Source: Trichechus inunguis (lineage: Eukaryota). Taken from it: 64,000 nucleotides of DNA. Position numbers and translations under genes: made by a program. The notes under the pieces were generated by a model. The model saw only the letters and a list, made by a program, of their open reading frames with translations, was not told the origin of the DNA and did no database searches. The stretch is from assembly GCA_046562895.1 (NCBI GenBank), contig CM102154.1, forward strand, positions 28,077,733-28,141,732, given 5' to 3'. Position 1 is the first letter of the stretch; every line of letters starts with the position of its first letter. This document shows positions 1 through 64,000 of this stretch, piece by piece.

Positions 1-3000
1 TCCCAGAAAAAAATAACCCTGACCCTGACGGCTTCACTGAAGAATTCTGCCAAACTTTCAGAGAAGAGTTAACATCACTACTACTAAAGGTATTTCAGAA
101 AATATAAAAATATGGAATACTCCCAAACTCATTCTATGAAGCCAGCATAACCCTGACACCAAAACCAGGTAAAGAAACCACAAAAAAAGAAAATTACAGA
201 CCAACAGCCCTCATGAACATAGACACAAAAATCCTCAGCAAAATTCTAGCCAATAGAATTCAGTAACATACCAAAAAATAGTTCACCATAACCAAGTGGG
301 ATTTACACCAGGTATGCAGGGATGGCTCAACATTAGAAAAACAATCGATGAAATCCATTACACAAACAAAACAAAAGAACTACATGATCTTATCAACTGA
401 TACAGAAAAGGCATTTGACGAAGTCCAACACCCATTCATGATAAAAAGTCTCAGCAAAACAGGAATAGAAGGGAAATTCTTCAATATAATTAAGGGCATT
501 TATACAAAGCCAACAGCCAACATCATTCTAAATGGAAAGAGTTTGAAAGCATTCCCCTTGAGAACAAGAATCATACAAGGATGCCCTTTATCATCACTCT
601 TATTCAACATTGTGCTGGAGGTCCTAGCCAGAACAATTAGGCTAGAAAAAGAAATAAACGGCATCCAAATTGGTAAGAAAGAAGTGAAAGTATCTCTATT
701 TGCAGATGACATGATCTTATACACAGAAAACCCCAAAGAATCCACAAGAAAACTACTGCAACTAATAGAAGATTTCAGCAAAGTAGCAGGATACAAGATA
801 AACATACAAAAATCAGTTAGATTCATCTACACCAACAAAGAGAACTTCCAAGAGGACATCACCAAATCAATACCATTTAAAATAGCCCCCCCAAAAATAA
901 AATACTTAGGAACAAATCTAACCAGAGATGTAAAAGACTTATACAATGAAAACTACAAGACACTACTGCAAGAAACCAAAAGAGACCTGCATAAGTGGAC
1001 TCAACATTGTGAAAATGTCAATTCTACCCAAAGCAATCTAGAGATATAATGCAATGCCAATCCAAATTCCAACAACCTTTTTTACTGAGATGGAGAAACA
1101 AATCACCAACTTCATATGGAAAGGGAAGAGGCCTCAGATAATTAAAGCATTACTGAAGAAGAAGAACAAAGCAGAAGGCCTCACACTTCCTGATTTTAGA
1201 ACCTATTATACCGCCACAGTAGTCAAAACAGCCTGGTATTGGTACAACAGATACATAGATCAATGGGACAGAATTGAGAATCCAGACATAAATTCATGCA
1301 CCTATGAGAAGCTGATATTTGAAAAAGGCCCAAAGTCCTTTAATTGGGGAAAAGACCGTCTCTTTAACAAATGGTGCCAGCATAACTGGATATCCATCTG
1401 CAAAAAATAAAACAAGACCCATACCCCACACCATGCATAAAAACTAACTCAGAATGGAACAAAGACCTAAATATAAAAACTAAAACAATAAAGATCATGG
1501 AAGAAAAAATAGGGACAACGCAAAGAGCCCTAATACATGGCATGAACAGAATACAAAACATTACTAACAACGCACAAACACCAGAAGAGAAACTAGATAA
1601 CTGGGAGCTCCTAAAAATCAAACACTTATGCTCATCAAAAGACTTCACCAAAAGAGTAAAAAGACAACCTACAGACTGGGAAAAGATTTTTGGCTATGAC
1701 ATATCAGATCAGGGTCTAATCTCTAAAATCTACAAGATACTGCAAAACCTCAACAACAAAAAGACAAATAACCCACTTAAAAAATGGGCAAAGGATATGA
1801 ACAGGCACTTCACAAAAGAAGACATGCAGGCAGCTAACAGATATGTGAGGAAATGCTCATGATCATTAGCCATTAGAGAAATGCAAATCAAAACTACAAT
1901 GAGATACCATCTCACCCCAACAAGGCTAGCATTAATCCAAAAAACACAAATTAATAAATGCTGGAGAGGTTGTGGAGAGACTGGAACACTTATACACTAC
2001 TGGTGGGAATGTAAATTGGTACAACCACTTTGGAAATCGACTTGGCGCTTCCTCAAAAGGCTAGAAATAGAAGTACCATACGATGTAGCAATCCCGCTCC
2101 TTGGAATATATCCTTGAGAAATAAGAGCCATCACATGAACACATACATGCACACCCATGTTCACTGCAGCACTGCTCACAATAGCAAAAAGATGGAAACA
2201 ACCTAGGTGCCCATCAATGGACAAATGGATAACAAATTATGGTTTATTCAAACAATGCAATACTATGCAACGATAAAGAACAATGATGAATTTGTGAAAC
2301 ATCTCATAACATGGAGGAATCTGGAAGGCATTATGCTGAGTGAAATGAGTCAGTCACAGAAGGACAAATATTGTATGCATTCTATTATAAGAACTCAAGA
2401 AAAAGTTTAAACACAGAAGAAAACATTCTTTGATGGTTACGAGGGTGGGGAGGGAGGAAGGGGGTACTAACTAGATACTAGACGAGAATTATCTTAGGTG
2501 AAAGGAAGGACAACATACACTACAGGGGAAGTCAGCACAACTGGACTAAACCAAAAGCTAAGAAATTTCTTGAATACAACCAAACACTTCGAGGGACAGA
2601 GTAGCAGGGGTGGGGGTCTGGTGACTATGGTTTCAGAGGACATCTAGGTCAATTGGCATAACAAAGTTTATTAAGAAAATATTCTGCATCTCACTTTGGT
2701 GAGTGGCATCTGGGGTCTTAAAAGGTAGCAAGCGGTCATCTAAGATGCATCAATGGTCCCTGCCTACCTCGAGCAAAGCAGAATGAAGAACACCAAAGAC
2801 CTAAGGAAAATATTAGCCCAAGAGACAGAAAGTCCACATAAACCAGAAATTTCATCAGCCTTAGACCAGAAAAACTAGATGGTGCCCAGCTACCACCAAT
2901 GACCGCCCTGACAGGGAACACAACAGAGAGTCCCTGACGGAGCAGGAGAAAAGTGTGGTGCGTAACTCAAATTCACATAAAAAGACCAGACTTAATGGTT

Positions 3001-3400
3001 TGACTAAGACTGGAGGAACCCCAGAAGACATGGCCCCCAGACTGTTAACCCAGAACTAAAACCATTCCCAAAGCCAACTCTTCAGACAAAGATTAGTCTG
3101 GACTATCAGATATAAAATGATACTTGTGAGGAGTATGCCTCTTAGTTCCAGCAGATACATGAGACTAAATGGGCAGCTCCTGTCCAGAGACAAGATGAGA
3201 AAACAGAAAGGGACAGGAGCTGGTTGAATGGATACGGAAAATCTGGGGTGGAAAGGACGAGTGTGCTATCACAGTACAGAGAGAGCAACTAGGGTCACAT
3301 AACAATGTGTGTATAAATTTTTGTTACGAGAAACAAACGAGCTGTAAACTTTCACTTAAAGCACAGTTTAAATAAATAAGTAAATACGTAAAGTATAAAA
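1..3400 (+). mobile_element. L1 (LINE-1) copy A. 5'-truncated at the window edge. Holds the ORF2 reverse-transcriptase and C-terminal part plus the 3'UTR with an A-rich tail. Degenerate, with multiple stops and frameshifts
   Basis: ORFs 348-1049, 1054-1410, 1497-1862, 1881-2117 and 2207-2410 translate to L1 ORF2 motifs ([58 protein letters not shown]). The 3'UTR ending '..gtaaactttcacttaaagcac..aaataaataag' matches the other L1 3' ends in the window. Confidence 0.9.
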
Positions 3401-3869
3401 ATTTTGTAAATGGTATTTTTAAGTCATTTCCTCTGCTAGACTATAAGAACGCTTCACCTTTTTGTTTCTTTTTTTTACTCCCTACAACACATGGCACATA
3501 TAATAGATGCTCAGTATTTGTTGAATGACACCTGAGACAATCTCACTAACTAGACCTTATATCTTAACTCAAAGCTCTCCAGCTGCCTAAACATATCCAA
3601 GCAGGACTGAGAACTTCTCCACTTCAACTTTCAAGATCGTGCAAATACAAAGGGGCAGAAGAATTTCAAGGTCGCTATGAGTTGGAATTGACTCAACAGC
3701 AATGGCTTTGTATCTTAAATAAAAAGTGTAGCTTGTCAAATTTCATCTCCAGATAAAGGAATCCACAAAGCACCAGGCTCAGGTAGAAAACTGGCCATGC
3801 AAGAATCTGTAAAGGCCTCTAATCAAGACTATTAGACATCGCCTATACAATACTAGAGGTAATGTGCTC

Positions 3870-4030
3870 AGCAGCTAACAAAGAGGTTAGTGGTACAAGT
3901 ACACCCACAGGTGGCTTGGAAGAAAGACCTGACGATCTACTTTTAAAAACTCAGTCACTGAAAATCTTATGGAACAGAATTCTACTCAGACATGCATGGG
4001 GTCGATATGAGTCAGAATCAACAGGACAGG
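3870..4030 (+). mobile_element. Divergent AfroSINE-like copy lying directly 5' of L1 B. A second tail fragment lies at 3655-3715
   Basis: '..aaagacctgacgatctac..cttatggaacagaattctactcag..ggggtcgatatgagtcagaatcaac' parallels the AfroSINE core '..gatctgcttccgtaaagattacagcc..ctatggggcagttctactctgtcctatagggtcgctatgagtcggaatcgac'. Confidence 0.5.
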
Positions 4031-4482
4031 AGGCGGGCCAAGATGGCAGAATAGCCAGGCGCCCTGTGTCGTCCCTCAAAGAGCTGAAAAAACAAGTGAA
4101 TTGAACATAGATGACAACCCTAAGCATCAAAGACGAAGCTGAAGAATCAGACTGCGCAACAGGTGGAAGGAAAGACAATTCAAAACAACGGAAATGGAAA
4201 ATTATGGATCGCCAGCATACTGTTAGCCGAACTTGCACAGTGTGGGCATACTGAGGCAAGCAGCAGCATCCCAAGCCGAAACCCATCCCGCCTGGTGCAG
4301 CTAAGCAGCAGCAACTCTGCACACATCTTCAGAGTCAAACAGGAGTGATACCAGACCTGCAAAAGTGCGTGCACCCAACCCACCATGAAAACCCCAGCAC
4401 CCCCCTCTGCCAAAGCTCCATGGGCCAAGGAGCACTCCTTCCCTCTCACCCATCTCCCTCCCCACTTTGACACCAGTCCAGT

Positions 4483-5455
4483 GGCATTCAACACTGCCAC
4501 ACCCCGTACGCCAGAACTCACCCCAGTCTGGAGGCATCCACCCCTTCACCCAGCCACTGGCACATGGGGTCCCTAAGCTTGCAGTGCCCTCCACCCCCTC
4601 CAATCACCAGCATCAGCACTTTGCTGGCCGAGCCAGAACAGCACATCTACATTGGGATAAGGCATGCAGACGTCCCAGCTGAAGAGCATTTTCACCTGCA
4701 GCAGGCAAGTGGGAGCCGCAGATCTGTGGCATTCAACACCACACCGCCCCCTATGTCAGTAGGTGTGGCCTGGTCCAAGGCGCCTGCCCCTTTGCCCACC
4801 CACTGGCGCAGGGGGTCCACGGACTTACAGCACCCTCCACCCCCTCTGATGACCCACACTAGCGCCTGGCTGGCCAAGCCGGTACAGCACATCCACACTG
4901 GGACAAGGTGGGAAGTGTTCCCAGCTAAAGCCCACTCAGAGCAGGCAAGAGGTAGCTTCAGACCTGTGACATTCAACACTGCCCTGCCGCCTAAGCCAGT
5001 AGATGTCTGCCTGGTCAGAGGCACCCGCCCCTTCACCTAAGCACTGGCAGAGGGGGTCCACGGACTTACAGAGCCCTCCATCCCCTGTGAACGGCCGCAC
5101 CAGCACCTTGCTGGTCAAACCAGTACAGCACGTCCACATTGGGACAGGGCAGGCAGTCTTCCCAGCTAAAGCCCACTTCACGTGCAACAGTCAAGCGGGA
5201 GCTGCAAACCTGTGACATTTTATACCACCCCGCCCCCTAAGCCAGTAGCTCTCAGCTCAGTTCAAGGCACTGGCCTCTTTGCAGAGCCACTGGCACAGAG
5301 GGTCCACAGAGTTGAAGTACCTTCCACCCCCTCCAATCACTCACATCAGCGCCTTGCTGGTCAAGCCACCACAGCACAGCCATATTGACAAGGTTGGCAG
5401 GGTTCCCAGCTGAAGACTACCTCAACTGCAGCAGCCCAACAGGAGCTGCAGACCT
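4483..5455 (+). repeat. Tandem array of four monomers of about 243 bp (starts 4483, 4726, 4966, 5213), plus partial units at 4385-4482 and 5456-5500, inside the L1 B 5'UTR
   Basis: Each unit begins 'tg[ga]cattcaaca..' and contains '..cactggc[ag]ca..gggtccac[ga]gacttacag..ccctccacccc..cagcac..ccaca[ct]tgggaca..cagctgaag..gcagcaggcaag..gagc[ct]gcaga[tc]ctg'. Periods are 243/240/247/243 bp. The proline-rich ORFs 4385-5388 on both strands are periodic artefacts of this array. Confidence 0.85.
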
Positions 5456-8400
5456 GTGAAATTGACCACGACTCCGCCTCCTAAGAAGGGAGCTCGACCA
5501 CCGATGCCTGGGACCTGAGGGCCAGAGGTACCGCCCACTCCATCCAGCCATCAACAACAGGGGCAGGAGGATTAGTGGTACCTCCTAATCCCTCCAGCCA
5601 ATGGCACCGGTCACCCAAGGACTGGCTGCACAACCCCCCATGAAATACTCCAGCAGAGAGGCATGACCTCCAACCGGGTGCCCATGGGAAGCCAAAAGCC
5701 CACTGCCTCGCACCCTGTATCGCCCTACACTCCAGCCAGAGACTTGTGCCTGCCTCAAACACCCCCACACAGCCCTGTCCACCCAGGACTGTAGGTGAGT
5801 CTGCACCACAACCCAGTGACCAATAACCTGGGAACCTTCACCCCAACCATCTGGCAAGCAGCAGAACCCAATGACCAGGGAAAACACCCCCTGCACCTAC
5901 AGCCAGGTGACCAGCATGACAGATACATCACCCCACCAAAAATGCCACCTAAATCCTCAGAAGCCTCATAAGAAGAGTGAAAAGGGTCCCATGTTCACAC
6001 ACATAGTAGCTGCTCCACTCCCCCTGAACAGGAGGTGAGAGCTTCAATGTAGCCAGATTTGCAGCCAGAGTGGCACATGTGCCCAGCCTTTTCGTATATA
6101 TAAAAACAAAAAAACAAAAATTCAGGATGCAGTAAACAAACATATAATAAATAAACATAATAACTTCTTGCTGCCTCGGAGACAACAGTCAACATCAAAT
6201 CACATAAAGAAGTAGGACAAGATGGCTCCAGCAAGTAACCAAAACAAAGAACCAGAAAACCTTCCAGAGGAAGATAAGGCAATGAAACTACCTGATAAAG
6301 AATTCAAAACACTGACATATAGAGTTGTCCAAGAGATCTAGAAAGAGATCAGGGAAAACACAGACAAAACCAAGGAAAACACAGACAAAACCAAGGAAAA
6401 CACAGAGGAACAGAAGAATTCAGGAAAACAACAGAACAAAATGACAGAATAAATAGGCTACTAGAAACCATACAAAAACAGCAACTAGAAATTCAAAAGG
6501 TTAACAATAAAATTTCAGAATTAGACAACTCAAAAGAAGGACAAAGAAGCAGAACTGAGACAATGGAAGACAGCATTAATGAGATTGAAGACAAATCTCT
6601 TAACATCAATTTATTTGAGGAAAAAATCACAAAAAAGAATGAAAAAAATTAAGAAAAGCTAAGAATTATTTAGAACATTATCAAGAGGAAAAACCTATGT
6701 GTGACCGGAGTTCAGAACAGGAGGGGATAATAGAAAACAGAGAGAGTACTGTTGACGATTTGCTGGCAGAAAACTTCCCTAATATCATAAAAGACAAGAA
6801 GATATCCATCCGAAAAGCTCAACAAACCTCATACAGGACAGACCCAGAAGAAAGTCACCAAGACATATCCATAATGAAACTTACCAAAACCAAAGACAAA
6901 AAAGAATCCTGAGTGCAGCTAGGGAAAAATGAAAAGTCACCTACAAAGGAGAACCAATAAAACAAAGCTCTGACTACTCAGCAGAAACCATGCAGACAAG
7001 AAGGCAATGGGATGACATATGTAAAGCCCAGAAAAAAAAAAAAAAAACTGAGAGCCAAGAACTATATATCCAGCAAAACTGTCTCTCAAATACCATGGCA
7101 AAATCAGGATACTTCCAGATAAACAGAAATTAAGGGAATATGTAAAAACCAGACCAAAATTACAAAAAATATTAAACAGAGTCCTCCAGTTAGAGAACCA
7201 ACAACATCAGAAAATAATACAAGACTAGGACACAGGACAGATCAACCAGATACCAACCCAGACAGGGAATTCTCAAAAACAAAACAAATCAAAAGACTGA
7301 AAATAGGGAACCAGAGACATTGATATGTAAATGACAGCAACATCAAAATGAAAAAGAGGGAAAGAACGGTGTAGTTACACAACTTCCATATGGAAAACAA
7401 GTCAAGGTGATATTAAGAAATAAAACTTAGGTAAATAAAGGTAAATTTCATGGTAACCACAAAGAAGTTAACAAACCTATACATCAAAATAAAAAAGAAG
7501 ACAAACATAAAGACTCAGTAAACACAAAATCAATAATAATGAGAGAAATGCAAAGAAAATCCACAAACAGAACTCAGCAAAGAAAATTAAGCAGAACACA
7601 GAAACCATGAACACTACAAAAACAACAAAATGACAGCAGTAAACTCATACTTCTTAATAATTATACTGAATATAAATGGCTGAAATGCACCAGTAAAGAG
7701 ATAGAAAGTGGCAGAATGGTTAAAGAAACATGATCCATCTATATGCTGTCTACAAGAGACACACCTTAGACACAAACACATAAACACACTAAAACTCCAA
7801 AGATAAAAAAATACATCAAGTAAACAATAACCAAAAAACAGTAGGTGTGGAAATGTTAATCTCCGATAAAACAGATTTTAAAGCAAAATCCACCACAAAG
7901 GATAAGGAAGGACACCACATAATGATTAAAAGGTCAATATATCACAAAAATATAATCTTAATAAATATATACACACCCAATGACAGGGCTCAAAAATACA
8001 TAAATTCTAACAGCCTTGAAAAGAGAAATAGACAGCTCCACAATAATAGTAGAAGACTTCAACATACCACTTTCAGTGAAGGACAGAACATCTAGAAATA
8101 AAATAAATAAAGATACAGAAGACCTAAATGCCACAATCAACCAACTCGACCTCATATACATATACAAAACATACCATACAACAGCAGCAAAGTATACATT
8201 CTTTTCCAATGCACATGGAACATTATCCAGAATAGACCATATTTTAGGCCACAAAGCAAGCCTCAACAAAACCCAAAGCATCAAAATAATACAAAGCATC
8301 TTTTCTGATCATAATGCCATAAAAGTAGAAATTAATAATAGAAACAGCAAGGGAAAAAAATCAAATACATGGAAATTAAATAACACTTTGCTTAAAAACA

Positions 8401-9742
8401 ACTGGGTAACAGAAGAAATCAAGGATGGAATAAAAAAATTCATAGAATCTAATGTGAATGAAAATACATATTACCAAAACCTTTTGGACACAGCAAAGCA
8501 GTGCTTAGAGATCAATTTATAGCAATAAACATACACATCAAAAAAATAAGAACGGGTCAAAATCAAAACATTACTCTACAACTTGAACAAATACAAAAAG
8601 AGAGCAGCAAAAGAAGCCCAGAGGCACCAGAAGAAAGGAAATAACAAAGAGTAGAGTAGAAATAAATGAAATAGAGAACAGAAAAACAATTGAAAGAATC
8701 AACAAGACCAAAAGTTGGTTCTTTGAAAAGATCAACAGAATCGACAAACCACTGGCCAAACTGACAAAAAAAAAGCAGGAGAGGAAGCAAATAACCCAAA
8801 TACAAAATGAGATGGGTGATATCATAACAGACCCAACTGAAATTAAAAAGATCACAACAGAATACTATGAAACATTGTACTCCAACAAATTTGAGAACCT
8901 AGAAGAAACAAATTTCTAGAAACGAACTACCTACCTAAACTAACAGAAACTGAGGTAGACAAACTAAACAGACCCATAACGAAAGATGAGATTGAAGAGT
9001 TAACAAAAAAACTCCCAACAAAAAGAGCCCTGGCCCAGACGGCTTCACTGGAGAATTCTACCGAACTTACAGAGAAGCGCTCACACCAGTACTACTCAAA
9101 ATATTTCAGAGCACAGAAAAGGAAGAAATGCTCCCAAATTCATTCTGTGAAGCCACCATAACCCTGATACCAAAGCTAGGCAAAGAAATGCACACACAAG
9201 AAAGAAAACTACACACCATGAATACAGACACAAAAATTCTCAGCAAAATTCTAGCCGACAGACTTCAACAGCATATCAAAAAAATAATACAACATGACCA
9301 AGTGGGATTCCTACCAGGTATGCAAGGATGAAAATAAATCAACATAATCCACCACATAAATAAAACAAAAGAATCACATGATCATCTCAATCGACACAGA
9401 AAGGGCATGGGATAAAGTCAAACACCCATTCCTTTTAAAAACTCTCAGCAAAATAGGAATAGAAAGGAAATTCCTCAACATAATAAAGGGCATTCATACA
9501 AAACCAACAGCTAACATCATTCTCAACAGAGAGAGACTGAAATTATTCGTCTTGAGAACAGGAATCAGACAAGGATGCCCTTTATCACCCACTTATTCAA
9601 CATCATGTTAGAAGTCCTAGTAAGAGCAACAAGGCAAGAAAAAGAAATAAAGGGCATCCAAATTGGTAGGGAATAGGTAAAACCATCACTCTTCACAAAT
9701 GATATGATCCTATACATAGAAAATCCCAAAGAATCCACAAGA

Positions 9743-10300
9743 GGGGTAACAGACCAAACTACCACAACCTCCACCAGACTGAGCCCTGAACAACTACATG
9801 GTGCCTGGTTACCACCGCCGACTGCTCTGGCAGGGAACGAACACAATAGAGAGTTTCGGACAGAGCTTAAGAAAAATGTAGAACAAAATTCAAATTCACA
9901 AAAAAGACCAGGCCTGCTGATCTGACAGAGACTGGAGAAACCCCAAGAGCATGGTCCCCGGATAACCTTTTAACTCAGTACTGAAATCACTCCTGAAGTT
10001 CACCCTTTACTCAAAGATTAGACAGGTCTAAAGGGCCAACAGTAACATACATGAGGGTTGTGCTTCATAGTTCAATCATGGATACGAGACTAATGGGCAA
10101 ACTAGCCCAAAAGCGAAGGCAAGAAGCGACAGGAAACTGGACGAATGGAAACAGGGAACCTGGGGTAGAGAAGGGGAGAATGTTGACACATTGCGGGGTC
10201 GGCAACCAATGTCACAAAACAATTGTGTATTAACTGTTAAATGAGAAACTAATTTGCTCTGTAAAGTTTCACCTAAATCACTCTAAAAAAAAATAAAAAA
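9743..10300 (+). mobile_element. Nested 5'-truncated L1 3'UTR fragment (about 560 bp, ending in poly(A)) inserted into the RT domain of L1 B ORF2. Flanked by a 15-bp target-site duplication 'aaagaatccacaaga' (9728-9742 and 10299-10313)
   Basis: The ORF2 sequence ..[11 protein letters not shown] | [16 protein letters not shown].. is continuous once the insert is removed. The insert matches L1 3'UTR blocks ('..ccagctaccaccaatgacc..', '..gttgacacattgcggggtcggcaaccaatgtcacaaaacaat..gtaaagtttcacctaaatcactctaaaaaaaaataaaaaaag'). Confidence 0.85.
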
Positions 10301-13100
10301 AGAATCCACAAGAAAGCTACTGCAACTAATAGAAGATGTCAGCAAAGTAGCAGGATACAACCTTAACATATAAAAATCAGTTGGATTTCTCTACACCAAC
10401 AAAGAACTTCGAAAAGGAAATCAGCAAATTAATATCATTTACAGCAGCCCCCCAAAAGACAAAATACTTACGGATAAATCTAACCAGGGACGTAAAAGAC
10501 CTATACAAAGGTAACTACAAAACACTGCTGCAAGAAACCAAGAGACCTACATAAATGGAAAAACATACCATGCTCATGGATAGGAAGACTCAACATCGTG
10601 AAAATGTCAATACTACCCAAACAATCTACAGATACAATGCAATCCTGATCCAAATGCCACCAGTATTCTTTAACAAGATGGAGAAATAAATCATCAACTT
10701 TATATGGAAATTGAAGACGCCCCAGATAAGTAAAGCATTACTGAAGAAGAACAAATTGGGAAGCCTCACACTGCTTGTTTTAGAACCTATTATACAGCCA
10801 CAGTAGTCAAAATAGCCTGGTACTGGTACAACAACAGACACACAGACCAATGGAACAGAACTGAGAACCCAGATGTAAATCCATCCATGAGCAGCTGATA
10901 TTTGACAAAGGGTGAAAGTCTGTTCGGAAAAGACAGTCTCTTTAACAAATGTTGCTGACATAACTAGATATCCATCTGTAAAAAAATGAAACAATATCCA
11001 CACTTCACACCATACACAAAAACTAACTCAAAATGTTATCAGAGCCCTAAATATAAAACCTAAAACCAAAAAGATCATGTAGGAAAATATAGGGACAGTG
11101 CTAGGGACCCTGAGACATGGCATAAATACAATACAAACCATAACTAACAATCCACAAACACCAGAAGAGAAATTAGATAACTGGGATGTCCTAAAAATTA
11201 GACACTTATGCTTATCAAAAGACTTCATCAAAAGAGTAAAAGGAGAACCTATAGACTGGAGAAAAAAATTTTGGCTACAACATATCGGATAAGGGTCTAA
11301 TCTCTAAAATCTACAAAATACTTCAACATCTCAACAACAAAAAGACAAATAATGTCTCCAGACATTCGGGCAGCTAACAAACACATGAGGAAATGCTCAC
11401 AATCATTAGCCATTAGAGCAATGCAAATCAAAACTACAATGAGATACCATCTCTCCCCAACAATACTGGCACTAATCAAAAAAAAAAAAAACAAACTTTA
11501 GAGAGGTTGCAGGGAGATTGGAACTCTTATGCACTACTACCGCGAATGTAAAATGGTACAACCACTATGGAAAACAATATGGCACCTCCTTAAAAAGCTA
11601 GAAATAGAAATACCATACAATCCAGCAATCCCACTCCTAGTAATATATCCTAGAGAAATAAGAGGTATCATATGAATAGATGTATGTACATCTATGTTCG
11701 TTGCAGAATTATTCACAATAGCAAAAAGATGGAAACAACCTAAATGTCCATCAACAGATGAATGGATAATCAAATTATGGTACATACACACAATGGAATA
11801 CTACGCAACGATAAAAAACAATAATGAATCCGCGAAACATCTCACAACATGGATGAATCTGGAGGGCATTATGTTGAGTGAAATAAGTCAATCACAAAAG
11901 GAAAATTTTTTATGAGACTACTACTACAAGAACTCAAGAAAAGGTTTACACACAGATGGGTGGGGAGGGCTGGGGAGAGGAAATCACTAACTAGATAGTA
12001 GACAAGTGTCAACTTTGGTGAAGGGAAAGACAATACACAATATAAGGCAAGTCAGCAAGACTTGACGAAGGCAAAGTCATAGAAGTTTCCTAGACACATC
12101 CAAACACCCTGAGGGACTGAGTTACTAGGGCTGAGGGCTGGAGACCACAGTCTCAGGAGACATCTGGGTCAACTGGCATAACAAAGTTCATAAAGAAAAT
12201 GTTCTACATCCTACTTCGTTTGGTGAATAGCATCTGGGATCTTAAAAGCTTGCAAGTAGCCATCTAAGCCACATCTATGGGTCCCATCCCATCCAGAGGA
12301 AAGGAGAATGAACAAAACCAAAGACATGAGGGAAGTATTAGTCCAAAGGACTAAAGGACCACATGAACCAGAGCCTCCACCAGCCTGAGCCCAGAAGAAC
12401 TAGATGTTGCCCAGCTACCACCACCTCCTGCTCTGACAGGGATCACAACAGAGTCCCGGACTGAGTGGGAGAAAAACACGGAATAAAATTCAAATTCACA
12501 AAAAAGACTAGACTTACTTGTCTGACAGAGACTGGAAGAACCCCCAAGACTATGGCCCCCGGACACTCTGCTAACTCAGAACTGAAACCACTCCCAAAAC
12601 CCACTTTTCAAACAAAGATTAGACAGCCCTTTAAAACAAACAATAACACATGTGAAGAACGTGCTTCTTAGTTCAATCAAATATATGAGATCAAATGTGC
12701 AACTCCTGTCCCAAACCAAGACAAGGCAGGAAGGGACAGGAACTGGACAGACACAGGGAATCCGAGTTAGAAATGGGGAGAGTGTTGTCACATTGTGAGG
12801 ACTGCAACCAATGTCACAAAACAATATGTGTATAAATTTTTGAATGAGAAACTAACTTGAGCCATAAACTTTCACCTACTAAGCACAATAAAATTAAAAA
12901 AAAAAAAAAAAAAAAGAATCAACTTGACAGCAACTGGTTCAGCTGGTTAGACAATACCTGCTCATGGGACAGCCACAGAAGGGAAGAAGAATTCACTAAT
13001 CTGTGTCCACTAACAATGTCCTCAGCTGTCAGTGAAAGGCCAGGAAGTGCAGGCAATTAGTTCAGAGGGGCATAAAAAAGGAAAGGCAAGAGACACTCAC

Positions 13101-13315
13101 AAGGGGACCTTCTCCTCTGTGGTTAGGCTAAACACCACCTTTCCCAGGACCACAGCACCACTATTCACACCAGGTTGAAGCACACTCAATGGCTTGAGCT
13201 CCAGGGTCACCTTCTGCCCAGAGGCTGACTGATAGCGCCCATCACCACAAGGGCCTAGATGAGCTGGGCGCAAGCTTCCCAGCATGCTCTGCAACTTTTT
13301 GGTCTTTACCTTTCC
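13101..13315 (-). CDS. TTC5: TTC5 coding exon, penultimate in human numbering: [71 protein letters not shown], then a phase-2 donor. Acceptor ttttgcag|GGAAAG, donor CCCTT|gtgagt
   Basis: The translation matches my recall of the human TTC5 C-terminal OB-fold region. Canonical AG/GT splice signals sit at both ends. Confidence 0.8.
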
Positions 13316-13487
13316 CTGCAAAAGAAATAGATAAGGAGCCGGAAATTAAGTCACTGCTTGAGAGTCTAGTCTTTCCCTCCAACCACACACCTCTATCAGA
13401 TCAACACCACATCAGCCTATTTTCTTCTTATTTTACTGACCCTACCCAAAATGAAAGAGCAGGGTCCAGTCCTTTAGACGTCTTTAC

Positions 13488-13634
13488 CTTGCTCTCAAGG
13501 AGGCTGGTTAATCTATCCAGGAATTCCAGGAGCTGTTGCTCTCGTTGCAGGGGCTCAGGCCAGGCAGGGTCCAGTGCTGCAGCCCGAGAGAAGCCCTCCA
13601 GGGCCTCTCTGTAACTCTCTTCATATTTATGCAA
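13488..13634 (-). CDS. TTC5: TTC5 coding exon (49 codons): [49 protein letters not shown]
   Basis: Acceptor ttcttgtgcag|TTGCAT, donor AGCAAG|gtaaag. Contains the TTC5 TPR region motifs. Confidence 0.8.
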
Positions 13635-14126
13635 CTGCACAAGAAGTAACCCAAAACCTCCCAATTACAAGTGTATTTAATACAAACTATGCAGGGGGAG
13701 GAAAGGCATAGGGGCTAGGAATTTAGAGAAATAAACTGCTTCCCTTCCCAGTCCTACCATGAACAGCCTGGAGAGCTGGTAACACCTTACAACCTTCCTT
13801 CCTGGCCAAGGTGATCACAACCCCAAAGCTGGAATCATTTCAAAGAAGCTATCCTCCAAGCTCTAAAATAATTAAATTGCATATACTGGGTCATTTTATA
13901 CCTATAATTAACATTTCAGAGAAGTCTTCTAAACTATTTCCCCATCCTCTATGTACCATCCCACCTCCTCAGTCCGTTCCGCCTCCAGTAACTCCACCAG
14001 ATACTGAAGCCGAAGTGAGCTAACTCTTCCTAGAAATAATCTGGCTTTCTGCTAGAAATCTGTACCCAACCTTGTCTCTATATGTACTCAGTTATCCTCA
14101 GAGGACCACTACCTCACAGGTCTTAC

Positions 14127-14183
14127 CGTCGCCCTGTTCAGATGAAGGTCAGGATTGCTGGAAGCTGTCCTGTCGACCTTCTC
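14127..14183 (-). CDS. TTC5: TTC5 micro-exon (19 codons): EKVDRTASSNPDLHLNRAT
   Basis: Found by searching for the residues expected between the flanking exons. Acceptor ctgtag|GAGAAG, donor GCGACG|gtaaga. It is in phase with the neighbouring exons. Confidence 0.7.
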
Positions 14184-15089
14184 CTACAGTGGGATAAAAA
14201 GATCATCAGTGGATCCTGTCTCAGTCTTAAGGAGGGCCATGCTCAACCGTTCCTAGACCTCTTCTCTCTAAAAAAAAATGCTAAGTCTCTTGTCAAAATG
14301 CTACCCATACCCACACTGTTACATACCAACTGCTTGTGTGGTATATAGTTACCAACAAGTATAACACAAAACATCATCCAAAAAGGATTACTCAGTCCCT
14401 GAAACCTCAGCAATGTATGGGGTTTTGTGTGTGTGTGTGCATGGAACTTTAAAATATGATTATAATTTATCCATACGATATTAGAAAGATAGAAAAGAAG
14501 TATGAGAAAGCATTCTGCTTTTTTTTCTTTTTTAAATAGTGAGATGCTGATATAATGAGGAAAGCCTCTGACAGAAATGATGTTAACTTAATGCATTTCG
14601 TTTGCCCATGAGTTTGACTCCAGGCACATGCAGAATGTTTCTATATCCAAGCTCCTTAAAACACACACTGGAAGTGTCAAATTCTGATTCTCTAATTTTA
14701 ACAGCTGGTCAAAAATCATAGGACAGGGCAGACAAACGTGCTCTCAAGAAACTGCTGGCTATCTTCATTCTATTTTTTTAATTCTATTCATTGCCTGGCA
14801 CATTGCCAAAGCATAAACAACATGAATTAAAACTGTTTACAATGGTTGGTTCACATATATTTTAAACTGCAGGTATGGGTGAAGAATTTAAAACAACCAT
14901 TTAAGAGAAGTCAAATATAAAATCATAAAGGAGTACATCATATTATTGGAAATGTAAACATTCATCAGATTAAGAAATAAGAGCAAAATATAATTTCTCT
15001 GCCTAAGTTTCTTAACTGAAAAAAGGGCAGTCCCTGAACTGCACACATGAATATGGGGTAACTGTATTCTTTCTTATGCCATACAGAGC

Positions 15090-15480
15090 AAAAAAGTAAT
15101 GCCAATAAAGAGAAACGAAGTCTTGATACATGCTACAACATGGATGAACTTGAAAACACCATGCTGAGTAAAATCAGTCAGTCAAAAAGGACTAATATTG
15201 TATGATCCACTTATATGAAATATCTGGAATAGGCAAGTGTATACAGACCTGTTTATTAGTGGTTACCAGGGGCAGGCAGGAAGGAGGGGAGAAAGGGAGA
15301 ATCATTGCTTAGAGGACACTGAGCTTCTAATAAGGGTGATGGAAAAATTTGAAACAGATAACAGTGATGAATGCACAACATCATGAACACAATTAATGTC
15401 ACTGAATTATACATGTGAGGAATGTTGAAATGGCAAATGTTTTGTTACACATATATTTACTACAAAAAAAAACCAGAATG
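15090..15480 (+). mobile_element. Older eutherian-type L1 3' end in a TTC5 intron: ORF2 C-terminus ..MDELENTMLSKISQSKRTNIV*, then 3'UTR and poly(A)
   Basis: Conserved L1 ORF2 terminal motif, and a 3'UTR '..aattaatgtcactgaattatacatgtg..tgttacacatatatttactacaaaaaaaaaa' like L1M/L1P 3' ends. Confidence 0.6.
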
Positions 15481-16587
15481 CTGGATTTTACAGATAAGGT
15501 AGTAGGTCTTATAATTGTGAGGTTTTTTTTATTATTGTAAAACTGAGGTTTTCTAATAAATTGTAAAATGCCTCTGGGGAGATATAACGGCAAGTTAAGA
15601 AGCAATTCCCTATGTCAAGAGAAGAAAGCAAAAGAAAAGTTAAATATGAGGGTTAAATAAAAGGTGCTCAGAAGGCCAATGTGAATCTCCAAATAACCAG
15701 TAACTGAGCAGACAAAGCCTGAAGAGCCCATGCATTTGGCTATCAATACAGCATGGCCTAAAAGCAAAGCATGAGCTCCAGTGAATTAATTCCTAGGAAA
15801 TGATGCAGAAGGGCCTACATGCTATTACCTGTTTGAGTCTAAGGGAAATCCAGAGCCAGAATATCTAACAGTTAATTTGGGAATAGCCCTTAATTTGCAC
15901 GGCCAATGTGCCTCAAGTGCAGCCACTACTCATTGGTCAGTGGAGACTTGCATGTTGCTATAATGCTGAACATGTTTCAGCAGAGCTTCCACACTAAGAC
16001 AGACTAGAAAGAGAGGCCTGGCAATAGACCATATATTTATGCAAATAATGCATGTCTTCTACGTTCATTTGCCAGCTGCACCCTCCCCCTACCTTTCCCC
16101 GATATTTTCGTAAACATGCTATGCTAATTTTTTTTCACAGCAACATGTTAAAAATAATTGGGATAGCAGCGCTTATGAAAATACCTCCCGGGGTGAGGGC
16201 GCAGTTGTCAAAAAAACGCAGAAGGTATGCATTATTTGTGTAAAAATACAGTACTTCCAAAAAAAATCAGCCAATATAAAATGCTATGAGTCACAATGGT
16301 CCAATTCTCCACCAACCATGGGGATGGTGCAGGACCGGGCAGCGTTTTATTCCACTGGGCATGGGGTCACCAAGAGTCAGGGGCCAACTGGACGGCAGCT
16401 AAAAACAGCAACAACTGGAGTTTTCCTTTTTATTTAAAAATGTACACCAACAGGAATAAATATTTTAAAAAATTTTTTGCCCATTAAAAACAATGCACTT
16501 GCTGAAGTGAGTTCTGTGGTTTGGTTAGGCATGACTTTGAGAAATCTAGACTGCTCACGGAGCTATCTAGCATTGAGACCAAAAAAA

Positions 16588-16742
16588 ACCAAACCCATTC
16601 CCATCGAGTCAATTCCGACTCACAGCGACCCTATATGTCAGAGTAGAACTGCCCCATATGGTTTCCCAAAAACGGCTGGTGGATTCAAATGGCTGTCCTC
16701 TTTTAGCAGCTGAGCTCTTAACCACTGCACCACCAGGGCTCC
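16588..16742 (-). mobile_element. AfroSINE copy (tRNA-derived afrotherian SINE) in a TTC5 intron. A further tail fragment lies at about 16330-16420 (+)
   Basis: Reverse complement of 'ggagccctggtggtgcagtggttaagagctcagctgctaa..ggattcgaaccaccagc..gggaaaccatatggggcagttctactctgacatatagggtcgctgtgagtcggaattgactcgatggg'. Confidence 0.85.
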
Positions 16743-16955
16743 AGCACTGAGACACGACACTGCGGATGGTTGCTAATACTCAAGCTGTAAGGAAAAATAA
16801 GTTGCCTCTGCAGACACAGCTCAGCAAACCCACATGTTAGATGCCAGCAAACACTGCCCAGGCTTCTGGCTAAAGGGCCACAAAGAAGACAGAATGACGC
16901 TCTTGCTTCTGTTGTTGCCTCTATTCATCTGGCCTGGGTGACCGCAAGTACTTAC

Positions 16956-17047
16956 TGCTTGGGCATAAGCACTGAGGGCTTGCTGGGAGATCTTAGGGCT
17001 CTGGCCAGTATTGAAGTAAAGAGAAAGGTATGCATTCCCCAGGATAT
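16956..17047 (-). CDS. TTC5: TTC5 coding exon: (Y)[30 protein letters not shown]
   Basis: Acceptor ctttcag|ATATCC; donor CAAGCA|gtaagtact, a consensus donor. Confidence 0.8.
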
Positions 17048-17446
17048 CTGAAAGAGAAATACAGAGATGGGTCACCTCAGAGCCCAAGTTCAAGATATGA
17101 CCTGTTTTGGTCATCCTCAAAAGTCTACTTGAAAGATGGCACATCTGACACAAACCAGTGATAACACCACATTTAGTATACCAAAATTCTACTGAGATAG
17201 ACAAACACAAACGCTATGAAGAAACCTTGAACAGACCGTACAAATCTCTGCCTTCCTTATATGGAAACATAAGCCTCCTAGAACAGTGGTTCATCAAAGT
17301 ACCTTTGGAGCTTCTTCAAAACAAACATGCCCTGGCTTCACCCTCAGAGTCAGAATCAATAGGTGGGGTCCAGATGATTCTGGTGTGCAGCCATGGTTGA
17401 GAACCACTGCTCTAGAAACGTCTGGAGATCTTTTGAGAGCACTCAC

Positions 17447-17597
17447 ACCAGGAGCGGCCATCATGGACATCCATCTGCACAGCCAACTTGGCCTGTCGGA
17501 CACTATCCATGACATAGCGAGAATGTTCATCTCCAGTGTCAGTCCGCAGCTGGCGAAGCACCATTGACAGGTTTTGCAGGGAGACTTTGTTCTTGCA
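17447..17597 (-). CDS. TTC5: TTC5 coding exon: [50 protein letters not shown](Y)
   Basis: Acceptor ttctcag|TGCAAG; donor TCCTGGT|gtgagt. Confidence 0.8.
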
Positions 17598-18021
17598 CTG
17601 AGAATGGAGAAGATGTTTACTCAACATTCCTTGCACTGTGAATGGAGATGTTTACTCAACATTGCTAATTATACCTCCTCTTTCCAGATCTATTCTGACC
17701 TCAATCCTCTTCTAAATCTAATTCTTTAATTCTTGCTGCCATCTGAATCTTAGACCCCCATCTACAAGGACCAGCTTGGTTGTTAACTTTTCTTCACTTC
17801 CCATCTACCCTGAACCTGATCCCATTACCTTCTTCTTTTCTCAGTTCCCTGTCCTGACCTTCTTCATCCGGGTCTGCTCCCCGACTCTTCCTCTCTTCTG
17901 ATTCTGTTCTCCTGGTTCTAACTCAGCTCTGTGCTAGTATTCATACCCTAGGGCAATTCACAGACCAGAGGAATCCCATCCTTTCTACACGCGTTTTCTG
18001 AGGGGACAGCGGGCAGCTCAC

Positions 18022-18233
18022 ATGGGTGAGGGCTCCTGAGAAGCAGGTATGGGCAGCTGCAACATCCCCTTTCTTCCAGTACACCTCACCCAGCTGGTTC
18101 CAGGCTTCCACCAGCTCAGGTTCCAGCTTTACAGCCTTTGACAGAAGCTCCTCAGCCCTAAGGCTATAGTCAGGAGTCACATTCAGTGCCTTCCCAGTGA
18201 GCATCAGAACCCGGGCCTTGCCCTGGACAGAAC
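18022..18233 (-). CDS. TTC5: TTC5 coding exon: (G)[70 protein letters not shown]
   Basis: Acceptor ctcgtag|GTTCTG (phase 1); donor ACCCAT|gtgagc. TPR-repeat signature (WxxLGxxYxxxGxxxxAxxxF). Confidence 0.85.
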
Positions 18234-18464
18234 CTACGAGGAAGGGAAAAAGAGAAAGGAAAGTTGAAAAAACCAGTCAGTCTTTCAGATAAGACTAGAG
18301 CACTATCTCTCAAGGAGTAACTCCATGCCATCTCTAGGAATAAAAGAGTTGAAGAAAATCTTTATATACAAACCATTTATTGAAAGCCAACCATATGCAG
18401 AGTACTATGCTGGGTAATGGGGTAACAAAGAAAGCACCACCCCTACCCTTGAGGGGTTTACAAT

Positions 18465-18605
18465 CTGGTGGAAAGGCCAAAGATGTGGCAGTCTGCTTCC
18501 GTAAAGATTTACAGCTTTGGAAACCCTATGGGGCAGCTCTACTCTGTCCTATAGGGTCACTATGAGTTGGAATCGACTCCACAGCAGTGGGTTTGGTTTG
18601 GGGTT
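18465..18605 (+). mobile_element. AfroSINE, 5'-truncated. Another complete copy lies at 19518-19745 (+)
   Basis: '..gcagtctgcttccgtaaagatttacagctttggaaaccctatggggcagctctactctgtcctatagggtcactatgagttggaatcgactccacagcagtgggtttggtttgg'. Confidence 0.85.
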
Positions 18606-19278
18606 TATCTCACCTAGTAAAGTAAAACAACAATGGAAAGGAGCATATTATGTATGCCCAATGAGTTGGTTTTAAAAAGTCAAGAGGAGAGAAGACAAGG
18701 CCCTCCAGGTTAGAAAACGATGTAAACAAAGATGCAGAGGCAGAAATACACGTGACCTGTTTATGGGAGAATGGAAGGACCAACCCGGAAGAAATGAAAG
18801 ATTACTCTGTAAGTAGGTAGTCAGAGATGAGGTTAGAAAAAAGAGTGAGATGAGGGAGACCTGAATACCATATTAAGTGGCTTAGACTTCTGCTAGTCAA
18901 TAGCACAAATCTCTGAAGACGATAAGATTAAATGAATGAAGTAATGTTTAGAAAGGTAACCGTGGCCATGGTATTTATATAAGGTGCTTTGGAAATGAAA
19001 GAAATCAGAGGCAGAAAACTCAGTCATGAACATTACTGCAATAGTTCAGGCAACAAGTATGTTCTCTTATTCCATAGTATTTGCTATAATTTTAGGAAAA
19101 GTAGTTTAGAGAACTGAGAGGTCACCACCCTACGCAGGGGCCCTTAGAAGAAGTATTCTGTTATACTATCCTATAGCCGTCACAGATAGGATCCCAAAGA
19201 GACTACAGACAGAGAGCAAATCTCTATAACATTCAGGTGAAGAGCAGGAAGGGGGTTGTGCTCTTTTGGAACTCATAC

Positions 19279-19411
19279 CTGCTACTTCCTCCATCAGTCG
19301 CAGAGTCTTCTCCATCTCCTCCCGTACATCCTGTTGCTTCCTCCCAGCATCCTCAACACTATGTGTCTCGAAATAGCAGTCTCGAAATGAATAGAGCTGA
19401 TCCACCAGTTC
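19279..19411 (-). CDS. TTC5: TTC5 coding exon 2: [44 protein letters not shown](G)
   Basis: Acceptor ttctag|GAACTG; donor GTAGCAG|gtatga, phase 1. Confidence 0.8.
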
Positions 19412-21659
19412 CTAGAAGTGTAAGGATGGTACCATTAGGCAGAAAGAACACCAGACAAGGAAGTTTGAGACAGGCTAGCCTCACCAGCCCTTGGCCTAGA
19501 AATACTGAATCCCTGTCTCACCTACAGGATCCCTAGAGGCACAGTGGTTAAAGAGCTTGGCTGCTAACCAAAAGGTTGGCAGTTCAAACCCAACAGCCAT
19601 TCCACGGCAGAAAGATGTGGCAATCTGCTTCTGTAAAGATTTACAGCCTTGGAAATCCTATGGGGCAGTTCTACTCTGTCCTATAGGGCCGCTATGAGTC
19701 AGAATCAACTCAACAGCAGCAGGTTTGGTTTTGGGTTTATCTCACCTAGGAATGGCACAATAGGCAGGTGGTCAGGCCTATCAAAATGCCACAGATCATG
19801 CGTGGAAGTAGCCAGAGCCCCAGGCCCGCTCTCAGGTTGTCCCATTTTTGTAGTCTCTGCACCATGATGACAGTTCTCTCTTCCCCAGCCCCAGCCGGGC
19901 TTCCAATGTGACTAAGCACTTCACCTACCACAGTCAGGAGCAGGAGAAAACACTGTACAACATGAGATAAACCAAAAATTAACAAGCTCATCCTATCTGG
20001 TTCTGATCCCCAAAGAATAAAACTTTGAACTTTACCCTTAAACATGGACTTCCTAACAAAAATTTTATTCCTGATTTTTCCTATGCTGATGACAGGACTT
20101 TTGCAAATATAATAAACGTGAGAAAAGCAATGTTTTCCGCCATGAACAGACCAATTTGCTGTAACCTTAGCATTTTTGCAGGTTTTTTAAAAAACATTTG
20201 TGCTTTTGTTGTTGTTTTGTTTTGTTCAATTTGGCAAGTCATCTTCTGGCCCTCTTGCAGTCTTTGCAAGTAAGCATTCTCTTTCCTCTTTTTAATGCTT
20301 TATCACTGAGTCTTCCTGTGCCACCAGTCAAAGCTTTTCCGAAAACTGAACAGTAGAAGAAACTCATAATACAATCCCAGCAAATCTTATCACCTACCTC
20401 CACAACACACCCTAAATCCATCCACTTGTCTCCTTCCTGCTAGACCACCCTAGTCTAAGTCAGCATCATTAATTGCCTAGACTATTCCAGTAGCTTCCTA
20501 ACTGGGCATCTTGCTTCTACTCTCTCCCATTCTCACTGTAGTCAGTGTCCTTATAAACGCGTGCATCACCTCACAAACCCTCCAATAGTTTCCCACTGCA
20601 GTTAGAATAAAATCCAACTCCTTACCATGGCCTAGAAGGTCCTGTATGATCTGACCTTCCACTACCCCACCTTGCCACAAACTTCACTTCTTATCAAACT
20701 CTCCTTCCTGCAACACTTCAGCCACCCTGCCCTTCGTTCAGTTCCTCAAATCCACCAAGCGCCATTCCAACTTAGCATCTTTACACGTGCTTTGCCGTCT
20801 ACCTGGAACACTCTCCCCACACCTGTGCATGGCTCATTCCTCACCATTATTTAGATCTCGGCTCAAATATCAACTTCTCGGAGAGGCTTTCCCTAACTAC
20901 CCAATCAAAAGTAACTCTTTCTCCTCTCTTCCATGGTTAAATTATGCTCTTCATGACACTTTACTTATCAATCGAAACTATATGAACTATTCATTTAATT
21001 GTCTATTGTCTGTCTCTACCACTAAAGGTAAGCTCTGTGATGGAAGGGACCTTGTCTGTTTTGTTTACAACTATATCCAAGCACTAGAACAGGGATTGGG
21101 ACATGATAGGCGCTCATTAAACATACTAGTTGAATGAATTCACTAATGAATCCTCCCTGCCTCTAACAAATATGCTATGCTTAGTGTAAAAGGCTACGCC
21201 AAATAAACTGAGTGGACTATCACCCTCTGCAGTAGTGTTTTTCAAATTTTATTGTGTGGGGTATTTCCAGGCCCCAGCCTACAGAGATTCTGATTTTAGT
21301 AGATTTAGCAAAACTCCAAATTCTGCATTTTTAACAAGCACCCTGGATGACTATAATGAAAATAGTCCGTAAAACACTTTGAGAAATATCCTTCTATACA
21401 TCCCTTCTATCCTAAAATGTCTGTAACCATTAAATCAAAGCTTACCACCATTCCCATGTATAGTAATATCACTACCCAATCCTTTTCATCTCCTCTACCC
21501 CATTCTCTTATTCAATTCTGGCACCTACAATACCCCAAGTATCCTCTACCAAGCTGCTTAGGGCATCTACCACAAAGGTGTCTGGGAAGGGACAGTCCTC
21601 AGCAAAAATTACAACTCATCTCCTTTTGTCCTAAAATCAGCATAGCTGCAAATTGGAAG

Positions 21660-21760
21660 TTTTAAAGAGGGTTTTATTGTTTGTTTATTTGTTTGTGTTT
21701 TTTTAATTGTTAAAGCAAGCATGCAAAGAAATTATTTGGTTTTGTTTTTGTTTTGTTTTG
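21660..21760. repeat. (GTTT)n-type low-complexity / simple repeat. Another microsatellite, (TG)n, lies at 43003-43045
   Basis: 'gtttgtttatttgtttgtgttttt..ttttgtttttgttttgttttgttttg'. At 43003: 'gagtgtgtgtgtgtgtatgtgtgtgtgtgtgtgtatg'. Confidence 0.8.
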
Positions 21761-22903
21761 TTTTGCTGGAGTGAATATTTTTTAAAACTTTTTCTCATGG
21801 CAAAATCAATACATATAAGTAGTTAAAAATCAAATAGATATATGTAAAAAACAGAGAACACAAAATTCCTCATAATCATCCCAAACAACCTCAGAGAAAA
21901 CCACTGTTCAGTATTTCTTTTCAGATTTTTTCTATACATATTCAAACATATACACAATGTTTCTTATGTGCAGCCAGGGTTGAGAACCTCTGATTTCACC
22001 CAGTACACACTGGTAAATATAATGAAGTTAATCTAAATCACTTGGAAGTGAAATAAAGCCTACACTCTAAAAAGTGTTATTAATCTGTTCAAAAAACAAA
22101 GAAATTTCACCAGTGTTTAAACTTTTGCCTTAGAAGCTTTTAAGCAAGTTACAAGCCTGCCATAGGTCTAATGCTTAAATTCCAAGCTGTGTTAATACAC
22201 AAAGGACTGAGTTTCTGAGGTCTAAAACGAAAACCGTGGATCATTAAAAGAAAGGTAAGAGTCCAGCAACTAGTTAACTCCTATTTACCAAGCATAAAAA
22301 ACAAGTCCTAGTCTCAACCACAATCACATATGGACGGGGTAGACTCTGGACCCCTCTGCATCAACTCTCCAACTGGGGTTACCCCTAACTGGGATTAGAG
22401 TGTGCAAAATGATAAAAACTGTGAAGTCCCAAAGAGAGTACCAGCATACATGCAGTGCAGGCCATTACTATGATTGATGCCAATGTCAAAGCAGAGAAGT
22501 GTTAAATGGACTTTGTGGGGGTCAAAACTGCATGAGATAATACACCTCATATAGTCCAGCCATACACTTATGTACGCCATCTGTTAAGGATGAATCGAGA
22601 AAAAACCTTCCTAAGAATGTACAGGAATAAAGTTAGATGCAACAAATCGTCTTCCACACAGGACTGAAATTAAGTGCACTCAGGTCAGCAGCAGGAGGTC
22701 CCAATACATGGGCTGCGCCCCTCCCCTGGCCTGAGAGGCTCCCCTCGCTGCTTCGGCTGCACCCTCAGGAGTTGTTACAGTAACCCCAGAGACATAGGCA
22801 GCGCCGTGTATGTGCCAAGGAATTCGGCGGCACTACATAAACTGAGTCCTTTGCTTCTCCCCGAGTAATAAAAGCACGTATAGATTTTAATCTATGGCCC
22901 CAC

Positions 22904-22954
22904 CTGCAATTTCTGCAAGATCTGCTTGACTTCTTCCTCTTCATCAGCCATCAT
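22904..22954 (-). CDS. TTC5: TTC5 first coding exon: MMADEEEEVKQILQKLQ (ATG at 22954), donor TTGCAG|gtgggg. The 5'UTR and promoter lie immediately upstream at about 22955-23100
   Basis: Matches the TTC5 N-terminus. The long in-frame extension of ORF 22892-23089 upstream of MMADEEEE has no homology support and is taken to be 5'UTR. Confidence 0.75.
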
Positions 22955-23747
22955 CTCCCAGCCAGTCTCGGCTTCTCTGCCCCCAACTTCGTAACCACAG
23001 AGACGCATACTCACCCACCTCGTGGAGCCGCAGCGACATCTAGGGGTCTGGAGGTTTACCTGGAGTTGAGCATAAGAGCTGGTTTTCAAGAAGGGACATT
23101 ACTCCCAACCAACTTAACCGAATGCCTATAGCTCAAAAAAAATGCTCTCTATATATTACTTTTGAGTTAATAAATGTGTTTCTTTCCCAAATCCTGGAAA
23201 CAAAATGTTATCAGCTTAATTACATGTATGCTTTTGTTTCATAGTGTCCTACTTATTTATAATCAGATTATAATACCTAAAGAATTTAGAAACAGGTTAA
23301 GACAGTGGATGCCTGTGGTATGAGTTTGAAATTTTGAATGGAATGTGTTACACTGGTATACTATAGGTCTGATTTTTTTCCAAATTTCAGTGACTTTCTA
23401 TGTATGAGGAATTTTATAATTTTAAACATACCATCCTAATAAATATACACTTTGGACGCTATTTTAAAAGCCATCATGCTGTACATTAATAATGCTTGTT
23501 TATTCATACGTATCTAGAAGGATACATCAGAAACAATGATTTTCTGTGTAGAGGGAAACAGAGAGCAGAGAATTCTTTTCACTGGATACTCCTTTGTTAC
23601 CTTTTTAATTTTTTACCATGTACGTGTATTCAAAACTAAACTCACTGCTGTCGAGTCGATTCTGACTCATAGCAACCCTACAGGACGGAGTAGAACTGCC
23701 CTTATTCCAAACATAAGCACAATTTTTAAATATGAAAATATTTGTTT

Positions 23748-23890
23748 CTGCCCTGGTGGCGCAGGCTGCTAACCAAAAGGTCAGCAGTTCGAATCCACCA
23801 GCTACTCCTTGGAATCCCTATGGGGTAGTTCTATTCTGCCCTACAGGGTCGCTATGAGTCAGAATCAACTCAACAGCAACAGGTAACATA
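23748..23890 (+). mobile_element. AfroSINE copy in the TTC5-CCNB1IP1 intergenic region. An adjacent inverted fragment lies at 23639-23710 (-)
   Basis: 'gccctggtggcgcaggctgctaaccaaaaggtcagcagttcgaatccaccagc..ccctatggggtagttctattctgccctacagggtcgctatgagtcagaatcaactcaacagcaacagg'. Confidence 0.85.
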
Positions 23891-24450
23891 TTGTCTTGGA
23901 TTGAATTGTGTCCCCCCAGAATGTGTCGACTTGATTAGGCCATGATTCCCAATATTGTGTGGTTGTCCTCCATTTTGTGATTGATATAATTTTCCTATAT
24001 GTTGTAAATCCTAATCTCTGCCTGTGGTTAATAAAGCACGACGGGATTATGTTGAAGAGCATTAGGGTGGGATGTTAACACCCTTGCTCACGTCACATCC
24101 CTGATCCAATGTAAAGGGAGTTTCCCTGGGGTGTGGCCTGCACCACCTTTTATCTTATAAGAGATAAAAGGAAAGGGAAGCAAGCAGAGAAGGGGGACCT
24201 CATACTACCAAGAAAGCAGTTCCGGGAGCAGAGTGTGTCCTTTGGACCTGAGATTCCTGCATAGAGAACCTCCTAGACCAAGGGAAGATTGATAACAAGG
24301 ACCTTCCTCTAGAACTGACAGAGAGAAAGCCTTCAGCTGGAGCTGGCACCCTGAATTCAGACTTCTAGCCTACTAGACTGTGAGAGAATAAACTTCTCTT
24401 TGTTGAAGCCATCCACTTGTAGTATTTCTGTTACAGCAGCACTTGATAAC
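23880..24450 (+). repeat. Interspersed repeat of uncertain class, possibly a DNA-transposon or LTR internal type
   Basis: Contains a stereotyped text block shared by many mammalian repeat consensus sequences: '..gaattgtgtcccccc agaatgt..ttaggccatg..taatctctgcctgtggttaataaag..attagggtggg..ccttttatcttataagagataaaagg..agactgtgagagaataaacttctctttgttgaagccatccacttgtagtatttctgttacagcag'. It is unassigned. Confidence 0.4.
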
Positions 24451-26061
24451 TAAGACACATAGTATCTCTGGAAAGAGACACAATAAGCTGGCAATAGTAT
24501 TTGCTTCCAGAGAGGTGAGTGGCTGTGGGGACATAGGTAGGAAGGAGATTTTTCACTGTATACCTTTTTTGCACCATTTGAATTTGTAATGTGAATTATT
24601 AAAGTATTCAATAAATACTTTTTTAAAAGTAGCAGGTAATATTCCTGACAGAGTTTCTCTTTACTATTTTTTAATTGTAGCTAGTATGTGCTTCAAACTG
24701 ACTTATGTGGACCTAATAAAGGAAGAAAAGGTTGAAGGTAGAAATCATGAATTTATGTAAAATAATTTCCTCAGATCAGTTTCTAACAAAATTTCAAACT
24801 CCACAGGGAAGGAAAATACTAATATGTAAAATGTACAAAATCTGTCTGATTAGCTATAAAATAGGGAGGAATGTTTTTAAAACTTTTGAGTTAAGCCAAG
24901 ATTTTTCCCTGACATTATTTAACCCTGGGGTACAGTAAAAAAAAAAAAAATTTAAGAAAATTTTATACTCTGTACTCAGAAAGAAATATATATACTTGCT
25001 TGCTCTTCAATTATCTAAAGCAGGGATATTCACTTGCCTTTCTACAGTGACTAATGATAAAATATCCTCAAATAATTTTGGTATGATTTTATTACCTAAA
25101 GAAACAATGAGACTGGCATTTAAGGTAATTTCATTGTAATTCCCTCCCATACCAATAAGAATCAATTGAAGAATTTAAGATTTAGAAAAGACCATAAGGG
25201 TAATCTAATTCAACCTCTCATTTCAGAGATATAGAAACTAAAGCCCTGAAAGTTTAAATCCAAACTCACATAACCAATATATGGAAAAACCATAAATAGA
25301 ACCCAGATATTCTGCCTCCCCACCCAGTGCGCTTTCAAATCTTGCTTCTAGTGGGACATAAAATTCACTAAGAGTACCCTTCAAATTTCTTTCTTGGCTC
25401 TACATTTTGAATATGTTATCTGTGATAGCAGTCAGAAATGCTTACTATTTAATAAAGTAAAACAAGGAACAAATCTTTAAAAATTATTTTAATTAGTACA
25501 GTATCTTGAGATCAATCACATATTAGTAAATTTTCCGCTGTAGAAGTGTATTCCTAAATAACTAAACACAATGTTACAGCTGACAAAAAGGTAAAGAAGT
25601 AATTTTATTTTAAATGCCAAAAAATCAACTCTGCAAAATAATAACTTTATCCATCTGAATTATTTTTAAATAGAAATAGAGACTGGACATATATGCATCA
25701 AACTATACTCATATGAGCATACTTTCAAACAAGTTAATACAAGGGCAAATACATAAACATATACAAATAAATGAAATCAAAAATACACAAATAACAAGCA
25801 GACTGCTTGTGAAAACTCAATAGTTCACAATGAAATTGAGATGATCAAAACCATACTCATACTGTAAATAATAAAAAACGACAAAAGAAACCAGACTCTA
25901 AAGCCACTCCGCACTACCAATGAGTTTCTCGTAAGCTGAAAAGGTGAAGACAATTTCAAAGACTTACTAGCACAGGGAAGTTGGCAACTTCGGTCTAGAA
26001 TAAAGATTATTTGCTAAATGAAATCACCAAACATGAACATAGAAACATTCTGTAAAGTGAG

Positions 26062-26264
26062 CTAAACTCTCTTTACTTTGAAGGCTCTACTAGAGACTTG
26101 CTGATGCTCTAATTCACGACTTGGAGAGGCAAAACTGAAAAAGCTGTTGCTGGGTTCAGGTGCTGTTGGAGAACCCACAAAAAATGGTCTGAATTGAAAA
26201 TCTCCATCTCCTCCACCCCGATTTCGAACTGGTGTATTGTCCAAAGGAAACTTGGAGTTGTTTC
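26062..26264 (-). CDS. CCNB1IP1: CCNB1IP1 (HEI10) last coding exon: (G)NNSKFPLDNTPVRNRGGGDGDFQFRPFFVGSPTAPEPSNSFFSFASPSRELEHQQVSSRAFKVKRV*. Stop TAG at 26062-26064
   Basis: Acceptor ttttttccacag|GAAACA (phase 2). The C-terminus matches human HEI10. The 3'UTR continues below 26062. Confidence 0.85.
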
Positions 26265-26799
26265 CTGTGGAAAAAAAAAATAAGGGAAAAACTTAAGCAT
26301 CTATTTCCTTACTGATCTTTAGGAACAAAAAAACGTAAGTCATTCAATGAACATTATTAACAGAACTCGACTCCTATGAGAGTTACAGGTAAAATAAAGA
26401 CCTAATGTTGTTTAAAGAAAAAGACTATGATCACCCCTATCTTTACCCTCAACTACAGTATATACTGTACCTTCTTCTGTGATGCAGTGTGATCCAGCGA
26501 CAGCCATGGCCTCATCACCAAAAGTAATGACACACAGAGATATGTTTTTAGTAGAGCTAGAATTTACAGTATCATAATTTTACTCATTTGTTAACTATGT
26601 AACCTATTTCAGGGGAAGCATCTTATATATTTATATATACACATACAATATATGCATATATATAATTTAAATATATATAAAAGCTTTTCTTCCAAGTTCG
26701 TTAAAAATAATTTTTAAAAATATTGCAATAAACACTCTAGAAAATATATGACAACTATGAAAAACTGGCATATTCATGGTTCAAGATCAATTCAAAGGC

Positions 26800-28860
26800 T
26801 TAAGAGAAAGCAAACATACTTGGGGAAAAGACAGTCTCTAATAAATGGTACTGGCATAACTGGATATTCATTTGCAAAAAACTGAAACAAGACCCATACC
26901 TCACACCATGCACAAAAACTAACTCCAAATGGATCAAAGACCTACATATAAAATCTAAAATGATAAAGATCAACGGAATAAAAAATTGGGACAAAGCTAG
27001 GAGCCCTAATACATGACCTAAACAGAATATGAACCATAAGTAACAATGCACAAGCACCAGAAGAGAGACTAGATAACTGGAAGCTCCTAAAAATCAAACA
27101 CGTATGCTCATCAAAAGACTTCACCAAAAGAGGAAAAAGACAACTTACAGACTGGGAAAAAAATTTTGGCTACGACAAATCTGATCAGCCTCTTATCTCT
27201 AAACTCTACAAGATACTGCAAAATCTCAACAGCAAAAAGACAAATAACCCAATTAAAAAATGGGCAAAGGATGTAAACAGGCACTTCACCAAAGAAGACA
27301 TTCAGGCAGCTAACAGATACATGAAGAAATGATCTTTAGCCATTAGAGAAATGCAAATCAAAACTACAATAAGATACCATCTCACCCCAACAAGGCTAGC
27401 ATTAATCCAAAAAACACAAAATAATAAATGCTGGAGAGGTTGTGGAGAGACTGGAACACTTATACACTGTTGGTGGGAATGTAAAATGATACAACCACTT
27501 TGGAAATCGATTTGGCGCTTCCTTAAAAAGTTTGAAATAGAAGTACTACATGATCTAGCAATCTCACTCCTTGGAATATATCCTAGAGAAATAAGAGTCG
27601 TCACACGAATAGATATATGTACGCCCATGTTCATTGTAGCACTGTTCGTGATAGCAAAAAGATGCAAACAACCCAGGTGCCCAACAACAGATGAATGGAT
27701 AAAAAAATTATGGTATATTCACACAGTGGAATATCACGCAACGATAAAGAACAACGATGAATCCGTGAAACATCTTATAACATGGACGAATCTGGAGGGC
27801 ATTATGCTGAGTGAATTTAGTCAGTCACAGAAGGGCAAATATTGTATAAGACCACTATTATAAGAACTCAAGAAAAGGTTTAAACACAGAAGAAAACATT
27901 CTTTGATGATTACAAGGGTGGGGAGGGAGGGTGAGAGTTATTCACTAACTAGATAGTAGACAAGAATTATCTTAGGTGAAGGGAAGGACAGAACACAGTA
28001 CAGGGGAAGTCAGCACAACTGGACTAAACCAAAGCTAAGAAGTTTCCTGAATACAATCAAACACTTTGAGAGACAGAGTAGCAGGGGAAGGAGTCTGGGG
28101 ACCATGCTTTCAGGGGACATCTAGGTCAACTGGCATAACAAAGCTTATTAAGAAAATGCTCTGCATCCTACTTTGGTGAATGCCACCTGGGGTCTTACAA
28201 GCTTGCAAGCGGCCATCTAAGATGCATCAATTTGTCCCAACCACTTGGAGTAAAGGCGAATGAAGAACACCAAAGACACAAGGAAAGTAGTAGCCCAAGA
28301 GACAGAAAGGGCCATATAAACCAGAGACTTCATCAGCCTGAGACCAGAAGAACTAGATAGTGCCCAGCTACCACCAATGACCACCCTGAATGGGAACACA
28401 ACAGAGAGTCCCTCATGGAGCAGGAGAAAGGTGGGGTGCAGAACTCAAATTCTAGTAAGAAGACCAGACTTAATGGTCTGACTGAGACTGGAGGAACCCC
28501 GGAAAGCATGGCCCCTGGATTCTCTATCAGCCCAGAACTAAAACAATTCCCGAGGCCAACTCTTCAGACAGGGATTAGACTGGACTGTGGGACATAAAGT
28601 GATACTCATGAGGAGTGTGCCTTTTAGCTCAGGTAGATACAAGAGACCAAAGAGGCAGCTTCTGTCCAGAGGTGACATGGGAAGGCAGAGAAGGTTAGGA
28701 GCTGGTTGAACGGACATGGGGAATCAGAGGTGGAAAGGAGAAGTGTGTTGTCGCAGTATGGGGAGAGCAATCAGGGTTATATAACAATGTGTGTATAAAT
28801 TTTTATATGGGAGACTAACTTGAAATGTAAACTTCATTTAAACTACAATAAAGAAAAAAG
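26800..28860 (+). mobile_element. L1 copy C, 5'-truncated (end of ORF2 plus the full 3'UTR), in CCNB1IP1 intron 2
   Basis: ORF2 tail WGKDSL..NKWxWHNWIFICKK ... [59 protein letters not shown] ... [14 protein letters not shown], then the 3'UTR blocks ending '..gtaaacttcatttaaactacaataaagaaaaaag'. Confidence 0.9.
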
Positions 28861-29572
28861 AAAATGTTCTGCATCCCACTTTGGTGAGTGGCGTCTGGGG
28901 TCTGAAAAGGTAGCGAGAGGCCATCTAAGATGCATCAATTGGTCCCAATCACCTGGAGTAAAGGAGAATGAAGAACACCAAAGACACAAGGAAAGTAGTA
29001 GCCCAAGAGACAGAAAGGGTCACATAAACCAGAGACTGCATCATCTTGAGACCAGAAGAACTAGATGGTGCCCAGCTACCACCAATGACCACCTTGACAG
29101 GGAACACAACACGGAGAAGGAGAAAGGTGGGGTGTAGAACTCAAATTCTAGTAAAAAGACCAGACTTAATTGTCTGACTGAGACTGGAGGAACCCTGGAA
29201 AGCATGGCTCCCGGACTCTCTGTCAATTCAGAACTAAGACAATTCCCAAGGCCAACTCTTCAGACAAAGATTGGACTAGACTGTGGGACATAAAATGATA
29301 CCTGGCTTCTTAGCTCAAGTTGATACATGAGACTAAATGGGTAGATTCTGTCTGGAGGTGAGATGAGAAGACAGAGAGGGTTAGAAGCTGGTTGAATGGA
29401 CATGGGAAATCAGGAATGGAAAGGAGGAGTGTGCTGTCACAGTATAGGGAGAGCAATTAGGGTCCCATAACAATGTATGTATAAATTTTTGTATGAAAAA
29501 CTAACTTAAAATGTAAACTTTCACTTAAACTACAACAATAAACAAATAATAATAAAAAAAGTCTAAAAAAAA
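28861..29572 (+). mobile_element. L1 copy D: a second about-710-bp L1 3'UTR-only fragment sitting directly in the tail of copy C, forming a tandem 3'UTR doublet
   Basis: 28861-29572 realigns block by block to 28160-28860 ('aaaatg[tc]tctgcatcc[ct]actttggtga..ccatctaagatgcatcaatt..ccagctaccaccaatgaccacc..gtaaact..'), ending in its own A-rich tail. Confidence 0.8.
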
Positions 29573-30037
29573 GAGTAGCATAAAGAAGAGAAGTCAAGAA
29601 GAGATAGAACATTCATTGTATCTGCCAAGGCAATTAACAGACAGAAAAGGGCCACTATCATCCTAGATCCCAGAGGGCAGAAATCCTACCTGGATAAGCT
29701 TTATATCTTCATTGACTAAGATTGTCCCCAACAGCCTGTCACATGAAACATGTTTGATAAATATTTGATGAGTGAACAAAGGAATGAAGAGCAAAAGAAC
29801 AAACCAACCTTATAACCGACAATAACTTTACAACTGTGTAGTCAGTATTGCTGTGCAAAAGAAACTGAAACATGACCTTCTAGGAAGACAGCAAATAGTG
29901 TGGGCTCTGTAACCATGACCAAATTACTTAGCCTTTCTGTGTCTCATTTGGTGATCTTTAAAGCAGGGATAATAATAATACTTACCTCATAGAGTTTTGA
30001 AAATTACATAAATACATGTAAAATATTCATAACAATC

Positions 30038-30180
30038 CAAACCCATTGCCGTCAAGTCGATTCCAACTCCTAGCTACCCTATAGGACAGAGCAGAACTGT
30101 TCCATAGGGTTTCCAAGGAGCAGCTGGTGGATTCAAACTGCCGACCTTTTGGTTGGCACAATGTTTGCCACTTAGTAAGC
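30038..30180 (-). mobile_element. AfroSINE copy (diverged head) in the CCNB1IP1 intron
   Basis: 'caaacccattgccgtcaagtcgattccaactcctagctaccctataggacagagcagaactgttccatagggtttccaaggagcagctggtggattcaaactgccgacc'. Confidence 0.8.
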
Positions 30181-30494
30181 AATCAATCAACAAACCTCAA
30201 CTAATAGTGCTATCATCACTGCAACTACATAGTTTTTAATTTAAAGTAGCAATTTACTAACTTTTATCTTACAGAGATTAACTCTTTGCTCAAGTTAAAG
30301 ATTTAACTTAAACGCAAGCAAATAAAACAGATAAAAGCAATGATGTAGAGGATAAGACGTGGATTAAAAAACCCAGAGCCTACCACTATCCTAGCCCCTT
30401 GGAGGCACCACTGACTGCTTGGAAGTCTGCAGAGCACAATATGAAAATCACTGATTTAAAGAATAGATATTAGACATCACATGTCCTTCCTTAC

Positions 30495-30828
30495 CTAATG
30501 GGAAACCAAAAATACCAGACTGTGCAATCATGGATGGTTCTAGGGTGCCTTCTTGGTTAGCAATAGTGATGTTTCGTAGCCTAAGGCTATCGTAGAGGCC
30601 CTGAAGTTTTTGATACTGGCGATTGCGCTCCATAAGTTTCTCAGAGATGTCACTGAACTTTTTCTTGTATTCTTCTAGCACTTTCTTCATAGAGGTGACC
30701 TCCCCTTTCATAGAGGTCAATTCTACATCCTTGCTCTGTATTTGCTGAGTATAGATCTTCTCCATCTGCTTCAGATGACCCTCAGCCTTGCTGAAATTGT
30801 ACTCTTGATAGAGACGTTCCTGATGTAC
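30495..30828 (-). CDS. CCNB1IP1: CCNB1IP1 (HEI10) middle coding exon: VHQERLYQEYNFSKAEGHLKQMEKIYTQQIQSKDVELTSMKGEVTSMKKVLEEYKKKFSDISEKLMERNRQYQKLQGLYDSLRLRNITIANQEGTLEPSMIAQSGIFGFPL(G)
   Basis: Acceptor ggaatag|GTACAT (phase 0); donor CCATTAG|gtaagg (phase 1). Coiled-coil region of HEI10. Exon length gives 111 codons plus 1 nt. Confidence 0.9.
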
Positions 30829-31160
30829 CTATTCCAAGACAGAAAAGATTTTTAAGGTAATGATTATAAAGTTATATACCGTAAAACTTTATATAATCAC
30901 AAAAGAAAAAGATGCTTACATTGGGATGTTACTACCTTAACATTTAGAACCAGGTTAAGAAGCATTGAGGATATACAGTAAGATGATTACCATAGAAAAT
31001 AACTGTATATAAGTAAAAAATAAGTATATAAGAAAAATTTCTGGAGCAATACTAACCACTATCCTTATTCCACCAAAAAAACAAGTGATTTCACTTGTCT
31101 TATTTTAACAAGTGACATGTATTCCAAAGGTTCTTAAGAAATATAATTCCACTTTTCAGA

Positions 31161-34046
31161 GAGTTTGAAAGCATTCCCCTTGAGAACGGGAACACACAAG
31201 GATGCCCTTTATCATCACGCTTATTCAACATTGTGCTGGAGGTCCTAGCCAGAGCAATTAGGCTAGAAAAAGAAATAAAGGGCATTCAAATTGGTAAGGA
31301 AGAAGTGAAAGTATCTCTATTTGCAGATGGTATGATCTTATACACAGAAAACCCCAAAGAATCCACAAGAAAACTACTGCAACTAGTAGAAGATTTCAGC
31401 AAAGTATCAGGATACCAGATAAACACACAAAAATCAGTTGGATTCATCTACACCAACAAAGAGAACTTCCAAGAGGAGATCACCAAATCAATACCATTTA
31501 CAATAGCCCCCAAGTAGATAAAATACTCAGGAATAAATCTAACCAGAGATGTAAAAGATCTGCACAAGGAAAACTACAAGACACTACTGCAAGAAGCCAA
31601 AAGACACCTGCATAAGTGGAAAAACATACCTTGTTTATGGATAGGAAGACTCAACATTGTGAAAATGTCAATTCTATCCAAAGCAATATACAGATACAAT
31701 GCAATTCCGATCCAAATTCCAACAGCATTTTTTAATGATACGGAGAAATGAATCATCAACTTCATATGGAAAGGGAAGAGGCCTTGGATAAGTATAAAGC
31801 ATTAGTCAAGAAGAAGAACAAAATGGGAGACCTCACACTACCTGATTTTAGAACTTATTATACTGCCACGGTAGTCAAAACAGCCTGGTACTGCTACAAC
31901 AAGAGAAACATAGACCAACGGAACAGAATTGAGAATCCAGAGATAAATTCATCCACCTATAAGGAGCTGATATTTAACAAAGGCCCAAAGTCTGTTAAAT
32001 GGGGAAAAGACAGTCTCTTTAACAAATGGTGCTGGCATAACTGGATATCCATCTGCAAAAAAATGAAACAATACCCCTACCTCACACCATGCATAAAAAC
32101 TAACTCAGAATGGAACAAAGACCTAAATATAAAAACTAAAACAATAAAGATCATGGAAGAAAAAATAGGGACAACGCAAAGAGCCCTAATACATGGCATG
32201 AACAGAATACAAAACATTATTAACAATGCACAAATACCAGAAGAGAAACTAGATAAGTGGGAGCTCCTAAAAATCAAACACTTATGCTTATCAAAAGACT
32301 TTAACAAAAGAGTAAAACGACGACCTACAGAATGGGAAAAAATTTTTGGCCACAACATATCCGATCAGTTTCTAATCTCTAAACTCTACAAGATACTGCA
32401 AAATCTCAACGACAAAAAGACAAATAACCCAATTAAAAATGGGCAAAGGATGTGAACAGGCACTTCACCAAAGAAGACATTCAGGCGGCTAACAGATACA
32501 TGAAGAAATGCTCTCGATCATTAGCCATTAGAGAAATGCAAATCAAAACTACAATAAGATACCATCTCCTCCCAACAAGGCTAGCATTAATCCAAAAACA
32601 CAAAATAATAAATACTGGAGAGGATGTGGAGAGACTGGAACACTTACATGTTGTTGGTGGGAATGTAAAATGGTACAACCACTTTGGAAATCAATTTGGT
32701 GCTTCCTTAAAAAGCTAGAAATAGAAGTATCATACGATTCAGCAATCCCACTCTTTGGAATATAACCTAGAGAAATAAGAGCCATCACACGGATAGATAT
32801 ATGCACACCCATGTTCACTGCAGCACTGTTCACGATAGCAAAAAGACGGAAACAAGCTAGGTGCCCATCAACAGACGAACGGATAAATTACGGTATACTC
32901 GCACAATGGAATACTACACAAAGATAAAGAACAATGATGAATCCATGAAACACCTTATAACATGGATGAATCTAGAAGGCATTATGATGAATGAATTTAG
33001 TCAGTCACAAAAGGACAAATATTGTATGAGACGACTATTATAAGAAGTCAAGAAAAGGTTTAAACACAGAAGAAAACATTCTTTGATGGTTACGAGGGTA
33101 GGGAGGGTGGGAGAGGGGTATTCACTAACTAGACAGTAGACAAGAATGATCTTAGGTGAGGGAAGGACAGAACACAGTACAGGGGAAGTCAGCACAACCA
33201 GACTAAACCAAAGCTGAGATGTTTACTGAATACCACCAAACACTTCAAGGGACAGAGTAAGCAGGGGTTGGGGTCTGGGAACCATGGTTTCAGGGGACAT
33301 CTAAGTCAACTGGCATAACAAAGCTTATTAAGAAAATGTTCTGCATCTCACTTTGGTGAGTGGCATCTGGGGTCTGAAAAGGTAGCAAGCGGCCATCTAA
33401 GATGCATCAATTACTCCCAACCACCTGGAGCAAAGGAGAATGAAGAACACCAAAGACACAAGGAAAATATTAGCCCAAGAGACAGAAAGGGCCACGTAAA
33501 CCAGAGACTTCATCAGCCTGAGACCAGAAGAACTAGATGGTACCTGGCTACCACCAATGACTGCCCTGGTGGGGAACACAACAGAGAGTCCCTGAGGGAG
33601 CAGGAGAAAAGTGGTGTGCAGAACTCAAATTCTAGTAAAAAGATCAGAATGAGACTGGACGGACCCTGGAAGGCATGGCCCCCGAACTCTCTGTTAGCCT
33701 AAATCTGGAACCATTCCCGAGGCCAACTCTTCAGACAAAGACTAGACTGGACTATGGGACATAGAATGATGCTCGTGAGGAGTGTGCTTCTTGGCTCAGG
33801 TAGATACATGAGACTAAGTGGGCGGCTCCTGTCTGGAGGCGAGATGGGAGGGCAGAGAGGATCAGGACCTGGTTGAATGGGCACGGGAAATCTGGGGTGG
33901 AAAGGAGGAGTATGCCGTCACAGCATAGGGAGGGAGAGCAACTGGGGTCACATAACAATGCGTGTATAAATTTTTGTATGAGAGACTAGCTTGAATTGTA
34001 CACTTTCACTTAAAGCACAACAATAAAAAAATAAAATAAAAAAACA
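31161..34046 (+). mobile_element. L1 copy E, 5'-truncated (RT domain to the 3' end plus 3'UTR/poly(A)), antisense to CCNB1IP1 in its intron between coding exons 1 and 2. Flanked by a 24-25 bp TSD 'aagaaatataat[tc]cca[ct]ttttca[ga]' (31137-31160 and 34047-34071)
   Basis: ORFs 31233-31517, 31748-32455 and 32452-32718 give L1 ORF2 RT and C-terminal motifs. The 3'UTR ends '..cactttcacttaaagcacaacaataaaaaaataaaataaaaaaacaaag'. Direct repeats sit on both flanks. Confidence 0.9.
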
Positions 34047-34929
34047 AAGAAATATAATCCCATTTTTCAAGTAACCCATCATATGGAGAATAGACTCTAA
34101 GGTAGCCCCCAATTATCCCTGCCTCCTGGTACTTACACCCTGTGTAACCCTCTCCCCTTTAGTGTTGGTGGGACCTGTGACTAGAACACAGCAAAGGTGA
34201 TGGGATGTCACTTTATGGTTGTGTTACATAAGACTGTAAAGATCTGTCTCACAAGAACACTATCCCTTGCTGGCTTTGAAAAAGCAGCAGCCACACTGGG
34301 AAGGCACACATGGCAAGTAACTGAGAGTGGCTTCTGACTAACATAAATAAGAAACTGAGGCCCTCAGTCTGACAGTTCACTGGGAAGTGAATGCTGCCAA
34401 CCACCACATGAGTTTGGAATTGGAACCTTCCCTAGTGGGGCTTCAAATGAGACTCTAGCCCCAACCAACACCTTGACTGCGGTCTTGTGGGACGTTGACC
34501 TAAGCAAAAGACTCAGCTAAGCTATGCCTGAACACCTGACCAACAGAAACTATGAAACAATAAATGTGTGCTGTTTTAAGCTATTAAAGTTCTTGTTTAA
34601 GGCGCTGTTTGTTACACAGCCATAAACCAAGCCAAACCCATTGCCATCAAGTCAACTCCAACCCATAGTGACCCCATGTGTTATAGAGTAGAACTGCTCC
34701 ATAGGGTTTTCTTGGCTGTACTGTTAATGGAAGATTGCCAGGTCTTTCTTGTGCTAGACAGCTACTAAAAACAGAAATAAATTTGGCTTATCTTTGGGTT
34801 TATTGTCCTTTAAATATTCTGACAAGAAATCTGAGCACGCTACTTCTTTTTTTTTTTTTTTTTAACCATTTTTAATTTGCCCATTCTACACAGTTTGATG
34901 CAACTCTACCAAGTCTGGGTTATCCGATC

Positions 34930-35100
34930 CTCCTGGCTGTTAATCTAAAGGTTGGCAGTTCGAACCCATCCATTGGAGACTCAGAAGAAAGGCCTGGTGA
35001 TCTGCTTCCATAAAGATTACAGTAAAAAAAAAAACCCTACGGGGCAGTTATACTCTGTAACACATAGGGTTGCCATGAGTCAGAATCAACTTAATGAGTT
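34930..35100 (+). mobile_element. AfroSINE copy. Further copies lie at 35700-35910 (+), 39309-39492 (+), 41758-41955 (+), 46890-47000 (-), 53810-53965 (-), 54265-54412 (-), 54760-54907 (-), 55547-55720 (+) and 55868-56035 (-). Short fragments lie at 34630-34700, 42295-42400, 53345-53410 and 63240-63340
   Basis: All share the tRNA-like head 'ggagccctggtggtgca.tggttaa..gctgctaacc.aaaggt..g.agttcgaa.cc' and the core '..gatctgcttccgtaaagattacagcc..aaaccctatggggcagttctactctgtcctatagggtcgctatgagtcggaatcgactcgac'. Confidence 0.85.
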
Positions 35101-37165
35101 GTTTTGTTTTGTTTTGGTATGCACTCCCATAGCACTTTGTTCTTTCCTTATGGTTGTAAACATTAAAAATGTATTATACACTCTGGTTTCTCTCCAGAAC
35201 ATATTAATCTTTGGTCTTTTACCAAAGATTTCTGGAGATGCAACGATTGTGAGTAAACAGCACAAAACAACAACAGCCAAGTTTTGGAAGCCTTGCATGG
35301 AGGCAGGGCTTATTTAAAAAAAAAAAATAAAGTATTACAAATGCCTGAGAGTTTTTTTGTTTTTTTTTTAAGCTTCATCTCCAACTGAACTGTAGCCTCC
35401 TTGAGGCTCATATGTCTTATTTATTGTTGTACACCCAATACCTAAGAAAGTTTATGAAATACCAATGTTTGCTGGTACTCAAAAAGTAAATGTTCAGTGA
35501 CTACACGGGGAAAAAAATGAGTAAAGAAAGAAAAGTTCATTTCTAGCTACCTTTGCAACTCATTCACTAATTTCCACCATACCTGAAAAGAAGAAAACAA
35601 CAACACATGTATGTGTTCAATCAATACTATCCCAAATAGGAATCCACTTTAAGATACAGCTTCTACTCATTCAGTCAGTAAAGATTTATTTAAACTTAAG
35701 ACGGAGCCCTGGAGGCTCTATGGTTAAGTGCCTCGCTGCTAACCTAAACGTCAGGACTTCGAACCCATCAGCCATTCTGTGGGAGAAAAGACCTGGAGAT
35801 CTGCTCCTGTAAAGATTACAGCCCAGGAAACCCTGTGGGACAGTTCTATACTCTACCCTATAGGGTTGCTGAAGTGGAATCGATTCGACAGCACACAACA
35901 ACAAAGAACAATAACTATGGTGGTCACTGAGGACGCAGTGATGTACAAGAATCAAAACCTGACCTTAAAGAACTTTCTTAACATGAGATGAACAAGTATG
36001 CAGGTAATTACAATACAGTATAAATAAGTGTAAGATATAGGAACGTATAAGAGGAGCACCTTACCCAGAAAAATAATAAAAATGTTACTTGATGGATGTT
36101 AAACACAACCATCAAAATGCATTATAATAAATATATATGCAAGATATAACAATATACTCAAGGACATGATTAAAGTTCTCCACAGGAAGATCTTTCTAAG
36201 AAGGCACCAAAGGCAGAAATCATAAAGAAGACTGATATATCTGAATACATAAACATTTTAAACTTCTGTATGTCAAAAAATCAATGAAGACTAACAAAAG
36301 TGAAAAATGAAGAAAATCTCTTGCAACATTTGAATTATTTATAGAGAAAATTCCTACAAATTAGTAGGAAAATAAATACAGCAACTGAAATAAGACTGAA
36401 ACAGACAATTCATAAAAGAAGAAATACATGAAAATAAAAGAAAACATGTTCATCTTACAAGTCATCAAAGATGACAAATTTAAAAAACAATGAGATTCTA
36501 TTTTACCTATATCTAACTGGTGTGCAGAAGGTATGAATACATAGAGAACCAAGCACTCTCATACTCTCATATGCTTTTTTGAGGGAATATTAACTGATAT
36601 AGCCTCACTGGAAGACAATTAGAAAATACTGTAATTTAAGAAATCTTTAAAATGTGTTTATCCACTTTTAGGAATTTAATCTTAGCAAATAATTAAGGAT
36701 GCAAATTTGACCATAAGAACATTCATCACAGCATTTTTTTATAACTTGGAAACAAATTATGATATAATGTAACCATGAAAATGATGATTACAGAATAGTT
36801 AAACTAAAAATTTTAATGTAATATTCATAATACATGTATCATACTAACTTTAACTAGCCATAAAAACAATGGGTGGTATTATCGTATTTTTGTACAGAAA
36901 TATATATATTTATACATAGAAAAAGTCAAGTAATACACAAACAAAAATATTAACATGGTTATATCTAAGTGATGGAATTATGGTTGGTTTTTAAAATTTT
37001 CTTCCTTTTGGATTTTCAACAACAAACGTAAATTTTGTACAAAATAAAACAATTTATTAAAAAGAAAGTTTTTCATACATTCATAAAACAGTGAAGGAAA
37101 AACACTGGACACTCCCACATATGCCTCAAGTCATACTCTCCAGAGAAACTAACCTAAGCACTAAC

Positions 37166-37487
37166 CTGATACGTCCAGAAAGCCAGTGCTCGGGAGCTAA
37201 TGTCCAACACAATCTCTGGTCGCAGTCCTGCCAACACCATGGCTTTATATTCCTCTGATGGACTGAGTTCTGTGCGGACAATATCTAGCTTCCCAGAAAG
37301 GGTACTGTTGCAGGCAGGGCAGATAGCTGGTGAACGACTAAACTCACCGCTGCCATGCTGATCACAGAAGATGTGAGAGCAGGCGGTGACCCACGCATAA
37401 CCAGAGAGTTTAAGGCGACACTTCCGATAATTACAAAGCAGCATGTCTTCACACAAAGACATAATGGAAGAATAAGGTCTCTAGATG
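37166..37487 (-). CDS. CCNB1IP1: CCNB1IP1 (HEI10) first coding exon: MSLCEDMLLCNYRKCRLKLSGYAWVTACSHIFCDQHGSGEFSRSPAICPACNSTLSGKLDIVRTELSPSEEYKAMVLAGLRPEIVLDISSRALAFWTYQ. ATG at 37462; 25 nt of 5'UTR up to the acceptor cttttcag at 37488-37495
   Basis: N-terminal RING-type zinc finger (CxxC...C.H..C..H) identical in pattern to human HEI10. Donor TATCAG|gttagt, phase 0. Total CDS is 99 + 111⅓ + 66⅔ = 277 codons, the length I recall for human HEI10. Confidence 0.9.
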
Positions 37488-38739
37488 CTGAAAAGAATCC
37501 TAACAGGGATAAATAAAAAGGTTGAATAGGTCAAACTGCAATGAAAATAAAAAAGCAAGTCCATGAACTCTTTAAAACGAAATATGCATGGTAAAGTTAT
37601 TACATTTTATTATGTATTTGTATTTTATTACACTCAATATTGATTTCAGTCACTCAACAATATTGTGTTCCTTTTTTGTGCAAACCATTGCAAAGGTCAT
37701 GAAAAAATTTTTTTTAAAACAGGTGGTTTCTAATTTAATCTACTACAGTCAAAAATATGTACACAGAAAAAAAAAGTTTAGGAACACTTGTTGATACAAA
37801 CAAGTAAAAACTAAATCAGTGATTTTTGCCCTTCCTCAGTACCTAAACAAAAATCCGTATTTACTATCCACTCATGGTTTGCTAGATTGTTTTAGTACCA
37901 CATCTCACATTTGGCAGATAAAAAAAATCTAGGCGCTGATTGCAGCCATTCTTTAGTGGAAGGTATTTTAAGCTACATTTTTAGGTTTCTTGTGTTGCCT
38001 TGTTGAAAAAGAGTAGCAGCCTGCTAATAGATGAAAACTAACCTAATTCATCCAAATAATTGGCCATTATGAAGCCAGAAAATCTTCATAAAAGCGGGTG
38101 ATCTTTCATCATCACAATTCACCTGTTAATATGAACATATTCAGTGCTATGCTTCTACTTAAAGCATTTGTAAAAATAAAGTATTTGTTAAGTTACTTTT
38201 CAATACAGTGGCTACTCCCATTAGTTATACTAACCCAAACAGGGCAGCAATATTCTGGACCTACCAAAACAAGTCATATACTTCATATACTGCATAAAAT
38301 AATGACACACTAATTGTACACCAAATGTTCTCATTTATCAACCGGCAAACTCTATCAGTTGCCTCAGATACAGGGGTCAACAAGGACAACCTGATATCTT
38401 TATCCCAAGGGTCTTCTCTGGACGAGTCTCCACAGGTATGGGGCACCTGGCCGCCGGAGTTAGGAAGCTTATTTTACCTCCAGAGGGGTAACAGGCATAG
38501 GGGCCGCAGAAGAGCTGGGAACAGTTTTGAAGCTGAGTCCTTCCTCAGGCAGAACAAAATGTGCATCTAATCCCAAAATTTCCACAAAGTGGAGAAAGGA
38601 GTCAATTTCGTGGGCTGTACAGGTTACTCAGGGGCAAGTTTTTGGACCCACAGAAACTGCACTCTGGGATTCTTAGCTTGCCTTACCACGCTCAACAGAA
38701 TAAACAATAATTATAATAATACAAATAAAAATACTTAAC

Positions 38740-39060
38740 CTGAGGCGCCACGAAAAAGCGCGGGAAAACACCGTTGTCAACGCAACTCCACAACGAGAGA
38801 CTTCCCAGCTCGCGCGCAGACGCCGCCCGAGAGCGCATGCGCGGAGTGGCACCCGGACTCCGGCCGCTCAGGATCCCGGGACCCACCGGGCGGTGGCGCC
38901 AGAGCTGGAACTGCGCTGGGAGGGCCACGCCTCCAGATCACGCGCATTGTAGGCGCCGCAGGGCGGTGAATCCGGCTGCGTCTAATCCAGATCTCCTACT
39001 TCAGAGTCTTGCAGATACTGTCGTAGAGCGCCGTTAACCGCCCTTGAGTAGCAGAGGTGT
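38740..39060 (-). promoter_or_regulatory. CCNB1IP1: CpG island containing the proximal CCNB1IP1 promoter and a non-coding 5' exon. Minus-strand donor GCGCCTCAG|gttaag at 38740; NRF1-type palindrome gcgcatgcgcg at about 38832-38842
   Basis: Only strongly CpG-rich block between the two genes ('..cgcgcgcagacgccgcccgagagcgcatgcgcggagtggcacccggactccggccgc..'). A consensus 5' splice site on the gene strand sits 1.25 kb upstream of the ATG exon acceptor. Confidence 0.55.
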
Positions 39061-40539
39061 AACACCCTCGCTATCACTGGTCTAATATTTGAAATAAAAG
39101 CCTTTTGCGGCGAGAGCAGGAAAGAGTTTTGGAATTCCCGACACAGGTTTCCTGAGTTTTTTCAGGAGAAATTCCTAGAAAGGATGTCATTGCTGGAATT
39201 AGACAGCTATCACCTCTATACTGAAATAGATTCTACCATTTCCTTTTTAATCCATCTTGGAACAGAAATCTTCGCAGCTTTTATACATTTCTCTAAGTGC
39301 ATCTTAAGGAGCCCTGGGGGGGCAATGGTTAACCACTCGGCTGCTAACGGAAAGGTCAGAGGTTCAAACCTACCAGAGGCTCCAAGACTTGGCGATCTGC
39401 TTCCCTAAAGATTATAGCCTAGGACACCTATGGGGCAGTTGTACTCTGTCATATAGGGTTGCCATGAGACTCAACCGCAAACAACAAAGATACATTTTAC
39501 AAAATATAACTTTCCTTGACTGAGTCTGCATTATGAACGTTGATTACAGCACAGTAGGGTCAGGTGGCACATCGTTTTTTCAAGGTTCGCACTCCTAGAA
39601 CTGCTGTACTATTTAAATGTTTGTACCTGTACTAATGCTGTTACCTGTCACATATGTGTCTTGTGCTTTCCTATAGCCATTTTCTACATAATCTACATGG
39701 GCCTATTAGAATTTAGATTAAAAATTAAGCCAAGCAGAGGAGGGCTTGAGGGATCCTCAGGGGTTCATCAGTTTCCAATTTCCATCCCATTTGGCTAAAG
39801 GCCTTTAGGGAATAACCCGTGTATTTCCCAATATGTTTTACCAGGTTAAAAAAAAAAAAAAAGGTGTAGGGCGGGGGAGGGAGCTACAAAGTCTTAATAT
39901 GCCTGTCCAGTAGCCTGGGACACTGCTAATTGACCCAAACTCCTTCTTAGTGGCATGTGTCCCATTCTCTCATGGCACGAACTCTTCATTGGATCTGTTC
40001 TAGGAGGCCCCTGGGGATAAAAACCTCTGAATTCAAAGGTGGGATTCAGCGACCTCGAGATCGACTCGACGACAATGGGTAGTGGGTCTTATCCACCAGA
40101 AAGCTTTTTAAAATAGTGCTTTTATTGTTAAGTATCAAGCCTGACAAAAATGTATAATGACCATCACTCAGCTTTAATAAACCTAAACCTTTCTTACATT
40201 TGTGTATTTTTTAACAAAACACATTATGGAAATACAGTTGAAGCCTCCTGTGTATGCCTGAATCCCATTTTCCTCCTACTTCTCCAGATGTTAAGAATAA
40301 GCTAGATTTTATCATTCTCACATACTGTTTTAATCATATAGCACATATCACTGGGCTATCTTTTTGATCCACATTGCTTTCAAGACTTATTCAAGTTATG
40401 ACACATACATCCCATTAATTCATTTTAACAGCCATATACCACAAATATACCATAATTTATCCATTCTTCTAATGGATTTCTAACAGACATTTGGCTCCAG
40501 GTTTTTGCTATTAAAAATATTGCAATGACAAATATATAA

Positions 40540-40990
40540 CATATAACAAAACAGGACTAATGAGGCACAGCAGTCCAGGAACAAGGACTAGAAGGCAGAA
40601 GGGGACAGGAAAGCTGGTTTTAGGGAACCCAAGGTTGAGTAAGGACAGTGTTGACATGTAGTGGGGTTCTTAACCATTGTCATAGGGCAACATGTGTCCT
40701 GTTTAAAGAGAAACTATTTTGTTCTGTAAACCTTCATCTAAGTGAGAATAGCAGCACAACGTAATTGATGTCACTGAATTGCACGTGTAGAAATTTTTGA
40801 AATGGTGTATCTTTGGCTATGTATATTTTCACCAAAAAAAAAAAAAAAAAAAAAGGTTGAGAAGGGAGAATGTTGGCATGTCATGGAGTTGTTAACCAAT
40901 GTCATAAAACAATGTCTACTGACTGTTTAATGAGAAACTATTTGTTCTGTAAACCTTCACCTAAAGTACAATAAAAATAAATAAATACTG
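40540..40990 (+). repeat. Composite of L1 3'-end pieces: a younger L1 3'UTR tail, an old L1 3' end ('..tgtcactgaattgcacgtgtagaaatttttgaaatggtgtatctttggctatgtatattttcacc' plus A22), then a second younger L1 3' end. A paralogous longer copy lies at 45120-45900
   Basis: The two loci share the same order of pieces and the same junctions. The 40.5-kb copy lacks about 180 bp that are present at 45500-45690. Confidence 0.6.
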
Positions 40991-43900
40991 CAATGAATCA
41001 TCTGTACATGGCTCAAGTACACATGCAAGAATTTCTACACAATTCCAAGAGGTACAATTGATAGGCTAGTATATAAGCACCTTCAAATTAATTAAATGTT
41101 GCAAAACCATTCTCAAAGCAATAATATAAATTTACACTGCTGCCAGCAAAGTGCATGAGAGGCCACTGCTGCACTCAGCAACATGTGGATGTGTCAGGTT
41201 TTTTGCTTTGTTCTGTTTGAATTTCTGCCCATTAGAAATGATATCTCAATGTTTTTAAGATTCAATTCCCTGATTACTAAAGAATTTAAGCATCTTTTCA
41301 AGTGAATTGACTATTCACAGATCCTCATCTGTGAATTGCCTATTCATATCCTTTGCTCACTTCCTTGACTTACATGGAGTCCTCTGTCAAGTTACATGGC
41401 AGGTAAATACGAGCTTGAAATGTTAGTGTACCCAAATCTATCCTTTCCTTTATTATGTCTATTCCAAAGTCATATTCCGTTTTTCTGCAGTTTTAAAGTT
41501 TTACTTTTCACATATAGATCTTTAAGCCATTCTTCCTAACATAAGGAGGCTAAGTAACAACAGGAGTTGTAAGGGGAAAGGTGACCACAACATTCAAGAA
41601 AGCAAAAATTCCAATAACCTCAATATTTGAATATGGTAGTTGTCTCATTTCCAGGTTATACTTAACATGCAAAGGTTATAAATTACACATCAAAATATTG
41701 GAAATGGTATACTTCATGTGCTTTTAGATTTAACAGTTACTACTGCCTATATGACAAGGAGCTTATTGATACAATGGTTAAGCACTCACCTGCTAATCAA
41801 AAGTTCAGTGTTTCGAACCCACCAACCACTCCATGGGAGAAAAGACCTGGGGATCTGCTCCCGTAAAGACTACAGCCTAGGAAAACCTAAGGGGCAGTTC
41901 TACTCTGTCCTATGGGGTTGCTAAGAGTCGGAATCTACTTGACGGCACACAAGGACATTACCTACATGAAGCAAAACTACTTAGAATAACAAAAGTATAG
42001 ACATGAGAAAGTTTTCATGAGAATATTAATATTTTAACTCAGTTGTCTGCTGTTTTTACACAAACTATTTAGCTGTAAATAGATCAATATTATGAACTGT
42101 GTATTATCCATGAAGTGATTTCAAGGTCACTTAATTTCTTTTCTGAACTCTGACAGAACAATCTATGCTTACACATTACTTACATCATTTAACTACAGAT
42201 TACTTTCCCCTTTCAAAAATGGCATTTTACCACGAAGTCTAATTTAAAGCTAATATACTCTCGTGTAGATACTGTAAGTACCTATCAGCTATGTTGTTGT
42301 TGTTGCTAGGTGCCTTAGAGTCGGTTCAGACTCACAGCGACCCTATGCGTAACAGAACAAAACACTGCTGGGTCCTGCGCCATCCTCACAATCGTTTATC
42401 AGATAGTAATTTTCCCTGCTATTACCTCTGAACCTTAGACTTTTAGCATCATCTATTCTAAAACCCATTTGATTCAAGTATTTGTTTTAAAAGAAGAATC
42501 TTATTCTAAATAATAAGTTTTATGTTCTCGCTAACAAAAGTTACTATAGTTGCATATCATTTTTGTAATTCTGGTATAAGCATGAGTAAGTTTTAAATCT
42601 CATTCTGAAAACACAAAAATATACCAAAATTCCAGTATTTTGATGTGTACTTTGTACCCCTTGAGTGTTAATATACTTCTATGGATATAATTACAGCATA
42701 TAGGGCAGAAAATTCCCTGAAGTATAATTTAGCCAGAACAATTGAGACTATCCCACCATTAAACATGAAGCAGAAATAACCATGCCAGAATAGTATGTGC
42801 AATTTAAATCAAGATATCTATTAAGGCTATAAATCAAATGTTCATAATAAAAGATTTCCTGTTAAATACCAGTAAACTTTTATGTATCTGTTCCTCACCT
42901 ACATAGGTTGTTTTTGGCGGTCATTTTTCATTGCCTCTTAGAAAGATTAAGCATCATAATCAGATATTAAGAGTTTTAAGTAGGCATGTGAGTACCCAGA
43001 TTGAGTGTGTGTGTGTGTATGTGTGTGTGTGTGTGTATGTAACATTGAAGTTTAAGCCCCACTTATTCCATCTAAATGTCTTACTGAAACACCATTAAAA
43101 TAGTTGCCATTTTCCAGAGATTAAAAAAAAAAAAAAAAATCAATGAACAATTTCAATTCAATTCACTTCAATTATTATTTTAATATTTCTTCTGGTCAAG
43201 CATTAGGGATAAGAAAGGTATGCTGCTCATGGAGCTTACAATCTATGATATTAGAAAAAAATATTTACTCTTTCCTCTGCACCTCTTACATGTCTTCAAG
43301 TCGACTGATTCTACAGGACCATTTCAGGTGAGAAAGGTCAGCTTCCATCTTTAATATGAAGAATCATCTACCTTCATGCTGCAAAGAGAAAGCTATTTTT
43401 TAAAACTGCCCAGAAATGTGTGTGAACAACCACGTGGAGACAGGGATAGAGAACTGAGTTAAACCATTTAAACATGAATGACTTCAGAGTTATCATATTT
43501 CAGTAACTACCAGAATCAGTTTACTACAGCCTTTTCATCATAGCCCTAGGTCAAAGCTATTCAAATACTATCACCTTCAAAAGGTTCTATTAGCTATATT
43601 CCTGTGTTTTAAAATTAACTTTCTTTTTTTTTTTAAATCACAGGTACACTGACTTAATCTAGAATTACTACCTGCTTTGTAATTGTTTGACTCCGCAAAA
43701 ATCAGAAGGCACTAACGGACAGCCAACCCATCCCGTGGTGCCCTGAGTGAAGACAAGCCAGGTTTGATATATGATGGACTAAAACCTCACTGCCTAAGGC
43801 TGCAAGCAGTGAGAGGAACAGCCATCAGAGTATATTTCCAACCACATTATTTTAAGAAACACTTAGTAAAAATAAAGGCATCTATGAACTGTTAATATGA

Positions 43901-44189
43901 ATCATTACATCTAAATTTTTAAAGAGATCAGTCAAGAACTAGAAGAGACCATTAAGGATCAACTGGTCCAGCTATAAAAAATGAGGAATTAAATGACAAA
44001 AAAAAAAAGTTAGTGACAAAGCCAAGATAAAGCAACTAAGAAACTTTTATTGGAACAATAATAGTATGTACACTATAGTCCTTATAATACGTTCCCTAAT
44101 TCTAGAACAAAATTAGGCTTTGAATGTTAAGGGTGAAGGTAATGAGAGGTAGGCCAATGGCAGAAGACACACATAAGCAATATTGCTGT

Positions 44190-44515
44190 TAGCTGCCATC
44201 AAGTCGGCCCCTGACTCCTAGTGACGGCATTCACAAATGAACAAACAGCATTACCCCCATGATCGGTTATAGATCAGACTGTTGTGATCCACAGGGTTTT
44301 CACTGGCTGATTTTCAGAAGTAGATCACTAGGCCTTTCTTCCCAGTCCATCTTACTCTGGAAGCTCCACTGAAAAGTGTTCAGCTTCACAGCAACACGCA
44401 AACCTCCAATGACAGATGGGTGGTGGCTGCACATGAGGTGCATTAGCTGGCAATCAAACCCAGGTCTACCACATGGAAACCAAGAATTCTACCACTGAAC
44501 CGTCAATTCCACCCT
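44190..44515 (-). mobile_element. Older tRNA-derived SINE of a different family from AfroSINE, with a tRNA-like head at its 3' coordinates
   Basis: Tail-like 'gctgccatcaagtcggcccctgactcctagtgac' plus the reverse complement of a tRNA-like head 'ggaattgacggttcagtggtagaattcttggtttccatgtggtagacctgggtttgattgccagc'. Confidence 0.45.
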
Positions 44516-46670
44516 CCCCACCCCAACATAAGTAATAAAAACAAAGAATTTTTGACAAGATATTATGTAAATGTCAAAAATTGGGAGGTAGTACAAAGTC
44601 TATGACATATACACATATATCCTAATGATAAATAGCTAATGCCTACTGAACATTTACCAAATGTTCCAAGCACTGCACATTCATTATTTTTTCAAAGTAA
44701 TCATCATTTCTCTGAGTGAGGTACTTTTATTATAATCTTTTAAGAAATAAAGAAACTTGTCAAGGTTACAGTTTGTTAAGTGATAGAGCATGGGTTTGAA
44801 CCGTCTGACACCAGAACCCATGCATAACAATACTATGATACGTGGCTACGTCTTTAATTGACTTTTTAAAAAATAAAATTATACAGCACCTTGGCAGCTA
44901 GCCACGAAGCCACAAAGCTTAATTTTCAAAGATTCAAAGATATATATGTCTTACATCAAAGCTTCTCAATTTCAACATAAGTCTTACCATAAAAGAAAAA
45001 AAGTCATCATCTGCAAATCCAGCATACAAAAGCATTTCAGACCAGAAACGAAGAGAGATTCGGATCTACTTTCGGTCTCTTGAAATTTCATTTCTGCAAA
45101 AGACAGTCAAAACCACGATCACAATAGAGGGTCCTGGACAGAGCTGGAGAAGGATGTAGAACAAAATTCTAACACACACAAAAAAGACCAGATTTACTGG
45201 CCTGACAGAGACTGGAGAAACCCTGAGAGGATGGCCCCCGGACACCCTTTCAGCTCAGTGGTGAAGTCACTCCCAAGGTTCACCGTTCAGTTGGGGATTG
45301 GACAGCCCCATAAAACAAAATGGGACTAATGAGGCACAACAGTCCAGGGACAAGGACTAGAAGGCAGGAGGGGACAGGAAAGCTGTGATAGGGAACCCAA
45401 GGTTGAGAAAGGACAGTGTTGACATGTGGTGGGGTTGTTAACGATTGTCATAGGGCAATATGTGTACTAACTGTTTAATGAGAAACTATTTTGTTTTGTA
45501 AACCTTCATCTAAAGTACAAAACAAAAAAGAATTATCTATGTGAGATCAAACTGACAACAGCAACTCAAAAGGTTTGATGGGAAGCCTAGGGGACAGTGA
45601 GTTGAAGATAACGGTGATGGAGTAATTTGGAAAAGGATAGTGAGAATAGTAGCACAACTGGAAGAACGTACTCGATGTCACTGAATTGTACATGTAGAAA
45701 TTTTTGAAATGGTGTTATCTTCGGCTATGTATATTTTCACCAAAAAAAAAAGGTCGAGAAGAGAGTGTTGACATGTCATGTGGTTGTTAACCAATGTCAT
45801 AAAACAATATGTGTACTGTTTAATGAGAAACTATTTGCTCTGTAAACCTTCACCTAAAGTACAATTAAAAAAAAAAAAACTTCATTGTGAATAATAATAA
45901 AAAAAAAAGACAGTCAAAAGCTAAAAACATTATAACAAGTGCTGATGTTACCTTGCATTATTTTTATTATCTGTGGGGGCACCATTTTGATTTCTTATTG
46001 CCAAATTCTCTAGGTCACCCTCACATATACCCACATTTCTTGCTAAAAATGCAGTCACAGGATAAGAAAACACGGCTGTCCTGTCCAGGTTCCTTAAAAT
46101 ATATATATATTTTTTAATTATACATGTAAACCCAATTTCAGAGACAAAAACTTACAGTATTTGAGTACGTTTTCAGATGATTTCTCAAGCAAACACATGT
46201 ATATAAAAATGTTTAAGGAGAAAAATGACTATACAAATTGTTCTATAACCTGTTTTAATGTATCATGAATATCCTTCCTTCCATTTCAAGAAACATAAAC
46301 CTATGTTCTTTTAAATGCCTGTATAGTGCTGCATTATATGGCCTTAACAAAATTGATTTAACCAACTCTGGGATTCTCTGAATCCTATATATAGACTGAC
46401 AAAACAGTGATAAGTTAAAAACTGCCAAGCTAGAACTATACCAGTCACCGGTGCATTTTCTGTTGTGTCTGAATTTTTGAATTAAGGATTCCTGACCCTA
46501 GTTCTATTTCCCTCAGAGATATTACAAGGCAAAGATAAAACAGAACAAGGTGCTGGTTGTGGTATCAAATTAATAATCACAAAGATTTAGGAATTACCTG
46601 GGATCACTGGCTAGAACCCAGGAAGAATTCCAAGGAGCAGAATTCAATTCCAGGTGTTTGCCCTAGCTTT

Positions 46671-46747
46671 AGTCTGCTCAGAGCATGTGTTTAATCAGGG
46701 TGATCAGCTGAAACACGGACTTAACATGCATTTCATCATGGCAAACT
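46671..46747 (-). ncRNA. SNORD126: C/D-box snoRNA (SNORD126-like) inside a CCNB1IP1 5'UTR intron. On the minus strand: agtttgcc-ATGATGA(C box)-aatgcatgttaagtccgtgtttcag-CTGA(D')-tcaccctgattaaacacatgct-CTGA(D box)-gcagact
   Basis: C box RUGAUGA at 46733-46739. D box CUGA at 46678-46681, 4-5 nt from the 3' end. A 7-bp terminal stem (agtttgc / gcagact, one G-U pair). Length 77 nt. Position in CCNB1IP1 intron 1 matches the human SNORD126 host-gene arrangement. Confidence 0.6.
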
Positions 46748-49700
46748 GTAAATGATTGGTGAAGGGCAAACCACCACCAGCTCCTAATACCTACAACACC
46801 AGGAAAGCCCTCTTAAGGTTGGGATTAAGGCTTTTCAACTACCAAATTTCAGCCACTAATAACACTGAGCCCCAACTCTTGCTAAAACTAAAAACCTGTT
46901 GTCATCAAGTCACTGCCAACTCTCAGTGACCCTATGGATGGATGTGAGCTGCCGACCTTCTGGTTAACAGCCAGTCTCGTAACCACTACGCCACCAGGGC
47001 TCCGTCTCTTGCTAGGTGATTTGAAATCCATATGAAGTCAAAATTAAGGGTTTTTTTTTATACTTACCTCTGGTATCAGATGAATCCAGCTTCTATCTAG
47101 GCATCATGTTGAACTACATGACCTATCAACTACCTAACATTATCTCTGGAAAATAAAAAATAAACAAAAATAAATAAACAAACACATAAAGGTTATGACT
47201 GTGTGACCTGAATACACACCAGCATGCTCCACACCCAAGTCATACCCATATAGCCTCAAGGAAAATTAGAGTAACTGCTCATTTTTATTCGACTTTCCAT
47301 TCAGTAAAATAAACTATAGATCCATGGAGAATGTCGTCAAATGCCCAAGTTCATTATCAAATTACAGCAGGACCTCTGCACTGACTCAGCTTGGCATAAA
47401 TGGAAAAGTTTCGATAAAATTGCACAGTAAATCTAACCAACTTCTGAAAGGTTACAAACCATGGGAGAATAGGTATGCAAAGGAACCAAGAACTATAAGA
47501 TTCAGATAAACGAGCAGATAATCCAAAATAGTCAGCTTTTTTCATAGCTGTTTCAGTGTTATTGAGCCAATGCCAACTGTATTTAATCTTTACTCTTGGG
47601 TGTCCTTTTTCACAGTAAACTAAGGAAAACCTTCACTTAAGATAAAATTCAGACAGCATGATCTGGAATCTAAGTCGGCCACAAGATGGCAATATAAGAA
47701 AGCTTTAATCTTCTCTTCCTGGGTTTGAGTATAAATTGAACTTTTAGGTGAAACACTGGACATGCCACTAATCACTGCAGGCAACCTCAGAGTATTTCCT
47801 GAAAAGGAATTCTTTACCTAATCGCTAACTAGAAATTTTTTATTACAGTTAATAAAAAATCTAAAATTCTTCATTTAAAACTAGAATTTGCAAAAGAAAT
47901 ATTACAATTATACCTTCATAATGTTCCTTTTCATGTTGCAATGTGGAGATTTAAAAATCCCTAACCTTTAGATACAGCCTAACCAGAAAGGCTCATGAAA
48001 ATTAATGTCCATGGTAAGCAGCAACATGGCAAATTGTAGTGACAGCAAGTAAGGTTAAGAATCACTGTTCAAGAAAAAAGGTGGACCTTGAGCTGGGGCT
48101 TAAAATTCAGTAGGTAGCCACTCACCATATGCAGCCATTTAAATTAATTACAATTCAAAATTCAATTCCTCAGTTACTTTAGTCACACTTTAATTATTCA
48201 GTGGCCACACATGCCTAATGACTACCATACTGGACAGCACAAATGTAGAACATTCCCATTACTGCAAAGTCCTACTGGACAGCATTACCTTAAAGGATGG
48301 GTATCACTGAAACAAACTGACAGAAAGGAAGCTGCGGCCATCCCTCTTAAAAACTCTTACTATCTGTTAAGCACTGTAGAAACTGCTTTATTCAAACTTC
48401 ACAACAACCCCATATTTATATTATACTCTGATATGCATTTAAAAAGTAAAGAAAAGTGAGGCTCAGAGAAATTTCCTAAGGTCACTTAGTTAGTAAGGGA
48501 TAGAACTAAGATTTAAATCCTGTTCCGTCAAAATTCCATACTCTTTTCACTTCCCCATGCTAACTTCCTACGTGAAGTAAGCAGCACGGCCATAGAACAT
48601 GGCTTGCATTTAGATGTAATGAGAATGATATGCTAGTTCAGTAAGTCAGAAAGCAACTGGGGTGTTTTAAGCATGAGAAATATAACCAAAGTGTTGTTTT
48701 ACTATGTCCTTGTCCTGTACTTGAATAATGCTTTAGTTATGTACAATGTTTTCAGGTCAGCAACATGCCAAATTAACTAAGGGAGCATACATATGGAAGC
48801 AACATATTAAGACAGAGGTTTTTATAGTTTTAACAATGTCTACTTCAAAACTGCAGGATCCAACTACTTGCTAGAGGAGAATAAATTAATAGGTTGAAAG
48901 GCACAACTTCTCTATTTGTCTCATCTCACATACAGAAAACCCAGATTGCACTGGTCCTAGTCTTTGTGTCCGTGGCACATAACACAAAGCCTAACACATA
49001 AATCCTGATGTTAAATATATGTACAGGATTCTAGTCGTGCTTCTACAAATGTCATTCTATCACATGAAGGCCATTCCACATTTCCTGAGTATTTGGGGAG
49101 CTGAAGTATTATTTTGTAAATCCTCTATAAACATACCCACTCAGGTTATTGACTGTGGGTATTAAGTGCTTCAAATAACAGTGCTCATGGCCAAAAATAC
49201 ATTTTATACATGTGACTGAATGCTTCATGAAGGCCTGATACAGACTACAGATTTATGATACTGAATCAGCTGACGCTTTCCATTTTAACATTGTGTTACC
49301 ATTCAATTTTACTCAGTTTCATCTCAATTTACTTAGTCTTTGTGACACAGGCAAGTGTCTTTTCTATCTAAAAACAACTTCTAATCTTTTTAGATAGAAA
49401 AGACAAATACCTGTGACACAAAGAACCATTTAAGGCATCATATCTTAGAGTTCAAGTACTTGCCTTAGTAGTCCCATCAGCCTTTAATCCTTTCTAATGA
49501 GAATGTCTAACTCCACCTGACTTCTAACAGGGTCTACAGCAGATGTTATAGAGGTTTTCACAGTGCCACTTCTGTTCTGGGAGGCTGCTGAAGAACCAGG
49601 CCTTCTCTCCTCAGTGGATTTCATCTTCAACCTGAAGCAAAAGGAAAACAACATAAAACTGGTCTTTTGGCTTGGGTCTCCTTCAGAGAGCTCTATAAGG

Positions 49701-50149
49701 CACGACTATCAGAAAAAAAATCCAAGTTTTGTTACCCACTCACTGTCAGCTATTTTAGTTAAGAATTCTGATCATTTTAATCTTTAAAGTGCAAGAAGAA
49801 TCCATTCAGAACACACATGACATAAAAGTGGTCAGGTCAGAAACACACGACGGTTACAGGCAGATCATCCAAACAACCTACCACCTCACGCAGTTCCAGT
49901 CCTATTGCTGGATGAAAATACAGTTGCCGAGGGGTTTGGTCAAGACAGCAAGAAGAAATAACTTCAAATCAGGATCTAAGAAGCAGTAAAAATCTCCCCT
50001 ACCGTATTAGCTTGCTATCTTATCCATTTCATAATACCCTGCCAATTTTAGAATGTACAAAGCACTTTCCATACATTGCCTCATCCTACAAGTACTGTGT
50101 CATCTTCACTTCATAGATGGGCAAACAAGACTAAATGTCAGGCAACTTA

Positions 50150-50360
50150 GCTTAGTGGTTAAGATAATGGATTTGAAACCAGACAGAATGGACTTGAATC
50201 CCAGCTCCTCTAAGTGACCCCAGTTACCCTTCTGTAAAACGAGGACAAATACCACCTACCTCTTGGGATGCTTTGAGGATAAAATGAGGTAATAAATGTA
50301 AAATACTTTGCGCAGTAGCTGGCATGTACTTAAATGTTTAATATGTTGTTTCTATCTTTA
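50150..50360 (+). mobile_element. MIR (mammalian-wide interspersed repeat) copy. MIR fragments also lie at about 48455-48525 (-) and 52500-52620 (-)
   Basis: '..tagtggttaagataatggatttgaaaccagacagaatggacttgaatcccagctcctctaagtgaccccagttacccttctgtaaaacgaggacaaataccacctacctcttgggatgctttgaggataaaatgaggtaataaatgtaaaatactttgcgcagtagctggcatgtacttaaatgtttaat' matches the MIR core and tail. Confidence 0.8.
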
Positions 50361-53217
50361 AATGTCTAAGCTCAATCAGCTAGTGAGTAGGTAAGGAGAT
50401 ATTCTGCCTACAAATTTCACACTTTTCACAATAACCTTGAAGCCAGGAAAGTCACTCATATTCTTAACAGCCTTTCCAACTCCAAGATACTGTGTCTTTT
50501 AAGAAAAAGAGAAACGCTTGCTTCCCACTTTCCCTCATTCGCTACTTAACAATGAAGAAAGACTCCAATGTATGTATTCTACATAAAGTTACTTAACAAA
50601 AGCATACTCCCATTGGGAATAATATTTCTCTCCCAAACAGCAAAGCCTCCTAACTGGCCGTTTCACAAGACATGAACTTAGCCTTTTTAACACTTTCCAA
50701 AGAAACAGATTTGGAGGAATTCCTAGAAGCTTCCTACTTCTATTTTGCTTGTTTATATCCTATATAACATTTCAGTTTTCCCTACATTAATGCCAAAATG
50801 AGTTTACTCACTCAACATCATAATTTTAGGGAGCTACTAAGCACACATTTTGCCCCTTCTGCCTTTGGGTTCACTGCTGTCATTCCTTCCCATCACTCGT
50901 GTGATTTAGGATATAAAATTGGAGTCATTATTCCCTGTCAATGAGTATAAGGAATGTGACCCAGCCGGAGCTGGACTCACAAGGATACATCAGCTGGGCC
51001 CTGAGGTATAAAAACAATAGCTAGGACAATCTTTGAAAACGTCTTTTAGGTAACCTTTCACATAAACAAATACTTAGAATACAACCAAGACCCATCTATT
51101 TTTTCCACTTTATCTTTTTCTATTAGCATTTAGGAAATAGTAAGATTTGTTGGGCCAATGAAGACCCTCCTGACTGTCATTACTAAAATTTGTATCAATG
51201 ATTATTAAGACAGACAATTCAAAATGTAGTGTTATGGTGATTTAGCAGTTTTTAGCCAATCTGTGAAAGGGTGAAGCTATTAATGATGTTACCAATGTGT
51301 AATGTTAATATATACTGATGATTCTGTAACATTCCTTGGACTTGGACAGACATGGCTCTGGCAGCATGCTTGTTCGTTTTCCCACTTTTGCCTATTCTGT
51401 AATATTCCTTGGACTCAGGCAGACTTTGCTCTAGCAACATGCTTGTCCATTTCCCACGTCTGCCTCTTTGAACATATGCCAAATAAAATCTTTCTTTTTG
51501 CTTTACTCTAACTTTGTGGTGATTTTACCCTAGGACACACGTGTGCTCACCACGAGATTAAAACTAACCTCTACTTAAAATGAGGTGGGCAAAGACACAT
51601 TCACATAAAAGGCATCAGCATGGTTTTGCCTTTGGTAGAAAACCCTGTATTGCCCAATCAAGATGTTTAGGGTATTGTTTGGTTTGGGTTCTAATCATCA
51701 TTACGTACACAAAATATATATAAATAACAGGAAATGCTGCATAATGAGAGTCCTTATAAACAGAGAGCTAACATATTAAAACATAACTGAAATGCCACAT
51801 GTACCAACTGATTTAGGTATAAGGCTGGTTATTCAATATAGCATTTTGGGGGAAAATAGCAAGATTGTAAGCTCCCTAAATGTATATCAAAAAAGGTTAA
51901 ATAAATTGTGGTACAGCCATGTATTAGAATACTATGTAACCATTATAAGAATTTGGAAGCTCTATATTTACTCCTGGAACTTTTAAGTGAGAAAAGTAAG
52001 GCATATGGTAGAATGTGTAGAATAGGGGAGGGGTGAGTACACATATTTGCTTTTATCTACATAAAATGTCTCTGGAAGGATACATCAGAAACTGTTAACA
52101 CAGTTCATGAGGAGGGAAACTGGGTGGCTCAAGGATAGGAGACTTTGATCCCTTTTGAATTCTGAGCCATGAGAATGTCTAACCTACTCAAAAAAGTAAA
52201 CAATAAAGCTTGAGAATTATGATTATGAGAGATGTACAAATGGCTATTGCTACATTCCATCAGCTAGGTCATTATTTGTCTTTCTCACTTTCTGCCTGTA
52301 AGGATAACCAACACATACATTATATTCGAGCTAATATATATCAAAGAGAAAAATGGGAATGGGATAAATTACACTCAAGGTCACTAGGCAAATGTTTTTA
52401 TGAGGAAAAAAACATTCAAAATGAATTGACTGCTTACATCTAGAAGGTACTAACATTTATTATATGCCTATCAGAGCCTGGCCTTTCTGTATTTGACTTG
52501 ATCTTCCCAAACTGAGCCTCAGAATGGATAGCTGTCTTGCCCAAGGTCATCAGAGTAAGCTGGGGCACTGGAATTTGAATTTCGTCTTGCAGTAAGCTAA
52601 GGCCCCTGATCTTTTTCAGTGTATCTTAACCACCCTTATCACACAGGTGACATTCAAATTAGGAGCTCCTCTTAATGCTCACTAAAATCATTCGACTTCG
52701 GGTTGTTTGCTGCCCAGTCTCACCAAGAAAGCCAGACTGCTCTGAGCAAACATCCGGGCAAAGACAACGGCTGCTGCAGCTCCCACTAATTCAATAAGGA
52801 CCTGGGCCCGGCAGACATCAGAGAATTACCGAACATGTACAGGGCTGAACTCCTCCCAAGATTTACCCTCTCACCCGGGGAGATATAAATCAAAACAGCA
52901 ATACCTTTCCCACCAAGGAAAAGAATCCGGGCGTTTTCCAGGAACGCACGCACTATGTACTTGAAGCTGAGTCTATTGTTTCTAAGTCACCAGGTCTAGG
53001 GGAAGGAACGCACACCCAGCGCTGCAGAAACCCACGTGCAAACAAGCCAGGCGGAGCATTTCACGTCCTTTACCCAATCTCCGCGCAGCTCAAATAGTCG
53101 CCCTGCGACTCACACTCTACAACGCTGGCTTAAAATAAAGACTTAACACAAGGGCATATGGCTTACATGGAAGAGAAATTCAAAACAGACAGAGAGAGAA
53201 GTAAAGCACACACTCAC

Positions 53218-53300
53218 CAGCCCATCAAAACGGGGAGAGAGAGAGAGGAGAGACGGGAAACGGCCTTGGGAAGTAGCTTCAGAACCTGATTGGCTAATGA
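53218..53300 (-). promoter_or_regulatory. CCNB1IP1: Candidate distal promoter and first non-coding exon of CCNB1IP1. CCAAT box (minus strand 'attagccaatcagg', plus 53286-53299), then about 60-70 bp downstream a consensus donor GGGCTG|gtgagtgtg (exon 3' end at 53218)
   Basis: CCAAT-box-to-splice-donor spacing typical of a TATA-less promoter with a short first exon. Moderately CpG-rich flank at 52900-53100. Distances to RPPH1 (about 9 kb) and to the snoRNA (about 6.5 kb) fit the human CCNB1IP1 long-transcript layout. Confidence 0.35.
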
Positions 53301-56300
53301 GTTAAAGGCGGGTTCCCTCCTCCTTTACCTTAAAACCAAAAATCAAACCCATTGCGGTTGAACGGATTCCGACTCAGCGACCCTGTAGGACAGAGTAGAG
53401 CTGTTACTTTAAAACGTGTTAAAATAACGCAACCCCTTCCATCACCTACCTGTCTTTTCATGCACAGGTTTTAGATTGAACTTTTTAAATCCAATTTCTT
53501 TCTGGGTTAATGTACTTAGCGTCATAAGCAAACACAGGCTAATTCAAGTTGTTTAGTATGTTCCTGTTTAGACGGGCCTACTGCATTTCATTCCAAGCAA
53601 TTTTCCTCCCCTTAGGATAACTTCCTGTCCTTTGTGACCTCAACTTTGGTAATTTATGCAAGGTAACAGGATCTATTATAAACAGTCTAGATCCCCTCAA
53701 GTTAGAATGTGTCTTCTGGGCAGTAGTCGAGCTAACTGGCTTAGTGGATAAAAGCTGGGTGGTTAAGGCTTTGAAATAAAATTTAACTAATTTTGAATTC
53801 GAGCCCTGCTATTGTTGTTAGGTGCTGTCAAGTTGGTTCCGACTCATAGCGACCTTATAGGACAGAGTAGAACTGCCCCATAGAGTTTCCAAGGAGTGGC
53901 TGGTGGATTCCAACTGCCAGCCTTTCGGTTAGCAACCGAGCTCTTAATCACCGCGCCACCAAGGATCCATGGTGTCCCTATGAACAACCGAATGAAACAC
54001 TGCCCTATCCTGTGCCATCTTTACATTTGTTGCTATGTTTGAGCTCATTGTTGTAGCCACTGTGTCAATCCATTTCGTTGAGGGTCTTCCTCTTTTTCAC
54101 TGACCCTCTACTTTACCAAGTATGATGTCCTTCTCGAGGGACTGGTCCCTCCTGATAACATGTCCAAAGTAAGCAAGACAAAGTAATTTACTTGCACAGA
54201 TCTAAATCTCAGCATCCTCAACTATAAAAAGAAAAAATCATGACATCGATCTATGAAAACCAAACCAAAACCAAACCTGTTGCCGTCCAGTCGATTCCGA
54301 CACATAGCAACCCTAAAGGAGAGAGTAGAACTGCTCCAGAGGGTTTCCAAGGAGTGGTTGACCTTTTGGTTAGCAGTCCTAGCTCTTAATCACTGCATCA
54401 CCAGGGCTCCATTCTCATGTATGGAGGTGGTGAAAAAGTAACTGCTTGCATGAATTTTCTTTTGCTATTCTGTTTGTCTACATATTATACAATTCTTTCT
54501 GGATACAAGCAAAGCAATAGAAATCAGTTTTTGCTCCTAAATTCTGTTTGGTTACAGACCTATGCTCACCAATAATTTTTTTATTTCCAACAGTAGCAGA
54601 GATTACATTGTATATATTCTTCTTCTCCTATGAGAGAGGTGCCAGCAGATCATTTGGAATCCCGGAAGGATGAGTACAGGGCTCTCTGGAATCACTGAGG
54701 GAGAACTACTTTAGTAAAGAGCTTTGAATACCAATATAAAACAAGACCAAATAAAACAAAAAAACCCGTTGCCATCCAGTTGATAGCAACCCTATAGGAC
54801 AGAGTAGAACTGCCCCATAGGGTTTCCAAAGAGCAGCTGGTTGATTCAAACTGCCAATCTTTTGGTTAGCAACCTGAGCTCTTAGCCACTGTACCACCAG
54901 GGCTCCGTATACCAATACAGTATTACATTGAAGCATAGATACACAGACCCTATGTGTTTTAACGTTGAAAAGGAAAAGCTGCCCAACTTCTAAAATGGAT
55001 TTCTGGAAAGGGGAATGAGGAAAAGATCTAGGTCCTGGATCCATTGAGTTACCAATGTTGAATCTGCTGACTCCTCAACTCCTATTAGGTGAAATTAAAA
55101 ATGTGGAGCCCTGATATTTTTGGCCACGCTTAGCACAAAACAAGGGGGATTATCTGTCTTCAAAGAACCTTGTTGACCTATGCAATGATGAACTTGAGGG
55201 AGATAACCATTTTAACACCAAGGAATAGTGTAGCTACACTTACTAGTATAGCAGTAGAGGACTTATCAGACTCAGCTGGGGTGGATGTGGGAGTCAGGCT
55301 CCTCGCCTAAACCATAGGCCTAAGAACTTTTGGACAATTCAGGGGAAGTGAAAGATACCAGACTTGTCCCTCATAAGACATTGGTAAATAACACCTCCCT
55401 CCATTTTTGTACATTTTCCTGTCCCCAAATTGATGACTTTTAGATCTAGTCTAACTTATCTGTGCCACAATTAAGTCAGATGCAGCCAACTTTGAACTAA
55501 CACTGAAACACATTAACTAATATAATGCAATCCAACTCGTATTGAGCAGCCCTGGTGGTGCAATGGTTAACTGCTTGGCAGCCAATCAAAACGTTGGCGG
55601 TTACCTCGTGATCTGCTCCCAATAAAGATTACAGCCTAGCAAACCCTATGGGGCAGTTCCACTCTGTACTATATGGTTGCTGTGAGTCAGAATCGACTCA
55701 ACAGCACACAACAATAACATTTATTGAGCACTTACATTTTGTCAAATTTATTCCCAAGTACTTGATACGCTTTGATGTTATTATAAATGATATTTTTTCT
55801 AAAAATTTTACTTATAGTTGTTTCAGGCTCTTTTATAAAGATACGGTATATATACAGGTATATATATGTTGTGTGCTGTTGAGTCAATTCGGACTCATAG
55901 AGACCCTATATATGGCACAGTAGAACTGCCCCAAAGGGTTTCTTAGGCTGTATTCTTTACCAGAGCAGATCACCAGATAACTTCCACCCTGTACTTTTGA
56001 TTAGCAGCCAAGCACTTAACTACTGTGCCACCACGGATATATATACATTCGTCTATGCTAAGCTCTCCTGCTAAGTTTAAAAATTTACCCTGTAGTTTCT
56101 TCTGGATTTTTCATATTTATGATGAAATCTCACGCAAAGAATGAGAATTTTGTTCTCCTTTCTTAAGTTTGCATCTTTTGATGAACAAACGTTCTTAATT
56201 TTAATAAAATCAAGTTATCAATATTTTCTCTTGTAGTCAATGAGTTTTGCTTCTTAAGAAAACCTTTCCCTAACCTCATGATCTAAAAGATATTTATCTG

Positions 56301-56949
56301 CACTTTCTCCTCAAAGGTTTTTGAGTTTTATTTTTAAGTTAGTCTTTGATCCATCTGTAATTAGAACATCCATATTAGACCAAAGCACAACTCCTTGCCT
56401 TGGCCTGAAGGTCCAACTTGCTATGAGTCCTTGGCTGCCCCTCCAGCTTTATCTCACACCACATTCCCCTTTGTTCTCAGTGCTCCAGTCACCCTGCATC
56501 TCACCTCTTCACTACTCATTCTTCTGATAGAGCTCACGCCTTTTACTGAATGAAGAGTTCCTCGATCTCCTTGATTGGTGGGCTGCTCCCCTATTAGAAC
56601 TTCCCTTTGCACTACATACTTTTCCTTAGTAGCGCCTGTTACAGCAGCACTTTTACATTTGTTTGTGCGATTACTCAAATTAATGTCTGTCCCCAACTAG
56701 ACTATAAGCTCCAGGAAGACATAGACTGTATCTATTTTGGTGAAACTATATCAGTTGGAATCGACTGGAGAACAACAGGCTATTATATACCCAGCACCCA
56801 GCAAAGGTGTCTAATAACTTGTTGAAGTAACGAATATCCTAATTTTGAACCATCCTTCCATACTTGGGGCAAAGTCTACTGGTTTATGTTGCATTGTTTT
56901 AATATGCTGCTGGATTTTATTTGATAATATTTAATTTAGAAAAAGTTTC

Positions 56950-57145
56950 CCTGGAAGTCTCAGTTAATGCTCAACTACTAAGCGAAAGGTTAGTTGTTTG
57001 AACCCACCCAGTAGCATTTTGGAAGACCAGCGTGGAAGACAGGGTTGGAAATCTTCTGAAAGTTTCCAGCCTTGAAAACCCCATGGACTGCAGCTCTACT
57101 CTGAAACACATGGGGTCAGCATAAATCAAAATCAACTCCACAGTA
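56950..57145 (+). mobile_element. Older tRNA-derived SINE of a different family from AfroSINE, with a tRNA-like head at its 5' coordinates
   Basis: Head 'tcagttaatgctcaactactaagcgaaaggttagttgtttgaacccacccagtagc', then core '..agctctactctgaaacacatggggtcagcataaatcaaaatcaac'. Confidence 0.45.
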
Positions 57146-57255
57146 ATTAACAGTTTAGAAGGTCTTGCATATATATAATGAAGTCCTCATTTCCTCTGTG
57201 TTGTCTGAGACAGGGTTACCTGGTGTGCTTATTAAAAATGTAGAGTCCTAACTCC

Positions 57256-60200
57256 GTGATTAAAGGGTCAATACACCAGGAGGACATAACCATAATAAAT
57301 ATTAATGCACCCAGCGAATGACAGGGCTCCAAAATACATAAAACAAACTCTAACAGCATTAAAAAGAGAGATAGATGGCTCCACAATAATAGTAGGAGAC
57401 TTCAACACATCACTTTTGGTGAAGGACAGAACATCCAGAAAGAAGCTCAATAAAGACACGGAAGATCTATATGCTACAATCAACCAACTTGATCTCAAAA
57501 ACATATACAGAACACTCCACCCAACAACAGCCAAGTATACTTTCTTTTCCAATGCACACGGAACATTCTCCAGAATACACCACGTATTAGGCCATAAAGC
57601 AAGCCTTAACAGAATCCAAAGCACTGAAATATTATAAAGCATCTTTTCTGACCATAAAAGTAGAAATCAAGAACAGAATAAGCAAGAAAAAAAATCAAAA
57701 CACATGGAAACTGAATAACACCTTGCTCAAAAACTACTGGGTTATAGAACAAATTGAGGACAGAATAAAGAAATTCACAGAATCAAATGAGAATGAAAAC
57801 ACATCCTACCAGAACCCTTGGGACACAGTAAAAGCAGAGCTCAGTGGTCTATTTATAGCAATAAATGCACACATCCAAAAAGAAGAAATGGCCAAAATCA
57901 AAACATTAATCCGACAACTTGAACAAATAGAAAGAGAGCAGCAAAAGAAGCCCACGGACACCAGAAGAGAGTAAATAATAAAAATTATAGCAGAATTAAA
58001 TGAAACAGAGAACAGAAAAACAACTGAAAGAGTTAACAAGACTGAAAGTTGGTTCTTTGAAAAGATCAACAAAATAAATAAACCATTGGCCAAACTGACA
58101 AAAAGAAAAACAGGAGAGGAAGCAAATAAGCCATATAAGAATGAGATGGACGATATCACAACAGACCCAACTGAAATTAAAAGAATCATAACAGAAAACT
58201 ATGAAAAACTATACTCTAACAAATTTGAAAACCTAGAGGAAATGGACAAATTTCTAGAAACACACTACCTACCTAAACTAACTCAAACAGAGGTAGAACA
58301 ACTACATAAACCTACAACAAAAGAGGAGATTGAAAAGGTAATTTAAAAACTCCCAACAAAAAAAGGCCTTGGCCCTGGAGGCTTCACTGGAGAATTCTAC
58401 CAAACTTTCAGAGAAGAGTTAACACTACTACTACTAAAGATATTTCAGAGTATAGAAAAAAATGGAATACTCCTAAACTCATTCTATGAAGCCAGGGTAA
58501 CCCTGATACCAAAACCAGGTAAAGACACCACAAAAAATGAAAATTACAGACCAATATCCCTCATGAACACAGACGCAAAAATCCTCAACAAAATTCTAGC
58601 CAATAGAATTCAACAACATATCAAAAAAATAATTCACCATGACCAAGTGGGATTTATACCAGGTGTGCAGGGATGTTCAACACTAGAAAAACAGTCAATG
58701 TAACCCATCACATAAATACAAAAGACAAGAACCACATGATCTTATCAATTGATGCAGAAAAGGCATTTGACAAAGTCCAACACCTATTCACGATAAAAAC
58801 TTTCAGCAAAATAGGAGTAGAAGGGAAATTCCTCAACATAATTAAGGGCATTTATACAAAGCCAACATCATCCTAAACGGAGACAGCCTGAAAACATTCC
58901 CCTTTAGAAAGGGAACCACGCGAGGATGCCCTTTATCACCAGTCTTGTCCAACGTCGTGCTGGAGGTCCTAGCCAGAGCAATTAGGTTAGAAAAAGAAAT
59001 AACGTGCATCGAAATTGGTAAGGAAGAAGTCAAAGTATCTCTATTTGCAGATGACATGATCTTTACACAGAAAATCCCAAAGAATCCACAAGAAAACTAT
59101 TGCAACTAATAGAAGATTTCAGCAAAGTATCAGGATACAAGATAAACATACAAATATCAGTTGGATTCCTCTACACCAAAAAAGAGAACTTCCAAGAGGA
59201 GATCACCAAATCAATACCATTTACAACAGCCCCCAAGAAGATAAAATACTCATGAATAAATCTAACCAAAGACATAAAAGACCTATACAAGGAAAACTAC
59301 AAGACACTACTGCAAGAAACCAAAAGAGACCTGCATAAGTGGAAAAACATACCTTGCTCAAGGAAAAGAAGACTTAAAATTGTGGAAATGTCAATTCTAC
59401 CCGAAGTGATCTACAGATACAATGCAATTTCAATCCAAATTCCAACGGCATCTTTTAAAGAGATGGAGAAACAAATCACGAACTTCATATGGAAAGGGAA
59501 GAGGCCCCAGATAAGTAAAGCATTACTGAAGAAGAAGAACAAAGTGGGAGGCCTCATACTACCCGATTTTAGAACTTATTATACTGCCATGGTAGTCAAA
59601 ACAGCCTGGTACTGGTACAACAAGAGAAACATAGACCAACGGAACAGAATTGAGATTCCAGACATAAATTCATCCACCTATAAGGAGCTGATATTTGACA
59701 AAGGCCCAAAGTCCATTAAATGGGGAAAAGACAGTCTCTTTAACAAATGGTGCTGGCATAACTGGATATCCATCTGCAAAAAAAATAAAACAAGACCCAT
59801 ACCTCACACCATGCACAAAAACTAACTCAAAATGGATCAAAGACCTAATATACAATCTAAAACGATAAAGATCAATGGAAGAAAAAATAGGGACAAAGCT
59901 AGGAGCCCTAATATATGGCATAAAACAGAATACAAAACATTACTAACAACGCACAAACACCAGAAGAGAAACTAGATGGGAGCTCCTAAAAATCAGACAC
60001 TTATGCTCATCAAAAGACTTCACCAAAAGAGTAAAAAGACAACCTGCAGAATGGGAGAAAATTTTCGCTACAACAAATCTGATCAGGGTCTAATCTCTAA
60101 AATCTACAAGATACTGCAAAACCTCAACAACAAAAAGACAAACAACCCAATTAAAAAATGGGCAAAGGATATGAACAGGCACTTCACCAAAGAAGACATT

Positions 60201-61769
60201 CAGGCGGCTAACAGATACATGAGGAAACGCTCCCGGTTTTTAGCCATTAGAGAAATGCAAATTAAAACTACAATGAGATACCATCTCACCCCAACAAGGC
60301 TAGCATTAATCCAAAAAACACTAATAAATGTTGAAGAAGTTGAGGAGAGACTAGGACACTAATACACTGTTGGTGGGAATATAAAACGGTACAACCACTT
60401 TGGAAATCGATTTGGCGTTTCCTTAAAAAGCTAGAAATAGAAGTATCATGTGATCCAGCAATCCCACTCCTTGGAATATATCCTAGAGAAATAAGAGCCG
60501 TCACATGAATAGACATATGCACACCCATGTTCAGTGCAGCACTGTTCACAATAGCAAAAAGATGGAAACAACCTAGGTGCCTATCAATGGATGAATGGAT
60601 AAACAAATTATGGTATATTCACACAATGGAATACTATGCAACTATAAAGAACAACAATGAATCCATGAAACATTTCATAACATGGAGGAATCTGGAAGGC
60701 ATTATGCTGAGTGAAATTAGTTGCAAAAGGACAAATATTGTATGAGACCACTATCATAAGAACTCAGGAAAAGGTTTAAACACAGAAGAAAACATTCTTT
60801 GATGGTTACTAGAGTATGGAGGGAGGGAGAGTGGTATTTACTAACTAGATAGTAGACAAAAATTATCTTAGGTGAAGGGAACTACAACACACACTACAGG
60901 GGAAGTCAGCACAACTGACTAAACAAACTAAGAAGTTTCCTGAATACAATCAAACACTTCGAGTGACAGAGTAGCAGGGCGGGTGTCTGGGGACCATGGT
61001 TTCAGGGGACATCTAGGTCAATCGGCATAACAAAATTCATTAAGAAAATGTTCTGTTCACTTTGGTGAGTGGCATCTGGGGTCTTAAAAGCTAGCAAGCG
61101 GCCATCTAAGATGCATCAGTTGGTCCCAACCCACCTGGAGCAAAGGAGAATGAAGAACACCAAAGACACAAGGAAAATATTAGCCCAAGAGACAGAAAGG
61201 GCCACATAAACCAGAGACTCCATCAGCCTGAGACCAGAAGGAGATGGTGCCCGCCTACCACCAATGACCACCCTGACAGGAAACACAACAGAGAGTCCCT
61301 GATGGAGCAGGAGAAAAGTGGAGTATAGACTAAGTTCTAGTAAAAAGACCAGACTTAATGTAATGGTCTGACTGAGACTGGAGAGCCCCGGAAGACATGG
61401 CCCCTGGACTCTCTGTTAGCCCAAAACTAAAACCATTCCCAAGGCCAACTCTTTAGACAAAGATTAGACCGGACTATAAGACATAAAATGATACTACTGA
61501 ACACTGTGCTTCTTAGCTCAAGCAGATACATGAGACTAAATGGGCAGCTGCTGTCTGGAGGCCAGATAAGAAGGCAGAAAGGGACAGGAGCTGGTCAAAT
61601 GGACACGGGAAAGGCGGGGGCGGGTGTGGAAAGGAGGAGTGTGCTGTCACAGTATAGCGAGAGCAACTAAGGTCACATAACAATGCGCGTATAAATTTTT
61701 GTATGAGAAACTAACTTGAACTGCGAACTTTCACTTAAAGCACAATTAAAAAAAAAAAAAAAAAAAAAA
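57256..61769 (+). mobile_element. L1 copy F, 5'-truncated within ORF2 (endonuclease domain to the end), with 3'UTR and a 27-nt poly(A). Flanked by a 14-bp TSD 'agagtcctaa[ct]tcc' (57242-57255 and 61773-61786)
   Basis: ORFs 57305-57637, 57723-57974, 58086-58346, 58673-58876, 59382-59825, 59976-60362 and 60527-60745 are L1 ORF2 EN and RT segments. The 3'UTR ends '..ctgcgaactttcacttaaagcacaattaaaaaaaa'. Confidence 0.9.
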
Positions 61770-62221
61770 GCAGAGTCCTAATTCCCCAACCCCCACCCTC
61801 GACACTCTGATTCAGAGGGGTGGGCCTAGGAATGGCTTGGTAAGTGCGCTGCCTCTGCTTCCCACGATTCTTATGCACCCAAACATTTTAGAACCCCTGA
61901 CCTAAAAACATCTCCCTTGTGCTCTCTTTGTGTTTAATGTTACCACATACGTTTCTAACGACCAAGTTTCTCTACTCTTCAGGAGTTCCCTATAGTTCTT
62001 GTAGCTTGGATCTTGTAGCTTCTCTCCAGAACGGATGTGCTTCGGTGTCGCCTTCCCCCGTCAAACTCAACTTTTCCCAAACCACCAACACTCATTCGCA
62101 TTCATTCGTCTGTAATTCATTCTTTTCTCTGTAATTCTACATTCTAACGTCTAGAGTGCTTGTGACTGCCTCTCTTTTTATCGAAAATGGAGCATAAACT
62201 CTAGGCAAAACAAAAGAAAAA

Positions 62222-62557
62222 GAGGACGGGGGAGAGTAGTCTGAATTGGGTTATGAGGCCCCCCTACGGGATACCTCACCTCAGCCATTGAACTCACTTT
62301 GCTGGCCGTGAGTCTGTTCCAAGCTCCGGCGAAGGAGGCATCCACCGCGCCCCTCCCGGGGGTGGAGTCCACGGCTTCTCCTGCCCAGTCTACCCGCGCG
62401 CGGAGACCCGTTTTCTGGGAACTCACCTCCCCACAACTCAGGGAGGGCCCTGTTAGGGCCGCCTGTGGCCCTAGTCTCAGACCTTCCCAAGGGACAAGTA
62501 TAGAGTGACGCGTGCACTCAGTTCGTGGCCCCACCGATGAGCTTCCCTCCGTCCTAT
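62222..62557 (-). ncRNA. RPPH1: RPPH1: RNase P RNA component H1, about 336 nt. Begins ATAGGACGGAGGGAAGCTCATCGGTGGGGCCACGA.., ends ..AATTCAGACTACTCTCCCCCGTCCTC, and is followed by TTTTTC (Pol III terminator)
   Basis: The reverse complement of 62222-62557 aligns almost base for base with human H1 RNA as I recall it, covering the P1-P4 regions ('GGGAAGCTCATCAGTGGGGCCACGAGCTGAGTGCGTCCTGTCACTCCACTCCCATGTCCCTTGGGAAGGTCTGAGACTAGGGCCAGAGGCGGCCCTAACAGGGCTCTCCCTGAG..GGTGAGTTCCCAGAGAACGGGGCTCCGCGCGAGGTCAGACTGGGCAGGAGATGCCGTGGAC..GCCGGAGCTTGGAACAGACTCACGGCCAGCGAAGTGAGTTCAATGGCTGAGGTGAGGTACCCCGCAGGGGACCTCATAACCCAATTCAGACTACTCTCC'). Confidence 0.9.
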
Positions 62558-62660
62558 GAGCCAAACAGCTGTTGGTCACATTATATAAGAATCCCATATA
62601 TGAAGACATTTATGGCGTAGGGTGACTTCCCACAATACATAGCGACATGCAAATACCATG
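62558..62660 (-). promoter_or_regulatory. RPPH1: RPPH1 type-3 RNA polymerase III promoter. TATA box ttatataa (62581-62588, about -25). PSE TCACCCTACGCCATAAATG (62607-62625, about -50 to -68). Octamer ATTTGCAT (62647-62654, about -95)
   Basis: Gene-strand sequence 'ggtATTTGCATgtcgctatgtattgtgggaagTCACCCTACGCCATAAATGtcttcatatatgggattcTTATATAAtgtgacc' parallels the human H1 promoter 'ATATTTGCATGTCGCTATGTGTTCTGGGAAATCACCATAAACGTGAAATGTCTTTGGATTTGGGAATCTTATAAGTTCTGTATGAG'. Confidence 0.85.
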
Positions 62661-62797
62661 GTCCTCCAGGAGGCGTGCCTCCCCGTCCCCTTGGTCCGGT
62701 TCTTGCTGGGGCGCGCGCACGCGCGCTGCGTGTTCCGGCTCTGTGACTCAGCTCGCGATTCCGGAGAGCGGATTGGTGAAGTCAATGTTCTGGGTCC

Positions 62798-62853
62798 ATG
62801 GCAGCTCGGCGGCGGCGGACGAACAGCGGCGGCGCGCGAGGTTCGGAGCTCCG
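62798..62853 (+). CDS. PARP2: PARP2 exon 1 (5' end of CDS): MAARRRRTNSGGARGSEL.., ATG at 62798. The exon 3' boundary is uncertain: candidate donors CTCCG|gtgatg at 62853 or GGGG|gtgagg at about 62908
   Basis: Human PARP2 starts MAARRRRSTGGGRARALNES. The ATG sits in a CpG island about 240 bp from the RPPH1 TSS in head-to-head orientation, matching the known RPPH1/PARP2 bidirectional promoter. Confidence 0.5.
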
Positions 62854-64000
62854 TGATGAGCGACGCTTTGCGAGAGGGGGTTGGGGGTTGGGGTTTGGGG
62901 GCTGGGGGGGTGAGGGACGGCAATGAGAAAAGGAACGGTGTTTACTGCTTCGGACCCTACTCCTTTCCAGCGCCCCCTGACCTGCACTTCATTGACTACC
63001 AAATTAGTTTTGATACTAAAAGTAAATGTTTTCGGTTTCAGAGCTTTTTGAATTGGAGAGATGTGGGTAAGGTCTTGTGGGCCTGTAACAACTAACATTT
63101 AGAGTACCTGCTCTGTGCCAAGCACTAAGTACCTAATGTCATCAATTTAAATACCATTCATTGTAAGATACAAAAGAGGAAGACCCTCAAGGAGATGGAT
63201 TGACACAACGTCTGCAACAGTGGGCTTAAGTACAACTGCGAGGATGGCGCAGGCCAGGGCAGTGTTTCGTTCTGTTGTTCATGGGGTCGCTATGAGTCGC
63301 AGCCGACTGGACGGCACCTAACAACAACAACAAAGAAAAAACTCTTCGAATTAAACTATGATTCACTGTGAATATGTCATGGATTGTAGGATGCATATTG
63401 ATTTCTGAGATGTTATCATGTGATTCTTAGAATTGACGAGATATAGTTCTCTCTGTATATTATGTTCTTTAATGGATATAGGTCCGCCCTGTAAATGAGT
63501 TACTATTGTTATCATCCTCGGGATTTTACAGTTGGGGCAACTGAGGTGCAAAGAGATTAAATAATTTTTCCAGAGTTCTACAGCCAGAAAAGGCAGACCT
63601 GGGCTCTAAGCCAGGCAGAAAACCCCAGGGCCATTTTCCTGTTATCACATACTGCCTCAGGTCGTTTTACGATACCTATTTAGTTGTCACTGGGGCGCAA
63701 ATATGCAGAAGAAATAAGCGAGCTCTAGTGAAAAATAAATCGTGAGCCATATTGATAATGTAACATTGGGTTGGGTCAAGGAGATGGGTCCAGGGTTGCA
63801 AAAGAGAAAATTGTTTCCATATTTAAAGTCATGGGATAGTGAACTCATAAGAGCCCTGGGGCTCCTTTTTATTTCTCTTCATTTCTTGGGGAGTGTTTAC
63901 CCAGACTGTGTTAGAGCAAGGGTGTGGCGGTTGTTATTTCTTTGGTAACTTTTTTTTTTAAACTGTACTTTAGATGAAGGTTTACAGAACAAACTGGCTT

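Follow-up and report, generated by a model that had tools for sequence, protein, structure and literature searches.

A tandem array of ~245-bp units within the 5'UTR of a decayed, structurally full-length afrotherian L1

The window (the whole 64-kb stretch of DNA analyzed here) contains a head-to-tail array of about 4.1 units of ~245 bp within the 5'UTR of an L1 that is structurally full-length and no longer coding. The array lies behind a 455-bp leader and is contiguous with the L1 body, and the element starts at the leader. The array was probably inherited with the 5'UTR of an extinct afrotherian L1 family, in which it most likely formed the bulk of the promoter/enhancer, a role that we infer from the sequence.

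The L1 element that contains the array

The element and its parts, all on the + strand, are as follows.

4014..4022, +, 5' target-site duplication (TSD) AGAATCAAC, inside an AfroSINE-like repeat; identical 9-mer at 12915-12923
4023..12914, +, L1, structurally full-length, coding-dead (TSDs, poly-A tail, Pfam domain order)
4023..4477, +, 5'UTR leader, 455 bp, with a YY1-type box CAAGATGGC at 4039-4047 (alignment with elephant L1 5' ends)
5486..6170, +, 5'UTR tether, 685 bp, non-repeated (without internal repeats)
6171..7228, +, ORF1 remnant, start codon decayed to CTG (LPRRQQS...) (Pfam, homology to L1 ORF1p)
7229..7632, +, ORF1-ORF2 spacer, ~400 bp, approximate boundaries (coordinates transferred by BLAST)
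7633..11950, +, ORF2 remnant (endonuclease and reverse transcriptase), approximate end (Pfam, tblastn)
9743..10298, +, nested L1 3'-end fragment, 556 bp, inserted in ORF2 and foreign to the original element
11951..12914, +, 3'UTR, ~0.95 kb, with a poly-A run at its end (12896-12914)
12915..12923, +, 3' target-site duplication AGAATCAAC, identical 9-mer

The L1 measures 8,892 bp, or 8,336 bp once the nested insert is subtracted. When the flanks were joined to rebuild the empty site, an uninterrupted AfroSINE-like sequence was obtained, which aligned without gaps to a further SINE copy elsewhere in the window. The first-pass annotation had named a lack of contiguity with the L1 body as grounds for rejecting its reading. 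The array is contiguous with that body, since a complete L1 (4023-12914) encloses it, as the flanking TSDs and the reconstructed empty site show.

Pfam searches of stop-free fragments gave the domains in the order Transposase_22 (PF02994), Exo_endo_phos (PF03372, a match below the curated cut-off) and RVT_1 (PF00078). The ORF1 remnant shares 58% identity with the Loxodonta africana L1 ORF1p, and tblastn of the ORF2 region to elephant ORF2 gave 69-74% identity. Both ORFs are broken by stops and frameshifts throughout, and the copy is roughly 10% decayed. The earlier description of a full-length L1 thus holds for the structure (TSDs, poly-A tail and domain order) but not for the coding capacity.

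GGAGGCGGGCCAAGATGGCAGA starts 8 nt past the TSD and aligns with the starts of three elephant L1s. The conserved 5' start of mammalian L1 has the form G(n)..CAAGATGGC (YY1 box; PMC5381506), and the 'gccaagatggc' reported earlier as the start was located at 4037-4047. The only YY1 core of the whole 5'UTR is at 4039-4047 in the leader, and the element begins at this leader, 455 bp upstream of the array, rather than inside a monomer. The array accounts for 1,008 of the 2,148 bp of the 5'UTR (47%) and is placed between the leader and the 685-bp tether, so describing the 5'UTR as "built from" monomers was too strong.

Structure of the array

The units were defined by Tandem Repeats Finder (TRF), a repeat search and BLAST.

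4478..4722, +, monomer 1, 245 bp
4723..4962, +, monomer 2, 240 bp
4963..5208, +, monomer 3, 246 bp
5209..5452, +, monomer 4, 244 bp
5453..5485, +, start of a fifth unit, 33 nt, in register, borderline (TRF array end at 5485)

TRF reported an array at 4532-5485 with a period of 246, 3.9 copies, 73% matches, 2% indels and a score of 897, and the repeat search found four copies in register at spacings of 240-246. The head-to-tail array described in the first-pass annotation is therefore real, its proposed unit starts lie within 3-5 nt of the boundaries found here, and the blocks it quoted (ccactggc..gggtccac.gacttacag; ccctccaccccctc) recur in register. When each unit was compared with the 64-kb window by BLAST, the matches were confined to the array, with E-values of 1e-22 to 1e-49 that exclude chance; on the same result, the idea that the monomer is related to AfroSINEs or to any other sequence of the window was rejected. 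Pairwise identity between units was 69-78%, lower than the high identity first claimed.

Four full units and two partial ones had been proposed. The four full units (4478-5452) stand, and the 3' partial unit is retained as borderline, with a local score against the unit of 26 (shuffles: mean 20.2, sd 2.4). The one proposed upstream, at 4385-4482, was discarded, as nothing in 4022-4477 scored above shuffles against the unit consensus (20 vs 18.9, sd 2.1).

Substitutions among the units were private in 78 cases and shared in 20, indicating independent decay. A dimeric (higher-order) structure was considered and rejected: its pattern counts of 10, 8 and 2 were not significant and came partly from CpG pairs. 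The GC content of the array is 59%, and its present CpG observed/expected ratio is 0.26. In 12 cases one unit had TG where another had CA at the homologous site, compared with 1-6 cases for control dinucleotide pairs, and this co-occurrence suggests that the ancestral units were originally CpG-rich. A first CpG-restoration rule, giving 22 CpG per unit, was no commoner than control dinucleotide rules and was not relied on.

A YY1 core was sought in every unit and none was found; the promoter-type motifs present in the units are generic GC and CACCC boxes only. An origin of the monomer from a tRNA or an Rfam family was rejected, as neither gave a match, and so was a stable RNA structure in the array (z = -0.8 and -1.2). 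The long P-rich ORFs across the array were correctly dismissed in the first-pass annotation as artefacts: they belong to no Pfam family, and they have no real homologue among 1.84 billion representatives, where the 158-aa array ORF matched only a spurious IQ-repeat protein.

Afrotherian placement and the search for other copies

When the stitched ORF1 remnant was used as the query, the Loxodonta africana L1 ORF1p was the only match, and a strong one. A search with this protein returned Elephas matches and one ENA match, and the loci retrieved in this way (L001-L004) contain three full-length, independently inserted L1s. These three elephant L1s can be aligned at their 5' ends to two parts of the leader, its first ~140 nt and a block around 4250-4290; only the last ~80 nt of the tether is homologous to them, and the 3' region is 71% identical to that of young elephant L1s. 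A Loxodonta locus holds a fragment that is 81% identical and belongs to the same older family. We propose that the family carrying the array is an older, extinct afrotherian L1 family.

The motif GGTCGCTATGAGTCGGAATCGACTCGACGGCA, which we take to be the AfroSINE consensus, occurs twice in the window at <=3 mismatches against 0 expected. The (GGTTT)-type tail of the window SINE agrees with the AfroSINE description in PMC6007223. Afrotherian L1s are known for a long ORF1-ORF2 spacer (423-719 bp) and a 3'UTR of ~1 kb, 994 bp in elephant (PMC5381506). The present element has a spacer of ~400 bp, with approximate boundaries carried over by BLAST from the gene calls of the retrieved afrotherian locus L002, and a 3'UTR of ~0.95 kb. 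The afrotherian assignment made earlier agrees with the closest ORF1 match and with the AfroSINE-like surroundings.

The array unit was absent from the three full-length elephant L1s obtained by this protein-anchored retrieval, whose 5'UTRs are unrelated to it. The window itself, ~81 kb of elephant loci and two metagenome scans yielded no second copy of the array. Two monomer motifs were scanned as exact patterns against JGI metagenome contigs, and one against bacterial/archaeal genomes, with 0 matches. An alignment search with the ORF2 endonuclease recovered nothing but short metagenome contigs (55-64% identity) of apparently non-afrotherian origin. Across the four afrotherian L1 5'UTRs, the common parts are the leader (~140 nt and the short block) and the last ~80 nt, and the middles are unrelated.

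Age of the array relative to the insertion

The terminal branch of the L1 copy was estimated at ~0.027 transversions per site. If the units had been identical at insertion, the GC-corrected prediction is at most 0.063 pairwise transversions, and the observed values were 0.092-0.124. The Poisson P was 0.004 at the mean value, 0.0006 for the highest pair and 0.06 for m2-m3, the closest pair. The units thus differ by more transversions than the post-insertion decay of the copy provides, which suggests that the array is most likely older than the insertion and was inherited from the source element. This rate argument takes transversion rates to be similar in the GC-rich array and the 3' region, rests on ~240 sites per pair, and could be inflated by undetected decayed CpGs. 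A recent expansion in the same L1 looks different: a local 21-bp repeat at 6353-6406 is 100% identical by TRF, in contrast to the diverged array units.

Comparison with known tandem 5'UTRs

Tandemly duplicated 5'UTR motifs are known in the L1s of elephant, hyrax, horse and opossum (Boissinot & Sookdeo 2016, PMC5381506) and have been termed 'monomeric structures' (PMC9022269), so the earlier view of a monomeric 5'UTR as essentially murine is outdated. The published afrotherian motifs resemble the window array in being internal duplications in a GC-/CpG-rich 5'UTR with a G-rich/CAAGATGGC start, in the same clade (Afrotheria). The young elephant L1 5'UTR carries a motif of ~70-100 bp repeated three times (PMC5381506). 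In the young L1 of Elephas locus L003 we found a G-rich 94-nt motif repeated three times at spacings of 214 and 170, which is probably this published elephant repeat. It also sits downstream of the leader at a comparable position, ~290 nt from the 5' end compared with 455 here. However, the window unit, at 240-246 bp, is longer than the published motifs and the L003 spacing (170-214 bp), the published cases have 2-3 copies compared with 4.1, and the sense strand is G-rich in the L003 repeat and C-rich in the window array. Compared on both strands, the window unit and the L003 repeat were no more alike than shuffled sequences.

Serial replacement of the 5'UTR in mammalian L1 lineages has been described (Khan et al. 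2006, as cited in PMC5381506 and PMC9022269). The window array would be one of the replaced middle regions, although serial replacement is a general evolutionary pattern and not a structure.

Interpretation and alternative explanations

In the explanation that we favor, a C-rich, originally CpG-rich segment of ~245 bp would have been amplified in tandem to 4.1 units in the variable middle of the 5'UTR. The array would already have been present in the source element. The L1 RNA that contained it would have started 455 bp upstream, at the conserved YY1-box leader, and target-primed reverse transcription would have carried the array to this site, where it has decayed ever since. In the active family it most likely made up the bulk of a CpG-island internal Pol II promoter/enhancer, with units that would have multiplied binding sites (GC and CACCC boxes, for example) and a leader that fixed the initiation site. 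Mammalian L1 5'UTRs are CpG-island internal promoters, several of which bear tandem motifs (PMC5381506), and the strength of the mouse L1 promoter depends on its monomers (PMC9022269).

The array could instead be a VNTR-like local duplication that arose after the L1 had inserted, specific to this copy and irrelevant to L1 biology. The lack of a second array in the sequences searched, the almost star-like divergence of the units, the m2-m3 distance, which is compatible with identity at insertion, and the 21-bp repeat as a case of local expansion in the same element would all fit such an origin. It is nevertheless quite improbable, because five of the six unit pairs show about twice the transversions permitted by the post-insertion branch, so the expansion would have to precede the insertion, and because tandem units in L1 5'UTRs are recurrent and published (PMC5381506), with the L003 repeat as a further case. 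An inherited array might also be a mere passenger, a minisatellite captured or generated by slippage, with promoter function residing wholly in the leader or elsewhere. The start of the element at the conserved YY1 leader, the lack of a YY1 core in the units, the absence of an RNA structure signal and of an Rfam or tRNA match, and the quite different, partly non-repeated middle regions with which other afrotherian L1s work are all consistent with this. Human L1 promoter activity, however, is generally described as spread across the internal 5'UTR, which we count against a passenger role. The probable CpG richness of the ancestral units, which make up 47% of the 5'UTR, and the scaling of mouse L1 activity with monomers (PMC9022269) argue in the same direction, and we regard a passenger array as unlikely.

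A promoter of the murine type, in which each unit is autonomous with its own start and the copy number varies through the monomer in which the transcript starts, would account for several shared features. Like the A/Tf/Gf and rat tandem 5'UTRs, the window array consists of head-to-tail units of a few hundred bp (~245 bp, near the ~200 bp of mouse), CpG-rich in their probable ancestral form, with a non-repeated tether between them and ORF1, 685 bp here. The 5' end of a mouse L1 lies within a monomer, and a YY1 site is present in the Tf monomers. In mouse, the arrays form the 5' terminus with no YY1-site start (PMC5381506), and both promoter activity and copy-number variation of the monomers are documented (PMC9022269). 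The inserted copy studied here, in contrast, begins at a unique leader that it shares with non-repeated afrotherian L1s; with this start and no YY1 core in any monomer, the murine architecture is not reproduced, and such a promoter is very improbable.

Implications for afrotherian L1s

The window array adds one case to the tandem 5'UTR motifs previously described in the L1s of elephant, hyrax, horse and opossum. As the phenomenon is already published and the copy is long dead, the gain is incremental. We suggest, tentatively, that tandem-unit 5'UTRs arose in Afrotheria at least twice from unrelated sequence behind the same YY1 leader, through recurrent selection for multimerised CpG-island modules. 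The two cases meant are the older C-rich 4 x 245-bp array of the window and the younger G-rich 3 x ~170-214-bp repeat of L003. If true, this would point to multimerised CpG-island promoter modules recurring outside rodents, with the leader kept as the initiator.

If the array is a feature of its family, afrotherian L1s would have swapped their 5'UTR several times, settling at least twice on a tandem CpG-rich middle behind the fixed YY1 leader. The unit consensus could then be used in reporter assays, and the family would offer a non-rodent case for why L1 promoters multimerise, for which promoter strength, escape from repressors such as KZFPs and buffering against 5' truncation are candidate causes.

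The tandem array and its units

Tandem Repeats Finder detected a single strong array at 4532-5485 (period 246, 3.9 copies, 73% matches, 2% indels, score 897), and a gap-free repeat search found four in-register copies spaced 240-246 nt apart, the earliest in-register match being at 4474. Both bear out the head-to-tail array proposed in the first-pass annotation, whose unit starts are offset by 3-5 nt from the boundaries set here:

4478-4722, + strand, unit m1
4723-4962, + strand, unit m2
4963-5208, + strand, unit m3
5209-5452, + strand, unit m4

Within the 64-kb window, each unit matches nothing but the other units (E-values 1e-22 to 1e-49); such an array cannot be put down to chance, and the unit is not a dispersed repeat in this window. 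The pairwise identity of units is moderate (69-78%) and not high, as had been claimed. Two partial units had also been described: the 3' one has borderline support as 33 nt in register past m4 (5453-5485; score 26, where shuffles average 20.2 with sd 2.4), and the upstream one is unsupported, since no segment of 4022-4477 scored above shuffles against the unit consensus. The P-rich ORFs, already regarded as artefacts, have no Pfam family or real homologue. No RNA structure signal and no Rfam or tRNA match was found for the array. With these corrections the original observation is real, and its interpretation is partly supported.

The host L1 and its insertion site

The main L1 (4023-12914, + strand) opens with GGAGGCGGGCCAAGATGGCAGA, closes with a poly-A stretch (12896-12914), and lies between two copies of a 9-mer TSD, AGAATCAAC, at 4014-4022 and 12915-12923. 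With the two flanks joined, the sequence aligns without gaps to a different SINE copy in the window. This split SINE carries the AfroSINE consensus motif, for which two more matches were found at ≤3 mismatches (0 expected). The split SINE has a GGTTT-type tail, the type listed for AFROSINE (PMC6007223). The AfroSINE-like repeats with the GGTCGCTATGAGTCGGAATCGACTCGACGGCA-type motif are as follows:

3670-3710, AfroSINE-like repeat
3995-4022 with 12924-12950, AfroSINE-like repeat split by the main L1
23646-23677, - strand, AfroSINE-like repeat
54281-54312, - strand, AfroSINE-like repeat

Inside the TSDs, Pfam domains follow the order L1 ORF1 RRM, endonuclease and reverse transcriptase, and the sole strong database match of the ORF1 remnant is Loxodonta africana L1 ORF1p (58% identity). 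The ORF1-ORF2 spacer (~400 bp) and 3'UTR (~0.95 kb) agree with the afrotherian L1 layout (PMC5381506). The element annotated as full-length is structurally complete, but stops and frameshifts occur throughout both ORFs. The TSDs, the rejoined SINE, the Pfam order and the Loxodonta-like ORF1 show that the array forms one piece with an afrotherian L1 that is complete in structure but dead; the non-contiguity earlier named as a possible refutation is contradicted by the TSDs and domain order that enclose the array.

Nested in ORF2 (9743-10298) is a 556-bp 5'-truncated L1 3'-end fragment that matches the main L1's own 3'UTR end (12367-12936) at 75%. The N-terminal ORF1 region contains a perfect 21-bp tandem repeat, GGAAAACACAGACAAAACCAA (6353-6406, 2.6 copies, 100% match), encoding QGKHRQN repeats in an L1 that is otherwise ~10% decayed; this local expansion is young and arose after the insertion.

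Age of the array and of the L1 family

The array could have belonged to the source element or have arisen by local accident in this copy. No second array-type 5'UTR was present among the window's four other L1s, all 5'-truncated, or among three full-length elephant L1s retrieved by protein (L001 from Loxodonta, L002 and L003 from Elephas), whose 5'UTRs match that of the main L1 only in the leader and in the final ~80 nt. Scanning metagenome and prokaryote collections for monomer motifs gave no matches. The terminal branch of the main L1 is ~0.027 transversions/site, and the composition-corrected expectation for units identical at insertion is at most ~0.063 transversions/site, whereas unit pairs actually differ by 0.092-0.124 (Poisson P = 0.004 at the mean, 0.0006 at the highest pair, 0.06 at the closest pair, m2-m3). 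Differences private to one unit outnumber shared ones (78 versus 20), and the recent expansion at 6353-6406 is, in contrast, still 100% identical. Together these values argue that the array is older than the insertion and would have arrived with the RNA, with the caveats of few sites and possible rate heterogeneity in GC-rich sequence.

The four further L1 copies (1-3379, 26824-29574, 31158-34044 and 57257-61769) are all in + orientation. They are 86-89% identical among themselves and so represent a younger family than the main L1. In the 3' region, the best match of the main L1 (81%) is an old fragment at the Loxodonta locus; identity falls to 78-80% with the four truncated copies and to 71% with young elephant L1s, which places the main L1 in an older family. 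The whole-window + strand is A-rich (22,389 A versus 16,294 T); this and the L1 orientation may reflect an orientation bias, e.g., an intron of a minus-strand gene. A 2.4-kb metagenome-assembly contig (ENA ERZ18707846, NODE_2706) has an intact L1 ORF1p 83% identical to the Loxodonta protein and is probably afrotherian host DNA in a metagenome sample.

5'UTR layout and transcription start

The 5'UTR of the main L1 (4023-6170, 2,148 bp) consists of the following parts:

Leader, 455 bp
Array, 1,008 bp (47% of the 5'UTR)
Tether, the non-repeated stretch before ORF1, 685 bp

The sole YY1 core (AAGATGGC) in the 5'UTR sits at its 5' end; units m1-m4 have no YY1 core. The three elephant L1s, all independent insertions, have 5' ends that align with the leader over its first ~140 nt and over a block near 4250-4290. 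This shared leader and the YY1 position place the start of the source RNA at the leader, 5' to the array. [quoted passage not shown] A leader block (4254-4312) resembles the 3' part of the monomer (~70% over 59 nt, weak and non-significant); the unit might derive from the L1's own 5'UTR rather than captured DNA.

Comparison with known tandem 5'UTRs

Tandem duplication of ~70-100 bp motifs within the 5'UTR was reported by Boissinot & Sookdeo 2016: twofold in rat and hyrax, threefold in horse, elephant and opossum, and with many repeats in mouse (PMC5381506). These were later called monomeric structures (PMC9022269), so the general claim of tandem L1 5'UTRs outside mouse is not new. L003 (Elephas maximus CM044029.1) is a full-length L1, young and rich in CpG, with its 5' end at ~25297 and ORF1 ATG at 26407. 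A G-rich 94-nt motif occurs in it three times at 25589-26080 (spacings 214 and 170 nt), the first copy lying ~290 nt in from the 5' end; it probably corresponds to the elephant repeat already in the literature. The 5'UTRs of L001 and L002 contain no repeats. The window unit has no above-shuffle similarity to the L003 repeat on either strand, so the older afrotherian family in the window has an array of its own, larger than that of L003 and unrelated to it. It is undescribed in the searchable literature and may well already lie within Dfam or Repbase consensus sequences.

CpG history, likely function and 5'UTR replacement

The units are CpG-poor today (observed/expected 0.26 at 59% GC). In 12 cases one unit has TG where another has CA at the homologous site, versus 1-6 for control dinucleotide pairs; this is the signature of independently decayed CpGs and makes the ancestral unit CpG-rich. 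A looser CpG-restoration rule (22 CpG/unit) performed no better than its controls and was not relied on. Generic GC and CACCC boxes recur in the units. Because the 5'UTR of mammalian L1s acts as an internal promoter of CpG-island type (PMC5381506) and promoter strength in mouse depends on monomers (PMC9022269), the array most likely acted as a multimerised promoter/enhancer module behind the YY1 initiator.

Common to the four afrotherian L1 5'UTRs are the leader, over its first ~140 nt and an AGCCAGCATCCCAG-type block, and the final ~80 nt ahead of ORF1. The shared-leader regions are:

Window, 4023-4290
L001, 8604-8880
L002, 8722-8860
L003, 25297-25500

The intervening regions are mutually unrelated, except for a partial 67% similarity between L001 and L002 confined to the 3' part. 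Shared ends with unrelated middles point to serial replacement of the central 5'UTR in these afrotherian L1s.

What the first reader, a model, noticed from the sequence alone, without database searches (positions are those of the whole stretch)
13101..22954. TTC5 ortholog: eight coding exons on the minus strand, terminal exon displaced beyond 13 kb of L1
All exon phases are mutually consistent and the translations match TTC5 (TPR and OB-fold protein): MMADEEEEVKQILQKLQ / [45 protein letters not shown] / [23 protein letters not shown]...ALTH / [10 protein letters not shown]...DGRSW / YILGNAY...AYAQA / EKVDRTASSNPDLHLNRAT / [10 protein letters not shown]...LLESK / GKVKTKKLQ...TTEEKVP. Their lengths sum to 1058 nt, 352⅔ codons of the 440 I recall for human TTC5. 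The missing 87 residues equal the human last exon, which must lie left of position 1. So the last TTC5 intron is over 13 kb and is filled by two same-orientation L1s (copy A and full-length copy B). The six-frame ORF track only shows fragments of these exons. The 19-codon micro-exon at 14127-14183 was recoverable only by homology-guided search. The six-frame ORF track could not have found it.
Basis: partly seen in the sequence, partly recalled or inferred. Interest (0 to 1): 0.5.

Follow-up and report, generated by a model that had tools for sequence, protein, structure and literature searches.

The report
Sirenian TTC5 gene, exons 1-8
This is the ordinary, intact TTC5 gene (a tubulin-mRNA regulator) of a manatee-like mammal, whose last two exons lie outside the window because old L1 insertions have stretched one intron to about 25 kb.

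Summary
Eight minus-strand exons at the stated coordinates have canonical AG/GT borders and sum to 1058 nt. They read as one open 352-codon frame that matches human TTC5 residues 1-352 (E 1.8e-217). The frame is 352/352 identical to Amazonian manatee TTC5 once an alternative-donor insert is removed. The neighbours CCNB1IP1, SNORA79, SNORD126 and RPPH1 support orthology.

The account of the 3' end is only partly right. The missing 88 residues are encoded by two exons (9 and 10), not one, in dugong, elephant shrew, gibbon and anteater. The expanded intron is therefore intron 8, the penultimate one. Neither exon is in the window. The colinear dugong locus places exon 9 about 12 kb left of position 1, which makes intron 8 about 25 kb. 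That compares with 3.2-3.7 kb in gibbon and anteater and 8.75 kb in elephant shrew.

About 12.3 of the 13.1 kb of intron 8 seen here is two plus-strand L1s, antisense to TTC5. One is a 3' fragment. The other is a decayed full-length 8.9-kb element with an 8-bp target-site duplication that splits an AfroSINE. Both are shared with dugong.

This is a known, annotated gene with ordinary repeat-driven intron growth. Interest is low.

The parts
22904..22954 (-). TTC5 coding exon 1 (ATG at 22954; MMADEEEEVKQILQKLQ), donor GT at 22903
19279..19411 (-). TTC5 exon 2 (133 nt)
   Evidence: AG/GT borders
18022..18233 (-). TTC5 exon 3 (212 nt; TPR region, carries K97, the SCAPER-contact residue)
   Evidence: PMC10403363
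17447..17597 (-). TTC5 exon 4 (151 nt; carries D175). An in-frame 27-nt extension, 17420-17446, ends at a weak GTTTCT donor. It gives the CECSQKISR insert found in the 449-aa sirenian isoform models.
16956..17047 (-). TTC5 exon 5 (92 nt)
14127..14183 (-). TTC5 exon 6, 57-nt (19-codon) small exon EKVDRTASSNPDLHLNRAT
   Evidence: tblastn E 8e-7
13488..13634 (-). TTC5 exon 7 (147 nt)
13101..13315 (-). TTC5 exon 8 (215 nt; linker and first 34 positions of the TTC5_OB domain). It ends in phase 2 (..CC TT|gt).
1..13100 (-). 5' part (13.1 kb) of TTC5 intron 8. Exons 9 and 10 lie beyond the window's left edge, about 12 kb and 14 kb away by dugong colinearity.
1..3400 (+). L1 copy A: the 3' part of an L1 (ORF2 reverse-transcriptase domain at 282-1046, degenerate A-rich tail at about 3370-3400). 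It is cut by the window edge and antisense to TTC5.
4023..12915 (+). L1 copy B: full-length in extent (8.9 kb) but decayed.
- 5' start ..GGCGGGCCAAGATGGCAGAATAGC.
- GC-rich 5' UTR with 246-bp tandem monomers (4532-5485).
- ORF1 RBD and dsRBD (6643-7225), ORF2 endonuclease (8004-8519) and RT (8996-9608).
- A nested insert of about 0.56 kb (about 9743-10298).
- Poly-A at 12896-12915.
- Flanked by GAATCAAC at 4015-4022 and 12916-12923.
3960..4022 (+). Left half of an AfroSINE-like element split by the insertion of L1 copy B. The right half begins at 12916.

Best explanation
Window 13101-22954 (minus strand) holds coding exons 1-8 of the single-copy, intact ortholog of TTC5 (also called STRAP) in a sirenian genome, most likely a manatee (Trichechus).

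From the literature, TTC5 is a protein with a TPR domain and an OB fold. It binds the N-terminus of nascent alpha/beta-tubulin on the ribosome and, through SCAPER and CCR4-NOT, triggers tubulin mRNA decay (tubulin autoregulation).

The gene has ten coding exons, as in other placentals. Exons 9 and 10 encode most of the OB fold and the functionally essential C-terminal tail. They lie outside the window because intron 8 has grown to about 25 kb.

The 13.1 kb of that intron seen here is about 94% L1. It consists of a 3' L1 fragment and an 8.9-kb full-length but dead L1 that inserted into an AfroSINE. Both are antisense to TTC5, and both were already present in the manatee-dugong ancestor.

Shown here: exon structure, identity, synteny, L1 anatomy and orthology of the insertions with dugong.

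Inferred: that exons 9 and 10 sit about 12-14 kb left of the window in this genome, that the gene is expressed and correctly spliced across the long intron, and the biochemical function.
For: - Exon structure: canonical splice sites, consistent phases and a 352-codon open frame.
- Identity: E 1.8e-217 to human TTC5 structure chains 6t59 and 8bpo over residues 1-352. TPR families and the start of TTC5_OB are detected.
- Species: 352/352 identical to Trichechus inunguis TTC5 after removal of the 9-aa alternative-donor insert.
- Functional residues: K97 (SCAPER contact, PMC10403363) and D175 (soluble-tubulin binding, PMC11570694) are present.
- Independent recovery: all eight exons are found by tblastn, and no C-terminal match exists in the window.
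- Gene structure elsewhere: ten coding exons at the same protein positions in dugong, Elephantulus, Nomascus and Tamandua, with intron 8 of 24.9, 8.75, 3.2 and 3.7 kb.
- Colinearity: window 1-32966 is colinear with the dugong locus at 95-97% identity. Window base 1 corresponds to dugong L001 position about 32744, and dugong exon 9 is at 44789.
- Constraint: exons are 98.8% identical to dugong, with 9 synonymous and 4 nonsynonymous codon differences.
- Synteny: CCNB1IP1 coding exons, SNORA79, SNORD126 and RPPH1 lie upstream on the same strand. From my own knowledge, not checked here, this is the order at human 14q11.2.
- L1 domains, poly-A tail and target-site duplication.
Against: - Exons 9 and 10 of this genome were not seen. 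Their position is extrapolated from dugong.
- No transcript evidence was available.
- The TTC5_OB Pfam hit within the window is partial and below the gathering score (23.3 against 30 bits). This is expected, because only 34 of the model's 115 positions are encoded here.
- The source species was not identified from DNA. Identity to T. inunguis rests on protein only.
Confidence: 0.96

Rival explanations
1. The locus is a 3'-truncated or decaying TTC5 copy (a unitary pseudogene or a gene broken by L1 insertion), with the C-terminal exons lost rather than displaced.
For: No C-terminal exon is present in 13.1 kb downstream of exon 8. Reading through the exon 8 donor gives a stop after two codons.
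Against: The colinear dugong locus carries the same L1s and has intact exons 9 and 10 further on, 100% matching the annotated protein. The annotated Trichechus inunguis protein includes the full C-terminus and is identical over exons 1-8. There are no stops or frameshifts, all splice sites are canonical, and synonymous differences outnumber nonsynonymous ones 9 to 4.
Confidence: 0.02
2. The next TTC5 exon is inside the window, hidden within L1 sequence. The candidate is the exact heptapeptide TFGLVDS at 8715-8653 on the minus strand, which matches the start of exon 9.
For: tblastn reports [21 protein letters not shown] against [22 protein letters not shown] at 8715-8653, E about 6.
Against: The match is not significant, needs a gap, and decays after 7 residues, whereas the true exon 9 is 48/48 conserved in each species against its own protein. 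The site is the antisense reading of a conserved L1 ORF2 segment (..[20 protein letters not shown].. on the plus strand). Its dugong counterpart lies inside intron 8, about 20 kb upstream of the real exon 9.
Confidence: 0.01

Closest known systems
Human TTC5 / STRAP (UniProt Q8N0Z6 from memory; PDB 6T59, 7QWS, 8BPO; mouse 4ABN; human OB domain 2XVS)
   Same: Residues 1-352 align end to end without gaps at E 1.8e-217. The architecture is the same, TPR domain followed by OB fold. K97 and D175 are conserved. The ten-coding-exon structure matches that seen in the gibbon ortholog.
   Different: A few conservative substitutions. Intron 8 is about 25 kb (inferred) against 3.2 kb in gibbon. The last 88 residues are not in the window.
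Annotated sirenian TTC5 (Trichechus inunguis P0001, Dugong dugon P0002; dugong locus GCA_030035585.1 CM057472.1:20993632-21050787)
   Same: 352/352 identical to T. inunguis, and 4 amino-acid differences from dugong. The locus is colinear with dugong at 95-97% DNA identity, including both L1s.
   Different: The database isoforms use a 27-nt downstream donor in exon 4 that adds CECSQKISR.
Mammalian LINE-1 (L1) retrotransposons in introns
   Same: Copy B has ORF1 RBD and dsRBD, ORF2 endonuclease and RT, a poly-A tail, an 8-bp target-site duplication and a 5' start resembling GGAGCCAAGATGGC (the resemblance to the human L1 5' end is from memory). The antisense orientation relative to the host gene is the commonly favoured one (established knowledge).
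   Different: The 5' UTR is long (about 2.3 kb) and GC-rich, with 246-bp tandem monomers. The element is heavily decayed and carries a nested insertion.

Membership tests
TTC5 orthologs | End-to-end sequence similarity to TTC5 | tested here: met
   E 1.8e-217 to human TTC5 over residues 1-352. The top 120 database hits listed carry the TTC5_OB domain, and all but a few unnamed or hypothetical entries are named TTC5.
TTC5 orthologs | N-terminal TPR domain | tested here: met
   Pfam TPR_11, TPR_2, TPR_1, TPR_17 and TPR_14 score above their cut-offs around residues 91-135.
TTC5 orthologs | C-terminal TTC5_OB domain (PF16669) | tested here: inconclusive
   Only profile positions 2-35 of 115 are encoded in the window (23.3 bits against a cut-off of 30). 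The rest is on exons 9 and 10 outside the window. It is present in the colinear dugong gene.
TTC5 orthologs | Conserved exon-intron structure (ten coding exons, same junction positions) | tested here: met
   Exons 1-8 have the same protein boundaries as in dugong, Elephantulus, Nomascus and Tamandua.
TTC5 orthologs | Conserved synteny (CCNB1IP1 with SNORA79 and SNORD126, then RPPH1, upstream) | tested here: met
TTC5 orthologs | Functional residues and C-terminal tail (K97, D175; tail 420-440 with V430 and T432) | tested here: inconclusive
   K97 and D175 are present (PMC10403363, PMC11570694). The tail lies off-window and is not testable here.
LINE-1 | ORF1 (Transposase_22 and dsRBD), ORF2 endonuclease and RT, poly-A tail, target-site duplication | tested here: met
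   The endonuclease hit is weak (19.4 bits against a cut-off of 24.5). The target-site duplication is only 8 bp, but it is supported by continuity of the AfroSINE across the junction.

The most novel reading that the evidence does not exclude
The seven- to eight-fold, L1-driven expansion of TTC5 intron 8 in sirenians, together with the annotated 27-nt alternative donor in exon 4, might have consequences for splicing or 3'-end processing. One example would be truncated isoforms lacking the OB fold and the C-terminal switch tail, which would alter tubulin autoregulation in this lineage.
Probability: 0.03. Interest if true: 0.35.

Novelty: already known. Interest (0 to 1): 0.08.

Why it matters
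It matters little beyond annotation quality. It also corrects the gene model at the 3' end: two terminal exons, with intron 8 rather than the last intron expanded. The biology is routine, namely growth of an intron by antisense L1 insertion in a conserved housekeeping gene.

Tried and rejected
That was off by one at each acceptor and gave a broken frame. Reading them as flanking intron bases fixed it.
- A search for the C-terminal 88-100 residues in the window, using tblastn with word size 2 and E up to 10, found only the non-significant TFGLVDS match in antisense L1 ORF2. I rejected it as an exon.
- The look-up of encoding contigs found no record for the T. inunguis protein, so I used the dugong locus instead.
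I used stop-free segments instead.
- I considered whether the GC-rich block at 4000-6100 was a CpG island or an unrelated sequence. CpG observed/expected is only 0.16-0.36. The L1-like 5' start and the target-site duplication at 4015-4023 place it inside L1 copy B as its 5' UTR.
- No PARP2 first exon was found with a from-memory query.
Full report
**Observation**

I read the minus strand of 12900-23200. The exons are therefore 22954-22904, 19411-19279, 18233-18022, 17597-17447, 17047-16956, 14183-14127, 13634-13488 and 13315-13101.
- Every internal exon is preceded by AG and every exon is followed by GT.
- The lengths (51, 133, 212, 151, 92, 57, 147, 215) sum to 1058 nt.
- The phases are consistent, and the joined sequence is one open frame of 352 codons plus two bases.

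My first attempt misread the junction numbers by one base and gave a broken frame.

**Identity**

The 352-residue product matches human TTC5 in PDB (6t59_TT, 440 aa) over residues 1-352 without gaps, at E 1.8e-217. It also matches the mouse structure 4abn and the human OB-domain structure 2xvs. Pfam finds TPR repeats above threshold. It also finds the first 34 of 115 positions of the TTC5_OB domain at the very C-terminus of the fragment, necessarily below the gathering score.

In the large protein database, the 120 hits listed all carry the TTC5_OB domain, and nearly all are named TTC5. The best are Trichechus inunguis (P0001) and Dugong dugon (P0002). P0001 is a 449-aa isoform carrying CECSQKISR after exon 4. 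With that insert removed, it is identical to the window's product at 352 of 352 positions. The window is therefore sirenian, most probably a manatee. The insert corresponds to an in-frame 27-nt extension of exon 4 (17446-17420) that ends at a weak GTTTCT donor, visible.

**The 3' end**

I ran tblastn with full-length sirenian and elephant-shrew TTC5, and with the last 100 residues alone. It recovers all eight exons, including the 57-nt exon 6 at E 8e-7. Nothing significant is found for residues after ..TTEEKVP anywhere in the 64 kb.

The only hint is an exact heptapeptide, TFGLVDS, at 8715-8653 (E about 6). I reject it as an exon for three reasons:
- It is the antisense reading of a conserved L1 ORF2 stretch.
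- It decays immediately after the seven residues.
- It lies in the part of the dugong intron far from the real exon.

I fetched annotated TTC5 loci for dugong, Elephantulus, Nomascus and Tamandua and mapped each protein on its own locus. All four have ten coding exons. The C-terminal part is split into exon 9 (48 full codons plus the split codon) and exon 10 (39 codons plus stop).

| Species | Intron 8 length |
|---|---|
| Gibbon (Nomascus) | about 3.2 kb |
| Anteater (Tamandua) | about 3.7 kb |
| Elephant shrew (Elephantulus) | 8.75 kb |
| Dugong | 24.9 kb |

**Where the missing exons are**

The window is colinear with the dugong locus:
- 6392-32966 aligns as one 26.7-kb block at 96.9% identity.
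- 1-5241 continues it at 95% identity.

Window base 1 corresponds to dugong position about 32744, and dugong exon 9 starts at about 44788. Exon 9 of this genome should therefore sit about 12 kb left of the window, and intron 8 should be about 25 kb. This step is an extrapolation from dugong, not an observation in this genome.

**Integrity and orthology**

Against dugong, the exons are 98.8% identical, with 9 synonymous and 4 nonsynonymous codon differences. The surrounding DNA is about 97% identical.

K97 is needed for SCAPER recruitment (PMC10403363), and D175 is needed for binding soluble tubulin (PMC11570694). Both are present.

Upstream on the same strand lie:
- The three CCNB1IP1 coding exons at 37462-37163, 30828-30493 and 26274-26065 (the query was recalled from memory, and the matches are 90-99% identical).
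- SNORA79 (43681-43827), SNORD126 (46671-46747) and RPPH1 (62225-62553).

Dugong also has the RING-finger neighbour upstream. The introns, the synteny and the lack of any defect argue against a pseudogene or a paralog.

**Content of the intron**

On the plus strand, antisense to TTC5, there are two L1 elements.

*Copy A (1 to about 3400).* It is the 3' part of an L1. It has an ORF2 reverse-transcriptase segment (RVT_1, E 2.8e-27) and a degenerate A-rich tail.

*Copy B (4023-12915).* It shows the following features:
- ORF1 RBD-like and dsRBD-like domains, an ORF2 endonuclease remnant and RT segments.
- A 20-nt poly-A tail at 12896-12915.
- Many stop codons.
- A nested insert of about 0.56 kb, inferred from the gap in its alignment to other L1 copies.
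- A 5' boundary set by the octamer GAATCAAC at 4015-4022, repeated at 12916-12923 directly after the poly-A.
- Joining the two flanks restores continuity with an AfroSINE-like element, as seen by comparison with the copy in intron 5.
- The element starts ..GGCGGGCCAAGATGGCAGAATAGC, which resembles the human L1 5' end as I recall it.

The GC-rich block at 4000-6100 includes 3.9 copies of a 246-bp tandem unit at 4532-5485. Its CpG observed/expected ratio is 0.16-0.36. It is therefore best read as the long monomeric 5' UTR of copy B.

Together the two L1s account for about 12.3 of the 13.1 kb. Both are present at the orthologous place in dugong, so the insertions predate the manatee-dugong split.

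**Mechanism**

Per the literature, TTC5 recognises the N-terminal motif of nascent alpha/beta-tubulin at the ribosome exit. It recruits SCAPER and then CCR4-NOT to degrade tubulin mRNAs (PMC10403363). Its C-terminal tail (about residues 420-440) toggles between a repressed complex with soluble tubulin and the active ribosome-bound state, and deleting it abolishes activity (PMC11570694).

That tail, and most of the OB fold, are encoded by the off-window exons 9 and 10. A functional product therefore requires splicing across the roughly 25-kb L1-filled intron. The antisense orientation of the L1s is the orientation usually tolerated in introns (established knowledge). Expression and splicing in this species were not tested.

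**Verdict**

The 3'-end model needs correcting: two terminal exons, with intron 8 at about 25 kb. This is a known, annotated, conserved gene with ordinary repeat-driven intron expansion, so novelty and interest are low.

Noticed in passing
window 26065-37462 (-): The three coding exons of CCNB1IP1 (HEI10) lie at 37462-37163, 30828-30493 and 26274-26065. They are 90-99% identical to the human protein as I recalled it. This is the upstream neighbour of TTC5, as in dugong.
   Followed up: partly
window 43681-43827 (-) and 46671-46747 (-): SNORA79 (123.9 bits) and SNORD126 (108.9 bits) are full-length Rfam matches. They lie upstream of the CCNB1IP1 coding exons, presumably in introns of its 5' non-coding part.
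   Followed up: no
window 62225-62553 (-): Nuclear RNase P RNA gene (RPPH1), a full-length Rfam match at 262 bits, in the GC-richer end of the window. No PARP2 first exon was detected with a from-memory query.
   Followed up: partly
window 35178-35310 (+): A U5 snRNA-like match only just above the Rfam gathering score (44.7 against 40 bits), inside a CCNB1IP1 intron. It is probably a U5 pseudogene.
   Followed up: no
window 17420-17446 (-): An in-frame 27-nt extension of TTC5 exon 4 ends at a weak GTTTCT donor. It encodes the CECSQKISR insert used in the 449-aa T. inunguis and dugong isoform models. Whether this isoform is real or an annotation artefact is unknown.
   Followed up: partly
window 4023-6320 (+), tandem array 4532-5485: L1 copy B has an unusually long 5' UTR of about 2.3 kb that is GC-rich (up to 60%). 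It contains 3.9 copies of a 246-bp monomer at 73% mutual identity. The overlapping alignment blocks suggest that the dugong ortholog has a different monomer number.
   Followed up: partly
window 4015-4022 and 12916-12923: An 8-bp target-site duplication, GAATCAAC, flanks L1 copy B. The insertion split an AfroSINE-like element, whose two halves lie at about 3960-4022 and from 12916 onward.
   Followed up: yes
window 8653-8715 (-): The antisense reading of L1 ORF2 contains the exact heptapeptide TFGLVDS, which also begins TTC5 exon 9. It is a coincidence that could mislead homology-guided exon hunting.
   Followed up: yes
window about 16590-16730, 18500-18610, 19560-19730 (minus-strand reading): AfroSINE-like copies lie in TTC5 introns 5, 2 and 1 (recognised by eye). 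They are consistent with an afrotherian source genome.
   Followed up: no
window 26820-34041 and 57257-61768: Further L1 copies lie in the CCNB1IP1 region and near RPPH1, similar to copies A and B. They appear as secondary matches of these window segments to L1 copies in the dugong locus.
   Followed up: no

Follow-up and report, generated by a model that had tools for sequence, protein, structure and literature searches.

A CCNB1IP1 (HEI10) orthologue in the manatee and the antisense L1 fragments in its introns

Three separated blocks of open reading frame in a 64,000-nucleotide stretch of the Trichechus inunguis genome (contig CM102154.1, positions 28,077,733 to 28,141,732; hereafter the window) resemble CCNB1IP1, also known as HEI10, and L1 sequence lies between them. 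The locus raises the question of whether these blocks constitute an intact gene or a paralogous or inactivated copy, and of how old the L1 insertions in its introns are. We conclude, with a probability of about 0.96, that the locus is the intact and functional CCNB1IP1 orthologue of the manatee, its introns carrying old, dead, antisense L1 fragments. CCNB1IP1 already stands in RefSeq with an identical protein and there is nothing new in the gene itself; old truncated antisense L1s are likewise the rule in the introns of mammalian genes, and the value of the exercise beyond an annotation check is limited. What has been gained are corrections to an initial annotation, concerning the exact target-site duplication (TSD) of the L1 in intron 1, the probable age and decay of that copy, and a transcription unit that is probably longer than its coding exons.

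Gene structure and protein identity

The coding sequence lies on the minus strand. The coding part of exon 1 (37166–37462; 297 nt, residues 1–99) begins with the ATG at 37462–37460 and encodes the RING domain, a linker helix and residues 82–96 of the head-to-head bundle. Exon 2 (30495–30828; 334 nt) encodes residues 100–210 and the first base of codon 211, a stretch that takes in the coiled coil and the first part of the tail, while the coding part of exon 3 (26062–26264; 203 nt) supplies residues 211–277 and the TAG stop (26064–26062). This last exon encodes the C-terminal tail, with the Phe-rich patches FQFRPFF and SFFSF and the basic tip RAFKVKRV (residues 270–277). The division of the protein proposed in the initial annotation, with the RING in the first exon, the coiled coil in the second and the C-terminus in the third, is about right. 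Intron 1 (30829–37165, minus strand) measures 6,337 bp, is of phase 0 and runs from GTTAGT to AATAG; intron 2 (26265–30494, minus strand) measures 4,230 bp, is of phase 1 and runs from GTAAGG to CACAG. Both introns are canonical at the junctions 37165/30829 and 30494/26265, with the exon 1 donor GT at 37165–37164, the exon 2 acceptor AG at 30830–30829 and the exon 2 donor GT at 30494–30493. Joined together, the exons comprise 834 nt: 277 codons and a TAG, uninterrupted by stops and without a frameshift at either join, so that the complete three-exon coding sequence described earlier is exact to the base. An in-frame TAG stands 21 nt 5′ of the ATG, and the first AATAAA 3′ of the stop codon is 453 nt away, at 25609. 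Splicing at these GT-AG introns would yield a protein of 277 residues, which is the length found in gorilla, macaque and manatee.

The predicted protein is identical to CCNB1IP1 of Trichechus manatus latirostris and T. inunguis, the exact matches being RefSeq XP_004390063.1 (T. manatus latirostris) and KAM9645948.1 (Trichechus). In a homology search, each of the 120 matches listed was either CCNB1IP1 or a protein without a name that carries the same RING domain, and the top matches, named CCNB1IP1, showed 94–97% identity at 100% coverage, which bears out the original naming of the gene. Gorilla CCNB1IP1 aligns without gaps at 268 of 277 positions (96.8%), and macaque CCNB1IP1 is also 96.8% identical. 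The nine substitutions that separate manatee from gorilla comprise L17I, Q191H and seven in the disordered tail (residues 205–277). The human comparison was made with the crystal construct of the HEI10 core (9GES, residues 1–196), in which 194 of 196 positions are identical, and gorilla and macaque here stand in for the full-length human protein, which we take to be UniProt Q9NPC3. The initial estimate of more than 90% identity to human holds on both counts.

Individual features of the protein agree with this assignment. Pfam places a zf-RING_5 domain (PF14634) at residues 10–52, with a score of 30.3 bits (cut-off 27.9), and eight Cys/His residues (C10, C15, C28, H30, C33, H36, C48 and C51) are candidate RING ligands. 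The coiled-coil core (residues ~82–196) is present with its head-to-head tetramer interface, the interface residues of which are conserved. A study of the human structure mapped 13 residues to tetramer, lattice or RING interfaces (PMC13174674), and all 13 are kept in the manatee: Y22, R43, K58, R63, Y72, V76, L77, P82, L86, L93, W96, L105 and Y109. C-terminal Phe-rich patches and a basic tip, both present in the manatee tail, are described features of HEI10 (PMC13174674). Human HEI10 builds rod-like tetramers, which go on to form larger assemblies, and catalyses K63-linked ubiquitin chains (PMC13174674), while mouse CCNB1IP1 is needed for the formation of meiotic crossovers (chiasmata) (PMC3139512). 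By extension from human and mouse, the manatee protein, with its RING, long coiled coil and Phe-rich, basic-tipped tail, would be expected to be expressed and to act as an E3 ligase with a role in crossing over.

Neighbourhood and upstream region

TTC5 lies downstream of CCNB1IP1 on the same strand, and SNORA79 (43681–43827, minus strand, 123.9 bits), SNORD126 (46671–46747, minus strand, 108.9 bits) and RPPH1 lie upstream, again on the same strand. This gene order is consistent with a CCNB1IP1 orthologue. Among these neighbours, TTC5, SNORA79 and RPPH1 match the order around the human gene. A competing account, on which we would be dealing with a paralogue or with a copy that has been inactivated, has nothing specific in its favour and retains a negligible probability: it conflicts with the canonical introns and an open frame of exactly the orthologous length, with 97% identity to primates and the retention of every mapped interface residue, with the conserved neighbours (TTC5, the snoRNAs and RPPH1), and with a protein identical to the RefSeq model. 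The window, moreover, holds a single set of exons, as a tblastn search with gorilla CCNB1IP1 matched these three exon blocks only. A processed pseudogene was also considered and, like a paralogue, rejected: the locus has introns, lies in conserved synteny and matches RefSeq exactly.

In humans, SNORD126 is hosted in an intron of CCNB1IP1 (PMC8148486). The manatee transcription unit, as a snoRNA host, probably reaches some 10 kb further upstream than the coding exons, and non-coding 5′ exons, with introns hosting SNORA79 and SNORD126, would most likely form part of it; SNORA79 would then sit within a 5′-UTR intron. A CpG-island-like segment (38601–39150, minus strand) lies ~1.1 kb 5′ of the ATG exon and overlaps a match (38734–38883, E 2.7e-9) to the extended N-terminus of a CCNB1IP1 isoform from bonobo. 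Among the N-terminal extensions of other mammals' predicted isoforms, this was the one credible match in the window, with a few weak ones elsewhere. We regard the CpG-island-like segment as a candidate alternative first exon or promoter. Separately, a 13-nt stretch bounded by AG and GT occurs downstream of SNORD126 at ~46611–46599, and could be named a host exon only as a guess.

L1 fragments in the introns: structure, age and origin

Three L1 copies on the plus strand, antisense to CCNB1IP1, occupy the introns, with positions, orientation and sizes (2.8 kb for C and D together, 2.9 kb for E) as first described. L1 E (31159–34046; 2,888 bp) lies in intron 1, whereas L1 C (26817–28865) and L1 D (28858 to ~29573) share intron 2 and together span 2,754 bp. 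The L1s had been said to fill both introns; they are indeed present in both, but cover 46% of intron 1 and 65% of intron 2, at distances of 330–3,119 bp from the splice sites. All three copies are 5′-truncated and none retains the intact open reading frames required for competence. L1 E holds ORF2p from about residue 647 to its end, with the truncation point inside the reverse transcriptase (RT) domain, followed by ~1 kb of 3′ UTR and a short, interrupted A-tail. L1 C retains the final ~350 ORF2 codons and, behind them, the 3′ UTR and an A-rich end, and L1 D is a 0.7-kb piece of 3′ UTR only that abuts the A-rich end of C. For these pieces Pfam returned only a sub-threshold RVT_1 match, but a PDB sequence search against human ORF2p told much more: L1 E matched residues 672–764 (E 2.8e-32) and 858–1071 (E 6.8e-66), and L1 C residues 1104–1269 (E 1.9e-67). 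The ORF2 remnant of L1 E changes frame repeatedly (0/0/2/1/0/2), and reading through it requires at least four frameshifts and two in-frame stops to be passed.

L1 E is flanked by a TSD of 23 nt, with a left copy at 31136–31158 (plus strand; AAGAAATATAATTCCACTTTTCA) and a right copy at 34047–34069 (plus strand; AAGAAATATAATCCCATTTTTCA) that follows directly on the A-tail (34021–34046). The two copies match at 21 of 23 positions, both mismatches being transitions, and the adjoining position is mismatched on either side. The target site, CTT/AAGAAA, is similar to the L1 endonuclease site TT/AAAA, and the empty site would be expected to show a single copy of AAGAAATATAATYCCAYTTTTCA. This TSD is real and far beyond chance: among 1.28 million 23-mer pairs in the window at spacings of 2901–2921, it alone exceeded 17 matches in 23, and the analytic probability of a chance occurrence, allowing for 441 offsets, is ~5e-8. 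The initial annotation was therefore correct that a TSD exists, but it is neither 24 bp long nor intact. No convincing TSD was found for C, D or the two combined, the best candidate being a 12-nt pair matching at 10 positions (26802 and 29586).

Does the recognisable TSD make L1 E a comparatively young insertion, as first proposed, and perhaps one that is lineage-recent or even polymorphic? In favour are the length of the duplication, which can still be recognised from 21 matches in 23, and a divergence of L1 E somewhat lower than that of C, of D and, above all, of B, another copy in the window. Against this, two mismatches in the TSD imply that each copy has changed by ~4–5%, the short A-tail is broken, and the ORF2 remnant has decayed through its frameshifts and stops. 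The Kimura two-parameter (K2P) divergence of L1 E from the window consensus ranges from 5.8% (consensus including L1 E itself) to 7.8% (leave-one-out), which equals that of copies A and F and is slightly below that of C and D, the values for C, D and E spanning 5.8–10.9%; its closest relatives in the window differ from it by ~12%. L1 E also occupies the corresponding position in the public T. manatus scaffold JH594879.1, which comes from an independent Trichechus assembly with a 0.45% difference from the window. We consequently hold a young L1 E to be very improbable, and the claim of comparative youth finds no support. The sequence points instead to a dead insertion that is old and fixed; its age is of the order of tens of millions of years, a figure that derives from a consensus of 4–6 window copies and assumed neutral rates and is rough in absolute terms.

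An antisense bias of intronic LINEs is a genome-wide pattern, and an old, 5′-truncated, antisense L1 at least 330 bp from a splice site is something that mammalian introns normally contain and tolerate (PMC3088655). The tolerance of L1 E, accordingly, says nothing particular about CCNB1IP1. The three fragments would have been inserted antisense by target-primed reverse transcription, 5′-truncated, tens of millions of years ago, and have decayed since; they are presumably neutral passengers, removed when the introns are spliced out.

How C and D came to lie side by side is less clear-cut. D begins exactly at the A-rich end of C, repeats its last ~700 bp in the same orientation and, as with C, yielded no separate TSD, all of which would fit a single L1 insertion that later underwent a tandem duplication of its 3′ 0.7 kb. 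The K2P distance between C and D (0.151) is, however, only slightly smaller than those of D–E (0.170) and D–F (0.165), so that a derivation of D from C is not evident. Because the L1 endonuclease favours T/A-rich sites, one L1 commonly inserts into the A-tail of another. A tandem duplication is a serious but rather unlikely explanation.

Intron 1 also holds further elements. A U5 snRNA-like sequence (35178–35310, plus strand; 44.7 bits, just above the gathering score of 40 of the Rfam U5 covariance model) has a loop I that reads CUUUUAC, with changes in its flanks. Its Sm site, AAGUUUUGG, is altered and directly preceded by an insertion of 16 nt; the sequence is probably a pseudogene. A tRNA-derived SINE-like repeat lies at 34932–35094 (plus strand), with a second copy at 35703–35898; ARAGORN, run over the gene region to type these repeats, found no tRNA.

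Intronic L1s elsewhere are described as able to cause exonisation, intron retention and premature polyadenylation (PMC3192792, PMC2176070), and the antisense L1s might by the same token have been co-opted in sirenians, where they would influence CCNB1IP1 as, for example, cryptic exons, polyadenylation sites or an antisense promoter. No evidence at this locus favours such a role, and the decay of the L1s is at the neutral level of the other window copies. Their distance from the splice sites and a RefSeq protein built from the three canonical exons only argue in the same direction. Co-option is accordingly most improbable, and so is the broader notion that an L1 fragment or the U5-like copy provides a sirenian-specific regulatory element or alternative exon, nothing observed being in its favour.

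Comparison with known systems

The manatee locus resembles human CCNB1IP1/HEI10 in the architecture of its protein, with a RING, a coiled coil and a Phe-rich basic tail, in its neighbours TTC5 and RPPH1, and in its association with SNORD126 and SNORA79 as a likely snoRNA host. It departs from the human gene in the repeats of its introns, which are lineage-specific: afrotherian L1 and SINE sequences stand in place of the primate copies. The T. manatus scaffold JH594879.1 is collinear with the window over 31.5 kb at 99.2–99.6% DNA identity, all three L1 fragments included, which marks the window as manatee and not elephant sequence; it differs by ~0.45% mismatched bases and small indels, and by a 100-N gap inside L1 C where the window is continuous. 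As 5′-truncated mammalian LINE-1 copies, the fragments show ORF2p homology in the order RT to C-terminal segment (compared with human ORF2p structures 8UW3, 8SXT and 9HDO), together with a 3′ UTR, an A-rich tail and, around L1 E, a TSD whose length is typical and whose site resembles TT/AAAA. They differ in being dead, with frameshifts and stops, and in belonging to an afrotherian L1 lineage.

Structure and surroundings of CCNB1IP1

The three-exon minus-strand gene structure proposed for the meiotic crossover gene CCNB1IP1 (HEI10) is correct to the base, since exon joins, splice ends and protein alignment all agree. When joined by script, coding exons 1 (37166-37462, 297 nt), 2 (30495-30828, 334 nt) and 3 (26062-26264, 203 nt) stay in frame and give a coding sequence of 834 nt, consisting of 277 sense codons followed by TAG and interrupted by no internal stop, a length that supports the claim of 277 residues. 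The ATG (37462-37460) has an A at -3 and is preceded by an in-frame TAG 21 nt upstream. Both introns run GT..AG: intron 1 (37165..30829, minus strand; 6,337 bp, phase 0) starts with GTTAGT and ends with AATAG, and intron 2 (30494..26265, minus strand; 4,230 bp, phase 1) starts with GTAAGG and has a T-rich tract followed by CACAG at its end. Gorilla CCNB1IP1, run by tblastn against the whole window, matched the three exon blocks only.

The surroundings are likewise conserved. Look-up of the exact protein placed CCNB1IP1 on scaffold JH594879.1 of the Florida manatee assembly GCA_000243295.1, where TTC5 is called downstream; the window is collinear with this locus at 99.2-99.6% identity, with about 0.45% mismatches. 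The source is therefore a manatee rather than an elephant. The mismatch level exceeds what a single individual would be expected to show, and the window would derive from a different assembly, perhaps a newer one, from a different individual or from a sister Trichechus species. Within the window, tblastn of bovine TTC5 (aa 18-353) located coding exons of TTC5 at 19411..13100, like CCNB1IP1 on the minus strand and downstream of that gene, and on the public locus TTC5 starts about 3 kb beyond the CCNB1IP1 stop. Upstream of the ATG exon, Rfam models identified SNORA79 (43681-43827), SNORD126 (46671-46747) and the nuclear RNase P RNA gene RPPH1 (62225-62553), all on the minus strand; RPPH1 is overlapped by a CpG-island-like stretch at 62301-63050. 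Human SNORD126 resides in a CCNB1IP1 intron (PMC8148486). Because SNORA79 and SNORD126 lie upstream on the gene's own strand, the CCNB1IP1 transcription unit very probably reaches some 10 kb past 37487 by way of putative non-coding 5' exons. A second CpG-island-like segment (38601-39150) lies 1.1 kb ahead of the ATG exon and is a candidate for a promoter or an alternative first exon; it overlaps a minus-strand stretch (38734-38883) that has 46% protein identity to a predicted bonobo isoform of CCNB1IP1 (X1) over that isoform's N-terminal extension (E 2.7e-9).

Intron 1 also holds a plus-strand match to U5 snRNA (35178-35310; 44.7 bits against an Rfam gathering score of 40), which is probably a decayed pseudogene, given a 16-nt insertion ahead of an altered Sm site. 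Four tRNA-derived, SINE-like repeats of about 160-190 bp (34932-35094, 35703-35898, 19527-19718 and 41774-41952), with a mutual identity of 73-79% and a B-box-like GTTCGAACCC, are presumably afrotherian SINEs.

Antisense L1 fragments

Self-comparison of the window delimited six L1 3' fragments, all on the plus strand: A (538-3401), outside CCNB1IP1; B (9530-12918), just past the last matched TTC5 exon block and probably in a TTC5 intron; C (26817-28865) and D (28858-~29573), in CCNB1IP1 intron 2; E (31159-34046), in intron 1; and F (58881-61769), upstream of the gene. All six are 5'-truncated, share one L1 3' terminus and lie antisense to the minus-strand TTC5 and CCNB1IP1. These repeats bear the defining features of L1 insertions and are not intact. 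Against human L1 ORF2p, translated L1 E matches strongly at residues 672-764 and 858-1071, so that its truncation lies within the RT domain, near residue 647; L1 C matches strongly at residues 1104-1269 and retains only the last ~350 ORF2 codons, and L1 D is 3' UTR only. The public scaffold has a gap of 100 N within L1 C (20027-20126 of the aligned locus, corresponding to window ~27435-27472), where the window sequence is continuous.

The sizes and antisense orientation initially assigned to the intronic copies hold (C and D together 2,754 bp, E 2,888 bp), but they do not fill both introns as described, C and D occupying 65% of intron 2 and E 46% of intron 1, at distances of 330-3,119 bp to the nearest splice sites. 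All three are what target-primed reverse transcription and 5' truncation ordinarily leave behind. L1 D may be an independent insertion into the A-tail of L1 C, or it may be an old tandem duplication of the 3' end of C; the C-D distance (0.151) is just slightly below those of D-E and D-F (0.165-0.170). Antisense LINEs are enriched in introns genome-wide, sense-oriented LINEs being more disruptive (PMC3088655). Most simply, C, D and E would be neutral passengers that are spliced out with their introns.

Target-site duplication and age of L1 E

L1 E is flanked by a real target-site duplication (TSD), AAGAAATATAATTCCACTTTTCA on the left (31136-31158) and AAGAAATATAATCCCATTTTTCA on the right (34047-34069). 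When all 1.28 million 23-mer pairs spaced 2901-2921 apart were scored, no other exceeded 17/23. The initial annotation was thus right to recognize a duplication and wrong to call it intact and 24 bp long: it measures 23 nt and carries two mismatches, both transitions, and the adjoining base differs on either side. The left junction reads directly as CTT/AAGAAA, which we take to be a typical L1 endonuclease site.

The view that L1 E is comparatively young is unsupported; it holds against B and, by a narrow margin, against C and D, but not otherwise. This copy is old, fixed and dead, and several lines of evidence speak for its age: its A-tail is short and interrupted; its ORF2 remnant is spread in turn over frames 0, 0, 2, 1, 0, 2 and so contains at least four frameshifts, besides two in-frame stops; its nearest relatives within the window are ~12% distant; and it is also present in an independent public Trichechus assembly. 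Its K2P distance to the window-copy consensus is 5.8% when L1 E contributes to that consensus and 7.8% (7.5% at non-CpG sites) when it does not; on this measure copies A and F cannot be told apart from L1 E. The distances are 7.8-10.9% for C and D and 16-18% for B. If mammalian neutral rates of 1-2.2e-9 per site per year are assumed, the insertion dates to tens of millions of years ago by the TSD as well as by the distance to the consensus.

Kinship of the encoded protein

The locus displays every testable defining feature of a CCNB1IP1/HEI10 orthologue, in its RING, coiled-coil core, tail motifs, best hits and synteny. Nothing at the locus is new: the protein is already known, being identical to the existing RefSeq model of Trichechus manatus latirostris (XP_004390063.1) and to the T. 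inunguis record. Taken as a whole, the initial annotation was a correct manual one in which one detail, the TSD, is wrong and one inference, that L1 E is young, lacks support. In a search of 5.8 billion proteins, the CCNB1IP1 homologues recovered spanned mammals to sharks, the best matches showing 94-97% identity at 100% coverage. The 90%-identity cluster that contains manatee CCNB1IP1 mixes TTC5 and CCNB1IP1 entries and is represented by a TTC5 protein, which explains the absence of manatee CCNB1IP1 among the homology-search representatives; the mixture has the look of a clustering artefact, and fusion or read-through gene models spanning these neighbours are its probable cause.

Pfam places a RING finger (PF14634) at aa 10-52, above the curated cut-off, and weak coiled-coil-type matches at aa 101-184, while the tail retains Phe-rich patches and a basic tip. 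The assignment of RING finger, coiled coil and C-terminal region to successive exons is approximately right, exon 1 additionally holding the linker helix and four-helix bundle residues 82-96. The claim of over 90% identity to human is borne out: the window protein is identical to the 277-residue gorilla and macaque proteins at 268 of 277 positions (96.8%) without gaps, and to the human HEI10 core crystal (PDB 9GES, residues 1-196; PMC13174674) at 194 of 196. In that structure 13 residues have been mapped to tetramer, lattice or RING interfaces (PMC13174674), and all 13 are kept in the manatee protein.

Follow-up and report, generated by a model that had tools for sequence, protein, structure and literature searches.

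A probable manatee orthologue of SNORD126 in a 5'UTR intron of CCNB1IP1, with a predicted guide for 28S-Am1310

The CCNB1IP1 locus and its non-coding RNA genes

The window analysed here, a stretch of 64,000 nt from the manatee Trichechus inunguis, contains the gene CCNB1IP1 on the minus strand and, in and around it, several non-coding RNA sequences (Table 1). The coding part of CCNB1IP1 consists of three minus-strand exons with clean splice junctions, as recognized from the listing of open reading frames and a tblastn probe. The spliced product of 277 amino acids matches orthologues at an E-value of 3.6e-180, contains a RING domain (PF14634), and differs at no residue from the CCNB1IP1 proteins of Trichechus manatus latirostris and T. 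inunguis. Scaffold JH594879.1 of T. manatus (locus L002) runs collinearly with the window and is 99.2-99.6% identical to it. The 90%-identity protein cluster that holds manatee CCNB1IP1 also holds TTC5 of many mammals, and TTC5 is the next gene downstream of CCNB1IP1; presumably, read-through or fusion gene models link the two.

The 5' exons of CCNB1IP1 were called by combining a cross-species transcript with the splice consensus. This transcript, L001, is a 1449-nt intronless, transcript-like contig that encodes a 97%-identical CCNB1IP1, and it maps to the window at 49632-49430, 47136-47067 and 45088-44981, and then to the three coding exons. The non-coding exons W, X and Y are defined in this way, of which X and Y are bounded by canonical splice sites (ttttccag/AGATAA...CAGAG/gtaagt for X, and ttttgcag/AAATGA...TATG/gtaaga for Y). 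In the squirrel, the CDS of CCNB1IP1 isoform X1 begins in the homologue of exon Y. Because an acceptor precedes exon W, an earlier CCNB1IP1 exon must exist upstream, and the transcript start lies upstream of 49.6 kb; no CpG-island-like promoter was found near 47-48 kb.

The 1974-nt intron between exons X and Y harbors a 77-nt element that matches SNORD126. Between this element and the ends of the intron lie 320 nt on the 5' side and 1577 nt on the 3' side, and the CCNB1IP1 ATG follows 9.2 kb downstream. SNORA79 is found in the next CCNB1IP1 intron, so that each of these introns carries one snoRNA, as is usual for vertebrate intronic snoRNAs. A preliminary description of this DNA had placed the element in a CCNB1IP1 5'UTR intron between two candidate 5' exons and had regarded the position as syntenic. 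Both statements hold, since exons X and Y flank the intron, SNORA79 and RPPH1 are present in the window, and the arrangement is kept out to platypus. Its figure of about 15.8 kb for the distance to RPPH1, which lies upstream of SNORD126, applies to the far end of that gene, whereas the near end is 15.5 kb away.

At gathering thresholds, Rfam 15 has four matches in total across the window. RPPH1 lies in a GC-rich patch, with 56% GC at 62-63 kb. The U5 snRNA-like sequence, which has an insertion before the Sm site and lies antisense within a CCNB1IP1 coding intron, also exists in T. manatus (L002 12155-12287), and is probably a U5 pseudogene or variant.

Table 1. Positions of the genes and sequence elements in the window; nt numbers refer to the SNORD126 RNA.
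Feature	Position	Strand	Basis or remark
Nuclear RNase P RNA (RPPH1), full length	62225-62553	-	Rfam, 262 bits
CCNB1IP1 non-coding exon W	49411-49631	-	mapping of L001
CCNB1IP1 non-coding exon X, upstream of the snoRNA intron	47068-47145	-	homologous to L001 nt 224-293
Putative external stem, upstream arm (core GGTTTGCCC at 46772-46764)	46762-46786	-	flank-flank duplex; conserved in placentals
SNORD126 gene, 77 nt by Rfam boundaries	46671-46747	-	Rfam RF01168
Terminal stem, 5' arm, nt 1-7 AGUUUGC	46741-46747	-	pairs with nt 71-77
Box C AUGAUGA, nt 9-15	46733-46739	-	GAUGA invariant in nine-sequence alignment
Internal helix, 5' strand, nt 19-24 GCAUGU	46724-46729	-	pairs with nt 60-65 in MFE fold
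Antisense guide element upstream of D', nt 28-40 GUCCGUGUUUCAG	46708-46720	-	28S complementarity
Box D' CUGA, nt 41-44	46704-46707	-	invariant; +5 position falls on middle A of 28S GAAAC
Box C' UGAUUA, nt 51-56	46692-46697	-	overlaps second internal CUGA; CUGAUU invariant
Element upstream of box D, nt 57-66 AACACAUGCU	46682-46691	-	most likely 3' strand of internal helix; partly variable
Box D CUGA, nt 67-70	46678-46681	-	invariant in alignment
Terminal stem, 3' arm, nt 71-77 GCAGACU	46671-46677	-	pairs with nt 1-7
Putative external stem, downstream arm (core GGGCAAAC at 46663-46656)	46632-46665	-	flank-flank duplex
CCNB1IP1 non-coding exon Y, downstream of the snoRNA intron	44988-45093	-	homologous to L001 nt 298-414
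SNORA79 (H/ACA snoRNA), in the next CCNB1IP1 intron	43681-43827	-	Rfam RF00600, 123.9 bits
CCNB1IP1 first coding part, ATG at 37462	37163-37462	-	open reading frames and protein match
U5 snRNA-like sequence	35178-35310	+	Rfam, 44.7 bits against a cut-off of 40; marginal

Anatomy and family of the 77-nt element

On the minus strand, from 46747 to 46671, the window reads AGUUUGCCAUGAUGAAAUGCAUGUUAAGUCCGUGUUUCAGCUGAUCACCCUGAUUAAACACAUGCUCUGAGCAGACU, and the RNA has the layout AGUUUGCC-AUGAUGA-...-CUGA-UCACC-CUGAUUA-...-CUGA-GCAGACU. The family SNORD126 (RF01168) matches this sequence over the entire model (positions 1-77 of 77) with a score of 108.9 bits, against a cut-off of 55, and an E-value of 6.9e-24. 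The terminal stem joins a box C of the RUGAUGA type to the CUGA of box D, with boxes D' and C' inside, which is the architecture of the C/D class. The stem comprises 7 bp, namely six Watson-Crick pairs and one U.G pair, and nt 8 is unpaired. A script located CUGA at nt 41, 50 and 67, and UGAUNA at nt 42 and 51.

Most of what the preliminary description had read from the letters is found here in the same form: a 77-nt C/D unit on the minus strand, with boxes C, D' and D and a 7-bp terminal stem closing C and D, and a likeness to SNORD126, for which it had pointed to an Rfam search and which the family match now confirms with the coordinates exact to the base and the same strand. It had also remarked that a six-frame view of open reading frames is blind to this gene; any Rfam-based pipeline finds it. 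Its internal CUGA (box D') corresponds to the first of the two internal copies, and it had omitted the second, at nt 50-53, which overlaps box C'. It erred in putting box D 4-5 nt from the 3' end, as seven nucleotides follow the box. According to Jorjani et al. (PMC4914119), SNORD126 is among the snoRNAs whose sequenced ends are unlike their annotation, and the mature 3' end is probably shorter than the Rfam boundary.

The C/D architecture was also sought by a regular expression and a stem search (RUGAUGA, then CUGA 45-110 nt on, with a closing stem of at least 6 bp) on both strands of the 64 kb window; SNORD126 is the sole site, and 50 block shuffles of the window gave 0.06 matches on average. 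The fold of minimum free energy (MFE) of the 77-mer contains the terminal stem, and the energy of this fold is not significant (z = -1.29). Because C/D snoRNAs are weakly structured and an unremarkable fold energy is usual for them, this z-score is not counted against SNORD126.

The guide element, its 28S target and conservation in amniotes

Nucleotides 28-39 of the snoRNA form 12 uninterrupted Watson-Crick pairs with the 28S rRNA sequence UGAAACACGGAC, to which G40.U is added (RNAduplex). The duplex has a dG of -21.2 kcal/mol, a value matched by only three of 1000 shuffles, and in about 7 kb of rRNA, 4e-4 chance matches to any particular 12-mer are expected. The 28S segment used, GACCCGUCUUGAAACACGGACC, was derived from the universal LSU primers D3A and LR3R and the published human assignment, and not from a manatee 28S sequence. 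Counting five nucleotides upstream from D' leads to the middle A of GAAAC in 28S UUGAAACACGGAC, and the nucleotide predicted to be methylated is the middle A of GAAACACGG. An A three nucleotides downstream of the predicted target fits the known neighboring site Am1313. That site, in the same conserved 28S helix, is guided by SNORD18 (U18), which differs from SNORD126 in that it belongs to an unrelated family with another host gene and another guide register.

Earlier studies agree with this target. SNORD126 was first deemed an orphan, and was later predicted and shown to methylate 28S rRNA conditionally (PMC9226514). Its site is A1310, and in rat the methylation is tissue-specific and tracks SNORD126 expression (PMC8307265). 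The modification 28S-Am1323, which is Am1310 in the newer numbering, drops when SNORD126 drops (bioRxiv 10.1101/2022.11.09.515592). As judged from base pairing and guide register, the assignment of SNORD126 as a D' guide for 28S-Am1310 (Am1323) is well supported.

CCNB1IP1 loci of other amniotes were taken with 10 kb of upstream flank and scanned with Rfam. SNORD126 and SNORA79 are both recognized in Colobus (SNORD126 at 107 bits), the squirrel Ictidomys (107.5 bits), two Molossus bats (107 bits), the Tasmanian devil (97.2 bits), the alligator (84.1 bits) and the platypus, which has two tandem SNORD126 copies (101.5 and 70.6 bits) with RPPH1 and PARP2 adjoining. The order SNORD126-SNORA79-CCNB1IP1 is as in the manatee in seven other amniotes, and SNORA79 is co-hosted with SNORD126 in every sampled amniote but the two muroid rodents. 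The deer mouse (Peromyscus) has SNORD126 at 96 bits in the same position, and its SNORA79 homologue is under the Rfam cut-off; the house mouse has no SNORD126 and only a 79-nt remnant of SNORA79. In the platypus locus (L010), both SNORD126 copies (5063-5137 and 5471-5547, about 330 nt apart) carry the invariant guide, RPPH1 lies 1.3 kb upstream of SNORD126, and PARP2 is divergent. SNORD126 sits in a conserved RPPH1-SNORD126-SNORA79-CCNB1IP1 block.

Nine amniote SNORD126 sequences were aligned. The GAUGA of box C, box D', the CUGAUU of box C', box D together with the GCAG after it, and nt 27-39 (AGUCCGUGUUUCA) are invariant, the last being unchanged from manatee to alligator. Variation is seen in the outer stem, the nucleotide adjoining D', the spacer between D' and C', and parts of the element close to box D. 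In the terminal stem, 93.7% of the cells pair, against 25-44% in slid registers, and none of 500 shuffles reaches this value; two of its pairs are fully compensatory in platypus (A-U to C-G and U-A to C-G), and pair 4 alternates between U.G and C-G. SNORD126 and its 28S guide element thus date back at least to the amniote ancestor. That all 13 guide positions are unchanged across amniotes argues that Am1310 is a conserved function, although the site is only conditionally methylated.

It is quite unlikely, by contrast, that the conserved role is a non-canonical one, in which the snoRNA binds hnRNPK through C'/D and thereby raises FGFR2 and PI3K-AKT, or pairs with pre-mRNAs through nt 37-53 and alters their splicing or stability. 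In human cells, hnRNPK binding needs C' and D (PMC8148486), and knockdown brings about transcriptome and splicing changes, the predicted mRNA contacts being centered on a non-guide region that overlaps D' (PMC9226514). The boxes of the D'-C' region are indeed invariant, but snoRNP assembly already accounts for their conservation, and what is unchanged across amniotes is the 13-nt element antisense to rRNA, while the spacer at nt 45-49 varies. The data in question come from overexpression and knockdown in cancer cells, and such activities could coexist with methylation and need not replace it. They leave unexplained that, outside the boxes, the segment antisense to rRNA is under the strictest conservation.

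The preliminary description had suggested two antisense guide regions, upstream of D' and of D, for comparison with rRNA. The first fits 28S-Am1310, but the second looks structural. Across the nine sequences, 96.3% of the cells pair in the helix of nt 19-24 with nt 60-65, where the deer mouse shows one compensatory change from G-C to A-U; in the Tasmanian devil, two mismatches break the helix in that register. A double guide would have ACACAUGC (nt 58-65) direct methylation of the U in 5'-GCAU*GUGU-3' of a second RNA. This sequence is largely kept from the alligator to placentals, and the nucleotide adjoining box D varies, a pattern also seen at the D' guide. We nevertheless consider a second guide very unlikely: the element is only 10 nt long and altered in the deer mouse and the Tasmanian devil, its conservation is explained by the pairing just described, and no second SNORD126 target is reported in PMC9226514 or PMC8307265. 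A by-eye comparison of the D-proximal element with 18S and 28S sequence gave only an interrupted 6-bp match, in 18S. With modest confidence, then, we regard the element upstream of box D as most likely pairing with nt 19-24 in an internal helix, and not as a second guide.

In the house mouse, neither snoRNA family was found at E<=1 within 10.4 kb upstream of the Ccnb1ip1 ATG, and blastn found only the SNORA79 remnant and no SNORD126. The absence of SNORD126 and Am1310 from the mouse, noted in PMC8307265, is for SNORD126 reproduced in this locus, and the loss is a real deletion. The mouse SNORA79 remnant is 78% identical over its 79 nt, and the deer mouse homologue 80%. Together, the states of the two snoRNAs in mouse and deer mouse (L004 5481-5546; L011 4528-4669) suggest a stepwise erosion of SNORD126 and SNORA79 in muroid rodents. 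The manatee differs from the mouse in that its copy upstream of CCNB1IP1 is intact, and the rat gene, according to PMC8307265, is functional but tissue-restricted.

The manatee gene resembles human SNORD126 (RF01168) in its full-length match to the model, its 77-nt box layout, its CCNB1IP1 host and its neighbors SNORA79 and RPPH1; the manatee itself is an afrotherian sirenian, and the likeness in sequence is judged by way of the Rfam consensus and the catarrhine Colobus. The manatee D' guide is identical to those of the Rfam consensus and Colobus, and the Colobus snoRNA differs by one spacer nucleotide. In short, this is a snoRNA already known, for which family score, host, synteny, boxes, terminal stem and guide register all agree. 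From these sequence comparisons, the 77-nt element very probably represents SNORD126 in the manatee (Trichechus): an orthologous box C/D snoRNA encoded in an intron, and a guide for 28S-Am1310. Beyond correct annotation, the manatee gene itself matters little.

The host intron and the flanks of SNORD126

Efficiently processed intronic C/D snoRNAs tend, though not strictly, to be separated from the 3' splice site by about 70-80 nt. The manatee SNORD126, with 1577 nt before the acceptor of exon Y, departs from this tendency. In the colobus, squirrel and bat, roughly 0.5-0.8 kb separate SNORD126 from the next exon, against 1.6 kb in the manatee. The long distance, the only atypical trait of the gene, is common to the other placentals examined, and the 70-80 nt placement is a tendency of the class and not a defining feature. 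The manatee distance reaches 1.6 kb because the host intron carries lineage-specific insertions, and at such a distance the expression of SNORD126 could be weak or conditional, as reported in rat. A candidate 13-nt micro-exon (ag/CCAGTGATCCCAG/gt, 46610-46598), 60 nt downstream of SNORD126, would have restored the typical distance to a 3' splice site; it has no match in L001 and was rejected.

About 120 nt are inserted relative to other placentals between exon X and SNORD126 (about 46884-47007, minus strand). The insertion starts with GGAGCCCTGGTGGC, a motif located at 46990-47003 and also at 16729, 35703 and 54893, and thus present four times in the window against an expectation of 0. The T. 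manatus copy of the insertion has a tRNA-like Rfam score of 33.5 bits (L002 469-539), but ARAGORN finds no tRNA gene, and the sequence is instead the head of a dispersed SINE-like repeat. By its sequence, the insertion looks like a tRNA-derived SINE, possibly an AfroSINE.

The approximately 260 nt around SNORD126 are 84-87% conserved, against 66-75% in the rest of the intron. The two flanks can form a duplex with a dG of -26.3 kcal/mol in the manatee (z = -3.3; 0.3% of shuffles as good). The corresponding duplexes have z-values of about -3 in colobus and squirrel, -1.6 in the deer mouse and about -0.8 in the bat Molossus, where it is weak, and the alligator flanks pair differently (z = -2.5). 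No compensatory change was found among the compared species, so the external stem is a matter of conservation and complementarity, and not of proof. GTTTGCC also constitutes nt 2-8 of the snoRNA, and the downstream block could pair with either copy.

External stems can help C/D snoRNPs that are distant from the branch point to assemble independently of splicing. Darzacq and Kiss in 2000 and Hirose and colleagues in 2003 reportedly described intronic C/D snoRNAs that depend on stems formed by their flanks and whose assembly does not require splicing. SNORD126 is like these in its distance to the 3' splice site and in the placental-conserved complementarity of its flanks; it differs in that it also has a good internal terminal stem of 7 bp, its flanking stem being putative. 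Because SNORD126 lies 1.6 kb from the 3' splice site, its assembly would probably be aided by the flanking stem and not by proximity to the branch point. We put forward a stronger proposal tentatively, as one that is possible but doubtful, on the basis of the flanking sequences: that production of SNORD126 depends on the placental-conserved external stem (GGTTTGCCC...GGGCAAAC and outer pairs) and not on closeness to the branch point, and that splicing-independent, possibly regulated assembly could underlie both the conditional, tissue-specific A1310 methylation reported for the rat and the erosion that this locus has repeatedly undergone among muroids. A flanking stem would be a possible explanation of how a snoRNA so far from a 3' splice site is made.

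As a whole, the manatee gene may operate as follows. SNORD126 would be transcribed within the CCNB1IP1 pre-mRNA, as part of the X-Y intron of the 5'UTR. Exonucleolytic trimming would free it from the excised or unspliced intron, with the flanking stem possibly assisting assembly, and its ends would be guarded by the C/D kink-turn, the terminal stem, SNU13, NOP58, NOP56 and fibrillarin. Like other members of its class, it would persist as a stable species of about 70-80 nt in complex with these four proteins. The 13-nt element upstream of D' would pair with 28S ...UUGAAACACGGAC..., and fibrillarin would 2'-O-methylate the middle A of GAAAC, the nucleotide that faces position D'+5. For the manatee, then, expression, methylation and the assembly of the snoRNP are predictions from sequence.

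That the manatee copy is instead silent or decaying, on the path taken by the mouse locus, or a look-alike that arose by chance or from a repeat, is extremely unlikely. It is true that among rodents one species is without the gene (mouse) and another expresses it in a restricted way (rat), that so long a distance from the 3' splice site is unfavorable, and that a SINE has been inserted about 240 nt upstream of SNORD126. However, neither in any box nor in the guide does the manatee sequence deviate from the placental consensus, it scores as 100% identical to the T. manatus copy, its position is orthologous, and the conservation of its surroundings relative to the rest of the intron speaks against decay; chance is excluded by the Rfam E-value of 7e-24 and the shuffles. 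An orthologous SNORD126 gene is therefore preferred.

Fragments of open reading frames at 27351-27863, 31233-32718 and 32861-33043, all on the plus strand, lie in CCNB1IP1 introns and, by their appearance, are taken by us to be LINE-1 ORF2. Sequence related to these LINE-1-like fragments, at about 85-87% identity, exists at 0.5-3.4 kb and 58.9-61.8 kb of the window, and the strong A/T skew of both regions fits LINE-1-related sequence.
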